This document shows, piece by piece, positions 1 through 64,000 of a stretch of DNA of 64,000 nucleotides. Position numbers and translations under genes: made by a program. Position 1 is the first letter of the stretch. Each line of letters starts with the position of its first letter. The stretch spans positions 5,792,001-5,856,000 of the forward strand of contig OZ253462.1 of the NCBI GenBank assembly GCA_965261395.1. Reading direction: 5' to 3'. The notes beneath the pieces are model-generated. The model saw nothing but the letters and a program-made list of their open reading frames with translations, had not been told where the DNA came from and ran no database searches. The DNA is from Candidatus Latescibacterota bacterium. GTDB taxonomy: Bacteria > Latescibacterota > UBA2968 > UBA8231.

Positions 1-1071
1 TTTGGAGAGTTGTCTTTCGAGACCGACCCTCGATACTTTGCTCTCGATGGGCAACATCGCCTGAAAGCCATTAAGGAGTTGATGGAGGATCCGGCGGGTG
101 CACCGCCGGGTTTCGCAGACGAACAGTTATCGGTGATCGTCGTGGTGCGCGAAGATCAGGATATGGACGACGACTTGTGGTTGCAACGCTACCGGCGGCT
201 CTTCTCAAGCTTGAACCGGTATGCGAAACCGACTGACGCGGACACGAACATCATCATGGATGAAGATGACGTCTTCGCTATCGTCACGCGGCAGCTGATT
301 ACTGATCATGAGTTTTTCCGTTCACCGCATCCGGAACAGAAATCCTTCCGAGTTCAGACTAAGGGAAAGAATCTGAGGCCGGGTGCTCCCCACTTCATCA
401 GCCTCCAGACGCTCTATGAGGTAAACAAAACCCTATTGATGACAACCGAACGTCGCCGACAGTGGGGCAAGGCGAAAGACCTCAAGATTTTCTTGCAATT
501 CAGACCGGATGAGAACGAGATTGACCGCTACTATCAGTCGCTTTCCAATTATTGGGACGCGCTACTGCTCGCGGTTCCGGTTCTACGTGAAGACCCGGAG
601 ACCATGCGCACGCATGATCTACCCGACCCCAATCCGGACGGCTACCAGGACCTATTGCTGTTCTGGCCAATTGGGCAGGAACTATTTGCTGAAATCGCCC
701 GCTCTCTGCTCGACGGGGCGGAGCTCGGCGACGATGCTGAGGTTTCCGTAATGAAGGCCGCCCTACAGCCATTGGCTGAAGTGCCGTGGAATCTCCACGG
801 AGCCCCTTGGCTTTATCTTCTGCTCGTACCGGCGATGCCCGAAGACAACTCTTGGCGTATGCGCAATGAGGATCGGAAATCGGCCCTAGAGATCGCGGGG
901 CGTTTACTCCGGTGGATCGTGGGGCTTGATGCTCTTGATGAAGACGATACAAAGGTCCTGCGTACGGACTGGCAAGGCCGGCTATACCCTGAACCTCCTG
1001 AAGAGCATCGAGTCGAGGAAATGTGGCAGGAGATCGTGGATGCCCGCACGCGCATAGTGACCCGTGCTTGA
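1..1071 (+). CDS. DGQHR-domain (DndB-family) protein, 5' end likely outside window
   Basis: FALDGQHRLKAI motif and RRLFSSLNRYAKP motif typical of DndB/DGQHR proteins; frame is open from the window edge. Confidence 0.85.
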   Translation, partial: FGELSFETDPRYFALDGQHRLKAIKELMEDPAGAPPGFADEQLSVIVVVREDQDMDDDLWLQRYRRLFSSLNRYAKPTDADTNIIMDEDDVFAIVTRQLITDHEFFRSPHPEQKSFRVQTKGKNLRPGAPHFISLQTLYEVNKTLLMTTERRRQWGKAKDLKIFLQFRPDENEIDRYYQSLSNYWDALLLAVPVLREDPETMRTHDLPDPNPDGYQDLLLFWPIGQELFAEIARSLLDGAELGDDAEVSVMKAALQPLAEVPWNLHGAPWLYLLLVPAMPEDNSWRMRNEDRKSALEIAGRLLRWIVGLDALDEDDTKVLRTDWQGRLYPEPPEEHRVEEMWQEIVDARTRIVTRA

Positions 1072-2788
1072 GCCACGTGAGCACCGGACTATGTCGCAAC
1101 ACTCCCTTGATTGCTCGATACGCTTCGAGAATGAGGAAGACGCCGAGCGCGGCGCTTTGGTTCTGCGTCTCCGGCCAAGTCCGGAATGCGAAAACGAAAC
1201 TGACGGTTCGGTCGCTGACCGGCTCGCACGTGCGGCCGATTGGGCACTAGACCTCGACGCACAGTATCGAAAACTGATCCGAGCGGGTGGTAGTCCGCAG
1301 GTGACCGTCCCCGCCGGACGAAGGATTGTTGCCGGGCGCGTCGAGCGCGAGACTCCCGCCAATTACCGGAAACTTCAGCTCAGTGTTGGCGCACTGATCC
1401 GCCCCCTGTTGCTAGATACGCCGAAGCTAGAGCAGCTATATCCATTCCAGCACCAAGGCGTAGAGTGGCTCATCAACCGAAGCGGCGGTATTCTGGCTGA
1501 TGACATGGGGTTGGGGAAGACTGTGCAGGTGATCTCAGCTATGCGCCTGCTTTTCAACCGAGCAAAACTCCGAACTGCCTTGGTTATATGCCCTAAAGGT
1601 TTGATTGCAACTTGGGAGCGTGAGTTTAGTCGCTGGGCTCCCGAACTAGGCGTGGCGGTACTAGTCCCTCCAGCGCGTCTTCGCGAGGATGCTTGGAAAA
1701 CGGTGGCTGGACGGCGGCATGTGTTATTGACCAATTACGAACAACTCCGCACGCCTCCCGAAATCCTGCGACGGACGCCGCCGGATTTAATCGTCACGGA
1801 CGAAGCTCACCGACTTCGCAAACCTGGAGCACAAGTGACTTCGGGGGTTTTTGAACTGCGACCAAAGCGTTTCTGGGCACTCTCTGGCACTCCATTGGAA
1901 CGCGATCTTGAGGATATGGCCACGTTATTGTCCCTGGTCGCCCCTAACCGTTTTGCACCTACCGACGCGAAGCTTCACCCGTCGTCGTTACGCAGCCGGG
2001 CGAAACCATACGTGTTGCGGCGTCGCAAGAAGGATGTCTTACAGGAATTACCGCCCGTACTCGATACCACCGAGACGCTAGATTTGTCGGAGGCACAGGA
2101 ACGGACCTATCGAGCAGCAGTTAATGAGTACCGCCGGGTGAATGAAAAGGGAATGGAGTTAGCGCTCCTGACCAAGTTGCAAATGCTGTGCGACATTGAC
2201 CTTGAGAGCCGAGAGAGCTGCAAAGTGGACCGCATCCTCTACCTGCTTGGGCGCATTCGCGAACAGGGGGAGAAAGCAGTCGTGTTTTCGTATCGGCTTG
2301 AACCGCTGCGAGAATTGCAGGCTAGAATTGCCAAACGTTGGGGACAGGAATCAGCAGAGCTCTTGTTGGGGGAAATGGATAGCGATGAACGGAATCACGC
2401 CGTGACCCGTTTTCGGGATAACAAGCGAGTGCTTGCGCTACTTGCTTCAAGTCGTGTTGGAGGCGAAGGGCTCACGCTAGTGGAGGCTAACCACGTCTTT
2501 CTGTTCAACCAATGGTGGAATCCCTCGGCCAACGACCAAGCTCGCGACCGCGTGGTACGGATCGGTCAGCGCCGCAAGGTGCGTGTTTATCGCTTCTGTT
2601 GCCGTGGGACGATCGAAGAAGCGCTAGAGCGAATCTTAGAAACCAAGCGAGAGCTTTTCAACAACGTCGTGGAGCATCTAGCACACAGCGAAGATGCTAT
2701 ATGGGATCAAGTACTGAGCGAGGTGGGGATCGGTCGTCTGCTACCAGGTCAGGCGAGTGACCCAAAACAGACCTCCGCCCGACCATAA
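1064..2788 (+). CDS. SNF2-family DEAH helicase/ATPase (alternative start ATG 1091)
   Basis: ILADDMGLGKT (Walker A), DEAH, SGTP, GGEGLTL and QARDRVVRIGQ motifs. Confidence 0.9.
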   Translation: MLEPREHRTMSQHSLDCSIRFENEEDAERGALVLRLRPSPECENETDGSVADRLARAADWALDLDAQYRKLIRAGGSPQVTVPAGRRIVAGRVERETPANYRKLQLSVGALIRPLLLDTPKLEQLYPFQHQGVEWLINRSGGILADDMGLGKTVQVISAMRLLFNRAKLRTALVICPKGLIATWEREFSRWAPELGVAVLVPPARLREDAWKTVAGRRHVLLTNYEQLRTPPEILRRTPPDLIVTDEAHRLRKPGAQVTSGVFELRPKRFWALSGTPLERDLEDMATLLSLVAPNRFAPTDAKLHPSSLRSRAKPYVLRRRKKDVLQELPPVLDTTETLDLSEAQERTYRAAVNEYRRVNEKGMELALLTKLQMLCDIDLESRESCKVDRILYLLGRIREQGEKAVVFSYRLEPLRELQARIAKRWGQESAELLLGEMDSDERNHAVTRFRDNKRVLALLASSRVGGEGLTLVEANHVFLFNQWWNPSANDQARDRVVRIGQRRKVRVYRFCCRGTIEEALERILETKRELFNNVVEHLAHSEDAIWDQVLSEVGIGRLLPGQASDPKQTSARP

Positions 2789-2812
2789 ATTCCGCCGCTG
2801 TTCGTGTTCCCC

Positions 2813-3760
2813 CTACCCCGTACTCGCCGTCTTCCGCAACCGGCACACGAAAAACCCTTCCATCCCCCCCAGCGGCAGAATCCGCTTGGCCTGCTGCACT
2901 TGGGAGTTGAACGCCTTCCCTCGCCACTCGCTCAAGCCCGGTGCCACATTGGCAAAAGGCAGTGCGATCTCCTCGACGGTTAGGGCACCGGCGAACTGCC
3001 GCAGCACTCGGTTAATGATGGCCTCGTTTTCTTCGGGCGCGAAGGTACAGGTCGAATAGACCAACACCCCGCCCGGCTTGAGGCATTGCACGGCCGAGTA
3101 GCAGAGCCGCCGCTGTTTGCGGCTGGCCTCGGCGATCTTCTTCTTGCTCCAATAGGCATAGGTTTTAGGCGCATCGGCGCGGAATCGTCCTTCGGATGAG
3201 CACGGCGCGTCGAGGAGCACGCGGTCGAAGCGCTCTGGGTGGCGACGCCAGATGCGGGTTCCGTCGGCGAGATGGGCTTGCACGTTTTCGGCGCCGTGCC
3301 GCGCCAAATTGTCCCGCAGGCGAAAGAAGCGGCCGCGCACGGACTCCACAGCCCAGATGGACCCTTGATTGCCCATCACCTCGGCGAGCTGCAAGGTCTT
3401 GCTGCCCGGAGCGGCCCCGAGGTCGAGAATGCACTCCTCGCTTTGCGGTGCCAAGAGCATCGGCGGCACCATGCTGGAGGGGTTTTGGATGTAGAGCCGG
3501 CCTTCGCGGTAGGCCGTGCATTCGGTGAGGGCGCGGCGCTGGTCAGCCGGGACGACAAAGGCGTCGGCCTTCCAACTCAATGGCGTCAGCGCGAAGCCCG
3601 CAGCCGTTAGATCGGCAACGAGAGCGTCAGGCGTGCCTTTGAGAGAGTTGACGCGGAAAGCCGTAGGTTGCTCGGCGGCCAAGCTCTGCCAGCAGGCGGC
3701 AAAGTGCTCGGCTGGGAGTATAGTCTGCAAGCGGGCGCGAAAGGTTTCCGGCAGGGGCAC
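2813..3760 (-). CDS. RsmB/RsmF(NOL1/NOP2)-family rRNA m5C methyltransferase
   Basis: LDLGAAPGSKT, LLDAPCS, YSTCTFAPEENE motifs. Confidence 0.9.
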   Translation of the reverse strand: MPLPETFRARLQTILPAEHFAACWQSLAAEQPTAFRVNSLKGTPDALVADLTAAGFALTPLSWKADAFVVPADQRRALTECTAYREGRLYIQNPSSMVPPMLLAPQSEECILDLGAAPGSKTLQLAEVMGNQGSIWAVESVRGRFFRLRDNLARHGAENVQAHLADGTRIWRRHPERFDRVLLDAPCSSEGRFRADAPKTYAYWSKKKIAEASRKQRRLCYSAVQCLKPGGVLVYSTCTFAPEENEAIINRVLRQFAGALTVEEIALPFANVAPGLSEWRGKAFNSQVQQAKRILPLGGMEGFFVCRLRKTASTG

Positions 3761-3765
3761 GGAAG

Positions 3766-4593
3766 CTACCTCGGCGGCATCTCATCGCCGGTCGGCACGG
3801 GGAGCTCAATCCAGTAGCCGCTCGGGTCGGTGCCACGGCAGATATAGCCGTGGGCGTGCTTCTCTTCACGGGTGTGCACCTCGGGCGGCATGTAACGTAG
3901 CGTCAGGCCGCAGCGGCGGCGCGTGGAGCGGTTGGGGGTCGAGCCGTGCAAGAGCAGATCGGTGTGCAGGGACATCTGGCCGGCGCGCATGGTAAAGGCC
4001 ACCGGCTCGCCGCCCCACTTGAGCGGATCGCGCACGCTCTGTCCCAAGACGTTTTGCTCCTCGGCGGTGCTGTGCTCAAAGGGAATCTGCCCGTGCAAAT
4101 GCGAGCCGGGGACGACGGTCATCGGCCCGTTTTCCTCATCCACATCGTCGATGGCCAGCCAAGCGGTCACCACCTTGCTCGGGGTCAGCGGCCAGTACGA
4201 GGCGTCTTGGTGCCAGACGACTTGTTTTTGTTCGCCCGGCTCCTTGCAAAAGTAGTGGGTCATAACGCTGACGAGGTTGGGGCCGAGGAGGTCTGCGACG
4301 TAATCGAGAATGCGCGGCTCGTGCAACAAGTCGTAGATGCCCCGGCAGTGGCGATGCCAGCCGTTGATCGAATAGCTATTGTGCCCGCTGGCCTTGGCTT
4401 GGTCCATGAGCGCGTCGAAATAGCGGCGATTGACCGCGGCTTCTTCCGGCGTGAATACGTCTAAGGGACAGATGTAGCCCTGTTCGTTGAACTGGCGGAT
4501 CTGGGCGCGGGTGAGCTTTTGGGGGTTGTCGTTGGCCGCGCTGAAAAATTTGAGTTCGCGCTCCATGTCGGGAAGGGCGTCGGTGATGGGCAT
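3766..4593 (-). CDS. Phytanoyl-CoA dioxygenase (PhyH) family Fe(II)/2OG oxygenase
   Basis: WHQD...HGS iron triad; start moved to MPITDALP behind a CAGGAG RBS. Confidence 0.85.
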   Translation of the reverse strand: MPITDALPDMERELKFFSAANDNPQKLTRAQIRQFNEQGYICPLDVFTPEEAAVNRRYFDALMDQAKASGHNSYSINGWHRHCRGIYDLLHEPRILDYVADLLGPNLVSVMTHYFCKEPGEQKQVVWHQDASYWPLTPSKVVTAWLAIDDVDEENGPMTVVPGSHLHGQIPFEHSTAEEQNVLGQSVRDPLKWGGEPVAFTMRAGQMSLHTDLLLHGSTPNRSTRRRCGLTLRYMPPEVHTREEKHAHGYICRGTDPSGYWIELPVPTGDEMPPR

Positions 4594-4680
4594 GGCGTTC
4601 TCCTGTTGCGTTTGATGGCGAGGCGATGGAAGCTCTATTTTACAACGCGCAATTTTACGCAAACCCAGACGGAGCACAAA

Positions 4681-5703
4681 ATGACTCAGTACAAAGTCGG
4701 TGTAATCGGCTGCGGCAATCGCGGCTGCCGCCACGCCGAGGGCTACCAAGCCTCCGCTCAAGTCGCAATTGCCGCCTGTGCTGACCCAGTGGCAGCGGCC
4801 CGCACGTCCTTTGCCGAGGACTTTGCCGTAGCATCCCCGTACGAGGATTACCGCGCCATGCTAGAGCGTGAAGCCCTCGATGTGGTGAGCGTCTGCACGT
4901 GGACTGGCCAGCACCGCGAAATGGTCGAAGCCGCGGCCGCCGCTGGCGTCAAAGCCATCCACTGCGAAAAGCCCATGGCCAGCACGTGGGGCGATGCCAA
5001 GGCGCTGGCTCGGGCCTGCGCCGACCGCGGCGTGCTCCTCACTTTCAGCCACCAGCGCCGCTTTGGTGCCCCGTTTGTCAAGGCCAAACAATTGCTCGAC
5101 GCAGGGGCCATAGGCGCGCTCCAGCGGCTCGAAGGGGCGTGTTCCAACCTGTTTGATTGGGGCACGCATTGGTTTGACATGTTCTTCTTTTACAACGACG
5201 AAGTGCCGGCCGAATGGGTCATGGGCCAGATTGCCGTCGAATCCGAGCACGCGGTTTTTGGCGTGCCCTTAGAGAGCAGTGGTCTGTCGTGGATACGCTG
5301 GCAAAACGGCGTCGAGGGTCTGCTCGGCACGGGGGCCGCGCACGTGCAAGGCCCGCGCAACCGCCTCATCGGCAGCGAGGGTATCATTGAAGTTGGCGGC
5401 GCGGAGCGGGCACCGCTGCGGCTATTGCGCGCGGGTGCGGCGTGGCAGGACTTCGCGGATAAAGAGATCGCCGATGTCGTCCCACCGGGCGGTGACACCG
5501 TGCTGTCGGTGCTCGATCTGATCGCCTGTCTCGCAAGCGGTGCGGAGCCGCGCTTGTCGGCGCGCAAGGCCCTGCAAGCGACCGAACTGATTTTTGCTAC
5601 CTATGAGTCGAGCCGCCGCCGTGGCCGGGTGTTGCTCCCCCTTGAAGCGGAGGACTCGGCCCTGATTACCATGCTGGAAGAGGGGCAGATCGGGCGGGGC
5701 TAG
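4681..5703 (+). CDS. Gfo/Idh/MocA oxidoreductase
   Basis: VGVIGCG Rossmann motif, CEKP, DWGTHWFD; start at MTQYK. Confidence 0.88.
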   Translation: MTQYKVGVIGCGNRGCRHAEGYQASAQVAIAACADPVAAARTSFAEDFAVASPYEDYRAMLEREALDVVSVCTWTGQHREMVEAAAAAGVKAIHCEKPMASTWGDAKALARACADRGVLLTFSHQRRFGAPFVKAKQLLDAGAIGALQRLEGACSNLFDWGTHWFDMFFFYNDEVPAEWVMGQIAVESEHAVFGVPLESSGLSWIRWQNGVEGLLGTGAAHVQGPRNRLIGSEGIIEVGGAERAPLRLLRAGAAWQDFADKEIADVVPPGGDTVLSVLDLIACLASGAEPRLSARKALQATELIFATYESSRRRGRVLLPLEAEDSALITMLEEGQIGRG

Positions 5704-6887
5704 TCGTTGCCGTGCCGGATGGCCGAGGCCGCAAAGCGAACCTGAAAGCGATAGACGCGCTTTTGCTGGCAGATGATTTCGTGCGTGTGGGGGTCGATGC
5801 GGTGGGGGACCTCGACGTGGTTGACATCGACGAGGGCCTGATAGCCGCGCTCAGAAAAGATGTCGATTAGCATGGCCAAGGCCAAAGGGTCGTTAAAGAG
5901 TGAGTCCTCGGAGTTGACGAGCGTCATGCCGGTAATGGCATAGCGGGTGACAATGGGCATGAACTTGGAGTTGACTTTGTCGATGACCCGCTGGAACAGC
6001 TCGGGATGATCCTCGTTGTAGATCTCTAGCCGCTTGACCAGCTCTTGGCGGGCGTAGAGCACGAGGCGGCTGGCCGGCATGATGGTGCGGACGCGGTCGA
6101 AGGTGTTGTGCGAAAGCTCTAGCGAACTCTGGTAGGAAAATTCCTCTTCAATCTCCTGTTGCACCTCGACGAGCGGCTGACTGGCGTCGATGAAGCGAAA
6201 GTGAAAAATGGCGCGTAGCGAGCGCAGCGCCTCAAAGGTCGTCTCCTTGAAAACTTGGTAGCGCTTGCGCGCAGCCGCTGGCTCGAGGTCGGTGGCGCGG
6301 ATCTCGGCGAACTGGCCGACGCCTGACTCCGTGGTCTTGCGGTTTTGCTCTTGGGCTTCCCGGCCGCGGTGGAGTTGGCGCTCGACGCTGACATCTTCAT
6401 CGACGAAGAGCAACACGCTGCGGAAGAGGGGGCGCGGGAAGTTGTGGTCGCGGAATTCCTCGCGCAATTCGGTCATCTTGTCGTAGAACAGCTTGAGGCA
6501 CTCGACCTGCACTTGGGTGCGCGGAAAGCCATCGACGATCACGCCGCGCTGGTATATCGGGTCGAGCAGCTTGTGCAAGAGCAGGTAGGTGACCTCCTCG
6601 TCGCCGACTAGGCTGCCGGCGTTCTTGGTCTGTTGGGCGCGGGGGCTGTCGAGCAAGTCGCTGATCACTACGGCTGCGGCCGTAATACCTCGCGCCTCGA
6701 GGATGAAGGGGGTATTGGTGCCCTTGCCGGCACCAGGTGCGCCGCCGAGCCAGATGATTTCCCCGGGAAAGCAGAGCTTGGCGCGGCCGAACTCTTGCTC
6801 TAGGTCGCTCCAGACGCTGTCGAAGATCAGACTGGCGTCCTTGATCTCTAGATCGATGTGTTTGGATTTGGATTTGCTGCTCGCCAT
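5700..6887 (-). CDS. Adenylate kinase-family nucleoside monophosphate kinase with C-terminal extension
   Basis: GGAPGAGKGT P-loop and DGFPRT motif; start at MASSKSK. Confidence 0.8.
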   Translation of the reverse strand: MASSKSKSKHIDLEIKDASLIFDSVWSDLEQEFGRAKLCFPGEIIWLGGAPGAGKGTNTPFILEARGITAAAVVISDLLDSPRAQQTKNAGSLVGDEEVTYLLLHKLLDPIYQRGVIVDGFPRTQVQVECLKLFYDKMTELREEFRDHNFPRPLFRSVLLFVDEDVSVERQLHRGREAQEQNRKTTESGVGQFAEIRATDLEPAAARKRYQVFKETTFEALRSLRAIFHFRFIDASQPLVEVQQEIEEEFSYQSSLELSHNTFDRVRTIMPASRLVLYARQELVKRLEIYNEDHPELFQRVIDKVNSKFMPIVTRYAITGMTLVNSEDSLFNDPLALAMLIDIFSERGYQALVDVNHVEVPHRIDPHTHEIICQQKRVYRFQVRFAASAIRHGND

Positions 6888-6922
6888 GCGCTTTTGTGGC
6901 CGGCTAAGGGTTCCTGTGGGGA

Positions 6923-7279
6923 CTACAGGCTGCGGAACGGCTCGCGGTTGACCAGATCTTCTACGACCTGTCCGCCAATCAAGTGCTCTTGGATGATGCG
7001 CTCTAGCTTTTCGACGGTCATGGAGTGGTACCAGACGCCCTCGGGATACACCACCACCGTCGGCCCGACCTCGCAGACGCGCAGGCAGTCGGCCTTGGTG
7101 CGGTGAATGCCGCCCTTGCCCGGATGGCCGTGGCCCAATTCGGACAACCGCTTTTTCAGGTACTCCCAGCAGTCGGCTCCGGTGCCGTCGCTGTGACACT
7201 TGGGCTTGGTGGGAGTGGCGCAGAGAAAGATGTGGCGCTCTACAGGAGTATAAGTCGGATCTGTGGTGTGCTCGCTCAT
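6923..7279 (-). CDS. Thioredoxin-like [2Fe-2S] ferredoxin
   Basis: HIFLC...C...[17 protein letters not shown] pattern. Confidence 0.88.
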
Positions 7280-7280
7280 G

Positions 7281-8594
7281 TTAGGCCTGCCAGTGCTGGT
7301 CGAGGGGGCGATGGGTGAAGGGGCGCTGCTGCTGGCCGTCGTACATATCGACGATGTGGCCGTCCCCTTGGAGAATGTACTTGTAGATGACGAGGCCCTC
7401 TAGGCCCACCGGGCCGCGGCTGTGCAGGCGGTTGGTGCTGATGCCGACCTCGGCCCCTAGCCCGTATTTGAAGCCATCGGCAAAGCGCGTCGAAGCATTG
7501 TGAATCACTGAGGCTGAATCCACCTCGCGCAAAAAGATGCGCGCGGCCTCTGGGTCCTCGGTCACAATCGCGTCGGTGTGGTGGCTGCCGTATGCGTTGA
7601 TGTGTTCGATGGCCTCGGTCGTGCTATCGACGACTTTTACCGCTAGCATCAAGTCTAGGTATTCGGTGGACCAGTCGGCTTCGGCGGCTGGTTTGACTTG
7701 CCCGTTGGCGTTGGCGAGGGCGATGGCGCGCTCGTCGCCGCGCAGTTCCACGTTCCTTGCGAGCAACGCCGGCACGGCCCGCGGCAAAAAGGCCGGGGCA
7801 ATGCCACTGTGGACGAGCAGGGTCTCAGCCGCGTTGCACACGGCCACGTACTGGGTCTTGGCATCGACGGCGATCCGCACGGCTTTGTCTAGGGCCGCGC
7901 TGGCATCGACGTACACGTGGCATATTCCGTCGGCGTGGCCCATAACCGGGATCTTGGTGTTGTGCATGATGTATTGCACAAACTCGTTGCTGCCGCGCGG
8001 GATGATGAGGTCGATCAGGTCCTCCTCGCCGAGCAGGGCGCGGACTTCCTCGCGGCCGGGCAAGAGCGTCATCCACCCCTCTGGCAGGATGCCATGCGTG
8101 GCTTGGCACATTATCTCGGCGAGGGTTTGATTCGTTACGGTGGCCTCGCGCCCTCCCTTGAGCAGGGCGGCATTGCCGGACTTGAGGCACAGGGAGGCGA
8201 TCTGCACCAAGGCGTCGGGCCGGGATTCAAAGATCACGCCGATCACGCCGATGGGCACGGTCACTCGGTAGAGGTGGAGCCGGTCGTCTAGCTCGGTCGC
8301 GCTCTGGGTCTGGCCGAGGGGATCGGGCTGGGCGCAGACGCCGCGCACCATCTCCACTGTGCTGGCGAATTTGTGTCCGCTCAGGTCGAGCCGCTTGAGC
8401 AAGGGCGGGGCCAGCCCATCTTGCTCACCGGCTTTTAGGTCTTCGGCGTTGGCGGCCAAGATGCGCTCGCGATTTGCTTCGAGGGCCGCGGCAATGGCTT
8501 CGAGGGCTTGGTTGCGCACTTCTTCGGACGTTGCGGCGAGGACGCGCGACGCTGCGCGGGCCGCTAGGGCTTGTTGACGCACTTGATCGGACAT
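7281..8594 (-). CDS. proA: Gamma-glutamyl phosphate reductase
   Basis: [51 protein letters not shown]. Confidence 0.96.
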
Positions 8595-8596
8595 GT

Positions 8597-10495
8597 CTAA
8601 CTCTCCTCGGCGGCGTGCGCGGTGGCCGCGCCCATGATGGACTGCAAGCTCTGGCCCAGCCGCTGCGGATCTTCGATCGTGCCCTCGCCCAGCAATACGA
8701 AATCAACCAGAAAATGCGCCCAGCTCGCCAATTGCTCGGAGTCGCGGTCGCGCTTGAGCACCGCGGCCATATTGCGGATGATCGGATGTTGGCGATTGAT
8801 TTCCAGCGTGCGCAACGAGCCTTTGAACTCGCGATCGGTCATTTTCATCAGCCGCTCCATGTTGCGGCTCAGGCCGCTCTGGCTGGCGACCAGCAGGCAA
8901 GGGCTGTCGGTCAGCCGCTTGGACTCGACCACGTCTTCGACCCGGCCGGCGAGCTTCTGCTTGAGAAAGGAAATCAGCTCGATAGCTTCGGCCTTCTGAT
9001 CGTCGATCCCTTCTAACTCGACCGCGTCCTCTTCCAAGTTCAGCTCGGCCGCATCTACGCCCACGAACTCTTTGTCGGCGAACTTTTGCAGCCCTTGGAC
9101 GACCCATTCATCGACCGGCTCGTCGAAGTAGAGCACCTCTATGCCGCGCTTGCGGAAGGCCTCCAACAGGGGGCTTTGGGCGATGACTTCTTTGCTCTCG
9201 CCGGCGAGGTAGTAGATCTTGTCCTGCTCGCTCTGCATCCGATCGACGTAGTTTTGCAACGAGATGTAGGGTGTATCGTCGTCGGCCAGCGAGGAGCGGT
9301 AGCGCAGGAGTTTGGCGAGCTGGGCTTGGTGCGCGGCATCGGTGGCCACGCCCTCTTTGAGGATGGTGCCGCAGGCGTGCCAAAAGGCCATGTACTGGTC
9401 CTCGTCCTTCTTGGCCATGCCCTCTAACATGCCCATGATGCGCCGGACTAAGGTGGCGCGGATTTTGGCGATGATGGGATTTTGCTGGAGGGTTTCGCGC
9501 GAGACGTTGAGCGGCAAGTCGTCGCAGTCAACCACGCCGCGCACAAAGCGCAGCCACAGCGGCAGAAGCTCCTTGCAGTCGTCTTGGATAAAGACTCGCG
9601 CGACGTGCAGGTTGAGCGAGATCGTCGGCTCCGCGTGCAGCCATTGGGCCGGTGCGCGCTTGGGGATGTAGAGCACGGCGTAGAATTGGATCGGCACGTC
9701 CACGACGATGTGCTCGTGCGCGAGCGGCTCGTCGGGGTCGCCGGTCAGGTGCGTGTAAAACTCATGGTACTGCTCGGGGGTAATTTCGTTGCGCGGCCGG
9801 GTCCACAGCGCGGCCGTGTCGTTGACTTGTTTGCCGGCGACCTTGATGGGATAGGCGACAAAATCCGAGTGCTTGCGGATGATGGCCTCTAGCTGGTGGG
9901 CGTCGAGAAATTCCTCGCAGTCCGAGCGGATGTAGAGCTTGATCTCGGTGCCGCGTTCGGCTTTGTCGGCTTGGGACAGGGTGTAGGCCCCGTCGCCGGT
10001 GGATTCCCACAGCACCCCGTCGGCTTCTGGGTCGGCCGAGCGCGTGGTGAGCACCACTCGGTCGGCTACCATGAAGACCGAGTAGAAGCCCACCCCGAAC
10101 TGGCCGATCAGCTTGAGCTTTTCTTGCTCATCGCCGGCATCGGCCAGCTTGGCGGCAAACTCGGCCGAGCCGGAGCGGGCAATGGTGCCGATATTTTCAT
10201 TGACCTCGTCACGGGTCATGCCGATCCCCCGGTCGCGGATCGTCAGGGTCTTGTTGCTGCTCGACACCTCAATCTCAATATCCAATTCGGCGTCTGGGTC
10301 GAGGATATTGCGGTCGGTCAGCGAGCGGTGGTGGATTTTGTCCAGCGCGTCCGAGGCGTTGGAAATCAGCTCGCGCAAGAAAATTTCTTTTTGGGTGTAC
10401 AGCGAGTGGACCAGCAGGTGCAGTACCTGTTGGACCTCGGTTTGAAAAGCCCGTTTTTCGACTTGTGGTTTTTCGGTGTGGACGTCTTCGGACAT
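8597..10495 (-). CDS. htpG: Chaperone HtpG (Hsp90)
   Basis: EIFLRELISNASDA, IGQFGVGFYS, LPLNVSRE motifs. Confidence 0.97.
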   Translation of the reverse strand: MSEDVHTEKPQVEKRAFQTEVQQVLHLLVHSLYTQKEIFLRELISNASDALDKIHHRSLTDRNILDPDAELDIEIEVSSSNKTLTIRDRGIGMTRDEVNENIGTIARSGSAEFAAKLADAGDEQEKLKLIGQFGVGFYSVFMVADRVVLTTRSADPEADGVLWESTGDGAYTLSQADKAERGTEIKLYIRSDCEEFLDAHQLEAIIRKHSDFVAYPIKVAGKQVNDTAALWTRPRNEITPEQYHEFYTHLTGDPDEPLAHEHIVVDVPIQFYAVLYIPKRAPAQWLHAEPTISLNLHVARVFIQDDCKELLPLWLRFVRGVVDCDDLPLNVSRETLQQNPIIAKIRATLVRRIMGMLEGMAKKDEDQYMAFWHACGTILKEGVATDAAHQAQLAKLLRYRSSLADDDTPYISLQNYVDRMQSEQDKIYYLAGESKEVIAQSPLLEAFRKRGIEVLYFDEPVDEWVVQGLQKFADKEFVGVDAAELNLEEDAVELEGIDDQKAEAIELISFLKQKLAGRVEDVVESKRLTDSPCLLVASQSGLSRNMERLMKMTDREFKGSLRTLEINRQHPIIRNMAAVLKRDRDSEQLASWAHFLVDFVLLGEGTIEDPQRLGQSLQSIMGAATAHAAEES

Positions 10496-10616
10496 CGCGT
10501 TGTGGCTCCTTTGGCGATTGCGTTGACAGACCCGAAAAGGTAAGGAAGATCACCTACAAAGCAAGTTCGGCCTGCGCCCTTGTAGCGATGGCCGGACGAG
10601 CTATTTTCTGAGCCAC

Positions 10617-11858
10617 GTGCAAACTTACGACCTAATCATCGTCGGCGGCGGTCCGGCCGGTGCCACAGCCGCGCTGTATGCGCAGCGCCACGGGCTGGCG
10701 GCTCTGCTGCTGGACAAGCAGTGCTTCCCCCGCGACAAGATCTGCGGCGACGCCCTCTCTGGCAAGACGGTGGCCATCCTCCACGAGCTGGGGCTTTTTG
10801 AGGAGGTGCGCAACCTGCCTGGGGCGGCCGTTGCCCGCATTGTCTTCGGCAGCCCAGACGCAACCGCCGCGTCCATTGACCTGAGCCGCTACGATCTGCA
10901 CAACGCCCTGACCGGCCGGGTGCTGCCGATGGAGGGATTTGTCATCCGCCGCGAGGTTTTCGACGACTTTCTCTTTGCCAAGGCGCGGGCCGCAGCCGCC
11001 CACACCCTAGAGGGTTTTGCCGTGCGCGAGCTTCTGAGAGACGGCGAGCAGGTCTGCGGGGTGCGGGGGCGTACAGCCGATGGCACGCGCTTGGAATTTC
11101 GCGCGCCCTTGGTGTTGGGATGCGATGGCTTCAATTCGATCGTCGCCCGCAAGAGCGGGTTGTACCGCCATGAGAGCCGCGATTGGATGGTGGCCCTGCG
11201 GCAGTACTTCGAGGGCGTGGCGGACCTGAGCGATCAGATCGAACTGCACTTCATAGACGAGGTGCGGCCCGGATATTTTTGGATTTTCCCCCTAGAGGGC
11301 AACCGCGCCAATGTCGGCATCGGCATGGATCACCGAGACATTAAGGCGCGCGGCATTGACCTCAAGGACGCGCTTGCAGCCGCGGTGGCGAGTGCGACCT
11401 TTGGCGCGCGCTTCCGCGACGCCCGTCCCCTCGAAGCCCCAGTCGGCTGGAATTTGCCGGTTGGCTCGCGGCGGCGACCGGCGCACGGCAACGGCTTTCT
11501 GCTGTTGGGCGACGCAGCCGGCCTGATCGACCCGTTTACGGGTGAGGGCATTGGCAATGCCCTGTACTCGGCTCGCTTTGCCGTGGAGACCGCAGTTCAA
11601 GCCCGGGAGGCTGGAGATTATTCGGCTGGCTTTTTGCGCTGCTACGAGGATCGGCTGTGGGATGCGCTGGGCAGCGAGCTGAAGCTGAGCACCAAGCTGC
11701 ACAATTTGGGCCGCTGGCCCTACCTGATGAACTTAGTCATTCGCAAGGCCGCCAAAAATGCCGCGGTCAGCAACCTGATCTGCGGCATGATGGCCGACGC
11801 CGTGCCGCGCAAGATGCTGACTAACCCGCTGTTTTACCTCCGGCTGCTATGGAAGTAG
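10617..11858 (+). CDS. Geranylgeranyl reductase-family FAD oxidoreductase
   Basis: GGGPAG, FPRDKICGD, GYFWIFP, GDAAG.IDPFTGEGI. Confidence 0.88.
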   Translation: MQTYDLIIVGGGPAGATAALYAQRHGLAALLLDKQCFPRDKICGDALSGKTVAILHELGLFEEVRNLPGAAVARIVFGSPDATAASIDLSRYDLHNALTGRVLPMEGFVIRREVFDDFLFAKARAAAAHTLEGFAVRELLRDGEQVCGVRGRTADGTRLEFRAPLVLGCDGFNSIVARKSGLYRHESRDWMVALRQYFEGVADLSDQIELHFIDEVRPGYFWIFPLEGNRANVGIGMDHRDIKARGIDLKDALAAAVASATFGARFRDARPLEAPVGWNLPVGSRRRPAHGNGFLLLGDAAGLIDPFTGEGIGNALYSARFAVETAVQAREAGDYSAGFLRCYEDRLWDALGSELKLSTKLHNLGRWPYLMNLVIRKAAKNAAVSNLICGMMADAVPRKMLTNPLFYLRLLWK

Positions 11859-11863
11859 GCGGG

Positions 11864-12008
11864 CTAGATCGTCGTCGCCAAACCTCCCCGTCAACGCGGA
11901 TATCTGTGCCGGTGAATCTGGCCGCTCGTTGCGATTGCGACTGTGCATCAAGAGACGTACCTTCGTTTCGCATAAATAGCATCTAGCGGCCGTTACCCGG
12001 ACTAATTG
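11864..12008 (+). repeat. Module copy A: SDR 3'-end copy + promoter + truncated attI-like site
   Basis: 11864-11915 matches 26431-26483; remainder matches 14427-14520 and 24247-24337. Confidence 0.9.
11935..11963 (+). promoter_or_regulatory. Putative cassette promoter (Pc-like), copy A
   Basis: TTGCGA-17 bp-TACCTT; hexamers invariant in all three copies while the spacer varies. Confidence 0.6.
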
Positions 12009-12035
12009 AATCAGGAATGCAGAGGATAATGTGAT

Positions 12036-12650
12036 ATGTCGCTGGGAAAGGTCACTTGTTTTATAACGCGTAGCTTGGACGGTCGAAAGCACTTTCTCCT
12101 ACTAAAGCACCCCTACGCCGGCAATCAAATACCTGCCGGGACGGTGGAAAAGGGAGAATCCTTTGTCGCCGCGGCACTCCGGGAGGCCCGCGAAGAAACG
12201 GGTCTAGCCGCATTGAATGTTGTCGCGGAACTTTTGTCGGAACGGGAGAAGCTACCTCCCAACACAGCCGTCATCCAGAAGACTTCCACTGTATACTCTC
12301 GTCCAGACACTGGCAGTTTCGATTGGGTCACGATTCGAAGAGGTATTCGCGTTGACACCCGGGAAACTGAAAACGGTTTCGTGCAAATCAATTATGCAGA
12401 AAAAGAGTCGCTCGGTTCGGATAGGATCTCGTTTCAAATAACTGGCTGGATACCACAAGATGCTCTGACGACCGCTGTTGAGCGTAAGCACTATCACTTA
12501 AGTTGCGCAGTAAGTGATGAGCTTGAGTGGGAAGTCTTTTCTGATCACCACAAGTTTGTCCTAATGTGGCATCCGTTGACCGAAGATCCCAAATTGCAGG
12601 AACCATTTGGGGAGTGGTTCGGCTCCATCAAGGAGCATCTCGTTGATTAG
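12036..12650 (+). CDS. NUDIX hydrolase (cassette gene)
   Basis: Nudix box GTVEKGESFVAAALREAREETG. Confidence 0.85.
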   Translation: MSLGKVTCFITRSLDGRKHFLLLKHPYAGNQIPAGTVEKGESFVAAALREAREETGLAALNVVAELLSEREKLPPNTAVIQKTSTVYSRPDTGSFDWVTIRRGIRVDTRETENGFVQINYAEKESLGSDRISFQITGWIPQDALTTAVERKHYHLSCAVSDELEWEVFSDHHKFVLMWHPLTEDPKLQEPFGEWFGSIKEHLVD

Positions 12651-12667
12651 CTAGACAGATCAACTTC

Positions 12668-12750
12668 AGCTAACACGGCACCCCCGGCTCGGGCCTGACG
12701 ACCCTCGACCCAACCTGCTTTGCAGGTTCGTGGATCGACAGCCGTTAGAA
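12668..12750 (+). other. Divergent attC-like site
   Basis: AGCTAAC...GTTAGAA ends just after the NUDIX stop, with internal hairpin (aacctgc/gcaggtt). Confidence 0.55.
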
Positions 12751-12815
12751 GAAATGGGGGAAAAGCATCAGCGTATAAGCAACATATCACCGCAATGAAG
12801 TAGAAGGAGTCTTCC

Positions 12816-13924
12816 ATGAATAGCAAGACTAGTATCGTAGATGAGTTTTTGCTTAAAGGGCTTATTGGTATGAGCCGAGCAACCAGTAAGAATCGTATGT
12901 CCGGCCATCCAGCGGCTGCGATGCTGGCTGCATATTTTTTTTGTGCTGAGAATGCCCTCTCAACCGAAGTTCAGGTCAAAGTCTATGATCTCGTGAAACG
13001 CATGGTCAACTCAGAGTCGATGTGGTTCAGCCGGGATGGGGAATCTTCAACCAATGAGATTCTTTTTTCGACCGAACTAGATCAGAGACCAAACGCGGAT
13101 CTAATACCATCTGTTGCCGCTGCACTTGAGCCAAGTATCACCGAATGTCGGGATTCAGGACACAATACTATCTTCGCGTCCTTAGAAGCCGTCTGAAAAC
13201 CCCCTGTCGGGCTGTTTTTCGGGTGGTCAAGCGATCTAGGCGTCGAGCGTTTTTCATAGGGCGAGACGCCCTCGATCCCAGCGGCTTGGAGTCAAAGCAG
13301 AGATCGAAACCCTAGTTTTCAGACGGCTTCTTAGCTCTAAAGGCACTACATGCTGCACCACAGTATGCATTTCCTGCGATTATAGAAGGTATCAATGACT
13401 TGCTCAAAGCTTTTGAGGGACAGGGACCGGGATGGGCACCTGTACCAGGTAATGAGAAATTAGCAGACCCTCGTGAGTTGTCAGTGGCTCAAGAACTGGT
13501 CGATCATCCCTATGAGAGCTATGTCGATATGATCGATGCGATATCCCGCTATGTCGTACCAGACAACTTCACCAAAAGAGGCGTTGGTGGACCGATCCAT
13601 GTCATAGATCATGCCGTAGCTCTATTGGATCTGCAGACATTGGGGTATACTTCATTGGCGCATAAAGGGATGGCAGCTCATCAGCAACATATTGAGTTGT
13701 GGTTGAGCCTTCCGAAATTTCCGCAAGCTGAAAACAGTTACTCCGTGAAATCGGAGCACGATCCTCGCACAGCGGACTACTGGCGTGAGGAAATAACCAT
13801 AAAAGATGGCGGTGGCGATGAACATCGGTTGAAGATTCTCTATGGCGCTCATCGTTTTGCAGATTGCATTACAGACGTAAACAAACGTCGTAGTTTTCTT
13901 GAAAGTGCGGCATACCTGTTTTGA
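12816..13924 (+). pseudogene. Hypothetical ~320-aa cassette protein interrupted by a MITE
   Basis: Removing 13185-13330 plus one TTA restores a continuous frame (HNTIFASL-ALKALHAAPQ...LLKAF). Confidence 0.85.
13185..13330. mobile_element. 146-bp MITE with IS5-type ends
   Basis: Perfect 16-bp TIR GAAGCCGTCTGAAAAC/GTTTTCAGACGGCTTC; TTA target duplication. Confidence 0.92.
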
Positions 13925-13969
13925 AAATGTGCCTAACTTGCGTGGGCGACAGACCTGATTGATTCAGGA

Positions 13970-14305
13970 GTGCTGGATGGTCAGATCCCCAAAGGCGGCA
14001 CTAGAAATGTCCTGCGGGATGAACTGGCAAGCATACGAGCCGACCTGCCACCAGAAGACGTGGTGTTCACCCACGGGGATTATTGCCTTCCCAACGTCAT
14101 GATCCTCAAAGGCCACCTGAGTGGCTACATTGATTGGGGCTATGCAGGAATAGGAGATCGATATCTCGACTTTGTCGCCGCGTACAACACCATTCGCAGA
14201 AATCTGGGCGGAGAGTGGGTTCCCTTGTTTTTCCGGGAGTATGGGCAAGAATTGGATCAGGCCAAGTTGAGCGTGTATCAAAGGATCCATGACCTCGTAG
14301 ACTAA
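13970..14305 (+). pseudogene. Aminoglycoside 3'-phosphotransferase (APH)-like C-terminal fragment
   Basis: THGDYCLPNV and YIDWG..G.GDRY.D motifs; N-terminal lobe missing. Confidence 0.75.
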
Positions 14306-14311
14306 GAGGGA

Positions 14312-14541
14312 TTGAGACAAATCGCAAATTGTGACATTTTTTTTCACTGTAAAGCGTGGCGTCTCGCCGCCCTTTAGATCGTCGTCGCCAAAACCCCCCC
14401 GTCAACGCGGATGTCCGTGCCGGTGACATCTGGCCGCTCGTTGCGATTGCGACTATGCACCAAGAGACATACCTTCGTTTCGCATAAATAGCATCTAGCG
14501 GCTTGTACCCGAACTAATTGTTCGGGTACAAGCAGTTACAC
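14312..14541 (+). repeat. Module copy B: SDR-downstream flank + SDR 3'-end copy + promoter + attI-like site
   Basis: 14312-14426 matches 26367-26483; palindrome ACCCGAAC-TAATT-GTTCGGGT followed by GTTACAC core at 14535. Confidence 0.9.
14447..14475 (+). promoter_or_regulatory. Putative cassette promoter (Pc-like), copy B
   Basis: TTGCGA-17 bp-TACCTT. Confidence 0.6.
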
Positions 14542-14601
14542 GAAAGCGGCGTGCCGGGTTTGCACCATTCTTAGATCCCGTGCCCCAACGGGACTGATAC
14601 C

Positions 14602-15366
14602 ATGGGAATCAATGAGGTGGCAGATTCTGAATATGACAAGATAGGTGATTTCTATCTCAACTGGCTGGATAGGAATGTTCCGGATAGGAATAGGCGTATC
14701 CAGCCCTCGGTAGAAATCATGCTGACTATGCTGGGCGATGTCCAAGGGATCAGTATATGTGACTTGGGATGCGGTGAAGGGTATCTGTCTCGCATCCTAG
14801 CGAGCCGAGGTGCTCTCGTTACGGGTGTTGATATTTCACAGATGCTGCTGCGGCATGCAAAGGAGCATTCTGATGACCACGGCATCACCTATGTCCTGGA
14901 CGATGCACAATCGCTGAATCAGGTGTCCGACGCCAGCATGGATGCCGTTATTTGCAACATGGCACTCATGGATATCCCTGACCTAACGGCAACATTGTTT
15001 AATGTCCGTCGGGTACTTGTCGACAATGGCAAGTTCATCTTCACAATTCTTCATCCGTGCTTTTTCACTCCGTTCAATGCAGAGAATCCACCGGAGGAGT
15101 TTGACGAAGAGGGAAATTTCAAGGCATTGCGTGTTTCAAGGTATGGCCTTGAAGGCAAATGGTACTCCGATGGAATCGGGATGTGTGGCACGCTTGGTAG
15201 CCACCACCGAACGCTTTCAACGTACTTCAATACCTTGACCAGAAGTGGATTCCAACTTGTCGAGATCTCTGAACCGCTTGATTCTGTAGCAGACGCGGTG
15301 GAGAGGCGTCGAGAAAGCATAGTGCCGACACTCTTGATTGCCAAGGCAATCGCCCTGCCATCATAG
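14602..15366 (+). CDS. Class I SAM-dependent methyltransferase (cassette gene)
   Basis: DLGCGEG motif I, HPCF, HRTLSTY. Confidence 0.88.
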   Translation: MGINEVADSEYDKIGDFYLNWLDRNVPDRNRRIQPSVEIMLTMLGDVQGISICDLGCGEGYLSRILASRGALVTGVDISQMLLRHAKEHSDDHGITYVLDDAQSLNQVSDASMDAVICNMALMDIPDLTATLFNVRRVLVDNGKFIFTILHPCFFTPFNAENPPEEFDEEGNFKALRVSRYGLEGKWYSDGIGMCGTLGSHHRTLSTYFNTLTRSGFQLVEISEPLDSVADAVERRRESIVPTLLIAKAIALPS

Positions 15367-15406
15367 GCGTTTTCGTGTATATTTCGGGCGTTGCAGAGCC
15401 GCAATT

Positions 15407-15495
15407 GTGTAACAGCACGGTTTGCGCTGCGGCGCTGACGCGCCTTGGCCTTCGGCAACCTGCTGCACGGGTCCGCAAGCCGTAAAACGTTATGT
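15407..15495 (+). other. attC site
   Basis: GTGTAAC...GTTATGT; the R'' box is the exact complement of the cassette-start core GTTACAC (14535). Confidence 0.85.
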
Positions 15496-15532
15496 GCAAT
15501 TGCAGTCCCGGAGCGCTGCCTAAACCCAAATC

Positions 15533-16317
15533 ATGGGAACTCTAATGCCCCGCCCTGATCTCAAAACTACTTTCAATACCATTGCCTTGCTCTACGACGA
15601 AGTGAGGCCCGGATACCCTGATGAGCTTGTCAGGGATGTTTTGGACCTCTCCGGAATGGATAGAAGCGGAAAAATCCTGGAAGTCGGATGTGGAACCGGA
15701 CAGGCTTCGAGATTATTTGCCACCCTCGGTTGCGAAATGACCTGTTTGGATATTGGCCAAGATTTGATCGAGGTTGCGAAGGCGCGACTCAACAATTACA
15801 AGAACGTTCGCTTCGTCCTGTGCCCTTTCGAAGATTGGGACTCGGCTAGCAAGTTTGACCTTGTAATCTCCGCGACTGCATTTCGCTGGGTGGTCCAAGA
15901 GTCAGATTCATTAGAGCCCGTGACACCCTGAAGGCTAGGGGATCATTGGCCATCTTCTCCAACTAGCACGTAAGAAGAGACGAAGGTTTCTTTGCGGAAG
16001 TCCAGGAAGTTTATAGCAAGCATTATGTAGTTTCAGATTCCCCTCGGGATCCCAGTACTCCGACGACATCAGAGTCCCCAGAACCCGGAACTACCGCTTT
16101 TGCCGATCCTATCCACCGAGTGTACGCGTGGACAGCGAACTATTCTGCGGAACAGTACATCAAACTCATTGGCACCTATTCTGACCACATCGCGCTGCCC
16201 GAATTCAATCGCACGCACCTATTTGACGGTATAGCTGACCTGATAAACAAGAACTACGGAGGATCGATCACCAAGCACTACGAAACTGCTTTAGCATTTC
16301 GCAGGAAGAAAGCCTGA
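15533..16317 (+). pseudogene. Class I SAM methyltransferase, frameshifted and with an internal stop
   Basis: LEVGCGTGQ in 15533-15931; C-terminal YSDH...LFDGI part in another frame. Confidence 0.8.
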
Positions 16318-16392
16318 TTGAAGTTTAGAGCGAACCCAAGAGTTCTTCGCCAAGCGCGCAGCCAGATGGGAGTATTTCGGGAGTTGATTTGA

Positions 16393-17373
16393 GTGGATAA
16401 GCGATCTCTGCAAACTCTGTCAAAAGACGAAAGAACAGCAGCATTGCACGAGCTGGCCGAAGCCAGTCTTGCTGACTTCGATTTGACGGGAGGCTCACTC
16501 ATGTTGCTGCAGGACTTAGTGAATAGCTCATTCCGGGTTCAACATGACAGTGGACAGTGGTATCTGCGTATTTACAATCCCGACAGGCATAATACATCAG
16601 CTATCGAGTCTGAACTCTTGTTCTTGGAAGCTCTCACCAAAGGTGGCTTTCCAGCGCCTCGGCCGTTGCGTAAGCGCAGTGATGGGATGCTTTGGGTGGC
16701 GTCACAGAGCCCGGTTGTGGACGCAATCCGAATATCAGTATGCTCTTGGCTCCCGGGTGAGATATTGCAGCATGACAAGACACCACGGCACTATGCCAAC
16801 TTAGGAACCGCGTTAGCAGGACTCCACGAGTTCTCCGCCAAATGGAATCCATCCGAGGGGTTCGTACGTCCCCGTTGCGATAGTGAAGGTGTATACGGCA
16901 ATCACGGTGCTTCAGGATCGAAAGTCATGCGAGGCTGGGACAACATTGACAGTCCTCTTCGCTCGGATCTCGAAGATGCGAAGAGAGCACTTGAACAGGC
17001 CGAGAACGCTATTGGAACAGATTGTGGTCGCTACGGTTTGATCCACGCTGATCCAAGTTTCGGCAACGTCCTGTTTGATGGCGAAATACCATACCTGATC
17101 GATTTCGATGATTTCGGGTACGGCCACTATGTCTTCGATCTCGCAGTTGTTCTTGCTGGCGCCTGGGGCAAGCCTGATTTCGCAGAGAATCGCGCGGCTT
17201 TGTTCGAAGGATACGGGCAAATACGAGAACTGTCGCAGGCAGAAATGGGGGCATTGCCCGCAGCCATGGCAGCGCGAGTGGCATCGCTCATTTTCTGGGC
17301 TGCGGCTCAGGCATCACAGCATCCATGGATTGAAGGGCAGTGGCAACGCCTCAAGGAATACATGGAATCGTGA
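16393..17373 (+). CDS. APH/homoserine kinase type II-family phosphotransferase
   Basis: LIHADPSFGNV and IDFDDFG motifs. Confidence 0.85.
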   Translation: MDKRSLQTLSKDERTAALHELAEASLADFDLTGGSLMLLQDLVNSSFRVQHDSGQWYLRIYNPDRHNTSAIESELLFLEALTKGGFPAPRPLRKRSDGMLWVASQSPVVDAIRISVCSWLPGEILQHDKTPRHYANLGTALAGLHEFSAKWNPSEGFVRPRCDSEGVYGNHGASGSKVMRGWDNIDSPLRSDLEDAKRALEQAENAIGTDCGRYGLIHADPSFGNVLFDGEIPYLIDFDDFGYGHYVFDLAVVLAGAWGKPDFAENRAALFEGYGQIRELSQAEMGALPAAMAARVASLIFWAAAQASQHPWIEGQWQRLKEYMES

Positions 17374-17492
17374 TGGAAGAAAGGCACTAAAAGCCAGACG
17401 CACTCGTCGGGCTTACGGCCGAGCGCGATCTGCAGCCTTAGGAGCCGGTGGAGCGGCACTTCCAGCCCGAAGTAGAGGTAGAAATCCACATC

Positions 17493-17578
17493 GCTTAACA
17501 CCGTGTTTTCGCTGCTCCGCCTACGGCGGCTTGGCCTTGGCAATCCCTTCGGGGTTCGCAAACCCTGAAACGTTACAG
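17493..17578 (+). other. attC site
   Basis: GCTTAAC...GTTACAG; shares the cttggcc.t.ggcaa core with the other attC copies. Confidence 0.8.
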
Positions 17579-17601
17579 GAACATGAAACCATAAAGCACA
17601 G

Positions 17602-18864
17602 ATGCTTATTAGGAACGGAAACGGTCATAAGGAAGGGCGGCAACGGGGTATTTATAGATATATAGTTTCAATAATATCTATTTTGTGCTTCACCAGCGGC
17701 GTTATGGCCGATGCTCCCAAGATTGGCTTTTGGGAAAAGCAGCGTAAGGGAGCTAATCAGCAAAACGAGCGACATCGTCCTGAGTGGTACAGGGCGGCAG
17801 GTGAACTGGGATTGGATTATGTGCGGATTTTACCCGATGCATGGCCCGCCGATAATAGAGACTTCCTAATCGGCAACGCAGATAATTTCGAAGCAATCAA
17901 TGAGACCGATCTAGCCCTGTTGATAGAAGCACTCAATGAAGCCGAGAGCAATGGTATCAAAGTTGTCCTTGCGATGGCCAGCTTGCCCGGTGGACGCTGG
18001 AAGCAGCTGAATGAGAACCAAGATGATGGCCGGCTCTGGCGTGACGAAAGCTACCATAAGCAAGCCTTCAATTTCTGGCGTCAGTTAGCAATGCGTTTGG
18101 AAAAGCATCCTGCAATCGTAGCTTACAACCCTCTCAATGAACCACATCCAGAGAAGGTATTCGGTTTTGCAGAACCGGACGAGAATTTCAGCCAATGGTT
18201 TCAGGGCATCCAGAATACGCCAGCTGACCTCAACCGATTTAACCAGCGGATGGTCGAATCCATCCGTTCAGTAGACGCAGATACGCCCATCATGCTCGAT
18301 GGCTGGTTCTATGCCGCTCCTCAAGCGTTCGACTTCAATCGCCCTGTAGATGATGACAAAGTGTTGTACGCTTTTCACAACCCCGGTCCGTGGCAGATGG
18401 TGACTTATCGAGCCAATAAGGACCGGTACGCCTATCCAGACCGAGTTCCGAAGTGGTGGAACGGTCCTGTAGAGTCGTGGACTATCGATCGTCTTGCGGA
18501 GGAGATCAACGCGGTGCAGCGGTTTTCTGAGCGATATGAGATACCTTCTCACCGAATCATAGCTTCAGAATTCTGGTACGACCGCCGGCTCGAAGGCGCT
18601 GCGGCCTACCTGAGCGACCTAATAGAAATCTATAACAGCCAAGGTTGGCATTGGTCGTTTTACGCCTTTCGCGGTGATGGATCATGGTCGGGGTTAGATT
18701 ATGAAATCGCATCGAGTCACAAGATGGGTTGGCATTATTGGCAAGCTGTCGAACAGGGCAAAGATCCCGAGCAATTCAAGCCACGAGGAATGAACCCCTT
18801 GTGGAAAATACTACAACGCCAGTTTCGCAAAAACAGTAAGAGTCATGACTTCATTCCCCCGTGA
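17602..18864 (+). CDS. Glycoside hydrolase family 5 (cellulase-like), signal peptide likely
   Basis: YNPLNEP acid/base motif, IIASEF nucleophile, WHWSFY. Confidence 0.8.
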   Translation: MLIRNGNGHKEGRQRGIYRYIVSIISILCFTSGVMADAPKIGFWEKQRKGANQQNERHRPEWYRAAGELGLDYVRILPDAWPADNRDFLIGNADNFEAINETDLALLIEALNEAESNGIKVVLAMASLPGGRWKQLNENQDDGRLWRDESYHKQAFNFWRQLAMRLEKHPAIVAYNPLNEPHPEKVFGFAEPDENFSQWFQGIQNTPADLNRFNQRMVESIRSVDADTPIMLDGWFYAAPQAFDFNRPVDDDKVLYAFHNPGPWQMVTYRANKDRYAYPDRVPKWWNGPVESWTIDRLAEEINAVQRFSERYEIPSHRIIASEFWYDRRLEGAAAYLSDLIEIYNSQGWHWSFYAFRGDGSWSGLDYEIASSHKMGWHYWQAVEQGKDPEQFKPRGMNPLWKILQRQFRKNSKSHDFIPP

Positions 18865-18883
18865 TCGAGAATCTACGTCACCG

Positions 18884-19682
18884 ATGGTGACGACTGAGGA
18901 AGCTTCAGACATTCTCTGGAAGCACTGGGGTGTCGCAGCCATTCAAGTAGAAACGCCCACTTCCAGGAACGTCCATTTTGTGCGCAGCGCGCAAGGAAAT
19001 TCTGTTCTTCGGACCAATCCGGGGAGGGATCTATCCGAAGAAGGCGGGCAAGGTTCTTGCGAGCATTCATAATGCTGCCGGATTATTTCAGGAACAGCCA
19101 GTGCGCGAGCAATCTGTCCGTCGCTGGGCGCAAGATCGACTTTCCAGCGCGCTCGGTCGGCTTGATACGGAAATCGCACAGCCAGTGCACGAATTGGCGC
19201 AACTGCTGGAAAGCAGCCATGCAACGGCTCTTGACGCAAGCGTCCCTTGGATCCTTTGCCATTGGGATGTTCGTGCAGCTAATGTGGTCGGGGCCGGCAC
19301 TGGCAGCATCGCGTTCACGGATTTCAGCAGCGGGGAGTTTTCTCCAGCTTTGGTGGATCTTGTCATGACGCGTCACCAGTGGTTAATGGGGGATCTTATG
19401 GGTAAAGCTAGACCGCTGAATGTTGCGGAAGCGAGGGAGATATTGCTTGGCTATCACGAGGGGAGAGCTCTATCTCAGTCGGAAATAAGAGCGTTTCCGG
19501 TGGTTTGGGCAGCCTACTATGCAGATAGACTCAGCTTCCTCTACCGAAAGTGGGGTTCTAAAGTCACAGATCCTCCATTCTCGACTTTTGATATCCACGG
19601 TGAGTTGACGCGCCTACCACACCGAGGAATCGAGATGGGAGACGAATTGCTGGAGAGTGCCGGGATCTCCCACAGCCTATAA
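18884..19682 (+). pseudogene. Phosphotransferase (APH-like), frameshifted/partly deleted
   Basis: N-terminus MVTTEEASDIL in one frame; CHWDVRAANV and TDF motifs in another. Confidence 0.65.
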
Positions 19683-19770
19683 CACCGTGTTTGCACTGTG
19701 GCGCTTCGCGCCTTGGCCTCCGGCAACCCCTCGACAAGCTTGGGGTTCGGGCACGGCGAGAACGTTATCC
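19677..19770 (+). other. attC site
   Basis: CTATAAC...GTTATCC overlapping the stop codon; R'' is a 6/7 complement of GTTACAG (17572). Confidence 0.85.
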
Positions 19771-19813
19771 GCAATGGAAAAAACCAACTCATAAAAGCCT
19801 CTGAGGGAATGCC

Positions 19814-20686
19814 TTGATCGACATGAATGGCCCTGCATACGATAGTGGGGCCCCCAACGAAGTGCTGAATGCCGCCAGCAAACACCATCTGTGGACGGGC
19901 AAGGGAGGTCTGTCGGTCAAGTCATTCTCAAATGGCACGGCAAAGTATGAGATCGACAACCACGCGATCGAAGTCGATGAGCATTCATATCTGATTCTGA
20001 ATTACGGACAGGAATACACGGTATCTATCGACTCTCCTTCGATTGTTGGGTCATTTTGTGTCTTCTTCAGGGATGGATTTGCTGAGGAGGTCTACGCATC
20101 CATCAATTCTAGAGCTATCAAGCTTCTTGATGATCCAGCACGTCAGTCGCGCCGGTTGGAATTCTTCCAGACCACTCGCCCGCAGGATCGCGTTCTGACT
20201 CCGACTCTGAGCCGGTTCAGATCAGAGTACTCACTGCGAAGTGAAGAGCTTGGATGGGTCGAGGAGCAGATGCACGCGGTGATGGTTGGACTTCTGAGTG
20301 CACATCATCAGGTTTTGAAGGAAGTAGAGACAGTTGAGGCCGTTCGTGCGGCGACGCGAAAGGAGCTTTACCGTCGCATCCACATGGCTCGCGACTATAT
20401 CTGTTCCTCCCTCTCGGAGCCGATCTCCCTCGATGCGATGGCTAAGGTGGCGTGTCTCTCCTCGAATCACTTCCTGCGGACATTTCGCCAGATAGTCGGT
20501 CAGAGCCCACACCAGTATCTTGTTATGAAGCGACTGGAGCGAGCCGCCAGGCTATTGGAGACTACAGATCGGACTGTGACAGAGATTGCCCTAGAAATCG
20601 GATTCGCAAGCCTTGGTTCATTCAGTTGGCTTTTTCGGCGGCACTATGGTCTCTCGCCGAGACAATTCCGCAGAACAAAAAGGTGA
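19814..20686 (+). CDS. AraC-family transcriptional regulator
   Basis: C-terminal double HTH: ACLSSNHFLRTF...GFASLGSFSWLF. Confidence 0.9.
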   Translation: MIDMNGPAYDSGAPNEVLNAASKHHLWTGKGGLSVKSFSNGTAKYEIDNHAIEVDEHSYLILNYGQEYTVSIDSPSIVGSFCVFFRDGFAEEVYASINSRAIKLLDDPARQSRRLEFFQTTRPQDRVLTPTLSRFRSEYSLRSEELGWVEEQMHAVMVGLLSAHHQVLKEVETVEAVRAATRKELYRRIHMARDYICSSLSEPISLDAMAKVACLSSNHFLRTFRQIVGQSPHQYLVMKRLERAARLLETTDRTVTEIALEIGFASLGSFSWLFRRHYGLSPRQFRRTKR

Positions 20687-20770
20687 TTTCAGAGAAGTCT
20701 GCGGCCGAGGAATTCTGTAGTTTAGGTTCGGTAGGAGCAGCTATTGAACCCACACCACAGGAGGTCCAGA

Positions 20771-21163
20771 ATGACGCAGCATAGTGGATTCGGTCTATCG
20801 ACCATAGGGCAAATATCTGTCACCGTGAAGGAACTCGACAGGGCAGTTATCTTCTACCGAGATCAACTGGGAATGCAGTTCCTGTTTCGGGTGCCGAACA
20901 TGGCGTTCTTTGATTGCTCAGGCGTACGCCTCATGTTGAGTATCCCGGAGGGGCAGTCTGACGATATCCATTCCTCTGTTCTGTATTACAGAGTTGACGA
21001 CATCCATGACGCCTACCGGGTTTTGAAGGGTAGGAACGTGCCGTTCGATGGAGGGCCTCACAAGATTGCTGATCTTCAAGACCACGAGTTGTGGATGGCG
21101 TTCTTTCGAGATAGCGAGATGAACATCCTTGCACTCATGGCTGAGAGGCCCCACGACGAATAG
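20771..21163 (+). CDS. VOC/glyoxalase-family protein
   Basis: IGQISVTV...FYRDQLG...WMAFFRDSE.N.LALM. Confidence 0.88.
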   Translation: MTQHSGFGLSTIGQISVTVKELDRAVIFYRDQLGMQFLFRVPNMAFFDCSGVRLMLSIPEGQSDDIHSSVLYYRVDDIHDAYRVLKGRNVPFDGGPHKIADLQDHELWMAFFRDSEMNILALMAERPHDE

Positions 21164-21181
21164 CCTCAGATGAGGTGCTGA

Positions 21182-22000
21182 TTGGATCGAATAGCGACCT
21201 ATTACAACAGAAAGAACGAGAGCCAACGTCTCTTCAGTGGCCGGGGCGAGCTAGAATTCCTCCGCACTAAACAGATCATAGAGCAGTTTCTCCCCGATGA
21301 AACTGGTTTGTCGATAGTAGACGTTGGTGGAGGATCTGGACCGTACGCGTTCTGGCTTGCCGAGAAGGGGCACAAGGTCGCCTTGTTTGATTTGATGCCT
21401 AACCACGTTGAAGAGGCCGTGTCGATCAACAAGAAAGCACCAAATCCGCTCTCTCGGATCGAAACTGTCGATGTACGATCTCTCGAACTTGAGTCTCAGC
21501 AGTATGATGTAGTCCTACTTTTGGGACCCATGTACCATCTCACCGATGCAAACGAGCGCAGCCTAGTGCTACGGAAGGTCGCCGATTGGCTTGCCCCCAA
21601 CGGTGTCGGGTATGTGGCATATATCTCGAGGTTTGGGTCGATGTTCGATGGTTTCATAAGTGGCTTATTTGAGGATCCGGAATATCTGGATATTGTGCGG
21701 CAAGATTTAGCAACAGGTGTCCACCGTCCCAACAAGGACAATACCAGATACTTTACTGATGCCTATCTCCACCACCCGGATGAGATCGAACGGGAAGCTG
21801 AGGAGGCACATTTACAGATCGTGGATCACATCGCCGTCGAGGGTGTGGCGTGGTTATGGCAGAATTTTGATCAGATTTGGTCGGATCCGCGACAACGGTC
21901 TATCATGCTCGAGATGATAGACCGAACCGATCGAGATCGCTCTCTCTTGGGTGCGAGTGGCCACATTCTTCTTGTCGTGAAGAGGCGAGACATCGAATAA
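21182..22000 (+). CDS. Class I SAM-dependent methyltransferase
   Basis: VDVGGGSGPY and LLLGPMYHL motifs. Confidence 0.88.
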   Translation: MDRIATYYNRKNESQRLFSGRGELEFLRTKQIIEQFLPDETGLSIVDVGGGSGPYAFWLAEKGHKVALFDLMPNHVEEAVSINKKAPNPLSRIETVDVRSLELESQQYDVVLLLGPMYHLTDANERSLVLRKVADWLAPNGVGYVAYISRFGSMFDGFISGLFEDPEYLDIVRQDLATGVHRPNKDNTRYFTDAYLHHPDEIEREAEEAHLQIVDHIAVEGVAWLWQNFDQIWSDPRQRSIMLEMIDRTDRDRSLLGASGHILLVVKRRDIE

Positions 22001-22083
22001 CAGCACGGCTTGTGCTGCGACGCATTCGCGCCTTGGCCTTCGGCAACCTGCTACGCTGGTTTGCAAACCGTGAGACGTTATGA
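21995..22083 (+). other. attC site
   Basis: GAATAAC...GTTATGA overlapping the stop codon; R'' is a 6/7 complement of GTTATCC (19764); close match to 15407-15495. Confidence 0.85.
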
Positions 22084-22161
22084 GGCATGGGAGCTTTAGG
22101 GACGATTGGTGGTGCCAGAGGGCACTAAGACCGTGGTAACTACACAGAGGATCAACCATCG

Positions 22162-22542
22162 ATGGAGACTGAACTTACTGCCGAAGATCGGGAACTCTTA
22201 CAGCGCTTAGAAGAAGAGTTGTGGCGAGAGGAAACGCGTTTCGACGTATCGAGAATGGAGGAAATCATCGCCGAGGACTTCTTCGAGTTTGGCAGGTCTG
22301 GGCGTATCTACCAGCGCGCCGACACGCTTGCGGTACCTTCAACACCCATAGAAGCGGTGATTCCACTTCCAGCCTTTGATGCGCGTCTTCTTTCTGAAGG
22401 TGTCGCCCAGGTAACGTACAATAGTGTCGTCACCTACGGCGAAAATATCGAGGAGGCACGAAGGAGCTCAATCTGGACGCGGTCGTCTGGTGGTTGGAAG
22501 CTGAGATTCCATCAAGGGACCCCATTTTCGAGTGACGATTGA
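22162..22542 (+). CDS. DUF4440/NTF2-like protein
   Basis: DFFEFGRSG...RSSIW...W.LRFHQGT. Confidence 0.85.
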   Translation: METELTAEDRELLQRLEEELWREETRFDVSRMEEIIAEDFFEFGRSGRIYQRADTLAVPSTPIEAVIPLPAFDARLLSEGVAQVTYNSVVTYGENIEEARRSSIWTRSSGGWKLRFHQGTPFSSDD

Positions 22543-22592
22543 GCGGGCTTCTCAATTTGTTCTCAATCTTCGGTAAAAGTGCAGAAGTATAG

Positions 22593-24140
22593 ATGAGTGA
22601 ATCACTGAAACAGTCTCTGGGGGCCTTATGCAGTGGGCTGGCTGCCCTTTGGAAGGAGAGTTCGTTCTCAACAGGCTACAGAAGTCCGTTCGAGACTCCT
22701 TATGAAGTAATTACGAGGGCCGATGACAACGCGGCCCTGATGCCAGTCAGTGGTCGCGCCATTCGAGGTTCCACCGGAGTTGAGGTGTCGAGGAGGGAGA
22801 AGAGGCCGTCAAAGGAAAAGGCCACCGAGGATCTGATCACCGACTCTTATGGGCAAGAACAGTCGTTTCACCCGGAAGGGTTAAATCAACGCCTTAGAGA
22901 AACCCGAGACGCAGTTGCAGCCTTTGGTAGAGCAGTCGATGCCGACGTGCCCCTCGGCTACCGACTGCGCCAATCTTTGGGTTATAAGACATGGTCGGCG
23001 AGTCAGTTCGCCGATCTAGATCGAGCAGGGTGGAACTTGGAGCTTGGATGCCTCTTTGCGCTGAGAAAGAGGCTGGCTCGGAGTCTAGTTGCACATGGGT
23101 TCGATCCTGCCAGCCGAGACCAGTTCGAAGGGTGGTTGGCAGTGGAAGAGGAGATCATTCAACATCTTCAAGACCTTCGAACTCTGGACCGCTATGAGTA
23201 CGAAGTACAGATCTTTCTAAATGGACCGCCCGCTGATTTCGAGGGCGAAGCCTCGCTCGTTGATCTTGTGCAAGGTGAAGAAACCATTTCGGTGAGAGTC
23301 TGCTATGCGTCAGATCAGCTTGTGAGCCATCTCGTCGAGTACGAGCACCAGAAAGTTCCTGGTTACGAAAAGATCAATACTGTCTTGCGCTACAGGATTT
23401 CGCTCCCGGTCGAGGTCGGGGAAGAACCGTATCTTCAGGCCTATCCTAAAGCATCGGAGGTAGGAGCTCTCCTCTTGGACGGCCTGAGGCTCCTGCGCCC
23501 AGGCGATGACATTGGAATACTGGCACTGGAAATCGTGGCGGTAGATGACTATGCTCCGACGATTCGTAAAACGTGGGCCGATAGGTTCCAGACCGAACTC
23601 GCTAGGTTCTATCCAAGGAGATTCGACTTCAGGCCACCACAGTGCTCGGTCCTTCAAGAGAAAGAAGTGACAAACCTAGGGACACTCGTGTCGCTTCTAG
23701 TAGGAAAAAGTGGTCGTTCCCGGTCCATCCTCCAAGCACGCAGGAGGCTAGCAAATAGCATCGACCGGTATGCACCTGATGATCCGGAGAAGCTCATCGA
23801 GTACGCGATAGCGCTGGAGTCTCTTTTTCTTGACGATTCTGATAGTAGAACCGAGCTTTCTTACAGACTTGCTCTTCGCGCTGCACGGCTCTTGGAGGAG
23901 GATCTCGAATCGCGCCGCTCTTGTTTCCATACCATACGAGATCTCTACAAGTTTAGGTCCCGCATAGCACATGGTGGTAGTCTGGAAGAGCTGAAGCCCG
24001 TCGAACAGAAACGGCTCGAGAGCGTTCTACTCAGATGCCCCAGTATTGTGTCGAGGTCGATTCGTGCCCTATTGGAACGTGGCCCGAGTGCTGTTGGCAA
24101 GAAGCCTGTCGATTATTGGCAGGAGCTCGAACTGGGGTGA
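22593..24140 (+). CDS. Protein with C-terminal ApeA-like HEPN domain
   Basis: IALESLF...ELSYRLALRAA...LYKFRSRIAHG (Rx4H). Confidence 0.75.
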   Translation: MSESLKQSLGALCSGLAALWKESSFSTGYRSPFETPYEVITRADDNAALMPVSGRAIRGSTGVEVSRREKRPSKEKATEDLITDSYGQEQSFHPEGLNQRLRETRDAVAAFGRAVDADVPLGYRLRQSLGYKTWSASQFADLDRAGWNLELGCLFALRKRLARSLVAHGFDPASRDQFEGWLAVEEEIIQHLQDLRTLDRYEYEVQIFLNGPPADFEGEASLVDLVQGEETISVRVCYASDQLVSHLVEYEHQKVPGYEKINTVLRYRISLPVEVGEEPYLQAYPKASEVGALLLDGLRLLRPGDDIGILALEIVAVDDYAPTIRKTWADRFQTELARFYPRRFDFRPPQCSVLQEKEVTNLGTLVSLLVGKSGRSRSILQARRRLANSIDRYAPDDPEKLIEYAIALESLFLDDSDSRTELSYRLALRAARLLEEDLESRRSCFHTIRDLYKFRSRIAHGGSLEELKPVEQKRLESVLLRCPSIVSRSIRALLERGPSAVGKKPVDYWQELELG

Positions 24141-24194
24141 GCGAGCCCTCCACCGATCGGAATGGGCACGGACGACCACTCGACGGCAATCAGC

Positions 24195-24359
24195 TCAGAT
24201 CGTCGTCGCCAAAACCCCCCGTCAACGCGGATGTCCGTGCCGGTGAGAAGCTGCTCGTTGCGATTGCGACTATGCACCAAGAAACCTACCTTCGTTTCGC
24301 ATAAATAGCATCTAGCGGACGTTACTCGAACTACTTGTTCGAGTACAAACAGATATGTG
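24195..24359 (+). repeat. Module copy C: SDR 3'-end copy + promoter (24264-24292) + attI-like site
   Basis: Matches copies A and B; palindrome ACTCGAAC-TACTT-GTTCGAGT; core degenerated to GATATGT. Confidence 0.88.
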
Positions 24360-24467
24360 AAACAGAAAAAGAAACGGAATATAGACGGCATATCTGCCTG
24401 TATACTAGAGGTTGGCTACATATTCGTTGTTCAATCACGAGTTATGCAATGAGACGGAGGTCTAAAC

Positions 24468-25388
24468 TTGAACGCTACCCGGTGGGAATTTGGTTTCTTG
24501 CCAGAATCTACTTCCGCCAACTTTGACGGATGGCGGATAGAACCCCTTGATGATTTCGAAGGGACTCTAGAAAAGTGGAACCAGTTGTCTGATCCCCAAG
24601 GCTGGGTTCTTCCTCCGATCATCGAGCGGGTCAAGGTCAAACGAATTTCCGAGGGAGAAGAGGTCGAGGACGTTGTACCCAATACACGTCGTTCGGTAAA
24701 ATTCTGGCGTATTCCTCCGAGCCACTCTCTCATATATGAGGGTAGGGAGCCACCCGCTCAGGAACCCACCAAACCTGGAGCACCCTACTTCATCGTCCAG
24801 TGCTTGGGAGCGATCAAAGGCTGTGAGCTTCAGCTCTCTAATTGGTGGGTGAGTGGGAAAAAACGTCTGAAGCCACTAGGCTTCCTTCATCCCGTTGACG
24901 GTGCTCTGAACCACTGCCTATCCATGGCCTATGCTTGGTACGATGGACAGGACGATCATAGTAGAAAAGTGATCAGCAGTAGCCTCTTCATACATTCGCA
25001 CAGCGAGTCCTACGAATTCACATGGGAACGCTTCCTGTGGCAACACGCAGCCTTCGAGGGGTGTTGCCACTTGGCGAAGAAAGTGCATGGGATGAAAGCC
25101 GGAGGTCGAAGGAACCGTTTTCAGGTCTTTGCGGATCACTTCGGCCTCCAATCCGACCCAGACCAATTCAGGATATTTAGCCAGATCAGGAATGAGCTCG
25201 TTCACGAAGTAATGTGGGGAAATCAAGTGCCAGGATTTGGTGGCGAGGGTCAACCTTGGAACCAGACCATCTACTTGAGCCACTTCACAACTCTTGCTCT
25301 TTTAGCCGTGATGGATGTAAAGACACCAAGTCTCCATGTGAATTGGAATACAAGAAGTCGCATGGTCCTTGAAACTCCGACCAGATAG
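24468..25388 (+). CDS. Hypothetical protein with HEPN-like motif
   Basis: IRNELVHE (Rx4H) after a helical segment. Confidence 0.55.
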   Translation: MNATRWEFGFLPESTSANFDGWRIEPLDDFEGTLEKWNQLSDPQGWVLPPIIERVKVKRISEGEEVEDVVPNTRRSVKFWRIPPSHSLIYEGREPPAQEPTKPGAPYFIVQCLGAIKGCELQLSNWWVSGKKRLKPLGFLHPVDGALNHCLSMAYAWYDGQDDHSRKVISSSLFIHSHSESYEFTWERFLWQHAAFEGCCHLAKKVHGMKAGGRRNRFQVFADHFGLQSDPDQFRIFSQIRNELVHEVMWGNQVPGFGGEGQPWNQTIYLSHFTTLALLAVMDVKTPSLHVNWNTRSRMVLETPTR

Positions 25389-25399
25389 GAAACGATGTC

Positions 25400-25531
25400 T
25401 GTCAACCAAGCGGCCTTCTTGCAGCAGCCGAGCCCCAACAAGGCGTCGCTCTTCTAATTGGGCACGGGTCAAATGAGTAGGAGCCCAAATCATAAGCGCA
25501 AAACGTAAACCAATTTTAGTGAAAGTCAATA
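25400..25531 (-). mobile_element. IS630-family left-end remnant
   Basis: TA-TTGAC end resembling 33098; MIWAPTHLTRAQLEERRLVGARLL transposase N-terminus. Confidence 0.65.
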
Positions 25532-25557
25532 AGAGCCACCTTGCGCGAGGGGTCGTG

Positions 25558-26055
25558 CTAAGTGAAGTTAGAGTTGGCTGTCTCCTGCTCCATGATTTTC
25601 TCTCTCTTTTTTATAATATCTTTTTCTATTTCTGTAAGCGCCAAATGGATTAGATCCCTCATTCTTATTATCCATTCTTTTTTCCACGCAACCTCGGACA
25701 CAGACAAAATAGAATATGCTTCACACATATCAAAAGAGGCACGCATTTTTTCTGGGCAGGAATGGGCATAAAATTTATGCCTAAAATCGCGCACAACTAT
25801 CTTATGCATCTCCTTTTTTCTCTTTATATAGTTTTCACTAAGTCCCTCAAGGGCACGATAATAAGAAACAACTGAGGCAGTTATCAATGACTCAAAAATG
25901 ATCCGATCCTCTTCCGTCCCACAGTAAAGTACATTGTGATCCATTCCTCTTTTTAGTATGACACTTATATAAGAGTGCGCTTTCCTCAGATTCATGATTG
26001 CCATTTCAAGACTAAATATACTTTCTGCAATCTTGGATTTATTTGCTTCGCCCAT
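25558..26055 (-). CDS. AT-rich hypothetical protein, HEPN-like
   Basis: ASVVSYYR...RHKFYAH motif; composition clearly more AT-rich than flanks. Confidence 0.55.
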   Translation of the reverse strand: MGEANKSKIAESIFSLEMAIMNLRKAHSYISVILKRGMDHNVLYCGTEEDRIIFESLITASVVSYYRALEGLSENYIKRKKEMHKIVVRDFRHKFYAHSCPEKMRASFDMCEAYSILSVSEVAWKKEWIIRMRDLIHLALTEIEKDIIKKREKIMEQETANSNFT

Positions 26056-26173
26056 CTAATTGTCCTTGCTATTATAAGCGCGGGAGACCAGTCGCCCAGC
26101 CTCCCGCCACAGATTAAGCAATCCGATTGGAGTGCGCGGATGTCCGAGACCATATTCCTAGCCGCCTGACGAC

Positions 26174-26404
26174 TTAGTGCAGAGCAGCGTCTAGCGTTGC
26201 TTCAACCGGCGGTGGGAATTCGACTTTGTAAAAGCGGTCGGCATCAAATGCGTAATCTTCGCCACTTTCATCCACCATGCGAATGTACCCGTGAGCAGCC
26301 GCCTCCTGATCGGGAAGTACGCGATACACTTTTCCGACTTCGAGCGAAGCCTCATAGCCTTCATTGTTGAGACAAATCGCAAATTGCGACGTTTTTTTCT
26401 TCAC
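26174..26404 (-). CDS. Small hypothetical protein
   Basis: 76-aa ORF directly downstream of the SDR; its first codons recur at 14312-14347. Confidence 0.7.
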   Translation of the reverse strand: MKKKTSQFAICLNNEGYEASLEVGKVYRVLPDQEAAAHGYIRMVDESGEDYAFDADRFYKVEFPPPVEATLDAALH

Positions 26405-26430
26405 TGTAAAGCGTGGCGTCTCGTCGCTCT

Positions 26431-27237
26431 TTAAATCGTTGTCGCTAAAAATCCCCCGTCAACGCGGATGTCCGTGCCAGTGACGAAGCCGCTGGCTGCG
26501 TCCGACGCGAGGAACACCGCCGCGCCGACTAGCTCTTCGGGGCGGCCAAAGCGATCCATGGGCGTGTGGGAGAGGATTTGTTGGCCGCGCTCGGTTGGGG
26601 TGCCGTCTTCCTCAAAGAGCAAGCGGCGGTTTTGCTCGGCGGGGAAAAAGCCCGGGGTGATGGAGTTGACCCGTACGCCTTGGTCGGCCCACTCGCGCGC
26701 GAGGAATTGCGTCAGGTTCACGACGGCCGCTTTAGCCGCGGAGTACGCCACCACCCGCGAAACCGGCAGGTGGGCGGCAACCGAGGCGATGTTGATGATG
26801 CTACCCCGGCCCCGTGCGACCATGGCCGAGCCGAATTCTTGGCAGGGCAACAGCGCGCCAGCCCCCAAGTTCAGGTCGAAACAACGCTGCCAATCGTCGG
26901 TTGTTATCGCGGCAAAGTCTAGGTCGTCGTTCAGGGTCACCTGCGGCTGATTGCCGCCGGCTGCGTTGAGTAGCACGTTGACGGGACCCAATGCCGCGAC
27001 GACCGCTTCATGGGCTGCCTTGAGCGATGCTTTGTCCGTGGCGTCGCAGGCGGCGAAAACGCCCGTGCCTCCTGCTGCCTCTATTGCCGCTACTCGCTTA
27101 TTCCCCCGGTCGTGGTCCCGCCCCAACACTGCTACAGAGGCTCCGGCCTCGGCCAATCCCTGGGCCATCGCCCCGCCCAATACGCCGGTCCCACCGATGA
27201 CTGCCGCTACTTCGCCGCGCAAATTCCATTGACTCAT
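26431..27237 (-). CDS. SDR oxidoreductase (UxuB/gluconate 5-dehydrogenase-like)
   Basis: GGTGVLG, NAAG, YSAAK, PGFF and VTGTDIRVDGG motifs. Confidence 0.9.
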   Translation of the reverse strand: MSQWNLRGEVAAVIGGTGVLGGAMAQGLAEAGASVAVLGRDHDRGNKRVAAIEAAGGTGVFAACDATDKASLKAAHEAVVAALGPVNVLLNAAGGNQPQVTLNDDLDFAAITTDDWQRCFDLNLGAGALLPCQEFGSAMVARGRGSIINIASVAAHLPVSRVVAYSAAKAAVVNLTQFLAREWADQGVRVNSITPGFFPAEQNRRLLFEEDGTPTERGQQILSHTPMDRFGRPEELVGAAVFLASDAASGFVTGTDIRVDGGFLATTI

Positions 27238-27238
27238 T

Positions 27239-27946
27239 TCAATACCCCAGTGCTTTAGATAACAGTCCAATAGTGCCGCCGAACACATTGCCCCAGACGA
27301 TTAGCCAGCCCAAGTGCTCGCGGATTACTTCCTCCATCATCTCCTTGACCCGGTCGGGCGTCAGCTCCTCTAACTTGGTCTCCAGCAGTCCGTCAACCTG
27401 CGCCCGCATCGCTTTGACTTCTGTGCCCGCTCCGCCGGCCAAAAGCGGCGCGATCTCGCTCCCGACCCCGACCACGAACTGCTTGACCAGCGGCTTGACC
27501 GTCTGCGTCCCTACCAGTTGGATCATCATTCCCTGCGGCGATTCCGCCAACTCTTCCAGCTTGCGGTCAATGATTGCGTCCACCTCGTCGGACGCCAGCA
27601 CCGTTTGCACCTTTTCTCCCACATCCTCTCCGGCCATCTGCTCGGCGAGGAATCGCTCCAGATACTCCTCGTCGAAGAAGTAGCGCATGATGGCATCTTT
27701 GACCGCTTCCCTGATGGCGCGAAACCGCGCCGGAATCACTCCCGACCCGTACAGCAGGGGCACGCGGTCGAAGAGCATCTTTACTGCCAACCAATTGGTC
27801 GCTCCGCCGGCAAAGCCAAACAACCCAACCGCCAACACCCACTCGCTGCCGCCGACGCCCTCAACGCGCCCCCAGAGGCCCGCCACCAGCAGGGCGAGCG
27901 AAATCAGGTTGCTGACGTTGCCCTTTTCCCAACGCGCTTTCTGCAT
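27239..27946 (-). CDS. DUF445-family membrane protein
   Basis: GGATNWLAVKMLF and HLGWLIVWGNVFGG. Confidence 0.8.
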   Translation of the reverse strand: MQKARWEKGNVSNLISLALLVAGLWGRVEGVGGSEWVLAVGLFGFAGGATNWLAVKMLFDRVPLLYGSGVIPARFRAIREAVKDAIMRYFFDEEYLERFLAEQMAGEDVGEKVQTVLASDEVDAIIDRKLEELAESPQGMMIQLVGTQTVKPLVKQFVVGVGSEIAPLLAGGAGTEVKAMRAQVDGLLETKLEELTPDRVKEMMEEVIREHLGWLIVWGNVFGGTIGLLSKALGY

Positions 27947-27951
27947 AGAAG

Positions 27952-29046
27952 TTACCGCGCCGTCTTCGTCTTCTGCTTGTCTTCGTGCCGTTCGATCCCC
28001 AACTGAATCAACCGGTCAATCAACGCCCCGTAGCTCACCCCGCTCGCCTCCCACAGCTTGGGATACATACTGATGGGCGTAAACCCCGGCATGGTGTTGA
28101 TCTCGTTGAGAAAAATCGCCTCGTCGCTTTCGCGCACGAAAAAGTCCACTCGCGCCAACCCCCAGGCTTCCACCGACTGAAAGGCCCGGATGCCCATCTC
28201 GCGCACGGCCTCTTGGGTGGCGGGCGAGATGCGCGCCGGAATGATTAGATCGGAATTGTCGTCGATGTATTTGGCGTTGTAGTCGTAAAAGTCGTTGCCC
28301 GGCACGATCTCACCGGGCACGGACGCCTCTGGCGACTCGTTGCCTAAGATCGCTACCTCGACTTCGCGGCAGCCGCTAGCTTCGGCCTCGACCACGATCT
28401 TGTAATCGTATTGCGCTGCCTCGTCGATGGCCTGCTCCAGTTCGGCACCATCGCTGGCCTTGCTCACCCCGACGCTCGAACCAAGATTCACCGGCTTGAC
28501 GAAGACGGGATAGGCCAGCGCGGCTTCGACCTCGGCGCGTACCCCGGCGCGGTCCTTTTCCCAACGGCTGCGCCGCACCACTTGGTAGTCCACCTGCGGC
28601 AATCCCTCGGCCTTGAAGACCCGTTTCATTAGCTCCTTGTCCATGCCCACGGCCGAGCCGACGACCCCGGCTCCTACATACGCAATATTGGCCAGTTCCA
28701 TCAGGCCCTGTATGGTGCCGTCCTCGCCATAGGGGCCGTGCAGGAGGGGGAAGATCACGTCGAGGGTTTGGTCCTGCACATCGCCTTGCTGCGCCACTAG
28801 CGTGCGCGTCCCCAGATAGTCCAGCGCCACCGGTGTTAGCCCATCCTCGCGGACTTGACTAGACGCCAGAAGCTGCTGCGTGTCCGCTGCGGACAGCCAG
28901 CGTCCTTCCTTGGAGATGCCGATCATCACCAGTTCGTACTTGTCCTTGTCGATGGCTTCCAACATCGAGCGCGCCGAAATCACCGAGACTTCGTGCTCGG
29001 CCGAGCGCCCACCGCAGAGCACTCCGAGGCGTATCTTGCGACCCAT
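27952..29046 (-). CDS. ddl: D-alanine--D-alanine ligase
   Basis: GGRSAEHEVS, LHGPYGEDG, GSSVG, NEINTMPGFT. Confidence 0.96.
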   Translation of the reverse strand: MGRKIRLGVLCGGRSAEHEVSVISARSMLEAIDKDKYELVMIGISKEGRWLSAADTQQLLASSQVREDGLTPVALDYLGTRTLVAQQGDVQDQTLDVIFPLLHGPYGEDGTIQGLMELANIAYVGAGVVGSAVGMDKELMKRVFKAEGLPQVDYQVVRRSRWEKDRAGVRAEVEAALAYPVFVKPVNLGSSVGVSKASDGAELEQAIDEAAQYDYKIVVEAEASGCREVEVAILGNESPEASVPGEIVPGNDFYDYNAKYIDDNSDLIIPARISPATQEAVREMGIRAFQSVEAWGLARVDFFVRESDEAIFLNEINTMPGFTPISMYPKLWEASGVSYGALIDRLIQLGIERHEDKQKTKTAR

Positions 29047-29210
29047 GTATTGCTATTCCTTTGGTTAAGTTGCGAGTAGAGTTTCCCCTTCCAAAATATA
29101 GAAGGGATGCTGAAAACTGTCGAGGAATAGCAACTTGCCCCTGCTGCGCGAATTGCGTACCTCTTTCCGCGTCTCCATATCTAACCCTACTGCTGTGAGG
29201 AGCGAAACCC

Positions 29211-30023
29211 GTGAAATACCGCTATGCCGAAATGATTTGGAACGAGACTCGGGACGCCGCCGCCGCGGGCCGCGTCGCCGTGTTGCCCGTCGCCACTCAC
29301 GAAGACCACGGCCCGCATCTGCCGGTGGATACGGACGTGGTGCTGTGCCACGGCATCTGCGAGCGCGCCGTGGCCCGCATCCCCGAAGAGGCGGTGCTCG
29401 CCCCACCCGTCACTCACGGCTACAGCCCGCACCACATGGACTTCCACGGCACCCTGACCATTACGTGGGATACTTTTATCCGCTACGTCAAGGACGTGTG
29501 TTGCAGCTTGGCCCACCACGGCTTTGAGCGCATCCTCATCGTCAATGGCCACGGCTCCAATACCTCGCCGCTCGACCTAGCGGCCCGTCTCACCGTCCTT
29601 GAATACGAGGGCCAGATCCTCTGCGCCTCGGTCAATCACTGGGATATACGCCGCGCCAAGACCGTGGGCAACGAACTGCGCGACTCGGACTACGGCGGCA
29701 CCTCGCACGCCGGCGAATACGAGACTTCGCTCTATCTCGCGCTCAAGCCGGAGCTGGTGGAAATGGACAAGGCCGTTGACGAGCGCTCGCCCCTGTCGTC
29801 CAGCTTCCGCACCGATCTGTTGGCTGGTACGCACCCCGAGGGGTCGGGTGCGCGGCTGATACCCTATTGGAGCCAGCAGACGGCCAGCGGGGTTATGGGC
29901 GACGCGACCAAAGCCACTAAGGAAAAGGGTGAGAAATTTTTAGCAGCGGCGACCGAGGGGCTTGTAGAGCTAATCCGCGAGCTGAAGAATCAGCCGATCC
30001 TGCCGCGCCGCGATCAGCATTGA
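29211..30023 (+). CDS. Creatininase-family amidohydrolase
   Basis: EDHGPHLP..TD, NGHGSN, HAGEYETS. Confidence 0.9.
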   Translation: MKYRYAEMIWNETRDAAAAGRVAVLPVATHEDHGPHLPVDTDVVLCHGICERAVARIPEEAVLAPPVTHGYSPHHMDFHGTLTITWDTFIRYVKDVCCSLAHHGFERILIVNGHGSNTSPLDLAARLTVLEYEGQILCASVNHWDIRRAKTVGNELRDSDYGGTSHAGEYETSLYLALKPELVEMDKAVDERSPLSSSFRTDLLAGTHPEGSGARLIPYWSQQTASGVMGDATKATKEKGEKFLAAATEGLVELIRELKNQPILPRRDQH

Positions 30024-30065
30024 CGCGAACAGTATCCTTTCCCATTACCCAATCAGGAGCCTTCA

Positions 30066-30794
30066 ATGACCGAACAAGAAATGCTCGACGAGCTGAAAAA
30101 CTTTGACACGCCCTCGATTACCAACGTCGTCGCTACCTACCCGGGCGACCCCTTGTGCTTGGGGCTATACAATCCCTGGAGCGAAAACTGGTACACCGAC
30201 CAGTCGCTGCGCTGCATGTATCCCGAGCTCGGCCCTACCGTCGGCTACGCGGTCACCTGTACTTACGGCCTGCCCGATCCCAATTACAGCGGCGTTAGCT
30301 TCATGGACGTTCTCGACGCCCTCGACGCCTCGCCCAAGCCGACGATCTTCGTCTTCCAGCAGAAGTTTCCGCCCGAAATCGAGGGCAAGATCGGCTTGGC
30401 TGGCGGCAATATGACCACTGCCATGCAGGCTGTCGGCTGCGTCGGCGCGATTTCCAATGGCCCCTCGCGCGACATCGACGAGATTCGCCCGATGAAATTC
30501 CAGTACTTGCTTAGCGGCATCACCGCCGGTCACGGTGCCATGGCGGTCCACGCGGTCAATGTCCCCGTCTCGGTTGCCGGTATGGACGTGGCTCCAGGCG
30601 AGATCATCCACATGGACGAAAACGGCGCGGTAAAATTCCCTGCCGACAAGCTCAGCGCTGTGCTGGAAAACGTCCACGCCTTGCAAAAACACGAGGCCGA
30701 GCGCATGGCCCAGATGCGCCAAGCCACATCCGCGGCCGAACTGCGGGCTATTTTCGGCGGGCACTCGTACGGCGACGAGGAAGAGGAATCGTGA
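30066..30794 (+). CDS. RraA-family (HMG aldolase-like) protein
   Basis: GYAVT, GPSRDIDE, PGEIIHMDENG. Confidence 0.85.
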   Translation: MTEQEMLDELKNFDTPSITNVVATYPGDPLCLGLYNPWSENWYTDQSLRCMYPELGPTVGYAVTCTYGLPDPNYSGVSFMDVLDALDASPKPTIFVFQQKFPPEIEGKIGLAGGNMTTAMQAVGCVGAISNGPSRDIDEIRPMKFQYLLSGITAGHGAMAVHAVNVPVSVAGMDVAPGEIIHMDENGAVKFPADKLSAVLENVHALQKHEAERMAQMRQATSAAELRAIFGGHSYGDEEEES

Positions 30795-30806
30795 TTAGAG
30801 GTAAGG

Positions 30807-31838
30807 ATGGGTGAAGCTCCTCACAAAATCGCCTTCGCCGGCTTCCGCCACGGCCACATATTCGACCTCTACTCACTGGCCTGCGCCTCGGCTGCGCTCG
30901 AAGTGGTAGCTGCATGCGAGGAGCACGCTGAGACGCGCGCCGAAATCCACGCAAAGGGCCGCGCGGCAATCACCCACGACCGGATCGAGCAAATGCTCGA
31001 CGAGGTGGACTGCGATATCGTCGCGACCGGCACCTATTTCGCCGGTCGCGGCCCGGTGCTGATCGAAGCCCTCGCGCGCGGCAAACACGTCATCAGCGAC
31101 AAACCCCTGTGTACCAAGATGGCCGACCTCGACCGCATTGAGACGCTGGCGCACGAGAAAAATCTCAAGGTCGGCTGCATGTTGACCATGCGCGATGCCG
31201 CCCCGGTTATCGGCGCGCGCAACCTGATCCAAGCCGGCCGCATCGGCGAAGTCCACGCTATCGCCTTTGGCGGCCAACACCCGCTGCTCTTGGGTTCGCG
31301 ACCCGGCTGGTATTTTGAACAGGGCAAGCACGGCGGCACCATTGCCGATATTGGCATCCACGCCATCGACGCTTTGCCTTGGGTCACTGGCCGCGAGTGG
31401 GCGAAAATCAACGCCGCGCGCTGCTGGAGGGCCTTGGCCCCCGAGGGTCTCCACTTGGAGGATGCCGGGCAGATGATGCTGGAGATGGACAACGGCTGCG
31501 GGGTCTTGGGCGATGTGTCGTACTTCGCACCCGATAGGGCCGGCTACGCGATGCCCTACTACTGGCGGACTACGTTTTGGGGGCGGGATGGAGTAATCGA
31601 GACTTCGACTACGGCCAAGGACATTCAAGTGCTCGGCAGGGAAGACGCCACCGTGCAGATTGAGCCGCTACCCCCGGCCCAACGAGGCAGCTACCTGCGC
31701 TCCTTCCTCGACGACATCGCCGGCGAAGTGCCCGCCAACGGCCTCGACACCGCTGCCGTGCTGCGCTCGACGCGTAACGTCCTTCGCATTCAGGAGGCAG
31801 CCGACAGGGGGGAGCGCGAAGTGGGGTTCAGTAGCTGA
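30807..31838 (+). CDS. Gfo/Idh/MocA oxidoreductase
   Basis: GKHVISDKP and GG...DIGIHAID. Confidence 0.85.
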   Translation: MGEAPHKIAFAGFRHGHIFDLYSLACASAALEVVAACEEHAETRAEIHAKGRAAITHDRIEQMLDEVDCDIVATGTYFAGRGPVLIEALARGKHVISDKPLCTKMADLDRIETLAHEKNLKVGCMLTMRDAAPVIGARNLIQAGRIGEVHAIAFGGQHPLLLGSRPGWYFEQGKHGGTIADIGIHAIDALPWVTGREWAKINAARCWRALAPEGLHLEDAGQMMLEMDNGCGVLGDVSYFAPDRAGYAMPYYWRTTFWGRDGVIETSTTAKDIQVLGREDATVQIEPLPPAQRGSYLRSFLDDIAGEVPANGLDTAAVLRSTRNVLRIQEAADRGEREVGFSS

Positions 31839-31902
31839 CGAGGTGAAAGTGGGGAGAAAAACCTACGGCGAGCGAGGATGCTTGTGCTCCAAACTATAGC
31901 TG

Positions 31903-32313
31903 TCAAGGCGCGTCGAGCAGCGTGTAGTCGAGGTCTGCGACGTGGCGATAGTCGCTATCGAAGGTCAACAGGCACCCGCGGCACTCCATCGTCGCTGCTG
32001 CGATCCACACATCGTTCATAGGGATTGGTGTGCCGGCTCGACGCAACGCCACGAAGATTCGGGAATAGTGCCGAACGGTTTCGGAAGTGACGTCCAACAC
32101 GCTGACGAAAGGCTCATCGAGGAAGTCGGCGAGGGCGTGGCGATTCTCCTGCACACGGCTCCCCAACTCGAATCCCGCTTCAATCTCTCCGAGCACTGTC
32201 ACCGGCATGATGACTACCGGTGCATCCGCCACATAGTCGATCACTTGAGGATGTCCGGTACGCAGGTGCGAGTACGCGCTGGTATCGAGGACAAGTCGGT
32301 CAGTCGAGTTCAC
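31903..32313 (-). CDS. vapC: VapC PIN-domain toxin
   Basis: VLDTSAY, GEI..G, NDVWIAA, TFDSDY. Confidence 0.9.
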   Translation of the reverse strand: MNSTDRLVLDTSAYSHLRTGHPQVIDYVADAPVVIMPVTVLGEIEAGFELGSRVQENRHALADFLDEPFVSVLDVTSETVRHYSRIFVALRRAGTPIPMNDVWIAAATMECRGCLLTFDSDYRHVADLDYTLLDAP

Positions 32314-32555
32314 TGCCAGTACCGTTCATCGACGACTCGCTGCGCACGTAGCGCATCGGTAAACTCCGAGAGGTCGTCAGCCGTCCATGTGACGTATCGG
32401 CGCAGGCGGTCGCGACGCGCATCCAACCCGACCGCGTCTTGCAGGAGGCGCAGCACGGTGCTGTTCAGGCTCTCACCGCGTTCCGCGCTGACGGCGCGAA
32501 GCCGCCGCGAGAGTTCGGGATCGACATTGCGAAGGGTAATCTGAGTAGCAGGCAT
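32310..32555 (-). CDS. Ribbon-helix-helix antitoxin (FitA/VapB-like)
   Basis: QITLRNVD...GESLN; 4-bp overlap with vapC. Confidence 0.82.
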   Translation of the reverse strand: MPATQITLRNVDPELSRRLRAVSAERGESLNSTVLRLLQDAVGLDARRDRLRRYVTWTADDLSEFTDALRAQRVVDERYWQ

Positions 32556-32748
32556 GACATCATGAATCTACTGTCATGCCTGCACCGCGTCAATCCCGAC
32601 AGACGGCGTGGCGAAGACGCGGGTATCAGTTTTCTCGGCCGGAAGTCATGCTCATTCTACTAAGGAGCCTATTTTTTATTTGAAGGCTGCATGGAAGAGC
32701 GAATACGGATTCATTCCACAACGTCCCGATTTGCATAGGAGATATGTG

Positions 32749-33099
32749 ATGATCGTTGGCGACAATCCTATAAAAAATCCCGAAGATGATGCTATCGGTA
32801 GAATTTCTACCGCTCAAAATTTTGCTCAGCATGTACTCGCCCTTGATACCAAGGAGGGGGTTGTAGTCGGCGTCCTTGGCCCTTGGGGTTCTGGAAAGAC
32901 GTCCTTTATCAATCTTGCCCGGAATGAGTTTGAGAAGGCCGAAGTTCCCATACTCGACTTTAATCCGTGGATGTTCAGTGGTGCGGCGCAACTCGTCGAG
33001 TCGTTTTTTATCGAACTCGCCGCCCAACTGAAGATTCGTCGTGGCCTTGCCGAAATAGGCGAAAACTTTGAGGCGTATGGAGAACTATTCTCCGGCTTA
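32749..33099 (+). pseudogene. KAP-family P-loop NTPase, N-terminal fragment truncated by IS630
   Basis: DNPI...DAIGR, GVLGPWGSGKTS and FNPWMFS motifs; ends at the TA insertion site. Confidence 0.85.
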
Positions 33100-34018
33100 T
33101 TGACCTCTGCATTTTTAAAGGAATAGTTATATTCATTTATATGCGACCTAAAGGTAGTGCCGATCGGCTGGAATATCGTCGTCAATGGGCGGCTCAGTTG
33201 CTTGATGCCGGCAAAGGCGTCAACGAAGTAGCTCGTCTGGTCCAAGTCTCCCCTTCCTCGGTGTCTCGTTGGAAGGCGATGAAAGCGCAAGCCGGCGAGG
33301 AGGGGCTCAAAGCCAAACCGCATCCGGGTCGGGGCTGTCAGTTGAGTCCCCAAGACAAGGATCAGTTGAAACAGCTTCTGCTCCAAGGCCCCCAGGCGGC
33401 TGGCTTTGATAGCGCTGTGGACCTGTCGGCGTGTCGCGCAGGTGATGGCCCAAACGTTTGGGGTGTCCTATCATCCCGATCACGTGGGTCGTCTGCTGCA
33501 TGGGTTGGGTTTTTCATGCCAGTATCCCCAGCACCGGGCGCGCGAACGGGAGGAGGAGGCCATCCGCCAATGGCGCTTAGTGGAGTGGCCGCGGATTAAA
33601 AAAAAGCCCGGCACCAAGGGGCGACCATCGCCTTGATGGATCAGAGGGGCTTCATGCTGCAACCCACCCGTCGTAGGACGTGGGCTTTGTCGGGTCACAC
33701 GCCCATACACAAGGTGTGGGATCGCCATGATCGCTTGTCGGTTCAGGCCGCCGTTACCTTGCCGCCTCGGCGCCAGCGGTTGGGCGTTTATTTCCGAATG
33801 TATGAGCATAATATTGACCGGCAGGATGTGGTATCCTTTGTCGGTCCTCTGCGGCGTATGATACGGCGCAAGGTCGTGCTCATTTTGGATCGGTGGAGTG
33901 TGCATCGCGCCGCGGTGGCGGTATTGCACAAAAGGTATCCGGATCGACTCACCATCGAATGGTTACCCGCCTATGCACCCGAATTGAATCCGGCTGAACA
34001 GGTCTGGAATCATACTAA
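33100..34018 (+). mobile_element. IS630-family element, frameshifted transposase, right end lost
   Basis: HTH N-terminus; LPAYAPELNPAEQVW DDE motif; starts after TA; cut by IS5. Confidence 0.88.
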
Positions 34019-34919
34019 GAGTTCCTAACAAAACTCTTTGAGGTGGTTCCAACAGATGAGTATACATCCGATGTCGAGGAAGGCCTCATGGATTTCGGCT
34101 CGCCGCTCCCAGCGCACTCGTAACCGCCGAAACTGATGCAACCACGCCAACGTCCGTTCCACCACCCACCGATAGACGCCCAAGCCGCTGCCGTGGGCTT
34201 GTCCCCGCCGCGCCAACACCGCGCCGATGCCCCGCTTTTGCAAGGCGCGCCGATGCGCTTGCGAATCATAGGCCCGGTCGCCTTGCACCTGATCGGGGCG
34301 ACGACGCGGTCGGCCGACTCGACCGGCCACCGCAGGGATGCGATCCACCAACGGCAACAACTGCGTCACATCATGCCGATGCGCCCCCGTCACGCTGGCG
34401 GCCAACGGGACCCCCTGTGCATCGGTGATTACATGATGTTTGCTGCCCGGTTTGCCCCGATCGGTCGGATTGGGACCGGGGTGCGCCCCCCCCCAACCGC
34501 CCGCACCGAGGCACTATCGATCACCGCCCGAGACCCGTCGATCCGGTCGGCCGCCCGTAGTTGGTTCAACAGAATATGGTGGACGCGCTTCCAGACCCCG
34601 GCTTGCTGCCAAGCCCGCCGCCGACGCCAGCAGGTCATCCCCGAGCCGCACCCCAACTCTTGCGGCAAATACTCCCAAGGGATGCCCGTCTTGAGCACAA
34701 AGACCAGGCCGGTCAGCACCCGACGATTATCCAGCGGGGGCCGACCGCCTTTGGGCTTGGCTACATCGGGGGGTAAAACCGGTTCAATGAGTTCCCATAA
34801 CGCATCGTCGAGTACGGGCTGGGCCATGAACAAACCTCCATACCAAGGGAGTAGCATCAATACCGAACAAATGAATATAGATCAGCCTAAACGACATAAA
34901 AAGGGTTTGTTAGAGACTC
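34019..34919 (-). mobile_element. IS5-family element with two-frame transposase
   Basis: TIR GAGTTCCTAACAAA/GAGTCTCTAACAAA, TAA on both sides; GIPWEYLP, IDSASV, GDRAYD, RWVVERT; frame change near the G-run at ~34490. Confidence 0.9.
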
Positions 34920-34920
34920 T

Positions 34921-35613
34921 AAGGCTCCGAAGCCTCATATAATTCTTTCATCACTGCGCCCTCCAGGGCGTCGTGCTTTCACTTGTGCTCATGAACTCGG
35001 CCATCATAGCTATGGCGACGGTACGCGTATAGACGAGTTGGTTAAAGAAAGGGAAGACCCCCAGTTTGACCATAGCGAGTTCGCCGCCGATTGCTTTGCA
35101 GGTGCTCTCCTGATGCCCAAGATGGCTGTCGAGCGGGCCTTTGCGCTCCGTAAGTGGTCGATCAGTGAGTGTACACCGGACCAAGTCTATATGGTTTCCA
35201 ACTACTTCGGAGTCGGCTACACAACATTGATACACCACTTGAGAAACGCTCTCTTACTACTCCCAGGTCCCCAGGCTGAAAAACTCTTGAAAGTTCCGCC
35301 ACGGCGAGCACAAGCTTTAAGCCTCGGATGGGAGACTTCGGAAACAGTCTGGATTGCCGACGAGTATTGGACAGGAAGACCTATAGATGTTGAGGTCGGC
35401 GATCTCATCTTTGTACTTGGGCGGCCTCGTCTGGAAGGGTGTTGTGTCGAGCATGTAGCAGATAGGGATGGGGGCAGACTGATCTGCGCCCGGCAGCCCG
35501 GAATCGGCAGGCTTGAGGACAGTTCTGGTTGGTCAGCCTTCATTAGAATATCCAAGCGAGAATTCATCGGGCGAAGCCTCTTCCGACATCAGGAGGAGGT
35601 GGATGATGAGTAG
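34921..35613 (+). pseudogene. ImmA/IrrE (M78) zinc metallopeptidase, N-terminus removed at the IS5 junction
   Basis: Frame open from the IS end: GRRAFTCAHELGHH...EFAADCFAGALLMP. Confidence 0.85.
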
Positions 35614-36418
35614 TCCCTTGATCATCGTGGAGGACAACATCTCGGTGGCATGGGGCAAAGCCTTCCTGAAAGTCTTTCACGCTCGCGAGATTACCCCGCT
35701 GGTAGTGGAGATCAATAGCTTGGACAATCCGGAGTCTCCTGAGATCCCGTCTATCCGAAACGCTCTTGATGCCGCCTTGGCTAAGGATGGGAAAGGGCTA
35801 TGTTGCCATCAGGTGGCGAACACTATTTTCCCGATCTCCCTGTGGAACTCTAAGGCCGACAGACATAACCTGTACAAAAGGTATCTGAAGATCTTCCCTC
35901 GTATTCAGAAGTACCTCAGCAATCGAAATGGGGTATACTTCCAGCGCTTCATTTTATTTGGTCATGATGGCAACATGCAAGATGGGGTAAACCAACTGGA
36001 GCACATCATCCAGACGTGGAACGGCGGCAACCACCGCAGGTCCGCTTTACAAGCTGCTGCCTTTGACCCACACGTGGATCACACTCACCAACGTCAACGG
36101 GGATTCCCCTGTCTACAGCAGGTTGCGTTCGCGCCCCTAGGCAGTGATGGCCTGACCGTGACTGGCTTCTACGCCACGCAGTACATATTTGAACGTGCCT
36201 ACGGCAACTATTTAGGTCTTTGCCGTCTAGGGCGATTTATGGCCCATGAAATGGGACTGAGATTGGATAAAGTCACCTGTATAGCAACTCCCGCAATCCG
36301 GTCTAACCCGAAGAAGAAGAAGGCAGATTTGAAGGACCTTGCTCAACAAGTCGAAGTAGCCTTGGCAGGCTTTGCAGATGGAGCCGATTCCAGCATTGAT
36401 GAGGGATCTTATGCTTGA
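35606..36418 (+). CDS. Divergent thymidylate synthase-like protein
   Basis: NQLEHII, GFPCLQQ (catalytic Cys position), AYGNYLGL; RSxD replaced by YATQ; AGGAGGAGG RBS. Confidence 0.7.
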   Translation: MSSPLIIVEDNISVAWGKAFLKVFHAREITPLVVEINSLDNPESPEIPSIRNALDAALAKDGKGLCCHQVANTIFPISLWNSKADRHNLYKRYLKIFPRIQKYLSNRNGVYFQRFILFGHDGNMQDGVNQLEHIIQTWNGGNHRRSALQAAAFDPHVDHTHQRQRGFPCLQQVAFAPLGSDGLTVTGFYATQYIFERAYGNYLGLCRLGRFMAHEMGLRLDKVTCIATPAIRSNPKKKKADLKDLAQQVEVALAGFADGADSSIDEGSYA

Positions 36419-38108
36419 CCATTCCAGTCCTGGCCAAATAATCGTATTCGAGGGACCTGATGGTGTAGGGAAGTCCACGCTTTCTCAGGCCCTTGTCAAG
36501 AAGCTGACAGATATCGGTCTGCCCTGTGAGTACTTGACGTTTCCAGGTAAGGAAGCAGGGACCATAGGTCGCCTAGTTTATGACCTCCACCATGATCCCG
36601 AAGCGTTTGGCTTGGGGAAGGTCTCTGCCACTAGCCTCCAAACCCTACATATAGCTGCTCACTTGGATGTGATAGAGCAGCGTATCCAGCCGGCACTTAA
36701 TGAAGGACAGTGGGTGGTACTTGACCGGTTCTGGTGGTCTACGTGGGTTTACGGGCGGGCGTCCGCCGTGGACAGGACTATGTTGGATGCTATGATTCAG
36801 GTGGAGCGTCTTCAGTGGGATGGTACCAAGCCCGCTGTCGTCTTCCTGATTGATCGTTCTAGTCATCTACTCAAAGATGATGATCGAGCCAAACTACGCG
36901 AGGGATACCAGATCCTGTTCGAAAGGGAACAGGACCAGTACCCAGTCCGTTTGATCCAGAACGACACGTCAGTGGACGAATCCCTGAGCCAACTACTAGA
37001 GGTTCTTCAAGACCTCGTCCTTCAGGTGCAGGATAGAGCTTCTACAGAACAGACTGCCAACTCAAAGAAAAAGGTGGAGCAGCTACCTCTTTTCCTTCCA
37101 CACGAGAAGCCTCGCTCTGTCTTCACGAGACTATCTCCTGCCCAGCCGACTGTGGTGTATGACAGTTACTGGCGGTTCGCTGCGGAACGACAAGAGGTGT
37201 TTTTTCGTAAGCTATCGGGGCTTCCCGATCCTTGGACGGCTGATCGCATCCTCACCCGGTATAAGTTTACTAATGCGTACCGCGCATCAGATCGCGTCAG
37301 CCAGTACCTAATCAGGCATGTCATCTATGAGGGGGATGATAGCCCAGAAGAGGTGTTTTTTCGTACCATTCTTTTTAAGCTTTTCAATAAGATCGAAACG
37401 TGGAAGATGCTAAATGCCAAGCTGGGAACGGTCAGCTATGCTGATTACTCCTTCTCGAAATACGACCAAGTACTGGCTGAAGCTCTCTCATCCGGCACTC
37501 GGATCTATTCGGCAGCCTATATCATGCCGTCGGGCAAGACCTCGTTCGGCCATAGTCAGAAACATCGTAATAACTTGTTGCTTCTTGAACAGATGATGGA
37601 GGATGAGACTCCCCGTAGGATCGCCGATGCACCTAGCATGCAGCAAGCCTTTGAGGTATTACGCTCGTATTCGACAGTCGGCAGCTTTCTTGCCTATCAA
37701 TTCGTCACAGACCTCAACTACAGCGAACTCACAAACTTCTCGGAGATGGAGTTCGTCATACCAGGTCCAGGCGCAATGGATGGTATTCACAAGTGTTTCG
37801 CTGATCTAGGGGGCCTTAATGAGAGGGACATCATTCAAGTAGTCACGGAGCGACAAGAGCAGGAGTTTGAAAGACTAGAGCTACAGTTTCGCTCTCTGTG
37901 GGGAAGGCACCTCCAGCTCATTGACTGCCAAAACCTCTTCTGTGAAGTGTCCAAATACGCTCGTTTAAGGCATCCAGAGGTTAAGGGAGTCAACAAGCGC
38001 ACTCAGATCAAGCAGGTCTATCGTCCTTCCAAGGGACGGCTAGATTACTGGTACCCTCCTAAGTGGGGTATCAACCATCTTATCCCGCAGCCTAGGAAAT
38101 TAGTTTGA
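36411..38108 (+). CDS. dTMP kinase-like domain fused to 5-hmdU DNA kinase (aGPT-PPlase1)-like helical domain
   Basis: EGPDGVGKST and DRF in N-half; YWRFAAERQ, PWT.D.IL..YKFTNAYR.SDRVSQY, YQFVTDLNY, GPGA.DG, DCQNLFCE..KY in C-half. Confidence 0.8.
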   Translation: MLDHSSPGQIIVFEGPDGVGKSTLSQALVKKLTDIGLPCEYLTFPGKEAGTIGRLVYDLHHDPEAFGLGKVSATSLQTLHIAAHLDVIEQRIQPALNEGQWVVLDRFWWSTWVYGRASAVDRTMLDAMIQVERLQWDGTKPAVVFLIDRSSHLLKDDDRAKLREGYQILFEREQDQYPVRLIQNDTSVDESLSQLLEVLQDLVLQVQDRASTEQTANSKKKVEQLPLFLPHEKPRSVFTRLSPAQPTVVYDSYWRFAAERQEVFFRKLSGLPDPWTADRILTRYKFTNAYRASDRVSQYLIRHVIYEGDDSPEEVFFRTILFKLFNKIETWKMLNAKLGTVSYADYSFSKYDQVLAEALSSGTRIYSAAYIMPSGKTSFGHSQKHRNNLLLLEQMMEDETPRRIADAPSMQQAFEVLRSYSTVGSFLAYQFVTDLNYSELTNFSEMEFVIPGPGAMDGIHKCFADLGGLNERDIIQVVTERQEQEFERLELQFRSLWGRHLQLIDCQNLFCEVSKYARLRHPEVKGVNKRTQIKQVYRPSKGRLDYWYPPKWGINHLIPQPRKLV

Positions 38109-39124
38109 TCCGTGTTTTTTCGGGACCAACCGCCGATCACGTGTGGCAGCAGATGGCAGATGCCTTCCGACAATCGGACGGCATCTGTAGCCAAAAGGGT
38201 AGAGGTGGCCCAACAAAGGAGATTCTCCATGCGGCCATATCAATCGAAGACCCTAGGCAACGCTGGGTGGTATCTCGGAAGCCATCTATAAATGTGGCCT
38301 TTGCACTGGCAGAGGTCGTATGGATCATAAACGGAAGGCGTGACCTGAAGTTCCTTGAGTTCTGGAACCAAGCCCTTCCCCGTTTTGTTGGGCCAGGGCC
38401 AGAGCTTCATGGAGCCTATGGGCATCGGCTCCGTGTTCACCTAGGCTTAGACCAGTTGAAACGGGCCTACGAGGCACTGCGACAGGATCCTGATACCAGA
38501 CAAGCGGTGCTACAGATTTGGGACTCTAGCATTGACCTACCTCGGTCTGACGGGTCACCAGTGGATCAGGACATTCCCTGCAATATCTTCTCATTGCTCA
38601 AGGTGCGTAATGGGAAATTGGAGTGGACGCAGATCATACGAAGCAACGACTTGTTTCTTGGAGTGCCTTACAACTTTGTCCAATTCACATGCCTTCAGGA
38701 GATAATAGCGGGGTGGCTGGGTATTGAGTGCGGCTCGTATAACCAGATCAGCGATAGCCTGCATCTCTATGACCGAAATATGGAGGAGGTACTCAACTCG
38801 ATGCGATCGTCAGACCTATCTTCCAATCCAGATTCTCTTGCTTTGCCATGGGAGGAATCAGAACAGGCATTTAGGGGGATGGAACATCGAATCGAGCGGA
38901 TGGTTAAGCCAGAGCTGTGTCCGGATGAACTTGAAGAGTTGTCTAAATGGGACACGGCACCAAAGGCTTACCAGAATATACTGGCTGTCCTTGTCGCTAG
39001 GGCACTACACCGACATGGTCACAGGGAAACAGCAAAGGCGGTCATGTCTTCCTGCACGAACCCTGTTTATCACGAACTTTGGTCACAGCGGTTTCTCAAC
39101 GAGACCAGGCGAAATAAAAAATAA
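38105..39124 (+). CDS. Thymidylate synthase/dUMP hydroxymethylase-family protein
   Basis: GAYGHR, DTRQAV, DIPCN, RSNDLFLGVPYN, SLHLY; TTGA overlap with upstream stop. Confidence 0.85.
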   Translation: MIRVFSGPTADHVWQQMADAFRQSDGICSQKGRGGPTKEILHAAISIEDPRQRWVVSRKPSINVAFALAEVVWIINGRRDLKFLEFWNQALPRFVGPGPELHGAYGHRLRVHLGLDQLKRAYEALRQDPDTRQAVLQIWDSSIDLPRSDGSPVDQDIPCNIFSLLKVRNGKLEWTQIIRSNDLFLGVPYNFVQFTCLQEIIAGWLGIECGSYNQISDSLHLYDRNMEEVLNSMRSSDLSSNPDSLALPWEESEQAFRGMEHRIERMVKPELCPDELEELSKWDTAPKAYQNILAVLVARALHRHGHRETAKAVMSSCTNPVYHELWSQRFLNETRRNKK

Positions 39125-39215
39125 ACTACCCCGCCGCAAGCAGCGGGGTATTAGCGGGAACTACTTGACGGCCTACGCCGCAAGCGGCGGGGTATTAGAC
39201 CCGAATGAGAATAAA
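39123..39215. repeat. Paired GC-rich hairpins (REP-like element)
   Basis: TACCCCGCCGCAAGCAGCGGGGTA and CGCCGCAAGCGGCGGGGTATTAG. Confidence 0.65.
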
Positions 39216-39219
39216 AAAT

Positions 39220-39459
39220 ATGAAATCTCTGACTATCCACATGGACGATACCTTGGCCCAACTCATACGCAAGAAAGCCGCCGCCGAGGGAAAAAGTCTA
39301 AACAAGACTATAAACGGTGTGCTGAAAGAGGCCTTGGGTCTGCAGCCGACGAATCACCGAGCTGATTTTTTGGATCAGTGCGGCGTGTGGAGCACCGAGG
39401 AACGGACGGCATTCGACTCCTTGACTCGCCGCCAAGTAGATACTGAGGACTGGCAGTGA
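39220..39459 (+). CDS. Ribbon-helix-helix antitoxin, homologous to 32310-32555
   Basis: MKSLTIH...GKSLN...WS.E...VDTEDWQ. Confidence 0.78.
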   Translation: MKSLTIHMDDTLAQLIRKKAAAEGKSLNKTINGVLKEALGLQPTNHRADFLDQCGVWSTEERTAFDSLTRRQVDTEDWQ

Positions 39460-39548
39460 AGGTCCTGTTGGATACCAATGCGTTCAACGCGTCAGTAATC
39501 CGCCTGTGGGAACCCCGTTCTTCCGAGTTGAGCCTCGGCCTCGTCTAA
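39456..39548 (+). pseudogene. vapC remnant (first ~9 codons only)
   Basis: GTGA overlap, then KVLLDTNA followed by unrelated sequence. Confidence 0.7.
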
Positions 39549-39550
39549 CC

Positions 39551-40312
39551 CTAAGAGGTCTCCAGCCCCATGTTCTGGTGCTGGCTTTGCAGGGACTCTT
39601 GGTATCTGCGCCGGCCTTCCTCATCCACCTTGCAACTGACGCCTTCGAAGACCATGGCAAAAGCGCGGCGGTGGCGCTGCGACGAGCGATTGGGGTCGGC
39701 TCGGTGGATGACTTCGCCGTGGTGGACCACCGCGTCGCCGGGTTGCAAATGCACCGCGACTTCATTGGCTTGGTCTTGGGGGCCGTAATCGGCAATGCCC
39801 TGCGAAAAACCCAAGACCGAGGTGCGGCTGTGCGGCCGGATGCCCTTGCGATGCGAGCCAGGGCTGTAGCGCAGGCAGCCGTTTTCCTCGTCAACTGGGT
39901 CGAGGGCCAGCCAAATGGAGGCGACGTTGGGCGGCGTGAGGTTGAAGTAGAAATTGTCCTGATGCGGCGGCGTGGGGTGTTCAGTCTGCGGCGGCTTGTT
40001 GAACCACTCGGGCTGGCTCACCTCTGCGGCTTCGCCGATGAGGGTTTGCGCTAGGGCCTTCCAGCGCGGTTGGTCGCGGTAATCGGAGAAGAAGGTGTCG
40101 TAGTCGCCCATCTTCTGTAGCTGTTTCAGGGTTTCGGGCCGGTCCTTGTCTTGGTAGAAGACGGCCTGATCGGGCAAGGTTGGCACCACGTCGCGGATAT
40201 AGCGGGCGACTTGGGCCGTTAGGTTTGCGAGTTCGTCGGGGGGCAGGAAGTTCCGCACGAGGACGAAGCCATCGCGGTCATAAGCGGCTTTATAAGAGGT
40301 ATAGTCGGGCAT
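39551..40312 (-). CDS. PhyH-family dioxygenase
   Basis: PHQDNFY, IWLALD, PGSH, HRAD.N.S. Confidence 0.88.
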   Translation of the reverse strand: MPDYTSYKAAYDRDGFVLVRNFLPPDELANLTAQVARYIRDVVPTLPDQAVFYQDKDRPETLKQLQKMGDYDTFFSDYRDQPRWKALAQTLIGEAAEVSQPEWFNKPPQTEHPTPPHQDNFYFNLTPPNVASIWLALDPVDEENGCLRYSPGSHRKGIRPHSRTSVLGFSQGIADYGPQDQANEVAVHLQPGDAVVHHGEVIHRADPNRSSQRHRRAFAMVFEGVSCKVDEEGRRRYQESLQSQHQNMGLETS

Positions 40313-40597
40313 GGTGGCGCTCCCTTCGGCTTTGTTCAGGGCAAGCTCTCAATTTTTCGGTCGCTCTGTGAAATGAACTCGTATTCGACCGTATCAGTTT
40401 AACTAACTTCATCACAAAATGACAGTCAATGCGATCTATCCGCGCCTTGACTTATATACCGTGCTGCCCAAGATGCGCATCTTGCGCGAGAAGGGTTTTG
40501 ATCTCTTAGCCAGCAGGCTAGGCCGATCTCTACAACTCGTGGAATATTCTAGAAGCCGTATCCTCTAGATACCTATGCCGCTTCTGAAGTTTTCTCA

Positions 40598-41529
40598 GAA
40601 GCCGTCTGAAAACTATATTTTTTCTATTTGATCCGTTTGAGCAGCAAGTGGATCATAGCAATCTGGATCAAGGCTTCGCTATGGTGGGTCAACACCTCAT
40701 AATCTCGGGCATGTCGGCGAAAATTCATCAACCACGCAAACGTGCGCTCGACGACCCAACGGCGTGGTAACACCTCAAAGCCGGGGCCTTGTTTGGCGAC
40801 GACTTCCAAGTCTATTTTGTGCGTCTTTTTTACGTTAGCCACCCACGTTCGGATCGGATCGCCTCGATAGCCGCCATCGCCCCACAGTTTGCGTAACCGG
40901 GCTACGCCGGAGGCCCCCAAGCGGGTCAACACCTGCTTGAGGCCGTCCCGATCCTCTACATCGGCGGCGGTGACCACCACCTGTCTAAGCAAGCCCGAGG
41001 TGTCGACCAACAGATGACGCTTGCGCCCCTTGACCTTTTTTCCGGCGTCATAACCGGTTGTTTTACCATGGGTTGCCGTCTTGATCGTCTGACTATCGAC
41101 TACGCCAGCCGACGGCGTTGGAGCCCGTCCGTTGAGGCGGCGTTCCCGCTGGGTGAGTCGATCCAATACCTGCGGCCAGACCCCTTGTAGACTCCAGCGA
41201 CGAAAGTAATCATACACCGTTTTCCACGGTCCAAAACAAGAAGGCAACAAAGCCCAAGGACAACCGGTCTTGGTCAGATACAAAAGGCCGTTGACGATCT
41301 GGCGTCGATCCCGCGGTGGCCGACCCGGACCGTTCGGCTGCCATGTCGAAGCCGGCAGCAACGGTTCGATCCGACGCCATTGCACATCGGTTACATCGGT
41401 GGCATATTGCCTACTAGGCGTACTCATCATACGAGCCTTTCTGTTCAGATTTTGTCGCGAAACCTGAATATGGCTCGATGAGTACGCCGATTCAAATACC
41501 GGCTACAGCAAGGGTTTTCAGACGGCTTC
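40598..41529 (-). mobile_element. Intact IS5-family element (transposase 40624-41430)
   Basis: 16-bp TIR GAAGCCGTCTGAAAAC, TCA duplication; VDSQT, KGRKRH, DGGY, RWVVERTF. Confidence 0.95.
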
Positions 41530-41822
41530 TCAAGAGGAACGAAATGGAGTTCGATGCGCTGGTTCAATGCAAGGGCAATGCGCTGGAGCATGGACAGCGA
41601 ATGTCCTTCGTAATCGGCATCTTCCAAGCGTGTGATCACTGGTTGCTTGGTGCCGATTCGCTCGGCCAATTCGGCTTGAGTTAGCCCCGCCACCGTCCGC
41701 GCTTCGTAGATCAAACGGGCCACTTCTGCGTTAAGAGTTTCCTCGGCAATCAGTTGCTGCATTTCCCGATCGTCGCCCGTCATCTGGTCGAGAATCTGGG
41801 TTGCATCTCGCGTCTTAGGCAT
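41445..41822 (-). CDS. XRE HTH antitoxin whose native C-terminus was displaced by IS5
   Basis: GLTQAELAERIGTKQPVITRLE; removing the IS restores ...FVPLEKTSEAA*. Confidence 0.85.
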   Translation of the reverse strand: MPKTRDATQILDQMTGDDREMQQLIAEETLNAEVARLIYEARTVAGLTQAELAERIGTKQPVITRLEDADYEGHSLSMLQRIALALNQRIELHFVPLEKPSENPCCSRYLNRRTHRAIFRFRDKI

Positions 41823-42201
41823 GAGAAATATTCTCCTCGTAGGTGTGCTTCTCCGGGTCTTTCAGAAAAGCTTTTTTCCGTTTGATCGCCCGCATCAGGT
41901 CCGCTTGGGAAATCGCGTCTTCTTTGACCAGCCCATGAGTCAAGATCGCTATGTTCTGACCATGAAAGAAATAGAGAATGCGATAGTTGATCCGACCGCG
42001 GCGGATGCGCAGTTCGTAGATGTCTTCTTCCAGATAGTCAGCCAGTGGACGACGAAGTTCGTGGCCGAGTTGGGCCAGCAGGCGGATGCGTGCGATGCAC
42101 TTGGCATAAACCCGTTTGTCTGTTCGCCGCAATTCCTGTAACCAACTTCGCACTGGAATATCTCGTTCATCCTGGAAGAAGAATACCTGGGTAGCGGGCA
42201 T
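41815..42201 (-). CDS. RelE/ParE (HigB/Gp49-like) toxin
   Basis: LRRP.ADYL...IYELR...YRILYFF...LTHG..K; toxin-first order. Confidence 0.85.
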   Translation of the reverse strand: MPATQVFFFQDERDIPVRSWLQELRRTDKRVYAKCIARIRLLAQLGHELRRPLADYLEEDIYELRIRRGRINYRILYFFHGQNIAILTHGLVKEDAISQADLMRAIKRKKAFLKDPEKHTYEENISHA

Positions 42202-42308
42202 AGAAACCCTTTACAAAATCGTTCCCTGAATAAGACAAAAATAACAATATTATTATAAATACAAGAGGATATATTGTAAAATGATCGCCAATGTGATCTA
42301 TCATCGAC

Positions 42309-42377
42309 CTTGTCAACTAAAATTTTAGTTGACAAGCCGAGTGCTGTCGAGTATGTTCAACTAAATTCTTAGTTGAA
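42309..42377 (+). promoter_or_regulatory. Sigma70 promoter overlapped by two palindromic operators (probable BlaI sites)
   Basis: Perfect 28-bp palindrome CTTGTCAACTAAAATTTTAGTTGACAAG; second TTCAACTAA-N4-TTAGTTGAA; TTGACA-17-TATGTT. Confidence 0.8.
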
Positions 42378-42387
42378 AGGGCTCGCC

Positions 42388-42945
42388 ATGGCGAACAGAG
42401 ACAAACCCGATAAAAATTTGACGCTGAGAACCCGCAGGACGCTTGGCGGCAGTGCACGCCGGATGGGCATGCGAGCACGCGTGTTGACGGCGATACTGCT
42501 ATGCCCCCTGGCCGCCGTGACGCTGCCCTCTTGTGGCGCTACCTCGGAAGAGTCCAACGGCTCGGCTGAGTCGAGTCGGGATGAGCATCGCGTTGTCGTC
42601 GAGGATCAAGATTCCAATACAAGTGGCGATACAGCCATACAAACAGAAAAACTAGACCTCAGAGTAGAAAGTGCGCCACAAGATTCACTGGTGAAAATTG
42701 TGTACTGGATTCCAGAAACGGTTAATCGAGACTCCGTCTTTATAGAACTCGGTTGCTTCAATATGGAGGGGATGCGGGTGGCCCAGCCTGTTAATAAAAC
42801 ACACGCGCCGGGTTCTTATACGGTGTCCTTATCTAAACGGGGATTACCTGATGGGATATACCATGTGAGATTAAGCGCAAATCGATTACCACAACCACAA
42901 AGAGAGATACGCCCATTTAATCTGATCTGGACCAATAGAAAGTGA
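42388..42945 (+). CDS. Chimeric ORF: BlaI first ~12 codons + post-M56 TM segment + FlgD/CTD-like domain
   Basis: 5' end matches 44240 onward; next ~110 bp matches 45550-45660. Confidence 0.7.
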   Translation: MANRDKPDKNLTLRTRRTLGGSARRMGMRARVLTAILLCPLAAVTLPSCGATSEESNGSAESSRDEHRVVVEDQDSNTSGDTAIQTEKLDLRVESAPQDSLVKIVYWIPETVNRDSVFIELGCFNMEGMRVAQPVNKTHAPGSYTVSLSKRGLPDGIYHVRLSANRLPQPQREIRPFNLIWTNRK

Positions 42946-44228
42946 GGTTTAGGATGTATTTCGACAAGTGCAGACTGGTAGCGAGTCTGGTGATGTGCCT
43001 AATTGTATGTTCTCTGTGTTTTGCACAACAGCTAACCCATTCAGAAGAAGAGATGAAGCGGTTTCGCCAATTTGAGCAGGGATACTACTCTCTCGAGACC
43101 ACAGAGCAGTATTGGGAAGGCATTTTGGGACTTGAGCAATTGCTGGCAGATTATCCCAATACCTTTCTGAAAGGCGATATCGCCATTACACTGTTGAATT
43201 ATTACCAACAGGTCACCGATGATCCACACCTGTTGATTGAGCTGTCTGAAAAAATGCTCGCATTGCGAATGTATTCCCATGGTGCTTATGAAGCTGCTCG
43301 GGTACTTGTGGACAAGCAGGTTAAGTCTGATAAAACGCTTCTATATGCACAGAACGCATTAAAAGAAGAACTGCAGAACCAAGAAAAATGGACGATTAAC
43401 GGCAAAGAAGAATTACACCGTCGCGATCTATTGGCGCGTGCTTACCAACTCATTGGGCAATACGATCAAGCTGTCGCAGAAATAAAGACCGTGATTCGCG
43501 GATGGCAAACTCGAAAGGATTTAGGCGACATAGACCTAGCATATCAACAGTACAAAATAGATCGGGCAAAGGTCAATTTGCTGCGGATTTATATTGATCA
43601 AAAAGCCTGGACCTAGGCTTACGAACTGGCATCAGAATTATTGCTAACTTCGGTCGTGCGTCGAGATGTTGCGGAATTGTGGAGTCAAGCTTATGTAGGG
43701 AAATTTGGCTCAGGCGTAGGGATGAGCAAAGCCTATGCTTCCTCAAAGGCCAAGTGGGATGAGAAAATTATCCAACGCGTTGAAAATGAGCGGATTTCAC
43801 GACCTGCACCGACCCTTGCGGTACAAAAGCTGGATGGTGAGAAGATCGCTTCAGCCGATTTGCAGGGCAGGGCTGTGGTGGTGACGTTTTGGGCGGGATG
43901 GTGTAGCCCGTGTATTGAAGAGTTGCCCTATCTGCAAAAACTCAAGGAGCAATTTTACGAGCAAAATGTTGAATTTTTAGCAGTGAATATTGACCAGGAT
44001 TCTTCAGGGCGCAGAGATATGGTGGCGAACTTTCGCTACCAGAGCGCACCAAGTTTAACATTTGTATTGGGTGATTTGGAAATGCGAGAAGCGTTTGGTT
44101 CCAATGAGATTCCCTATACGTGTATTATTGATCAGGACGGACAGATTCGCTATGAACGCAAGGGATTAGGCACTGATTTTAGCACGGCAATGGCGCATCA
44201 GTTGCAGTGGGTATTGGCAGAAAATTGA
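42942..44228 (+). pseudogene. TPR-like + TlpA/redoxin protein with one in-frame TAG (43614-43616)
   Basis: Both ORF halves are in the same frame; FWAGWCSPC..ELP thioredoxin motif. Confidence 0.8.
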
Positions 44229-44239
44229 AAGGACTTACC

Positions 44240-44647
44240 ATGGCGACCAGAGACAAACCCGACAAAAAGTTGACCCCGCTCGAAACGCTCATTATGAACG
44301 TCCTGTGGGATGAGTCGCCCGCAGCCGTCAAGCAGGTGCAGGAGCGGCTAACGTCCGTCAAGCCGATGGCCTACAATACCGTGCTGACCATAATGCGCAT
44401 CCTGCGCGATAAGGGCTTTGTGGTCTCGGAGCGAGCAGGCCGCTCCGATCTCTATCGCCCGGTGGTCACGCGCGAGGATATGGGGCGGCGATCGCTGGGC
44501 GAAGTCATCGACTCGTTCTTTTCCGGCTCGGCCGAAGCGCTGGTCAGCCAACTGCTAGATGGCCAGTCGCTCACTGACGAGGAGTTGACGGCGATCCGGG
44601 CGGAGTTGGACCGAACTCTTGAGAGCAGAAAAGGAGACCAGCGATGA
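44240..44647 (+). CDS. BlaI/MecI/CopY repressor
   Basis: LTPLE..IMNVLW, AYNTVLT.MRIL.DKG, FFSGS..ALV. Confidence 0.92.
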   Translation: MATRDKPDKKLTPLETLIMNVLWDESPAAVKQVQERLTSVKPMAYNTVLTIMRILRDKGFVVSERAGRSDLYRPVVTREDMGRRSLGEVIDSFFSGSAEALVSQLLDGQSLTDEELTAIRAELDRTLESRKGDQR

Positions 44648-46560
44648 ATGCGGCTTTGAACGAGTTAGGCAGTCAGCTCTTCGGCTGGTTTGGTCAGTTG
44701 AGTATCGAACTAGCGGCGCTGGCGGTCTTAGTCCTAGTGGCCGGTCACCTGTTGCCGATCAAGTCGCCGGCCTTGCGCCACCTGTTATGGGCTGTCGTGC
44801 TGCTCAAGCCACTCGTCGCCGTCGCGGTCAACTCGCCCTATTCTCTATTCACGCCGTTGGTGTCGGCCGTGGATACCGATTGGAATGCCCTTGCATTCTC
44901 GCCTGTCGAGCACCCAACGGTGCAAGTAGCAGCTTCGCCGACAATTGCCGTAAGTAGTGTGCGACTTACTACCGCCGGCTGGGGAGCGATACTGTGGCTC
45001 GTAGGCGCGGCGCTACTCATCGGGCGGATTCTGATCGGCTACGGCATCGTCTGGTGCTTGCGGAGCCAAGCGCAAGTGCAGCACGACGGCCCGCTTTGCG
45101 ACGCCCTGCAGCAGGCACGTCGGACCCTCGACTGCTATCCCAAGGTCGAGGTGGCGATCTCCCCTTCTATTGGCTCGCCGATGGCGCTAGGCATCCTGAG
45201 ACCGCTCATTGTCTTTCCCGCCGATCTCGTCGAGAAACTGAGCGCCGATAAACTCGCCTTGATCCTCATGCACGAGCTGGCACACGTGCGCCGCTGGGAC
45301 AACCTCACGCTACTGCTGCACCGACTAGTCGCCGCCGTGTTGTTCTTCCATCCCGCCGTGTGGCTGTGCGGTCGCATGTTGCGGCGGGAAGCCGAACAGG
45401 CCTGCGACGATCTCGTCGTATGCGCCACCGGCCACTCAGAAGCCTATGCGCGCGGCCTAGCTCACATCGCCGAACGGACAGCTCACTTAGACCCTTTAAT
45501 ACGGAGAATCCCCACGATGAACGCCTTCGCAGCAGCAGAATCGGATTTGGCGCTGAGAATCCGCAGGGCGCTTGGCGGCGGTGCGCGCCGGATGGGCATG
45601 CAGGCGCGTGTATTGACGGCGGTACTGCTATGCCCTCTAGCCGCCGTGACGCTGCCCTCTGTGTCCAAAATCTCGGCTGAGTCGAGTCAGGATGAGCATC
45701 CCTTTATCGCCGTGGATCAAGACGGCAACATGAAGCTGAACGACAAATCAGTGACGTTTGCGACGCTTAAAGAAGAATTGCGGGCGAAGAGACGACTGCT
45801 GGACAATACTACGATGATTATCATCCAAGGAGACGAGCGTGCTCCGCACGGGATGATCGCCCGGACCATGGATTTCGCCCGCCAAGTAGGGCTTGTCGAT
45901 CAGGTAGTGGCTACGGAACTGCAACCGGAAGTGGCCAATGTCGCGGTTGAACCGAGTCAGAATGACGGGATCTGGCGAGAGGCGATGGCCACTGATCCAG
46001 ATGAATGGTCCGACGAACTCAAAACCCAGCTTCTCGCGCTCAAACCCAACAGAACCATCAAGGAAATCGCCTACGCGGTACGTCAGAGCAGGGATAAAAT
46101 CCGGCAAGAGGCGATGGCCACTGATCCAGATGAATGGTCCGACGAACTCAAAACCCAGCTTCTCGCGCTCAAAACCCAGCTTCTCGGGCTTGAACCTGAC
46201 AGTACCATCGAGGAAATCGCCTACGCGGTACATCAGAGCAGACTTTGGCGGCAGGCGGAAGAGACCGATCCAGACGAGTGGTCCGACGAACTCAAAACCC
46301 AGCTTCTCGCGCTCAAACCCGGCAGTCTCTCGTATGAAATAGCCACCGCTGCATCGGATGAATTATTTATTTTTAACGTAGTCGGAGATCTCGTTCGAAC
46401 CTTTTTTTTAGATCATCAGAGTCCCGGCAAATATAGCATCGTCTGGGACGGGCGGGACGATGCCGGCCGCGAGCGCAGCAACGGCGTGTACTTCTATACG
46501 TTGAAATCCGACAGAGAGGCGAACAAGCATGTAGCGTACAGAACAATATTAGTTAGATAA
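44644..46560 (+). CDS. BlaR1-like M56 peptidase with ExbD-like, repeat and FlgD-Ig C-terminal domains
   Basis: HELAHVRRWD, FFHPAVW, EQACDD; QGDERAPHG; 3x TDPDEWSDELKTQLLALK; WDGRDDAG...GVYFY. Confidence 0.88.
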   Translation: MNAALNELGSQLFGWFGQLSIELAALAVLVLVAGHLLPIKSPALRHLLWAVVLLKPLVAVAVNSPYSLFTPLVSAVDTDWNALAFSPVEHPTVQVAASPTIAVSSVRLTTAGWGAILWLVGAALLIGRILIGYGIVWCLRSQAQVQHDGPLCDALQQARRTLDCYPKVEVAISPSIGSPMALGILRPLIVFPADLVEKLSADKLALILMHELAHVRRWDNLTLLLHRLVAAVLFFHPAVWLCGRMLRREAEQACDDLVVCATGHSEAYARGLAHIAERTAHLDPLIRRIPTMNAFAAAESDLALRIRRALGGGARRMGMQARVLTAVLLCPLAAVTLPSVSKISAESSQDEHPFIAVDQDGNMKLNDKSVTFATLKEELRAKRRLLDNTTMIIIQGDERAPHGMIARTMDFARQVGLVDQVVATELQPEVANVAVEPSQNDGIWREAMATDPDEWSDELKTQLLALKPNRTIKEIAYAVRQSRDKIRQEAMATDPDEWSDELKTQLLALKTQLLGLEPDSTIEEIAYAVHQSRLWRQAEETDPDEWSDELKTQLLALKPGSLSYEIATAASDELFIFNVVGDLVRTFFLDHQSPGKYSIVWDGRDDAGRERSNGVYFYTLKSDREANKHVAYRTILVR

Positions 46561-46564
46561 CCAT

Positions 46565-47417
46565 CAAACTGCTGGATGGCCAGTCGCTCACTGACGAAGA
46601 ATTGACGGCGACCCGGGCGGAGTTGGACCGAACTCTTGAGAGCAGCAAAGGAGGCCAGCGATGAATGCAGCTTTGAACGGGCTGGGTAATCAGCTATTCG
46701 GCTGGTTTGGTCAGTTGAGTATCGAACTAGCGGCGCTGGCAGTCTTAGTCCTAGTGGCCAGTCGCCTGTTGCCGATAAAGTCACCGGCCTTGCGCCACCT
46801 GTTGTGGGCGGTCGTGCTAATCAAGCCGCTCGTCGCTGTCGCAATCAGCTCACCCTATTCGCTATTTACGCCGTTGGTACCATCCGTGGATACCGATTGG
46901 AATGCCCTTGCATTCTCGCCCGTCGATCACCCAACGGTACAAGTAGCGGCTCCTCCGGCAATTGCCACAAGCAGTGTGCCACTTACTACAGCCGGCTGGG
47001 GAGCAATACTGTGGCTCGTAGGCGCAGCGCTGCTCCTCGGACGGATTCTGATCGGCTACGGCATCGTCTGGTGCTTGCGGCAGCAGGCGCAAGTGCAGCG
47101 CGACGGCCCCCTTTGCGACGCCCTGCGGCAAGCACGTAGGACCCTCGACTGCTACCCCAAGGTCGAGGTGGCGATCTCCCCTTCTATTGGCTCGCCGATG
47201 GTGCTGGGCATCCTAAGACCGATCATTGTCTTTCCCGACCATCTCGTATGAAATAGCCACCGCCACATCGGCTGAATTAGCTATTTATGATGTAGCCGGA
47301 CAGCACGTTCGAACCTTTGTTTTGGGCTATCAGAGTCCCGGCAACTATAGCATCATCTGGGATGGGCAGGACGATGCTGGCCGCGAGCTCAACAATGGTA
47401 TGTACTTCTATAAGTGA
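46565..47417 (+). pseudogene. Third BlaI/M56 unit: BlaI 3' remnant, M56 N-terminus fused out of frame to FlgD remnant
   Basis: Matches 44548-45230 then jumps to match 46327-46498; cut by IS701. Confidence 0.85.
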
Positions 47418-48522
47418 TGTTACGCAGCTCATAGGCATTGGTTTATCTTTTCTGACATGGATAAAAAACTGTTAGCCCTCTATAGTGATTATCTGTTGAG
47501 TTCTTTTGGCGCTACGACCGCCACCGGCCTTTCGTCTTTGTTGGATGGCCAAATCAGCCACGACCCCGTGACGCGCTTTTTGTCTCAGGCCGACGACCCG
47601 TCGAAAGAGCTCTGGCATCAAGTCAAATCCGTGGTGCGCACCATCGAGCGCGAAGACGGGGTGCTCATTTTCGATGATACGATTCAGCAAAAGCCGTACA
47701 CGGATGAAAATGAGTTGATCTGTTGGCCCTTCGATCCTAGTAAAAACCGCTCCGTCAAAGGCTTGAATCTGCTCAATTGCATCTATCAGGCCGGCGAGGT
47801 CCGTGTGCCGGTGGCCTATGCGTTAGTGCGTAAACCGATTCCGTTTTGCGATCGCCAAACGCGGCGGGTCAAACGCAAAAGCGAGGTGACTAAAAACCAA
47901 TGGCGGCGGCAGATGCTACAGACCTGCCAGCAGAATCGCCTGCGCTACCGCTAGGTCTGGGCCGATAGTTGGTTTTCGGCCCAGGAAAACCGGTCATTTA
48001 TCCGCCCAGACCTGAAGAAACACTGTATCGTCGCCCTCCAATCCAACCGGACGGTCGCCTTGAGCCCACAAGACAAAGCCCACAGCCGCTTCGTGCGCAT
48101 CGATACGCTGGACGGGTCAGACCCCACGCCGGTAACCGCCGGGATCAAAGGACTCCCTTTTCCGATCCTGCTGCATCGGCGAGTCTTTACAAACAAAGAC
48201 GATTCCACCGGTATTTTGTATCTGGCCTGTAGTGATCTCGACCCACATGGAGACGCCCTTGAGACGATCTATCAAAAACGATGGAAAGTCGAAGTCTTTC
48301 ACCAAACGCTCAAGTCCCATGCCGCGCTGGCCAAGGCGCCGACCAAACGGGTCCGTACCCAAAGCAACCACGTCTTTATGGCCATCTATGCAGCCTTCTC
48401 CTTAGAGTGGCTGCGCATCAAGCAGCGGATGAATCCGTTTGCCCTCCGATCAAAACTCTATCCCAAGGCCATTCGACACGCCTTTGAAGAATGGCAGCAC
48501 CTAAAGACTGCGTAACATCACT
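47413..48522 (+). mobile_element. IS701-family element, degenerate transposase
   Basis: TIR AGTGATGTTACGCAG/CTGCGTAACATCACT; IFDDT..KP and RWKVEVFH; internal stop at 47952 and a frameshift. Confidence 0.85.
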
Positions 48523-48559
48523 GAATAACTCAACAGCTTCTAAAGTGGAGGCACAGCAC

Positions 48560-49384
48560 ATGACGAGTAAATACGGCTATTCAGAAGAGGGTTTGAAGCA
48601 CTATACCAGCTACCGGGCAAAGGGTCCGATTGCGGTGGACGGACACCTCGACGAAGAATCGTGGCAACTGGTGCCCAAATCGCCGCGTTTCGAGGACCTG
48701 GAGGAACCGGGCCGGCCAGCCCTTTTCGACACCCGAGCTGCGGTGCTGTGGGACGACGAGTACCTCTACGTGGGCTTCTGGCTGGAAGAACCGGATGTGC
48801 GGGCGACCTATACCACGCGCGATTCCATGATCTGCGAGGAAAACGATGTAGAGGTCTTCATCGCCGGTGAGAACAGCTATTACGAATTCGAGCTGAATGC
48901 CTTGGGCACCATTATGGAGCGGTTTTACGTGTGGCAGGACGCCTACATCGAGGCCGGGTACGCCAAGCTGCCCGAATTCGATCTGCTGGGTACCCGGCTG
49001 GTGGATACCCTCGGCGGACCGCAGTCGGGACACCGACATCCGCGCGGGCGGCGCTGGGCTTTCCGCGAATGGGACATGCCGGGTTTGCAATGGGCGGTGC
49101 AGGTGGACGGCACCATCAATGATTCCAGGGACACCGACCGGGGCTGGACCGCGGAAATCGCCTTCCCTTGGCAGAGCTTGAAGCACTTGGCGGACGGGCG
49201 CTCGCTGCCGGCTCGGGAAGGGGATATATGGCGCATGGACTTTTCGCGTTTCCAGTGGATTGAGGAGGGCGGTGCGCGGGTGTGTCCGGGGTGGGCTTGG
49301 ACCAGCCACGGGACCTATGATTCGCACATCCCGGATCGCTTCAGTGTGATACACTTTTCCGAAAGGGTGGTGGGTGAGGAATGA
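48560..49384 (+). CDS. Carbohydrate-binding family 9-like protein
   Basis: VDGHLDEESW, LWDDEYLYV, ENDVEVFI, YYEFELN, GWTAEIAFPW. Confidence 0.8.
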   Translation: MTSKYGYSEEGLKHYTSYRAKGPIAVDGHLDEESWQLVPKSPRFEDLEEPGRPALFDTRAAVLWDDEYLYVGFWLEEPDVRATYTTRDSMICEENDVEVFIAGENSYYEFELNALGTIMERFYVWQDAYIEAGYAKLPEFDLLGTRLVDTLGGPQSGHRHPRGRRWAFREWDMPGLQWAVQVDGTINDSRDTDRGWTAEIAFPWQSLKHLADGRSLPAREGDIWRMDFSRFQWIEEGGARVCPGWAWTSHGTYDSHIPDRFSVIHFSERVVGEE

Positions 49385-50205
49385 GTGATAAGACCGCGTT
49401 ATCGACGGCGGAGACCGTGCGCTACATCTGCCATAGGACTGAAGACGCCATTGATGTGGACGGTCATCTGCAGGAGGAAGTTTGGACTCGGGCGCAGCGC
49501 TCCCCGCGCTTTGGGGATCACACCGGACAGCGATCGCTTTTCGATACCCGGGCGGCCATGCTGTGGGACGACCAGAATCTATACGTGGGCTTCTGGCTGG
49601 AAGATCGCGATATGTGGGGTACGCAGAAAGAGGCTTCGCCATTAGTCCGGCAGGACAATAACGCGGGGGTGCTCCTCGTCGGTCGGGGAGCGTATTACGA
49701 ACTAGCCGTCAATCCGCTAGGCGCGACCTCGGAGATGTTCTACATCTGGAAGGAGGCCTATCAGCGCGGCGACCGCTACGACGTGCCGGAGTTCGATCTG
49801 GCAGTACAGCGGCCCGAAGTCTTAGGCGGGGGATCGAATTCCGACTATCACGCCATGCGCTGGGCTTTTTCGCACTGGCGCTTTCCCGGACTGCAGGTCG
49901 GCGTGCAGGTCGAGGGTACCCTGAACAAACGGGATGATATCGACCAAGGCTGGAGCGTGGAACTGGCCTTTCCTTGGGAGGGGTTGAGAAAGCTGGCGGA
50001 CGCGCAAAGCCTGCCCCCGGCCGCTGGCGATATATGGCGGATTGGGCTGGTGCGACGCCAGATCATCGATCAGCGCGCCAGTCGGCGGCAGGTCTCGTGG
50101 ACTTGGCAGCCCCTAAGCGAAAGCAATATGCACGTGCCCAAGACTCATCTTGAGATGGAATTTTCCCGCGTGCCACCGAGCGAATCCTCCGCGAATTCGG
50201 CGTAA
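49381..50205 (+). CDS. Carbohydrate-binding family 9-like protein (paralogue)
   Basis: Colinear similarity to the upstream gene; ATGA overlap. Confidence 0.78.
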   Translation: MSDKTALSTAETVRYICHRTEDAIDVDGHLQEEVWTRAQRSPRFGDHTGQRSLFDTRAAMLWDDQNLYVGFWLEDRDMWGTQKEASPLVRQDNNAGVLLVGRGAYYELAVNPLGATSEMFYIWKEAYQRGDRYDVPEFDLAVQRPEVLGGGSNSDYHAMRWAFSHWRFPGLQVGVQVEGTLNKRDDIDQGWSVELAFPWEGLRKLADAQSLPPAAGDIWRIGLVRRQIIDQRASRRQVSWTWQPLSESNMHVPKTHLEMEFSRVPPSESSANSA

Positions 50206-50209
50206 GTTT

Positions 50210-51112
50210 TCATTCAGGCGCAGGATAGGGGTGCCCCTTTTCTGTTGCAGCGATCATTTGCTGCAACTTGTCGGCGATGAATTGGGTGTGGATGGAGATG
50301 AGTGCTTCCCCTTTTTCTACACTGGCAAGCAAGGCGTTTTCTTGGCGGGCGCGGTCGCGTGGGTTTTCCGGGTTTGGTCCGCCCTGCGGCCAACCTTCCT
50401 TGGAAAAGGGTTCGAGATACGCCTCGACTTCAGGCGATAGATTGTGGGCGTAGTCCAAGCCAGCGGCGTCATACGCTTCCATGGTGAAAGCGCGGACCCG
50501 TTGCGGACAAGCCGCCAGCATCACGGACGTCTCATCCTCTGAGGCATGGTTCAGCGCCGTTTGTCGCGCCACCGTGTCCAGCTTGCCCGCTTTCAGATCT
50601 CGATAGCCCTGGAGGATGGTTTCCCGGTCCTCGTCCGTCAGCCCCATCCAGTACGAATCCTCATCCAGCGTGATACCCAGGTCTTGTCGCCACGCCGGCA
50701 GCACGTCCCGCAGCAGGCCATGATTGCCGCCGTGACCGTTGACGACCAGAATCGTGCGAATGCCGTGGGTTTTTAGGCTCTCTGCTACGTCGAAGATGTA
50801 TGCTCGCAGCGTTTCCTTGCGCAACGTCAGCGTGCCCTTGCGCGCCATGTGGTACGGAGAGTAGCCCACCGGACAAGGTGGAGCGACTGTGACCTGTGGG
50901 TAGAGTTGCAAGGCGGCCTGCTGGGAGATAAACGTGGACAGGACAATATCCAGATCCAAGCTCAGGTGTTCGTTGTGCTGCTCGGTTGCGCCGATGGGAA
51001 TGATGGCGGCTTTTAGTTTGCCGCTGTGCAGCGCTTCGCGAATTTCCTTGCGGGTGCATTCCCCTAGCATGACTCTGTAGGGGTTGACGTATTGGCTTTT
51101 TGCGTTTGCCAT
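50210..51112 (-). CDS. Creatininase-family amidohydrolase
   Basis: EQHNEHL..D.D, NGHGGN, HASEDETS. Confidence 0.85.
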   Translation of the reverse strand: MANAKSQYVNPYRVMLGECTRKEIREALHSGKLKAAIIPIGATEQHNEHLSLDLDIVLSTFISQQAALQLYPQVTVAPPCPVGYSPYHMARKGTLTLRKETLRAYIFDVAESLKTHGIRTILVVNGHGGNHGLLRDVLPAWRQDLGITLDEDSYWMGLTDEDRETILQGYRDLKAGKLDTVARQTALNHASEDETSVMLAACPQRVRAFTMEAYDAAGLDYAHNLSPEVEAYLEPFSKEGWPQGGPNPENPRDRARQENALLASVEKGEALISIHTQFIADKLQQMIAATEKGHPYPAPE

Positions 51113-51178
51113 ACTATTTCCTTTGACGTGATGAAGACGTTGACAGATGTGCTGTCGCGATGTTGAGCGATTCAATAT

Positions 51179-51817
51179 TCAAGAGCAAATACAGCTCGGC
51201 CACCCCTTCTTGCGCGCCAGCCGCGCCAGTCGTCCGTCTGGATTGACAACGACGGGATGAGCGACCGCTGCCAGCAAAAAGCGGTCGTCGAAGGCGTTTC
51301 CGTAGGCTGCGGATTCGCGCAGATCGAATCCGTGTGCGCGTGCCACTTCGTCTGACAAACGTACCTTCTCAGGCCCGGATACGCGCAGGCCGTCCAAGTC
51401 GCCCGTTAAGCGTCCCTGCTTGCAGACTAGCTTGGTCCCAACGACGAAATCCAAATCGAGGAGATCCTTCAGGGGTGCGATCAGGGGTTGCGGTGCTCCC
51501 GACACGATGCCGAGACAATCTCCAGCGGCGCGATGTGTTTCTATTAGACGCTTGGCCTGATCTGAGATTTGGCGAGTTAGTTGCTGGCGACAGAAGGACT
51601 CAGCCGTTTCCGCGAGCAGACCCATCTCAACGCCGCCGAAGTGGGTTTTGTTGGACTGGACGCCGCGGGTGGGGATGCGGACGGCCCAAGACAGGAACGC
51701 GCGAACTGCCTTTGGAGGGGTCTGCTTGCCGGTCTGCAACGCGAAGCGGATGAACTCCCTTTCGGCGCTAGTACCAGGCAGCAGCGTCCCGTCTAGGTCG
51801 AATATCGCGGCTTTCAC
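51179..51817 (-). CDS. HAD-IB family phosphatase
   Basis: FDLDGTL, VSG, AYGN..DD, VNPD. Confidence 0.85.
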   Translation of the reverse strand: MKAAIFDLDGTLLPGTSAEREFIRFALQTGKQTPPKAVRAFLSWAVRIPTRGVQSNKTHFGGVEMGLLAETAESFCRQQLTRQISDQAKRLIETHRAAGDCLGIVSGAPQPLIAPLKDLLDLDFVVGTKLVCKQGRLTGDLDGLRVSGPEKVRLSDEVARAHGFDLRESAAYGNAFDDRFLLAAVAHPVVVNPDGRLARLARKKGWPSCICS

Positions 51818-51825
51818 GGTACTGG

Positions 51826-52479
51826 CTAATCCCGCAGCAGGCCGGGAAACATTTTGCGAAACAGAACGTCTTGACTATCCCATATTACCGGGATGCCCCT
51901 TACTATGCACATCACCACCGTCAACCAGACGATTGCCTCTCCGACCAGCATTAGCAACTCCGTGGACACCCCGATTGACCAACCATACTCGGCTTGGCCG
52001 GACTGAATCAGCAGCACCGCGCCCAGATAGACAAACACGACCGCCTTGGTAAAGCCGTAGAGCGCCCGACTGAAGCGAGAGCTCACGAGTGCCTTCGCCC
52101 ACCGGCTGCGCATCATCGTCTTACTGCCGAATGGGGTCTTGCCCGCGTCCACAAAGGCGAGCATCCGCAGCCAGTCGATGAGGAAACTCCGGGCGACGAC
52201 GATGGCCGCCGCCCAGAAGCTGGCCATGCCGATTGAGGCAAAATAAACCCAGAAGACGTTCTCTACAATGCGATCCCCGGCGATGTCGAACATCGCGCCC
52301 AGATCGGATTCGATGCCGAGGCGACGGGCAATGATACCGTCGAGCGCGTCCATGTAAAGGGTGGCGATCGTCAGTAAAACCGCCACCCCGCAGGCGATGG
52401 TGTTGACTTTGTACAGCCCAATTACCAGGAACACTAGGAATATTCGGATCAACGTCACGAGATTTGCTTGCATGTTCAC
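51826..52479 (-). CDS. CDP-alcohol phosphatidyltransferase
   Basis: DALDGIIAR......LGAMFDIAGDR. Confidence 0.9.
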   Translation of the reverse strand: MNMQANLVTLIRIFLVFLVIGLYKVNTIACGVAVLLTIATLYMDALDGIIARRLGIESDLGAMFDIAGDRIVENVFWVYFASIGMASFWAAAIVVARSFLIDWLRMLAFVDAGKTPFGSKTMMRSRWAKALVSSRFSRALYGFTKAVVFVYLGAVLLIQSGQAEYGWSIGVSTELLMLVGEAIVWLTVVMCIVRGIPVIWDSQDVLFRKMFPGLLRD

Positions 52480-52541
52480 CTCCCTCGCAATGGAAAAATA
52501 TCGACTGGCGATAGGGTCTTATTATAAAGTAGGAGGTGCCG

Positions 52542-53096
52542 ATGGAAAACTACAGTGTCAGAATGATCCGCGAGGACATGGAAAATATTCCGCAATTCCC
52601 GATCCCCAAAGGGTTCGCCATGCGGAATTACCGTCCGCATGAAGGGGCTATCTGGACGCGGATTCAGCGAGCGGCAGAACTGCACTTCGACGTTGACGAC
52701 CAGCTTTTTGAGCGCGAATTCAACCGCGATTTTGGGGCGCTGGAGGACCGGAGTTTTTACCTGACCACCGACGCCGGCGAAGAGATCGGGACCATCACGG
52801 CGTGGTGGCAGCCCGATTTGAACGGCCAGGAGTGGGGACAGATTCACTGGGTTGCGATTCACCCGGACTATCAGGGACGCGGGCTTGCCAAGCCGATGAT
52901 GTCTGTGGCGATGGCATGCCTCAAGCGATTCCACCAGCGCAGTTTTCTCGGCACCTCAAGCGGGCGGGTTCCCGCGATCAAAGTGTATCTCGATTGCGGA
53001 TTTTACCCAGACCTTGAGCAAGAGAATAGCCAACGGGCTTGGGCGGAAGTCGCGTCCGTTTTGGAACACCCGGTTTTAAGGGCCTGCGGTTTTTAG
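52542..53096 (+). CDS. GNAT N-acetyltransferase
   Basis: VAIHPDYQGRGLAK and AIKVY..CGF; AGGAGG RBS. Confidence 0.88.
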   Translation: MENYSVRMIREDMENIPQFPIPKGFAMRNYRPHEGAIWTRIQRAAELHFDVDDQLFEREFNRDFGALEDRSFYLTTDAGEEIGTITAWWQPDLNGQEWGQIHWVAIHPDYQGRGLAKPMMSVAMACLKRFHQRSFLGTSSGRVPAIKVYLDCGFYPDLEQENSQRAWAEVASVLEHPVLRACGF

Positions 53097-53115
53097 CAAG
53101 GCTAGTGTCCGCCGG

Positions 53116-54696
53116 TCAAGCCAACCCCAAGTCCGCGGCGATCACCTGCCACGCGTTGTAACCCGGCAGCCCGGTGATGTTCCCCGACGGGTGGCAGCAC
53201 GAACCGCACAGGTATAGCCTCGCCAGATAGCCCCGGTAGTGGCCAGCGCCCGGGAAGGGCCGGTTGTAGCCGACCTGACCGTGGCCGAGTGAACCTACTA
53301 GTAGGTCGCCGTCGCGCATGTTCGGCAGCAGCTTGGGGATGTGGTGGACCGGGCGGATCAGGCGCTGGCGCACGACATCCCGCAGGTTCGGTGCGCAATC
53401 GGCCCAGGCGTCGAACATGCGGCGACCGTGGGCTGTGGCCTCTGCGTCCCAGTGATCGGCGTGGCCACGCAGGCGGAAGGGCACCTTCTCCCACATGAAG
53501 GCGGTATGGGCATTGTCGGGTGCCTGAGTGGCGTCAAAGCGGCTGGGACAGGATCCCCACATCACCGTCGGCGGCAACTGGCCCAGCTCGTGCGCCCGTA
53601 CTATGTCGTCGAAGTCGGTCACCGACTGTAGGCCGAGGAGGACCATGAAGGCGTCGTCCAGCTCGGGATCGACCTCGGCCGCCGAGTAGGCCGGGGCCTC
53701 GTCGAGGTTGAGATAGAGGCCGAATAGGGGAGCCAGCAGGTTGTAGCGGAACGCGGCGGCTAGGTCGCGCCAAGAAGCTGGCAAGTGCGCGGGATCAATC
53801 AGGTCGAGGAAGGTCTGCTGCGGGTTGAGGCCCGAGGCGATGAAGTGGCGGGCGTCAATCCGCTCTCCCCCGGCCGTGACGACCCCGGCGGCCCGCCCCG
53901 GCTCGCTGGCAACAGGCTGCACCGCGATCTGCGTCAGCTCGACGTCGGTGCGGACCTCGCCACCGGCCTCAGCGATGGCGGCGATGAGGGCTTCGGCTAG
54001 CCGGGCCGAGCCACCGATGCACATCTGCGCCTTGCCGCGGGCGGCCAACAGAGCCGGGATGTGGTGGCCGAAGCCGGGCGCGCGCGGATCGACTTCGCGC
54101 AGGCCGTTGAAGAACAGGAGGCCGGCCTGCACTGCTGGGCTCTCGAACTCGCGCAGCACGAACTCGCGTGGCGAGTAGGCGCTCGTTTTTAGTAGCAGGT
54201 GGCCCTCGGCCGTGGCTTCCAAGCGGCGCTGGCGCTCTAGGGCCGACAGCGGGGGAGCCTGCGCCTCGGGTTCCAGAATTTGCGTCACGATCGGCAGGAA
54301 TGACTCGCGCCAGCGGCGCAGGCTGGCGGCGTCCCGGCGGCTGAACTGGGCAAAGGAGTCGGCGGTGCGTTCGAAGTCCGTCCACCAGGTCAGGGAGCGC
54401 CCGTCCGGGAGCAGCATGGCCACGTTTAGCTCGGGCTCGAGGTAGCGAGCACCGTGCCGCTCGAGTTCGAGTTCGGCGTACCACGGCATCCGGGTTACAC
54501 CTCGGTGGTAGAACGAGTGGGTGTTGTGCAGGAATCTGGAGCCGACCGGCCACTCTTCGGTGCGCAGTCCGCCGCCGGCTACGACGTTTCGCTCTAGGCT
54601 GACGACGTGTAGGCCGGCCCGGCACAGGTAGGCCTGTAGGATCAGGCTGTTGTGGCCGGTTCCAAGGATGATGCCGTCGTACGTGGAGTCCGCCAT
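53116..54696 (-). CDS. Phytoene desaturase-like FAD-dependent oxidoreductase
   Basis: IILGTGHNSL, LYLCGSCCHPSGNITGLPGYNA. Confidence 0.85.
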   Translation of the reverse strand: MADSTYDGIILGTGHNSLILQAYLCRAGLHVVSLERNVVAGGGLRTEEWPVGSRFLHNTHSFYHRGVTRMPWYAELELERHGARYLEPELNVAMLLPDGRSLTWWTDFERTADSFAQFSRRDAASLRRWRESFLPIVTQILEPEAQAPPLSALERQRRLEATAEGHLLLKTSAYSPREFVLREFESPAVQAGLLFFNGLREVDPRAPGFGHHIPALLAARGKAQMCIGGSARLAEALIAAIAEAGGEVRTDVELTQIAVQPVASEPGRAAGVVTAGGERIDARHFIASGLNPQQTFLDLIDPAHLPASWRDLAAAFRYNLLAPLFGLYLNLDEAPAYSAAEVDPELDDAFMVLLGLQSVTDFDDIVRAHELGQLPPTVMWGSCPSRFDATQAPDNAHTAFMWEKVPFRLRGHADHWDAEATAHGRRMFDAWADCAPNLRDVVRQRLIRPVHHIPKLLPNMRDGDLLVGSLGHGQVGYNRPFPGAGHYRGYLARLYLCGSCCHPSGNITGLPGYNAWQVIAADLGLA

Positions 54697-54909
54697 GACC
54701 AGCAATCTAACGTCCGGTAATTTAAAAGGGCAATTGCCATATTGTATGTATATGGCCGCCTTGGCGATTGAGTCAGGCAGCGAATGGATCACTACCCAAG
54801 GGGTGAGCCTGAACCGGCTTGTGAGTACGCGGCTTGCAAGCACCTCCTAATTGGTTGCGGTGCCCTCGTCCGCTAGCTCCTCAGTCGTCCGTCTTCGGCG
54901 GCCAACTCC

Positions 54910-56523
54910 TCAGTCAATCCCTTCGGCGCTCGTGTTCCCACCGCGGCGGTAGCTGACGTGGAGCTCCACGTTCCGCACCACGACCGGCGGTCGCAGACGA
55001 GGGTCGCGTTCGCGCAGGTCGATGCCGACGAGGTGGACGCCCTTGCCGACCTGTGCCGGCACCAGCGGCCAGACGAGCCACGTGTTCTCGGACACGTCCG
55101 CCGGATTCGCCGCCTCCTCGGCCGCCGGGCTGCGACGCACCGGGTCCTCCAGCCGCTGCCCGTCGAGCTCCACGGCGACCCGGTCCCGGGGCGACAGGTG
55201 GTCGAGATCGACCTGCAGCTCCAGCGCCGCGTCCTCCGACACCTCCTCGTACACGCCGATGTGGAACCGCGGACCGCCCTCCACCAGGGTGCGCAGCAGA
55301 TCGACGGGCACCTCGCCGCGCAGCCGGTCGTCCCGCTCGGCGCCGTAGCGCAGCTCGCTCCGGTCGCGGATGTGGCGCTTGACGGCGGCGTACACCTTGG
55401 CTGTGCGCCGCAGGCTGTCGGGTGCGCCGAGGCTCTGCAGCAGCGGCCGGACCGCATGCACGTGGTTGTGCCAGTTGAACAGATGCACGCCCGTGGCACC
55501 GCGCTCGTAGAAGCCGGTGGCTAGGCCGCGGAACCAAGCCTCTCGCCACCGCTCGGCGGGCAGCAGGTGCCCGCGCCCCCACTCGCCGTGGCTGTCGAAC
55601 CCGGGATACAGCCGCACCTCGCTGCCTCGCATCATCTCCACGTAGGCCTCCACCTCCACGTCCGGATCGGTCCCCGAGTTCGCCCCCGTGACGACGATGT
55701 CGCACAGGCCCTCCTCGATCCAGGCCTTCAGGTCGTAGCCGACGCGCCGGTTCGTCTCCTGGGAGGCACCGACGCGCACGATCACGTGAAAGGGCCGTCC
55801 GCGCCGCTGGGCGATCGCGTCGCCGAGGCGGCGCACGGCGCGCTGCAGATCGGTGAGGGTGTAGCGCAGACGGTAGGCGTCCTCTTCGGGCAGGTGGAAG
55901 GCATGGCGCTGCCAGTCGAGCTCGACGCCGTCCCAGTCCGCCAACTCGCAGGCCTCGGTGATGCGTTGCAGGGTGTACTCACGGACCTCCGGCACCGCCA
56001 TGTTCCACGACGTAGCTGCCCAAGCCGGCGCTTTGGCTGCGCCGAGCACCCACTCCGGGTGGCTCTTGCGGAACGCCGTGAGATGGGGTCGTTCCGTCGC
56101 TGCCATCTCCTCCGGCCGCAGCGGCTTGGCCCGGCGCTCGGCATCGGACCAGAAGTGGTTGTCGTTCATGCGCACCGAGGCGTACACGCCGAGTCCCATC
56201 TGGTGGCCGCGGCGTACGAGTTGGCCGTATAGGTCGACGCTGCCATCGAACATCGCCCGCAGGCTCTCCGCCCGGCGCATGTCGCTGAGGGAGAAGTACC
56301 GGCGGCCCTCTGCCTCACCGATCATCGGCAGCCGGTCCGAGGGCCAGTGTGCCTCCTCGACCCCCACACACCACGACAGGGCACCGACCTGGGTCCCCGT
56401 TAGGGGCCCGTAGATCCGCTCTATCAGATCCTCGACGGACATCGGAACCTCGGCGTGCTTCAGGTAGCCGCCGTCGTTGTTCAGGATGATCCCGTAGTCG
56501 GGCGCGGGCGGGCGCGGGCTCAC
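54910..56523 (-). CDS. Putative TIM-barrel glycoside hydrolase-like protein
   Basis: NNDG, SVRMND.H, DGVELDWQRH, GVHLFNW. Confidence 0.6.
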   Translation of the reverse strand: MSPRPPAPDYGIILNNDGGYLKHAEVPMSVEDLIERIYGPLTGTQVGALSWCVGVEEAHWPSDRLPMIGEAEGRRYFSLSDMRRAESLRAMFDGSVDLYGQLVRRGHQMGLGVYASVRMNDNHFWSDAERRAKPLRPEEMAATERPHLTAFRKSHPEWVLGAAKAPAWAATSWNMAVPEVREYTLQRITEACELADWDGVELDWQRHAFHLPEEDAYRLRYTLTDLQRAVRRLGDAIAQRRGRPFHVIVRVGASQETNRRVGYDLKAWIEEGLCDIVVTGANSGTDPDVEVEAYVEMMRGSEVRLYPGFDSHGEWGRGHLLPAERWREAWFRGLATGFYERGATGVHLFNWHNHVHAVRPLLQSLGAPDSLRRTAKVYAAVKRHIRDRSELRYGAERDDRLRGEVPVDLLRTLVEGGPRFHIGVYEEVSEDAALELQVDLDHLSPRDRVAVELDGQRLEDPVRRSPAAEEAANPADVSENTWLVWPLVPAQVGKGVHLVGIDLRERDPRLRPPVVVRNVELHVSYRRGGNTSAEGID

Positions 56524-56572
56524 GCTGAGGTCCCAGCCGCTCGGGGTGTATAGCGACCCGCGCTCTCGGTGC

Positions 56573-57460
56573 TCATCGCACCGGCTCCGGGTCGATGGTC
56601 CCGAGGGGCACCTCGAGCAGGTCCTGCCCGAGGATCACCTGCCCGTCGAACACCTCTCCCACCTCGTGCAGCACGCGCTCCCGCACGCCGGGCGTCTCCA
56701 ACTGCTCTGTCAGATGAACGAGGACCAACGTCTTCACGCCGGCGTCCCGCGCCGTGGTCGCTGCATCGAGGTGGCCGGAGCAGCAATTGGTCAGACGTTC
56801 GTCGGTGACTACGCCGTTGATGAAGTGGCACATGTGCAGCAGCACGTCCGCGCCTCTCGCCAACTCGGTGAGACGGTCCACTGGTGCCGTGTCGCCGCCG
56901 AACACGATGGTGCCGCCGGGTGTGGCCAGGCGGTAGGCCAGGCAGGTGAGCTGCGGCTGTACGTGCACCACCTCGGCCACATCGACCTGCCAGTCGCGGG
57001 TCTCGATCCGGTCTCCGTGCTCGACCTCGCGCACCTCGGGGTTGGGTCGCTCCCGTGGCATCACGCCGCCGCGCGCCTCGTACACGAAGTGACTGCCCGG
57101 GTGCTCGGTACGGGCCGCGAGGTCCGGGCCGAAGGCACCGTTGGCAGAGAACAACTGGTGCGACATGTGCGCCGTGGGTGCCGGGCCGTACACCCGCAGT
57201 TCCGGGATCTGGCCGACGCTTTGATCCCAACGCGTTAGTACCAAGTAGGCGTAGTCAACGCAGTGGTCGTAGTGCAGGTGGGTCAGGAACAGGTGGTCGA
57301 TTGAGGGCAGAGCGAGGCCGGCTTCAATCATGCGTCGCACCGATCCTGGGCCGCAGTCGAAGATTAGGGTCTCGTCCCCCGTCTGGACGAGATAGCTGGA
57401 GCCGCCGCGGTGGGCTAGCGGGGCGGGCGTGCCGGTGCAGAGGAGTTGGAGTCGCATCAT
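56573..57460 (-). CDS. MBL-fold (RNase Z-like) metallo-hydrolase
   Basis: THLHYDH, GGDT, LVLVH. Confidence 0.88.
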   Translation of the reverse strand: MMRLQLLCTGTPAPLAHRGGSSYLVQTGDETLIFDCGPGSVRRMIEAGLALPSIDHLFLTHLHYDHCVDYAYLVLTRWDQSVGQIPELRVYGPAPTAHMSHQLFSANGAFGPDLAARTEHPGSHFVYEARGGVMPRERPNPEVREVEHGDRIETRDWQVDVAEVVHVQPQLTCLAYRLATPGGTIVFGGDTAPVDRLTELARGADVLLHMCHFINGVVTDERLTNCCSGHLDAATTARDAGVKTLVLVHLTEQLETPGVRERVLHEVGEVFDGQVILGQDLLEVPLGTIDPEPVR

Positions 57461-57468
57461 CACTCTCC

Positions 57469-58212
57469 TCAGTCGCCCGTCCTCGGCGGCCAGGTGGCGA
57501 AGTACTCGGGTGCCCAGCATCTGGCGAGGTGGTAGTTGCGTTTCTGATAGGACCCGGCGGGCGGTGCCGTCTCGGCTTCGATCCAAGCCTCGGCACCAGC
57601 TAGCTGGGGGAATTCTATGATCCAGAGGAACTCGCCTTCGGTGTTGGTCCCGAGTAGTCGGAAGACTTCCCCGTGGATGAGGTCGTGCTCTCGGGCCACC
57701 TCTTGCAGTCGCCGCTGGCGCTCCTCGTCGCCGCGCGTTCGGGGGTCAACTTGGTCGGGGCCGCGACGCCAGCCGCCGAAGGCGAGTACGACGATTGAGG
57801 AGGGATCGACGGTCAGGGGTGGGATCACGTGCGGATCGGCGTCGGGGGCCACGGGGGGTTCGGGTTTGCGGGGTAGCCAAGCTAGGCTCTCTGGTTGCCA
57901 GCGGCGGGCGAGGGAGTAGTCGTAGAAGCCGTAGCGTCCGTATGGAGGCTCCACCTCAGCCGACATCCAAGTCTCGGCACCGGCTAGGTCTGGGAATTCG
58001 ATGGTCCAGAACCGCTCCCAACTGTTTTGGGGTGCCAGCAGGCGGTACCCGTGTATGCCGATCAGACCGTGGCGTTCGGAGACGGACAGCATCAGGTCCA
58101 CGTGTTGGCGCTCGTAGTCGTGCCGCTGCGCGTCGTCGAGTTGATGCCACTGAGGCAAGCGTCCACCCCGGAACAGAATGACGACGCTGTCGCCTTGGGC
58201 TGAATTAGTCAT
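57469..58212 (-). CDS. Hypothetical protein with two duplicated ferredoxin-like domains
   Basis: W.IEFP.LAGAE.W..AE..PP occurs twice. Confidence 0.7.
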   Translation of the reverse strand: MTNSAQGDSVVILFRGGRLPQWHQLDDAQRHDYERQHVDLMLSVSERHGLIGIHGYRLLAPQNSWERFWTIEFPDLAGAETWMSAEVEPPYGRYGFYDYSLARRWQPESLAWLPRKPEPPVAPDADPHVIPPLTVDPSSIVVLAFGGWRRGPDQVDPRTRGDEERQRRLQEVAREHDLIHGEVFRLLGTNTEGEFLWIIEFPQLAGAEAWIEAETAPPAGSYQKRNYHLARCWAPEYFATWPPRTGD

Positions 58213-58431
58213 ATAGCAGTCCTATATCATTCGCGAGATGATCCGCAGATGGACGCAGATAGACGCAGAATCCCTATGAAGGGGCGGTCATGGCGCGTCG
58301 ATCCAAGCGGATAGGGAAGAGGAGGGTATTTATCCGCAGCCTTGTCGGGCGCGATTCGTCCCCTCTGCGCGTGCAGACGATGAACCGCGCCCGATGAGTA
58401 TAGCCACCAACTCCACAGTTTATTCTTCATC

Positions 58432-59962
58432 CTACGGGGCTTTAGCCGGGTTCCTGCTGTCGACCGCCGAACATCCATAGCTGTTACAAGCAACAACCCA
58501 GTAGTAGTTGCCGTGTACGCCTGTGTGTGGGGTGGTATGGACGTAGAGTGTCTCGCTGTGTCCCGAAACCAGTAAACTACACCACGGCTCTTCGGATTCG
58601 CTACAGGCCGTCCGATGGAGATGCTCCCAGTAAATGTTGTAGTGGGTAGCCCCTTCCACAGGATCCCAACGGACGATTATTTTTTGTCCATCCCAAGCAG
58701 CTCGTACGTTTTTTGGGGAACCAGGGATAGAAGTAGGCTCTTGTTCACTTGGTTCACCTTGGGGTTCCTCAGATCCTTGTTGGCCTTGAGGTCCTTGAGG
58801 TCCTTGGGGTCCTGGCGGTCCGGGTTCACCTTGGGAACCTGATGGTCCGGGTTCACCTTGGGAACCTGATGGTCCGGGTTCACCTTGGGAACCTGATGGT
58901 CCGGGTTCACCTTGGGAACCTGGCGGTCCGGGTTCACCTTGGGGTCCTGGCGGTCCGGGTTCACCTTGGGAACCTGGAGGTCCGGGTTCACCTTGGGAAC
59001 CTGGAGGTCCTGGTTCGCCTTGAGGTCCTGGAGGTCCGGGCGGTCCTGGTTCGCCACCTTGTCCCTCGCCTTGTCCGCCTTGAGGTCCTTGAGGTCCTGG
59101 AGGTCCGGGTTCGCCTTGGGGTCCTGGAGGTCCTGGTTCGCCTTGAGGTCCTGGAGGTCCTTGTTCCCCTTGTTCCCCTTGTTCGCCCTGGGGTCCTTGG
59201 GGTCCGGGCGGTCCTGGAGGTCCTTGGGTTCCTTGTTCGCCCGTATCACCCTTTTCCCCTTGGGTTCCTTGTTCGCCTTGGATTCCTTGTTCCCCTTGTT
59301 CGCCCTGGGGTCCTTGGGGTCCGGGCGGTCCTGGAGGTCCTTGTTCGCCCGTATCGCCCTTTTCCCCTTGGATTCCTTGTTCGCCTTGGGTTCCTTGGGT
59401 TCCTTGTTCGCCCTGTTCGCCTTGAGGCCCTTGAATTGCTTCGCCTTGGGTTCCTTGTTCGCCCTGTTCGCCCGTATCGCCCGTATCACCCTTTTCCCCT
59501 TGGATTCCTTGTTCGCCTTGGGTTCCTTGGGTTCCTTGTTCGCCCTGTTCGCCTTGAGGCCCTTGAATTGCTTCGCCTTGGGTTCCTTGTTCGCCCTGTT
59601 CGCCTTGAGGCCCTTGAATTGCTTCGCCTTGGGTTCCTTGTTCGCCCTGTTCGCCTTGAGGCCCTTGAATTGCTTCGCCTTGGGTTCCTTGTTCGCCCTG
59701 TTCGCCCGTATCGCCCGTATCACCCTTTTCCCCTTGGATTCCTTGTTCGCCTTGGGTTCCTTGGGTTCCTGGTTCGCCCTGTTCGCCTTGAGGCCCTTGA
59801 ATTGCTTCGCCTTGGGTTCCTTGTTCACCCTGTTCACCCTGTTCACCCTGTTCCCCTTGGGTTCCTTGGGGCCCCATCGGCCCCGTCTGCCCCAGCCCCG
59901 TGCGGCCCTGAGCAGGTGGCGAGGCCGAACGCTAATAACGATAAAAACGCAAAGTACTTCAT
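58432..59962 (-). pseudogene. Collagen-repeat + FN3-like exported protein, signal peptide out of frame
   Basis: Long Gly-X-Y tract; PKNVRA...[14 protein letters not shown]...YYWVVACN; 2-nt shorter than paralogue near 59890-59900. Confidence 0.8.
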
Positions 59963-60045
59963 GGCCGGTCTCCTTTCGGATAGCTGTGCATAAGAAGTTT
60001 TGAAGAAATCGTTAGTCATTCAACGCCATTGTCCGCTACGCGGGG

Positions 60046-60825
60046 CTAAAAGTGAAGCGTCAGTCTGGCTCCTGATACATCCGGCCAGACCACAGGATCG
60101 ACACCGAGCGTGGCGCGGTCGCCATCAAACTCCAACAGATGCCCATAAGCAGGATTAGATTGCCGACTTTGCTCATTGATGCGGATGGCAGAGCGAGGGG
60201 CGTCAATCACGGACCACACATGGGCGCAGGCCCAAAGAATACCCCCGGGAAGGGCGCGCGTTTTATTATTTCCTTCAGGATCGGTCCAATGATAATAAGG
60301 AATACCATCCGCATCTTGCCCATAAGCCTTATAATTATCCTGCACCCCAATAAACACGAGCCCGGCCCCTGCTGCTGCGGCACCGAGTTGGACCATTCCC
60401 TTGGTGTATTGATCGTTATAGAATTGGCCGGTTCCAGGCATCACAAGCGATAGGGCGAAAGCCAGCCAAGGCTCTTTCTTCTTGACCCTAACTTGCCCTT
60501 TCATCTCCAGCATAGATTCCTTGGCCATTTTGGCCGCCTCGTCCGTGGTGTCATCCGGTTTGGGGTCTGGCTCGGCTTCAACCTCAGGCTCCAGCACCGG
60601 TTCCTTGACGATTTTGGCGATCTCCTCCAGCGTATAGAGGAACACGCTGCCGCCTTGTGTTTGGATCTTCAGCGATTCGCCCGGAATCTGTTCGATGATG
60701 GTGCCGCGAACGATGGTGCCATCCTTCAAGTAAACGACATCTTCCAGCGGCTGGGCGAAAAGCGGCGCGGTCGCTACAAAAGCCGTCAGGCACGCGACTA
60801 GCGCGACTAGGATAAAACGTAGCAT
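60046..60825 (-). CDS. Exported/membrane protein, duplicate copy 1
   Basis: Signal peptide, DVVYLKDG.IVRGTIIEQ domain, KEPWLAFALSL.MPG.GQFYN; C-terminal Phe. Confidence 0.75.
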   Translation of the reverse strand: MLRFILVALVACLTAFVATAPLFAQPLEDVVYLKDGTIVRGTIIEQIPGESLKIQTQGGSVFLYTLEEIAKIVKEPVLEPEVEAEPDPKPDDTTDEAAKMAKESMLEMKGQVRVKKKEPWLAFALSLVMPGTGQFYNDQYTKGMVQLGAAAAGAGLVFIGVQDNYKAYGQDADGIPYYHWTDPEGNNKTRALPGGILWACAHVWSVIDAPRSAIRINEQSRQSNPAYGHLLEFDGDRATLGVDPVVWPDVSGARLTLHF

Positions 60826-61063
60826 ATTTTACTCCATTCTTTTTGTGCGTCAGAGCAGGGTTTTCGGCGCGATTTTTCCAACCGCGTTGAACTCCTTTTG
60901 CATAGCTGTTCATACGGAGTTTTGCAAAGATCGTCCGTCATTATTGGTTTGCCTAAGCGAAGCGGGCCATTCGTCCTCAAGGTCCCACCTTTGTGGCTCG
61001 TCCTCTGCCGAAGGGGAAACGGAACCGTTTGCATGGAAGTGTATTTCATCCCCGACGACGGCG

Positions 61064-62561
61064 CTATTCAATATATATGACATAGATAGCCCCGCCGCTG
61101 GCGAATGCGATGCGTTGGCCGTCGGGCGACCAAGACGGATACCAGCCGTTTGTGAGTCGGGTCCGGTTTTTTCCGTCGGCATCTATGACATAGATAGCCG
61201 AGCCGCTGGCGAATGCGATGCGTTGGCCGTCGTCGGGCGACCAAGACGGATACCAGCCGTTTGTGAGTCGGGTCTGGTTTTTTCCGTCGGCATCCATGAC
61301 ATAGATAGCCCCAGTCACGTTATGTCCCGTCGTGGTTTTCGTTCTGTGGAGGCGGACGAATGCGATGCGTTGGCCGTCGGGCGACCAAGACGGACCCTCG
61401 TCCGACCAATTCGGATCCTCGTCATGGACAGTGTGGTCTGTGAGTCGGGTCTGGTTTTTTCCGTCGGCATCCATGACATAGATAGCCCCGTCGGAGGCGA
61501 ATGCGATGCGTTGGCCGTCGGGCGACCAAGACGGATACCAGCCGTTTGTGAGTCGGGTCTGGTTTTTTCCGTCGGCATCCATGACATAGATAGCCCCGTC
61601 GCGGTAGGAGTCGACTGCGATGCGTTGGCCGTCGGGCGACCAAGACGGATGCCGGTCACCGGTAGGGTCGTCTGTGAGTTGGGTCCGGTTTTTTCCGTCG
61701 GCATCCATGACATAGATAGCCATATCCCAGTCTCTGTTTAGGTGGCCGAGGACGGTGAATGCGATGCGTTGGCCGTCGGGCGACCAAGACGGATGCCGTT
61801 CATCGTCAGAGTTGTCTGTGACTTGGGTTATGGAGCCACTGGTGATAGGAGAGGATTCTTGCGGCTCTTCGGCTTGTTCGTTTTGGGGTCCTTGGGCTCC
61901 TGGAGGTCCTGGAGGTCCTTGTTGACCCTGTTCGCCTTGGGGTCCTTGGGGTCTTCAGGCCCTGGCGGTCTTCAGGCCCTGGCGGCCCTGGCGGTCCTTG
62001 TTCGCCCTGTTGGCCCTGTTCGCCTTGAGGACCTAGAGGTCCTTGTCCGCCCTGGGGTCCTTGGGGTCCTTCAGGCCCTGGAGGCCCTTCAGGCCCTGGC
62101 GGTCCTTCAGGCCCTGGAGGCCCTAGCGGTCCTTGTTGGCCCTGTTGGCCCTGTTCGCCTTGTTGGCCCTGTTGGCCCTGGGGTCCTTGAATTGCTTCGC
62201 CTTGTTCGCCTTGTTCGCCTTGTTCGCCTTGTTCGCCTTGTTCGCCTTGTTCGCCTTGTTCGCCCTGGGGTCCTTGAATTGCTTCACCTTGGGGTCCTTG
62301 TTCGCCCGTATCGCCCTGGGGTCCCTGGGGTCCTTGTTCGCCCTGTTGGCCCTGTTCGCCTTGGGGTCCTTGAATTGCTTCACCTTGGGGTCCCTGAATT
62401 GCTTCGCCTTGGATTCCTTGTTCGCCCTGTTGGCCCTGTTGGCCCTTTTCCCCTTGGGTTCCTTGCGGCCCCATCGGCCCCGTCTGCCCCGGCGGCCCCT
62501 GCGGCCCTGAGCAGGTGGCGAGGCCGAACGCTAATAACGATAAAAACGCAAAGTACTTCAT
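61064..62561 (-). pseudogene. Collagen-repeat + TolB/PD40 beta-propeller exported protein, split by two 1-nt deletions
   Basis: [17 protein letters not shown] leader; Gly-X-Y; gaagga->gaaga twice near 61950-61972; repeated PSWSPDGQRIAF. Confidence 0.82.
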
Positions 62562-62644
62562 GGCCGGTCTCCTTTCGGATAGCTGAGCATACAGAGTTTT
62601 GAAGAGGTCGTTAGTCATTCAACGCCATTGTCCGCTACGCGGGG

Positions 62645-63403
62645 CTAAAAGTGAAGCGTCAGTCTGGCTCCTGATACATCGGGCCAGACCACAGGATCGA
62701 CACCGAGCGTGCCTCGGTCGCCATCAAACTCCAACAGATGCCCATAAGCAGGATTAGATTGCTGACTTTGCTTATTGATTCGCATGGCAGAGAGGGGGGC
62801 GTCAATCACAGACCACACATGGGCGCAGGCCCAAAGAATACCCCCGGGCAGGGCGCGCGTTTTATTATTTCCTTCAGGATCGGTCCAATGATAATAAGGA
62901 TTACCATCCGCATCTTGCCCATAAGCCTTATAATTATCCTGCACCCCAATAAACACGAGCCCGGCCCCTGCGGCTACGGCCCCGAGTTGGACCATTCCCT
63001 TGGTGTATTGATCATTATAGAATTGGCCGGTTCCAGGCATCACAATCGATAGGGCGAAAGCCAGCCAAGGCTCTTTCTTTTTGACCCTAACCTGCCCTTG
63101 CATCTCCAGCATAGACTCCTTGGCCTCGTCGGTGGGGTCCTCCGGTTTGGGGTCTGGCTTGGCCTTAACCTCCGGCTCCAGCACCGGTTCCTTGACGATT
63201 TTGGCAATCTCGTCCAGCGTATAGAGGAACACGCTGCCGCCTTGGGTTTGGATCTTCAGCGATTCACCCGGAATCTGCTCGATGATGGTGCCGCGGACGA
63301 TGGTGCCATCCTTCAAGTAAACGACATCTTCCAGCGACTGGGCGAAAAGCGGCGCGGTCGCGACAAAAGCGGTCAGGCACGTGACTAGGATAAAACGTAG
63401 CAT
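62645..63403 (-). CDS. Exported/membrane protein, duplicate copy 2
   Basis: Near-identical to 60046-60825. Confidence 0.75.
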   Translation of the reverse strand: MLRFILVTCLTAFVATAPLFAQSLEDVVYLKDGTIVRGTIIEQIPGESLKIQTQGGSVFLYTLDEIAKIVKEPVLEPEVKAKPDPKPEDPTDEAKESMLEMQGQVRVKKKEPWLAFALSIVMPGTGQFYNDQYTKGMVQLGAVAAGAGLVFIGVQDNYKAYGQDADGNPYYHWTDPEGNNKTRALPGGILWACAHVWSVIDAPLSAMRINKQSQQSNPAYGHLLEFDGDRGTLGVDPVVWPDVSGARLTLHF

Positions 63404-63553
63404 GTCTTCTTCCTTTCTAAGCCCATGAACAAAAGAGCGATCTGATAAATAGAATAGCTCTTTATAGGGCATGTTCCCATCCTCCAAGGGATAAAGATAA
63501 GCTCCAAGCGGACAGGGAATGTCCGTTGATTATAAAAAATTAAAAAAATCAGC

Positions 63554-64000
63554 TTATTCTTTTTCACCATGACGACTCAACAAACGTTTCATGCTTTCTT
63601 TTTCCGCCCAGTGTAGCGGCGTCTCGCCATTCTTGTTCTTCGCGTTGACATTAGCCCCGTTTCTCAGCAACACCTCGACTGTATTATAATTACTGTTACG
63701 TGCCGCATGGTGCAGCGGCGTATCGCCATCCTTGTTTTTTGCGTTGACATCGGCCCCATTTTTCAGCAACACCTCGGCTGTATTAGTAGCATTGTTCAAT
63801 GCCCCCCAGTGCAGCGGCGTCCAGCCATTCTTGTTTGTGGCGTGGATGTCGGCTCCCTGCTTGAGCAACACCTCGGCCGTTGCAGCCGCATTATTCCACG
63901 CCGCATGGTGCAGCGGCGTCCAGCCATGTTTGTCTTGGGCATTGATATCAGCCCCCTGCTTGAGCAAGACCTCAACTGCTTCATAGGCATTCTTAGACGC
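63554..64000 (-). CDS. Ankyrin-repeat protein (5' end outside window)
   Basis: Four G.TPLH.A...N....EVLL..GA.VNA repeats. Confidence 0.9.
   Translation of the reverse strand, partial: ASKNAYEAVEVLLKQGADINAQDKHGWTPLHHAAWNNAAATAEVLLKQGADIHATNKNGWTPLHWGALNNATNTAEVLLKNGADVNAKNKDGDTPLHHAARNSNYNTVEVLLRNGANVNAKNKNGETPLHWAEKESMKRLLSRHGEKE

Follow-up and report, generated by a model that had tools for sequence, protein, structure and literature searches.

The 64,000-nt stretch of Latescibacterota DNA analysed here (the window) contains a FAD-dependent monooxygenase gene (10617..11858, + strand; Pfam FAD_binding_3) and, convergent with it, an intact SDR gene encoding 285 aa (26431..27288, − strand; Pfam adh_short and adh_short_C2). 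The first gene forms the conserved left flank and the second the anchor of a 14.6-kb gap, which appears, with moderate confidence, to be a strain-variable hotspot in which three arrays of an integron-like system are stacked, all of them without a recombinase. Full-length SDR matches (E<=1e-80) occur in 28 of the 31 genomes of the genus, one of them with an internal stop. Among the 18 genomes of the genus in which both flanks could be seen, the distance between the two genes ranges from 3 nt, which separate their stop codons in G025, to the 14.6 kb of this genome. As in the target of a genomic island, an empty site exists (G025) and the target gene is intact after insertion; together with the units piled up at the SDR 3' end, the empty site agrees with the repeated insertion proposed for this gene in the initial annotation.

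The arrays are set off from each other by copies of the SDR 3' end. A repeat search of the window delineated a 50-nt family at 11866-11915, 14377-14426, 24197-24246 and 26434-26483, of which the fourth is the true end of the gene, and BLAST located the SDR tail at these four places only in the whole 6.55-Mb genome. Both searches bear out the earlier observation that the tail recurs at 11864, 14374 and 24195, each time followed by a common module. All three remnants lie on the − strand. Remnant A (11864..11915) is frameshifted by a 1-nt deletion, remnant B (14374..14426) is in frame and ends in TAA, and remnant C (24195..24262) is again frameshifted and joins the module within a GCCGCT/GCTGCT microhomology. 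In the alignment, A and C are each one base short in a G/T homopolymer run, so that their apparent stops, TAG and TGA, are out of frame with the upstream codons. The three different stop codons reported initially are thus reduced to one genuine in-frame stop, that of B, the sole in-frame copy, which has one Phe-to-Val change. The remnants are, on the evidence of their sequences, decaying debris rather than alternative functional ends. Remnant C includes about 9-14 nt more of the SDR gene than A and B and has a different joining point with the module, and joints A/B and C lie no more than about 14 nt apart. Remnant B and the intact SDR end also share about 65 nt past the stop (14312-14376 versus 26367-26433, 90-94% identical). 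This segment (14312..14376, − strand), formed by the SDR-downstream spacer and the first ~12 codons of a small ORF, is the right end of the first unit, X; of the 21 loci listed, 12 have this sequence after the SDR stop. An assembly artefact is an unlikely source of the repeats. Independent contigs from Logan (run X5) match 14473-24240 and 24289-26188 without mismatch, although, as short-read assemblies, they do not reach the order in which the units stand, and complete genomes of relatives have an architecture of this kind.

The module following each remnant belongs to a 113-nt repeat family (11921-12033, 14433-14545 and 24250-24362). Elsewhere in the 6.55-Mb genome, BLAST located a single complete copy, at 2.861 Mb, and incomplete ones near 1.49 Mb. 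All three copies are on the + strand. Module B (14428..14549) is complete: it covers positions 2-123 of the module HMM and comprises a TTGCGA...TACCTT block, a palindrome with 14-bp arms and the end ...CAGTTA. Module C (24250..24365) retains the palindrome and ends in ...CAGATA. Module A (11916..12008) is cut off in the palindrome loop, so that both the right arm and the GTTA site are missing; its undeleted counterpart, ahead of the same NUDIX cassette, is found in G027 and in a contig of run X6. The uniform module initially described after each tail therefore holds for TTGCGA-17-TACCTT, which is present in all three copies, and not for the palindrome and core (CGAAC-N5-GTTCG, then ...CAGTTA or ...CAGATA), which are confined to B and C. 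Modules A, B and C are only 90-92% alike, roughly as divergent as the flanks are between species, and the closest relative of each sits in another genome, in an 88-nt comparison in which neighbours differ by 1-2 bases. The module occurs with varying cargo in 22 of the 31 genus genomes, which supports the initial annotation, and in the 23 genus copies from which its profile was built the downstream sequences part ways at one common point. The left half, including the TTGCGA-17-TACCTT block, is strongly conserved across genera (TTGC.ACT...TACCTTC...), and the arms of the palindrome co-vary, for example ACCCGAAC/GTTCGGGT, ATGCGAAC/GTTCGCAT, ACTCGAAC/GTTCGAGT and ACACGAAT/GTTCGTGT. The promoter of its own that the initial annotation gave each unit finds no support in a sigma-70 scan, which flagged none in modules A or B, and no Rfam family matched the module. 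RNA-library contigs contain module sequence, possibly through DNA carry-over, and transcript starts are not readable from them. The small ORF that lies downstream of the SDR gene is likewise preceded by a TTGCGAC-type palindrome.

The three units carry mutually unrelated cargo. Unit X opens with a NUDIX cassette (12009..12753, +), composed of an ORF (12036-12650; Pfam NUDIX) and the attC-like site a1 (12667-12753; attC HMM). A second segment of this unit (13181..13334) is no attC site but an inserted MITE, with 100% identical copies of 148-153 nt at four other places in the genome and terminal repeats common to IS copies of ~930 bp. The cargo of unit Y (14602..22084, +; Pfam and attC HMM) consists of a methyltransferase gene before a2 (15406-15498), a truncated methyltransferase gene and an APH gene before a3 (17492-17581), a GH5 cellulase gene and an APH fragment before a4 (19678-19773), and genes for an AraC regulator, a glyoxalase and a methyltransferase before a5 (21994-22084). 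The end of the unit (22162..24140, +) carries a DUF4440 gene and a 515-aa ORF of unknown family, and the attC HMM detected no site in this segment. Unit Z (24468..26404) holds ORFs of 306 aa (+), 165 aa (−) and 76 aa (−, 26174-26404), none with a Pfam family at E<=0.01; the last is just downstream of the SDR gene. Five attC-like sites are thus present in the 14.6 kb, between 12667 and 22084, as detected with a profile made in this analysis and not with the IntegronFinder model. Such sites are folded sequences of 85-105 nt with the ends TAAC...GTTA, and some of the cargo genes are followed by one. When a structure drawn in this analysis from one of these sequences was applied to 21 distinct sites, pairing held in 503 of 578 pair cells; shuffles averaged 463 ± 4.5, and none of 500 attained 503. 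Compensatory changes affect both the L stem and three inner hairpins. In a contig of run X16, what comes after the GTTA of a2 is joined directly to the GTTA of a1, a cassette-exact joint. Several cargo borders are plain deletions (locus L007), and only five attC-like sites were detected; much of the present order is therefore decay, not cassette traffic.

The significance of the module becomes apparent in other genera of Latescibacterota, where homologous modules adjoin recombinase genes. Nine loci (L148-L155 and L176) were defined by a recombinase at least 65% identical to the G056 protein. At eight of them the module profile matches 100-180 nt upstream of the gene for this IntI-like tyrosine recombinase, with module and gene divergent; the lone locus with no module match, L176, has a truncated copy of the gene. 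In 20-kb views, only same-strand attC-HMM matches alternating with ORFs lie past the module (17 matches in G032, seven in G056, six in G140 and four each in G137, G139 and G136). Two genomes of one genus, G140 and G032, share only the recombinase gene and the module (1208 nt, 91.9%); their homology stops exactly after ...CAGTTA, with unrelated genes beyond. These arrays and the window have the attC-like sites and the module in common, and no cargo. Since cassettes in the related genera are joined exactly after ...CAGTTA, the module is probably the attI-like docking site of an integron-like system, perhaps with promoters, although its promoter activity remains putative. The role of attI-like array head, assigned initially to the module from the window, is consistent with its position beside recombinase genes and arrays in the relatives.

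The units are, even so, not integrons by definition, contrary to the first description, because the cognate recombinase of the relatives lacks the IntI-specific insertion of ~35 residues. This protein scores 240.9 bits on TIGR02249, in two stretches, below the cut-off of 265, whereas a true IntI, in G038, has the insertion; only one locus with a true IntI was sampled in the class, and it has neither the module nor the attC-like site family. In this genome the best TIGR02249 score is 82 bits against the cut-off of 265, so that neither genome nor window harbours an integrase of any integron type, as the initial annotation had noted for the units. Pfam searches identified no recombinase gene in the units of the window, and the genome has no copy of the cognate gene: with the G056 recombinase as query, tblastn gave at best 38% identity. 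The supply of a recombinase in trans, also proposed initially, thus finds no candidate beyond the three tyrosine recombinases of the genome: XerD, an XerC-like gene and one distant member. The genus has probably lost the recombinase almost entirely, and the array heads are decaying, as the deletion in module A and the frameshifts in remnants A and C show.

The locus varies considerably among genomes of the genus, in both the number of units and the type of joint, and nine of the 18 loci between the two flanking genes have no module. In G012 the order is FAD-monooxygenase gene, remnant and module, and further on 36 nt of the FAD-monooxygenase 3' end directly before the SDR gene; G003 has a 430-nt insert flanked by 30-nt repeats that span the gene junction. 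Units in G022 and G029 carry ~270 nt of the SDR gene ahead of the module, with related units also at another chromosomal place in G029. Further joint types stand beside this one in metagenome contigs. In total, SDR|module joints occur at about 50, 64, 97 and 270 nt from the stop, i.e. at four or more positions, and the SDR part of the duplicated host segment measures between 13 nt and ~270 nt, to which 15-36 nt of the FAD-monooxygenase gene are sometimes added. Common to all duplicated segments is a stretch of ~12 nt about the stop of the SDR gene, which at the empty site reads GCGTTAGAT, a GTT-type core-like word; the base to the left of the shared TAGATCG is not constant among copies. Two different attC-like sites, in G012 and G022, are joined to the FAD-monooxygenase tail at one and the same point. 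The NUDIX cassette is also the first beside the FAD-monooxygenase gene in G010, G021 and G027; the leftmost order of remnant, module and NUDIX cassette keeps its position in several genus genomes, with nested deletions, and numerous borders at the hotspot loci are microhomology deletions. Given the conserved position of the leftmost unit in several genomes, at least this unit is vertically inherited, and an old local duplication is conceivable for the others.

The best explanation, to which moderate confidence is given from sequence comparison, is that orphan integron-like arrays were stacked by repeated, homology-driven addition of whole units at the SDR gene. Each array in the stack starts with the ~113-nt module that, in the related genera, is placed between recombinase gene and cassette array. 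Whole units, each formed by a module, its cassettes and a copy of the SDR 3' end, would have been added successively on the SDR side. Incoming DNA of other strains would have carried an SDR 3' segment and used it to recombine with the chromosome, either by Campbell-type integration of a circle or by homology-facilitated illegitimate recombination of a linear piece. Each addition would bring a new SDR end and leave the old one behind as a remnant. The repeats, the empty site, the linkage of module and recombinase gene and the boundary at GTTA are direct observations; the direction, the order and the homology-driven mechanism of accretion, and any activity as a promoter, are inferred from static comparisons. 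The range of gap sizes and the scattered SDR|module joints fit repeated homology-driven insertion better than a fixed att core. The fusion point shared by G012 and G022 and the short distance between joints A/B and C hint at some site preference beyond pure homology.

In an unlikely alternative, the units are site-specific, non-autonomous islands whose attP holds the SDR tail; a tyrosine recombinase acting in trans would insert them into a defined core sequence near the end of the SDR gene, much as integrative elements accrete in tandem at the 3' ends of tRNA and other genes. One target was indeed struck repeatedly, G025 has kept the empty site, junction B (unit end, SDR tail and module) resembles an attP between tandem elements, the ~12-nt overlap at the stop (GCGTTAGAT) is core-like, and joints A/B and C are close. 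Islands of this kind are difficult to reconcile with the variable length of the duplicated host DNA and the four or more joint positions, on which the fixed core postulated by the initial annotation founders, or with the inconstant base left of TAGATCG; moreover, units and window contain no candidate recombinase and the genome none of the cognate type. It is likewise improbable that one orphan head underwent ancient local tandem duplication by unequal crossing-over, followed by divergence, gain and loss of cassettes, and deletions, with no unit moving between genomes. The conserved leftmost order of remnant, module and NUDIX cassette with its nested deletions would be expected from such a history, as would the numerous microhomology deletions, and copies that are 88-92% alike are old enough to predate species splits. 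The unrelated cargo of the three units argues against it, as do the differences between genomes in unit number and joint type, the nine loci devoid of a module, the distinct joint C, the related units elsewhere on the G029 chromosome and the additional joint types in metagenome contigs.

The nature of the module could itself be questioned. Instead of a recombination site, it might be a conserved leader with a regulatory role (promoter/operator or 5' UTR) that accompanies accessory genes, and shared regulation alone would then explain why it is linked to the recombinase gene. The left half is conserved more than a bare crossover site needs, a TTGCGAC-type palindrome also stands ahead of the small ORF, and the module sequence occurs in RNA-library contigs, where DNA carry-over is possible. 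This reading is nevertheless very unlikely: homology between genomes stops to the base at ...CAGTTA with unrelated genes after it, the palindrome arms co-vary, the geometry of module, recombinase gene and attC-like array is constant, and neither an Rfam match nor a sigma-70-type promoter was identified. Furthermore, the two roles are not exclusive, as attI regions of integrons contain promoters too, according to Cury et al. (2016; PMC4889954). More tentatively, Latescibacterota might possess a complete integron-like capture system whose recombinase is devoid of the domain held essential for attC recombination, and whose heads and cassettes would also move between strains as whole units, with no dedicated recombinase, on a copied core-gene tail. 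A second, homology-driven level of mobility would then exist above cassette exchange, with units stacking at the core gene that donated the tail.

Integrative elements, including genomic islands and the cis-mobilisable elements beside ICEs, accrete in tandem at the 3' ends of genes. The window resembles such tandem elements in that the target 3' end is duplicated at every unit border, relatives have an empty site, and the intact gene stands at one end of a stack of non-autonomous units. Unlike them, its units have neither an integrase nor a fixed core, and these absences, with the variable segments and joints, point to homologous or homology-facilitated recombination. As in sedentary chromosomal integrons, the relatives have a recombinase gene, a divergent docking site and co-oriented cassettes made of an ORF plus a folded site, congeners differ in their entire arrays from a GTT-type word onward, and the site family is homogeneous within the lineage. 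The differences from sedentary integrons lie in the recombinase, which lacks the insertion and remains below the TIGR02249 cut-off, in attC-like sites that form a clover-leaf of three inner hairpins, and in a docking site with a co-varying palindrome of 8-14-bp arms. Cury et al. (2016; PMC4889954) define an integron by an IntI with an additional domain of ~35 residues near patch III, an attI site beside the integrase gene that receives the cassettes, attC sites that bound them as imperfect folded palindromes with AAC and GTT ends, and a Pc promoter that drives the array; no recombinase with this domain is found in the window, in the genome or linked to the modules of relatives, and only in the relatives does an attI-like site stand beside the recombinase gene. 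The same paper describes CALINs as attC clusters (two or more sites) with no integron integrase nearby, and lists integrase loss as one origin. The window resembles a CALIN so described in its five attC-like sites and co-oriented cargo, with no integrase nearby or in the genome. These sites belong to an IntI-less system, and the IntegronFinder definition may therefore not capture them. Unlike a CALIN as presented there, the arrays of the window keep their attI-like heads, three in tandem and each joined to what is left of a host gene's 3' end, and it is these orphan docking sites in tandem that are new.

The source genome of the window (G000, 6.55 Mb in a single contig; window at G000:C1:5792001-5856000) carries a short-chain dehydrogenase gene, SDR (26431-27288, minus strand; adh_short), whose protein is 91-96% identical to its nearest named relatives, which are Candidatus Latescibacterota MAGs. 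This gene is the right anchor of a hotspot that is bounded on the left by a convergent FAD-monooxygenase gene, FADmo. A repeat search of the window located three copies of the last ~50 nt of SDR on the minus strand, A (11866-11915), B (14377-14426) and C (24197-24246), and directly behind each of them, on the plus strand, a copy of a 113-nt module (11921-12033, 14433-14545 and 24250-24362, respectively). The recurrence of the SDR end and of one and the same module behind it, as described in the initial annotation, is thereby borne out, and genome-wide BLAST placed the tail nowhere in G000 beyond A, B, C and SDR itself. The different stop codons that had been noted for the tails need correction after alignment: in A and in C a homopolymer run has become one base shorter, which puts both out of frame, the reading frame being kept by B only. 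The palindrome of module A is cut within its loop. Elsewhere in G000, BLAST found one full module at 2.861 Mb and part of one near 1.49 Mb, and a profile search added a partial copy at 0.569 Mb. These further modules lead arrays with plus-strand cargo (2.861 Mb, L178:4496-4618; 1.4897-1.4991 Mb, L179; 0.5688 Mb, L180:4789-4880), one of which sits after a DCC1-like gene and carries PhyH, ankyrin, methyltransferase and hydrolase genes, and another after an IS, with an AIPR abortive-infection-like gene, GNAT, HAD and PLP decarboxylase; the SDR remnant is absent from all of them.

Every larger ORF from 12036 to 25388 lies on the plus strand. The cargo consists of small accessory genes, with Pfam matches to NUDIX, three methyltransferases, APH, GH5 cellulase, an AraC regulator, glyoxalase and DUF4440. 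Pfam at E<=0.01 returned no family for ORFs of 76, 127, 165, 306 and 515 aa. Five intergenic attC-like sites were located by profile on the plus strand (12667-12753, 15406-15498, 17492-17581, 19678-19773 and 21994-22084); they measure 85-95 nt, start with ...TAAC, end with ...GTTA and have a core in common, and a profile made from these five detected 11 further sites dispersed over G000. Two stems (R and L) and three inner hairpins make up their structure, which was drawn by hand; counted over 21 distinct sites from G000 and related genomes, 503 of 578 cells are paired, a number that none of 500 shuffles attained (mean of the shuffles, 463 +/- 4.5), and compensatory changes affect both the L stem and the hairpins. 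An Rfam search over 17 kb at E<=1 returned no family, attC-like sites included. An inverted repeat at 13181-13200 and 13315-13334 was rejected as an attC site, since it belongs to a MITE (13181-13334; 148-153 nt) that recurs with 100% identity at four further places in G000. The terminal inverted repeats of this MITE (~20 nt) are those of ~930-bp IS copies spread across G000, one of them within the window (40597-41530).

The module profile, built from 23 copies of the genus, matched two loci originally fetched for weak integrase matches, and the IntI-like tyrosine recombinase of these loci, used as a query, matched 28 of 168 phylum genomes at E<=1e-50. In eight of nine loci with a protein at least 65% identical, the module lies 100-180 nt upstream of the recombinase gene and divergent from it, the ninth being a truncated copy of the gene; homologues with 41-62% identity occur at 21 loci. 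Six such platforms (20 kb each) show, after the module, same-strand attC-profile matches alternating with ORFs (17 in G032, seven in G056, six in G140, and four each in G136, G137 and G139), and the intact platforms have neither SDR nor FADmo within 1.5 kb. G140 and G032, which belong to one genus, have only the recombinase gene and module in common (1208 nt, 91.9% identity), and their homology stops exactly after ...CAGTTA, directly past which the 23 module copies of the window's genus diverge too. The palindrome arms of the module co-vary between genera, and what the window has in common with the arrays of its relatives is the module and the attC-like sites, with no cargo. On the strength of the recombinase linkage, the attC-like arrays, the shared end of homology, the arm co-variation and the absence of common cargo, the module is read as the putative attI-like head from which an integron-like platform starts, which supports the attI-like site proposed after each SDR copy in the initial annotation. 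In locus L185 of G056, a genome still with the recombinase, tandem modules occur at 1011-1111 and 6490-6590, the first being followed by two attC-like sites, the recombinase gene, and the second module with its array.

The units had been described as lacking an integrase, with an intI search proposed as a check, and the TIGR02249 search agrees: no integron integrase was found in G000, and nearly none in the genus, where the sole trace comes from G014, a split copy whose contig (2.4 kb) does not extend to its upstream side. The cut-off was exceeded in two of 61 relatives, G038 and G055. The tyrosine recombinases of G000 number three (XerD, an XerC-like gene and one distant member), and the best match there to the platform recombinase is 38% identical. 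The latter scores 240.9 bits on TIGR02249, in two stretches, against a cut-off of 265, and in alignment it is devoid of the ~45-column insertion that the true IntI of G038 has; a domain of ~35 residues is given as distinctive of integron integrases in a passage of Cury et al. (2016, PMC4889954). Identity to the G038 IntI is 39-40%, versus 29% for XerD of G000 and 25% for the XerC-like protein, and the protein family around the recombinase is very large, with generic names. At the true-IntI locus of G038, the only one examined, there was no match to the module or attC profiles.

With regard to expression, a sigma-70 and terminator scan of 11800-14700 gave five promoter-like matches versus 3.1 expected, none of them in modules A or B, and the TTGCGA...TACCTT block, which is conserved between genera, falls outside the sigma-70 scan criteria. 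Contigs of an RNA-library run (X16) cover several cassettes and the module at 90-99% identity; they originate from relatives and may represent DNA carry-over, and so permit no conclusion on transcription or start site. Downstream of SDR, the spacer that precedes the small ORF (26376-26392; 14321-14337) holds a TCGCAAATTGCGA-type palindrome that resembles the TTGCGATTGCGA repeat in the left part of the module (14441-14453), and the two are possibly a shared, putative operator.

The hotspot was surveyed in 20 kb from each of 20 genus genomes, both flanking genes being visible in 18 loci, window included. Among these, the gap between FADmo and SDR ranges from 3 nt (G025, stop codons parted by GCG) to 14.6 kb (the window), and the module is present, at least in part, at nine and absent from the other nine. 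NUDIX is the first cassette beside FADmo in several genomes, with nested deletions in remnant and module. In G003 (L132), direct repeats of 30 nt that span both gene ends enclose an insert of 430 nt; the ~90-aa ORF of this insert, as read from sequence, looks like a helix-turn-helix antitoxin-type protein. In G012, FADmo is followed by remnant and module and, further on, by the last 36 nt of FADmo and SDR, and in G022 an internal copy comprises the last 34 nt of FADmo, ~270 nt of SDR and the module. Two different attC-like sites are fused to the last ~34 nt of FADmo in G022 (L129 ~17887-17975) and G012 (L130 ~19050-19140; both on re-oriented copies), each fusion following the same ...CCGCTG, which would point either to recurrent short-homology joining or else to an unexplained site preference. 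G029 harbours two units at 3.5616 and 3.5658 Mb (L101, L120), in which ~270 nt of SDR precede the module, and an intact SDR at 2.933 Mb, 0.63 Mb from these units and with no FADmo gene within 19 kb; this layout suggests rearrangement through repeated units. Metagenome contigs contain an SDR joint at ~97 nt, joints of the ~270-nt type, and module A without its deletion. In the window, the joint at C falls within a microhomology between SDR and module (GCCGCT/GCTGCT) and is distinct from joints A and B.

The window's hotspot reads FADmo, old tail, module-cargo-(small ORF), tail, module-cargo, tail, module-cargo-small ORF, SDR. Such a layout would be left if pieces were inserted again and again on the SDR side, every incoming piece bringing a module with cargo plus a 3' segment of SDR, through which it would recombine. 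The duplicated host DNA varies in length and the joints fall at several positions, which speaks against a fixed att core and argues for homologous, or homology-facilitated illegitimate, recombination. Insertion at a fixed core with a recombinase in trans still carries some weight, since the SDR stop, which reads GCGTTAGAT in the empty site of G025, is where all duplications overlap. As A, B and C are mutually 90-92% alike, and the closest relative of each is found in another genome, by just 1-2 of 88 bases, a recent local duplication is unlikely, and an old one possible. The leftmost unit looks vertically inherited.

In the literature, consulted mostly at title and abstract level, no description came up of integron-like arrays from Latescibacterota, of arrays run by IntI relatives that lack the insertion, or of attI units in tandem or orphan docking sites stacked at the tail of a gene. 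These loci may offer a testable natural case on integron origins, in which a recombinase closely related to integron integrases, and devoid of their signature insertion, has a base-exact tie to a docking site as well as to arrays, with at least 17 folded sites detected in the largest. After recombinase loss, docking sites and cassettes persist and decay through microhomology deletions, and under the homology-based insertion favoured here, orphan arrays would still be reshuffled among strains by ordinary recombination anchored in the neighbouring core gene; CALIN-type cassette reservoirs may therefore remain mobile as whole arrays. Annotation tools that demand the IntI insertion will miss or mislabel such arrays. 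The system of the relatives appears to work like a sedentary chromosomal integron, yet its recombinase falls outside IntI in the membership test, and the window, with sites called by the profile made here, fits the CALIN category and has orphan attI-like heads in addition.

Follow-up and report, generated by a model that had tools for sequence, protein, structure and literature searches.

The window analysed here, a stretch of 64,000 nucleotides from a Candidatus Latescibacterota genome, carries between positions 34921 and 39124 four frames on the same strand (A', B, C and D) whose neighbouring ends overlap (Table 1). A' ends with a TAG codon at 35611-35613, while B begins with an ATG at 35603, giving an 11-nt overlap, and GGAGGAGG lies immediately 5' of this start codon. 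The TGA stop of B at 36416-36418 overlaps the ATG of C at 36411 by 8 nt, and the TGA stop of C at 38106-38108 shares the letters TTGA with the TTG start of D at 38105. The G+C content was found to be 0.50-0.53 across 35-39 kb as compared with 0.60-0.63 at 26.5-32 kb; both the overlapping genes and the AT-rich segment described in the initial annotation were thus borne out. PF18723, the family of the helical domain of C, was found in none of 40 genomes of relatives, and it was concluded from this and from the G+C content below that of the flanks that the operon is an accessory element.

Table 1. Features of the operon segment and its borders (window coordinates)
Feature	Position	Strand	Basis
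IS630-type transposase remnant	33141..34015	+	HTH_28/HTH_32 and DDE_3 (Pfam)
IS4/5-family insertion sequence	34016..34923	-	DUF4096 3.5e-26, DDE_Tnp_1 7.9e-13 (Pfam)
A', 3' fragment of ImmA/IrrE (CapP-like) metallopeptidase gene	34921..35613	+	residues 57-285 of family
B, divergent thymidylate-synthase (TS)-fold protein, 271 aa	35603..36418	+	TIGR03283, AF2 and Foldseek
C, 565 aa	36411..38108	+	dTMP-kinase-like P-loop kinase domain, linker, PF18723 HMUDK_hel
D, 339-aa TS-family enzyme	38105..39124	+	PF00303, similarity to MilA and SP10 gp188
G+C-rich palindromic repeat pair	39127..39198		repeat search; directly 3' of D

The IS630-type remnant comprises an HTH ORF (33141-33599) and a DDE_3 ORF (33633-34028; DDE_3 3.4e-22 in Pfam); it is preceded by a truncated KAP/PifA-like NTPase ORF, and its 3' end was removed by the neighbouring IS4/5-family element. 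The palindromic repeats after D are a multi-copy element, terminator-like on the minus strand (site 39150-39127); the X1 and X2 contigs break in them, at 39148, where the summed depth increases. Among the surroundings are IS elements, PIN/RHH and Gp49/HTH pairs and the PifA-like KAP fragment.

The enzymes encoded by B, C and D

D matches the Pfam family Thymidylat_synt (PF00303) with an E-value of 5.1e-23 (82 bits, cut-off 24.3). The catalytic Pro-Cys and RSND motifs and the GVPYN asparagine that had been pointed out earlier were confirmed in an alignment of 26 homologues, which shows no substitution at P158-C159 or R179-S180-N181-D182 and hardly any at N190 (GVPYN). The top PDB match is the CMP 5-hydroxymethylase MilA (5b6d_A, 8e-26, residues 16-311), in which an Asp lies opposite this Asn. 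With SP10 gp188, D shares 39% identity (E 9e-40), as against 22% with the ThyA of its own genome, and it is probably a (d)UMP C5-hydroxymethylase, as predicted from these similarities.

In C, the P-loop kinase domain spans residues about 8-195 and the helical domain about 245-560; Pfam matches are PF02223 (2.1e-17, residues 26-189) and PF18723 HMUDK_hel (1.1e-111, residues 261-539), the latter making the C-terminal domain a strong member of the helical-domain family of phage 5-hmdU DNA kinases, in support of the initial annotation. A phmmer search of the PDB retrieved only thymidylate kinases, across residues 1-208, and the NCBIfam dTMP kinase model gave 56.7 bits, below its cut-off of 83.25. 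C has at least 7902 homologues, many of them of 565 aa at 60-93% identity, and phage matches are restricted to its C-terminal half. SP10 gp186, a 5-hmdU DNA kinase (Table 1 in PMC8989533), is composed of PF18748 and PF18723; PF18748 is absent among the Pfam matches of C at E <= 0.01. The initial annotation took C for a fusion of a dTMP kinase and a 5-hmdU DNA kinase domain; the two domains are indeed present, but a single enzyme is the better reading, its two-part build matching that of the proven gp186, though with another kinase family. As the proven 5-hmdU DNA kinases have a PF18748 kinase domain and C does not, only analogy suggests that C acts as a kinase on a base. AF2 modelled C poorly (pLDDT 57.5).

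B has no Pfam match, and its match to TIGR03283 (1.7e-9) falls short of the cut-off. The AF2 model (pLDDT 90.4) shows a TS fold; Foldseek matched it to 393 PDB chains at E <= 0.001, with MilA and TS from E 6e-9 upward and MilA 5jnh_A at the top (E 6e-9, TMq 0.59), and the ESM Atlas clusters matching B bear the name thymidylate synthase (score 0.95-0.98). Two residues do not vary in the homologue alignment, C170 (in GFPCLQQ) and N202 (in YGN); counterparts of TS R166 and D169 are absent. In P0066 and P0085 (846 aa) and L015 (823 aa), B and C are fused.

A spare set of housekeeping thymidylate enzymes, i.e. an alternative ThyA plus Tmk, would fit the thymidylate synthase and dTMP kinase matches in Pfam and NCBIfam and the JGI title 'thymidylate kinase' on some homologues. 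This explanation is highly improbable; the genome already encodes a canonical ThyA at another site (1.6e-120), the scores of D and C lie far under the equivalog cut-offs, the 40 relatives lack PF18723, and in alignment with a solved Tmk, C has a His for the AAR Arg and is without the AYQ Gln.

A split operon and its regulators

A' has no start codon at 34921 in its frame and aligns only from residue 56/57 of its 285-aa homologues; in a tblastn comparison, residues 56-285 of the 285-aa protein of locus L005 matched it with 67% identity. The HELGH motif is kept, and A' alone scored 18.4 bits, below the Pfam cut-off of 22. The full-length L005 homologue matches capP in PADLOC (4.4e-18) and Peptidase_M78 in Pfam (3.4e-22). 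Hence, the earlier assignment to the ImmA/IrrE peptidases holds for the family and not for the gene as a whole, which is truncated at its 5' end.

The truncation is due to the IS4/5-family element, which is 908 bp long, flanked by TAA on each side and inserted at codon 56/57 of peptidase gene A, with its transposase spread over two frames (34429-34860 and 34025-34405). A second, 100% identical 908-bp copy was found at G000:C1:5630962-5631869, about 195 kb away, and beside it, inverted, lie gene X, repressor gene H and codons 1-56 of the peptidase. The junction sequences showed that the flank at window position 34015 and the flank of the remote copy rejoin as a single transposase frame. The IS-A' junction was found in contigs from two studies, and the summed contig depth is several-fold greater over the IS than over B-D (X1, X2, X8). 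The local operon is split by the IS: the element inserted at codon 56/57 of A, and an inversion of about 195 kb between the two copies then separated the halves. The break is recent, as the two copies are identical over their whole length. B, C and D are intact and keep every family-invariant residue in the homologue alignments; because they are separated from promoter, repressor and peptidase, the system here has most likely fallen silent or lost its regulation.

X encodes an acyl-carrier-protein (ACP)-like product with an invariant Ser in a DSL motif, and the L005 repressor H matches capH in PADLOC (2.7e-11). Sequence similarity identifies the pair as an XRE repressor (H) and an ImmA/IrrE peptidase (A) of CapH/CapP-like type. 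In CapH/CapP pairs, single-stranded DNA arising from DNA damage activates the peptidase, and immune operons are switched on. In loci with C-D and without A-B, HTH and ImmA are instead fused in one gene that is transcribed divergently (PADLOC RmrA, 3.6e-54). Gating by the peptidase, as the initial annotation proposed, is a fair reading because the peptidase belongs to such a pair; in this copy, the gate is broken. Three parts of the full system escaped that annotation: X at the head of the operon, repressor gene H and, as described below, the MazG/MazG_C gene that can replace D.

Conservation and proposed function

A search of 185,579 species genomes gave 404 candidate stretches, 326 of them encoding a relative of C. 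The best 80 of the 326 were fetched and represent many phyla; as the loci closest to the query, they bias the counts of gene order to close relatives. H-A-B-C-D occur in this order in 23 of the 80 loci, A-B-C in 38 and C-D in 46. Gene order, on which the earlier reading had been staked, is thus conserved. X-H-A-B-C-D is the full six-gene operon, horizontally mobile, and A'-B-C-D is its distal part. In 10 of the 38 A-B-C loci, a MazG+MazG_C gene lies 3' of C on the same strand and takes the place of D. A DCD-like (dCTP-deaminase-like) gene is found inside or beside the operon in 12/80 loci, an Nmad2 gene neighbours C-D in 30/80, and an AcpS-like gene adjoins the operon in 9/80 and also in an S. 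fredii plasmid.

Annotated plasmid homologues adjoin a CBASS phospholipase, TIR genes and an ABC-three-component system. An enrichment near defence genes, also considered earlier, was not apparent: a census of 139 flanking ORFs at 36 loci, made without a control set, gave no strong signal of known defence, the most-matched PADLOC family accounting for at most 3 ORFs. No classical effector (nuclease, NADase or pore) is encoded in the operon.

An IS has disrupted the local copy, in a region rich in such elements, and prophages and ICEs are under the control of ImmR/ImmA-type pairs. A decaying prophage or integrative-element remnant with no present role, in which HTH and ImmA would be an immunity module and TS and kinase would serve nucleotide metabolism, is nevertheless quite unlikely, given a compact operon found across many phyla and also on plasmids, the absence of phage structural genes from the loci inspected, the conserved residues of B, C and D and the recent date of the break.

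The operon is best read, with a probability of roughly 0.6, as a DNA-damage-inducible anti-phage cassette for pyrimidine-C5 modification, disabled or deregulated in this copy. The following account of defence by this family, of all its substrates and of how it would kill is inferred. Single-stranded DNA from DNA damage would activate A and relieve the operon of control by H. D, which resembles MilA and SP10 gp188 and has Asn where the base is selected, would add a hydroxymethyl group to (d)UMP; the resulting hydroxymethyl-pyrimidine, as a nucleotide or within DNA, would be phosphorylated by C; and B, which keeps its nucleophilic Cys and is sometimes fused to C, would act on the same pyrimidine at C6/C5. 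The induced cassette would thus convert dUMP to 5-hydroxymethyl and 5-phosphomethyl uracil species, and these would protect against phages by starving or poisoning their DNA as it replicates. A simple pool-poisoning model leaves no room for carrier protein X.

Comparison with known systems

The front end of phage thymidine hypermodification (SP10 gp188/gp186, M6 gp54, ViI gp67/gp243) consists of a dUMP hydroxymethylase and a 5-hmdU DNA kinase. In SP10, the TS homologue gp188 lies two genes from gp186, and in both SP10 and the operon a TS-family enzyme adjoins a two-part kinase of P-loop and PF18723 helical domain. The kinase domain is dTMP-kinase-like (PF02223) in C and PF18748 in gp186. Unlike the phage clusters, the operon is bacterial, chromosomal or plasmid-borne; it is without ADDT/aGPT-Pplase2, PLP and radical-SAM partners, and has in addition a repressor-peptidase switch, a second TS-fold protein and a carrier protein. 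Among characterised proteins, those of the SP10 cluster are the nearest relatives of D and of the helical domain of C, one homologue bears the NCBI title 'putative DNA base hypermodification protein', and PF18723 proteins lie within phage modification clusters, e.g. in LuckyBarnes with two glycosyltransferases and a TS; a mobile element or host might accordingly mark its own DNA with a thymidine derivative for restriction escape or self/non-self recognition. Such self-marking is unlikely. The genome, 95% complete, gave no match to PF18724 (ADDT), in agreement with the lack of an amino acid:DNA transferase noted earlier, nor did the loci inspected; a restriction partner is not conserved, expression is under a damage-inducible switch of the CapH/CapP or RmrA type and not constitutive, and the replaceability of D by a MazG/MazG_C pyrophosphohydrolase points to the nucleotide pool over a fixed DNA mark.

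The initial annotation knew of no experimental function for such neighbourhoods; a defence phenotype is in print for an E. coli system bearing TS, dNMP-kinase and 5-hmdU-kinase annotations. In the DefensePredictor paper (Science 2026, PMC13092281), transcription units were cloned into E. coli MG1655, 5-hydroxymethyluracil kinase and thymidylate synthase are listed among the newly validated defence domains, the legend to Fig. 3C names TS, dNMPk, 5hmdUk and NMAD, and the E. coli gene set is reported to block phages. Its domain vocabulary is that of Pfam for C and D, the two systems being likened by annotation, and its NMAD recalls the Nmad2 gene beside C-D. The accessible text contains no ImmA (0 occurrences), ACP-like gene or second TS, and a blastn search with C-D DNA gave no match in 5,426 E. 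coli genomes.

CapH/CapP operons (CBASS and others), ImmR/ImmA and DdrO/IrrE are similarly headed by an XRE repressor followed by an M78 peptidase. The present operon, whose pair is likened to CapH/CapP by PADLOC scores, differs in having an ACP-like gene before the pair and nucleotide enzymes as cargo; in the window copy, moreover, the peptidase is split and the repressor 195 kb distant.

Among solved structures, MilA of mildiomycin biosynthesis (PDB 5b6d, 5jnh) comes closest to D in sequence, in a nearly full-length match that takes in the C-terminal extension, and to B in fold. With the DSL-motif Ser of X and the adjoining AcpS-like genes, this would be compatible with a small-molecule product, D's hydroxymethyl-pyrimidine nucleotide being partly processed on X to a free nucleoside-type toxin or signal, with DNA no target; the small TIR-like genes and Nmad2 observed in related loci would also fit. 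Such a product is improbable, as the operon has no further conserved biosynthetic genes (glycosyl, peptidyl, export), genes of a mildiomycin-type pathway are absent, D has Asn where MilA has Asp and is nearest, among the sequences compared, to SP10 gp188, and PF18723 is otherwise known in DNA-acting enzymes.

The anti-phage cassette favoured here resembles nucleotide-pool defences such as dCTP deaminase, in that some loci hold a DCD-like gene and a MazG-type pyrophosphohydrolase can replace D. Neither gene is present in the window, and the core enzymes modify nucleotides instead of just destroying them.

A split copy of the operon

The stretch 34921-39124 holds four frames on the forward strand whose ends overlap, and its G+C content of 0.50-0.53 is lower than the 0.60-0.63 of the core genes on its left side, as the initial annotation had described. 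The gene identities given there also hold: B and D are thymidylate synthase (TS) homologues, and C joins a dTMP-kinase-like domain to the helical domain of 5-hmdU DNA kinases. The claim of a peptidase stood in part; an ImmA/IrrE frame with HELGH is present, but it is a fragment (A') that lacks residues 1-56 together with the start codon. The observation was real but incomplete, and the split of the operon copy was missed.

Positions of the operon genes, the adjoining insertion sequence and the dCTP-deaminase-like genes of related loci (window positions unless a locus is named)
Feature	Position	Strand	Characteristics
IS4/5-family element	34016-34923		908 bp, directly upstream of A'
A' (peptidase frame)	starts 34921	+	equals residues 56/57-285 of 285-aa homologues; HELGH kept; no start codon
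B	35603-36418	+	TS fold (model); TIGR03283 1.7e-9
C	36411-38108	+	565 aa from the ATG used by homologues; PF02223 and PF18723
D	38105-39124	+	TS family, PF00303 5.1e-23
dCTP-deaminase-like gene between B and C	L041:7051-7971, L039:7237-7992, L075:7147-7977, L059:7181-7993		PF22769 8.5e-13

The full operon reads X-H-A-B-C-D, where X is acyl carrier protein (ACP)-like, H is an XRE repressor and A is the complete ImmA/IrrE peptidase. In intact homologous loci, an undamaged gene for an M78 peptidase with HExxH directly follows the XRE repressor gene; the window has no such CapH/CapP-type pair, since the peptidase is truncated and a repressor gene is absent. When the 6.55-Mb genome was searched with full-length homologues as queries, the missing parts were found at about G000:C1:5631866-5632724 of the same genome's contig, on the opposite strand and about 195 kb away. 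They consist of X, a small gene with 53% identity to the protein of a related locus (L005), an intact H with a 117-aa open frame (75% identity), and peptidase codons 1-56 (75% identity), which abut a 100% identical copy of the IS found upstream of A'. The junctions read ...ATGTACTA-TAA-IS and IS-TAA-GGCTCCG..., and on joining they give one open frame of the length seen in homologues, which means that the IS inserted once and duplicated 3 bp (TAA). The other two IS flanks rejoin into one IS630-type transposase frame. In the simplest history, the IS first interrupted the peptidase gene, and two inverted IS copies then recombined and turned round about 195 kb between them. Since all four short junctions would be identical in the reverse isomer, long reads would be required to distinguish which arrangement or arrangements are present. 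In Logan contigs from two studies (X1 and X2), a 4255-bp piece identical to 34894-39148 was found, in which the IS end is joined to A'-B-C-D.

The operon copy in the window is a natural knock-out. Its B, C and D keep every family-invariant residue, indicating that the damage is recent; the broken peptidase favours the rival explanation of a decaying mobile-element remnant, and these intact residues speak against it. A promoter scan of 34700-39500 returned two sigma-70-like sites, both intragenic (shuffled sequences gave 3.9 +/- 2.2), and gave no sign that a promoter lies between the IS and gene B. In one metatranscriptome run (X20), contigs fell only on the IS (the two longest with 10 differences each) and on the repeat after D, a result that is uninformative on the uncovered genes B to D.

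Several further features surround the locus. A 172-aa ORF at 32608-33126 encodes the N-terminal portion of a P-loop NTPase of the KAP family (Pfam 5.7e-17; PADLOC PifA, 1.1e-25, profile positions 6-101 of 720) and is truncated at the start of an IS630-type element, which makes it the second gene of defence type that an IS has disrupted. The island is flanked by a PIN and FitA-like RHH pair (31903-32555, reverse strand) and an HTH_37 and Gp49-like pair (41445-42201, reverse strand). Just after D, an 84-aa ORF (39205-39459, forward strand) resembles the RHH antitoxin (35% over 34 aa, E 2e-6), with no adjoining toxin gene. The segment 39127-39198 contains two copies of a 23-nt G+C-rich palindromic unit, where short-read contigs break and the summed depth rises several-fold, as for a dispersed REP-like repeat. 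A second IS4/5-family element (40597-41530), with perfect 17-nt inverted ends and a 268-aa transposase, differs in sequence from that at 34016-34923, only self-matches being obtained by blastn within the window.

The enzyme genes B, C and D

D scores above the cut-off of the thymidylate synthase / pyrimidine hydroxymethylase family PF00303 (82 bits, cut-off 24.3). The Asn of G-V-P-Y-N and the P-C and R-S-N-D motifs, to which attention had been drawn earlier, are invariant or nearly so in 26 homologues: P158, C159, R179, S180 and D182 are invariant and the base-selecting N190 nearly invariant. D is 39% identical to gp188 (E 9e-40), the TS homologue of phage SP10, as against 22% to the ThyA of its own genome. 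This canonical ThyA is encoded elsewhere in the genome, which speaks against the rival explanation that the operon is spare housekeeping metabolism.

B gave no Pfam match at E <= 0.01 and matched the archaeal TS model TIGR03283 below its cut-off. Its AF2 model (pLDDT 90.4) has a TS fold, and a Foldseek search of the PDB returned the CMP 5-hydroxymethylase MilA, classical TS and phage dCMP hydroxylase as best matches, with E values of 6e-9 to 3e-7 for MilA and TS. All 28 sequences compared keep the catalytic Cys (C170), and the R-S-x-D motif that binds phosphate and base is absent, YATQY standing at the place of IRSND in D. On comparing the profiles of B and D with hhalign, a probability of only 4.4% (E 0.0093) was obtained; the two P-C motifs were nonetheless aligned. 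On the evidence of the predicted model, B and D are united by fold and not by sequence alone.

The C-terminal domain of C matches the 5-hmdU DNA kinase family, as had been proposed, along PF18723 HMUDK_hel ('5-hmdU DNA kinase, helical domain') with E 1.1e-111 and 373 bits over profile positions 2-281 of 281. Its N-terminal domain is a dTMP-kinase-like P-loop domain (PF02223 Thymidylate_kin, 2.1e-17; PADLOC PDC-M51B, 1.7e-13), and PF18748 HMUDK_HMUD1 was absent from the Pfam matches at E <= 0.01. The score against the dTMP kinase equivalog TIGR00041 is 56.7 bits, below the cut-off of 83.25. In an alignment with a solved Tmk, the AAR arginine of that enzyme is replaced by His and its AYQ glutamine is without counterpart; we take these to be acceptor-binding positions of Tmk. 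The AF2 model of C, built from 13 sequences, has a pLDDT of 57.5 and a pTM of 0.38, with the helical domain mostly below 50, and the prediction of a B-C complex (scores 0.23 and 0.00, mark 0.32) is evidence neither way. Within gene C, an exact 18-nt direct repeat (37192-37209 and 37348-37365) codes for the peptide EVFFR, which occurs twice in the helical domain (in QEVFFRK and EEVFFRT); this may reflect an internal duplication or chance.

Distribution, gene order and regulatory head

At least 7902 relatives of C have a similar length, and many are 60-93% identical, 565 aa long and located on chromosomal contigs of up to 4.3 Mb. With one genome per species, 326 stretches encoding a relative of C were collected, and gene order was counted in the best 80 of these. 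In these 80 loci, which are the most similar to the query, so that close kin are over-represented, H-A-B-C-D occurs in order in 23, A-B-C in 38 and C-D in 46. The gene order, whose conservation the initial annotation had proposed as a check, is indeed conserved; as to the enrichment of defence genes that it had also raised, none is claimed. No PADLOC family exceeded three ORFs among the 139 flanking ORFs surveyed, which came from 36 loci of the 80 (in each, the four closest to the core in the 200-650 aa range; no control set). The 80 loci come from Chloroflexota, Thermodesulfobacteriota, Latescibacterota, Myxococcota, Hyphomicrobiaceae, Cyanobacteria, Planctomycetota, Elusimicrobia, Acidobacteriota, Verrucomicrobiota, Bacteroidota and others, and the operon also occurs in Alphaproteobacteria and on plasmids, where the helical domain is often stand-alone. 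PF18723 was found in none of 40 relatives searched (24 of the same genus). Neighbourhoods of this kind were probably described by Iyer et al. in 2013 and by Burroughs et al. in 2015.

The enzyme genes vary between loci. B is fused to C in two homologues of 846 aa (P0066 and P0085) and in one locus (L015, 823 aa), and some loci encode the kinase part and the helical part of C as two proteins. Following C on the same strand, a MazG plus MazG_C gene (Pfam) takes the place of D in 10 of the 38 A-B-C loci. A dCTP-deaminase-like gene is present in 12 of the 80 loci, between B and C in four and nearby in the others; the protein inserted between B and C has a hydrophobic, low-complexity C-terminal tail in all four. 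Nmad2 is found in 30 of the 80 loci, with small TIR-like ORFs beside it in L009 and L077. Locus L077 (6749-11554) is a related cassette without the helical domain, in which a stand-alone kinase is 58% identical to the N-terminal domain of C (PDC-M51B, 1.4e-8). It also contains a MazG-like gene that matches the MazG/MazG_C query at 40% identity, the two small TIR-like ORFs (labelled by eye), Nmad2 and a further 222-aa ORF, and is followed by a SNF2-type helicase ORF (also labelled by eye).

H and A are CapH/CapP-like (PADLOC capH 2.7e-11 and capP 4.4e-18). In published work on CapH/CapP, single-stranded DNA activates the peptidase, which cleaves the repressor and so switches on the attached immune operon. 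Loci with C-D and without A-B have a divergent fused HTH-ImmA gene (PADLOC RmrA 3.6e-54) together with a PIN gene, or else HTH and ImmA as two genes. In the Dehalococcoidia locus L009 (6075-15688), the PIN and RmrA-like fused genes are divergent from C-D, on whose side lie a 165-aa ORF, two TIR-like ORFs and Nmad2, and then a type I methyltransferase-like ORF. In two independent layouts, the enzyme genes are accompanied by a switch of the CapH/CapP type or of the fused RmrA type.

A single X sequence gave no Pfam match at E <= 0.01. Run against the PDB, a profile of 15 X proteins matched acyl carrier proteins (best 1e-5) and aligned the invariant Ser43 on the Ser of the ACP D-S-L motif, and in the ESM Atlas the top cluster bears PF00550 on 23% of its members. 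X is a putative, and likely, acyl carrier protein (PF00550). Among the 38 A-B-C loci, tblastn located an X-like ORF in 22; by eye, through the conserved Ser motif, one was recognised in 12 of 14 further loci examined and was not found in the other two. An AcpS-like gene adjoins the operon in 9 of the 80 loci, and on a plasmid of S. fredii the neighbouring gene is annotated acpS.

Proposed function and comparison with known systems

We consider that the operon is an inducible anti-phage pyrimidine-modification cassette, broken in this genome, with a probability of roughly 0.6. D and C are similar to the two phage enzymes that produce hmdU and phosphorylate it. B retains the TS-type nucleophile and can be fused to C, and D is exchangeable for a nucleotide pyrophosphohydrolase, with dCTP-deaminase-like genes joining in. 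DNA damage or infection would derepress the operon; dUMP, fed in some variants by the dCTP deaminase (DCD) or MazG, would be hydroxymethylated by D or B, and C would phosphorylate the product in the nucleotide pool or in DNA. Further processing by B, perhaps also by holo-X, could follow. The outcome would be that dTTP synthesis is starved or that replicating phage DNA is loaded with bulky, charged uracil derivatives. Marking of self DNA and a small-molecule product are rival explanations of the operon. Any particular chemical route, taken singly, is rather unlikely to be the right one.

Less likely still, and something of a long shot, is that the complete operon carries out carrier-protein-dependent chemistry at uracil C5 without known precedent in phages or cells. 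In such a scheme, D would install the hydroxymethyl group and C would phosphorylate it, on the nucleotide or in DNA. The Cys of B would then attack C6 and expel the phosphate to give an exocyclic methylene, as with the unrelated phage amino-acid:DNA transferases, and the phosphopantetheine thiol of X, or a group carried by X, would add to it. The resulting protein-nucleotide or protein-DNA adduct might act as a block on phage DNA or as an infection signal to the CapP-like peptidase, and B would represent a second answer to the transferase step, one that evolved independently.

The direction of the initial interpretation was right, and its statement that no experimental function was known for such neighbourhoods is out of date. 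In the available part of the DefensePredictor article (Science 2026; preprint January 2025; PMC13092281), predicted transcription units were cloned into E. coli MG1655 and challenged with 24 phages, and 'a 5-hydroxymethyluracil kinase' and 'a thymidylate synthase' are named among the domains newly validated in defence. The legend of Fig. 3C defines TS, dNMPk, 5hmdUk and NMAD; that part of the text contains no mutational analysis of the TS/5hmdUk systems, and it credits Burroughs et al. (2015) with predicting a defence role for the aGPT-Pplase, MazG, MazG-C and NMAD domains (PMC13092281). The TS/dNMPk/5hmdUk system is likely but unproven to be identical with the present operon. C-D gave no blastn match (distant mode) in all E. 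coli complete genomes, a tblastn search of plasmids gave tmk genes in Klebsiella only, and PF18723 was present in 4 of the 55 genomes reached in a family search from an 'Enterobacteriaceae' MAG. In the literature searched for a mechanism, only DefensePredictor treats the bacterial system, and nothing relevant was found on PADLOC PDC-M51, RmrA or PDC-M69. Another article, in which phosphorylation of 5hmU reportedly turns transcription off (Chem Sci 2019; PMC6457204), is given no weight here.

As a natural knock-out, the window copy is of limited value in itself, although it documents a recent IS insertion and a subsequent 195-kb inversion. What makes the family worth pursuing is the defence phenotype, published without a mechanism, of a system that bears identical domain labels. 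The comparison of loci yields a list of intact operons, among them those of Cystobacter fuscus Cbf 10 (L030), S. fredii plasmid pSfreNXT3a and the Latescibacterota locus L005, and testable hypotheses of mechanism, built on the ACP-like gene (with AcpS in some loci), the CapH/CapP-like gate, the TS-fold protein that is sometimes fused to the kinase, the exchange of D with MazG/MazG_C, and the frequent DCD and Nmad2 partners.

Matches to C in phages cover its C-terminal half only (538 records out of 50,697; in no case does the match span 80% of the query). The closest phage homologue, a stand-alone 284-aa PF18723-type protein, is from Brevibacterium phage LuckyBarnes (L097). Its neighbours in the segment 822-4837 are two genes annotated as glycosyltransferases and a 'thymidylate synthase' of 517 aa, and the group has the appearance of a cluster for glycosyl modification of pyrimidines that has yet to be described. 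In the phage route, the 5-hmdU DNA kinase is partnered by ADDT (PF18724, formerly aGPT-Pplase2), whereas no PF18724 match was found in the whole 6.55-Mb genome (95.3% complete), in agreement with the earlier claim that an amino acid:DNA transferase is absent. SP10 gp186 is listed among the 5-hmdU DNA kinases in Table 1 of Lee et al. 2021 (PMC8989533) and has gp188 two genes downstream. It is composed of 637 aa, with PF18748 (P-loop kinase, 2.8e-23) followed by PF18723 (2.4e-44), so that C has the same build; PF18723 is common to both, whereas the kinase domain is PF02223 in C and PF18748 in gp186. Phages are known to use thymidine hypermodification as a weapon against restriction, and here the first enzymes of that pathway appear in bacteria, in a compact operon controlled by a switch of the immune type.
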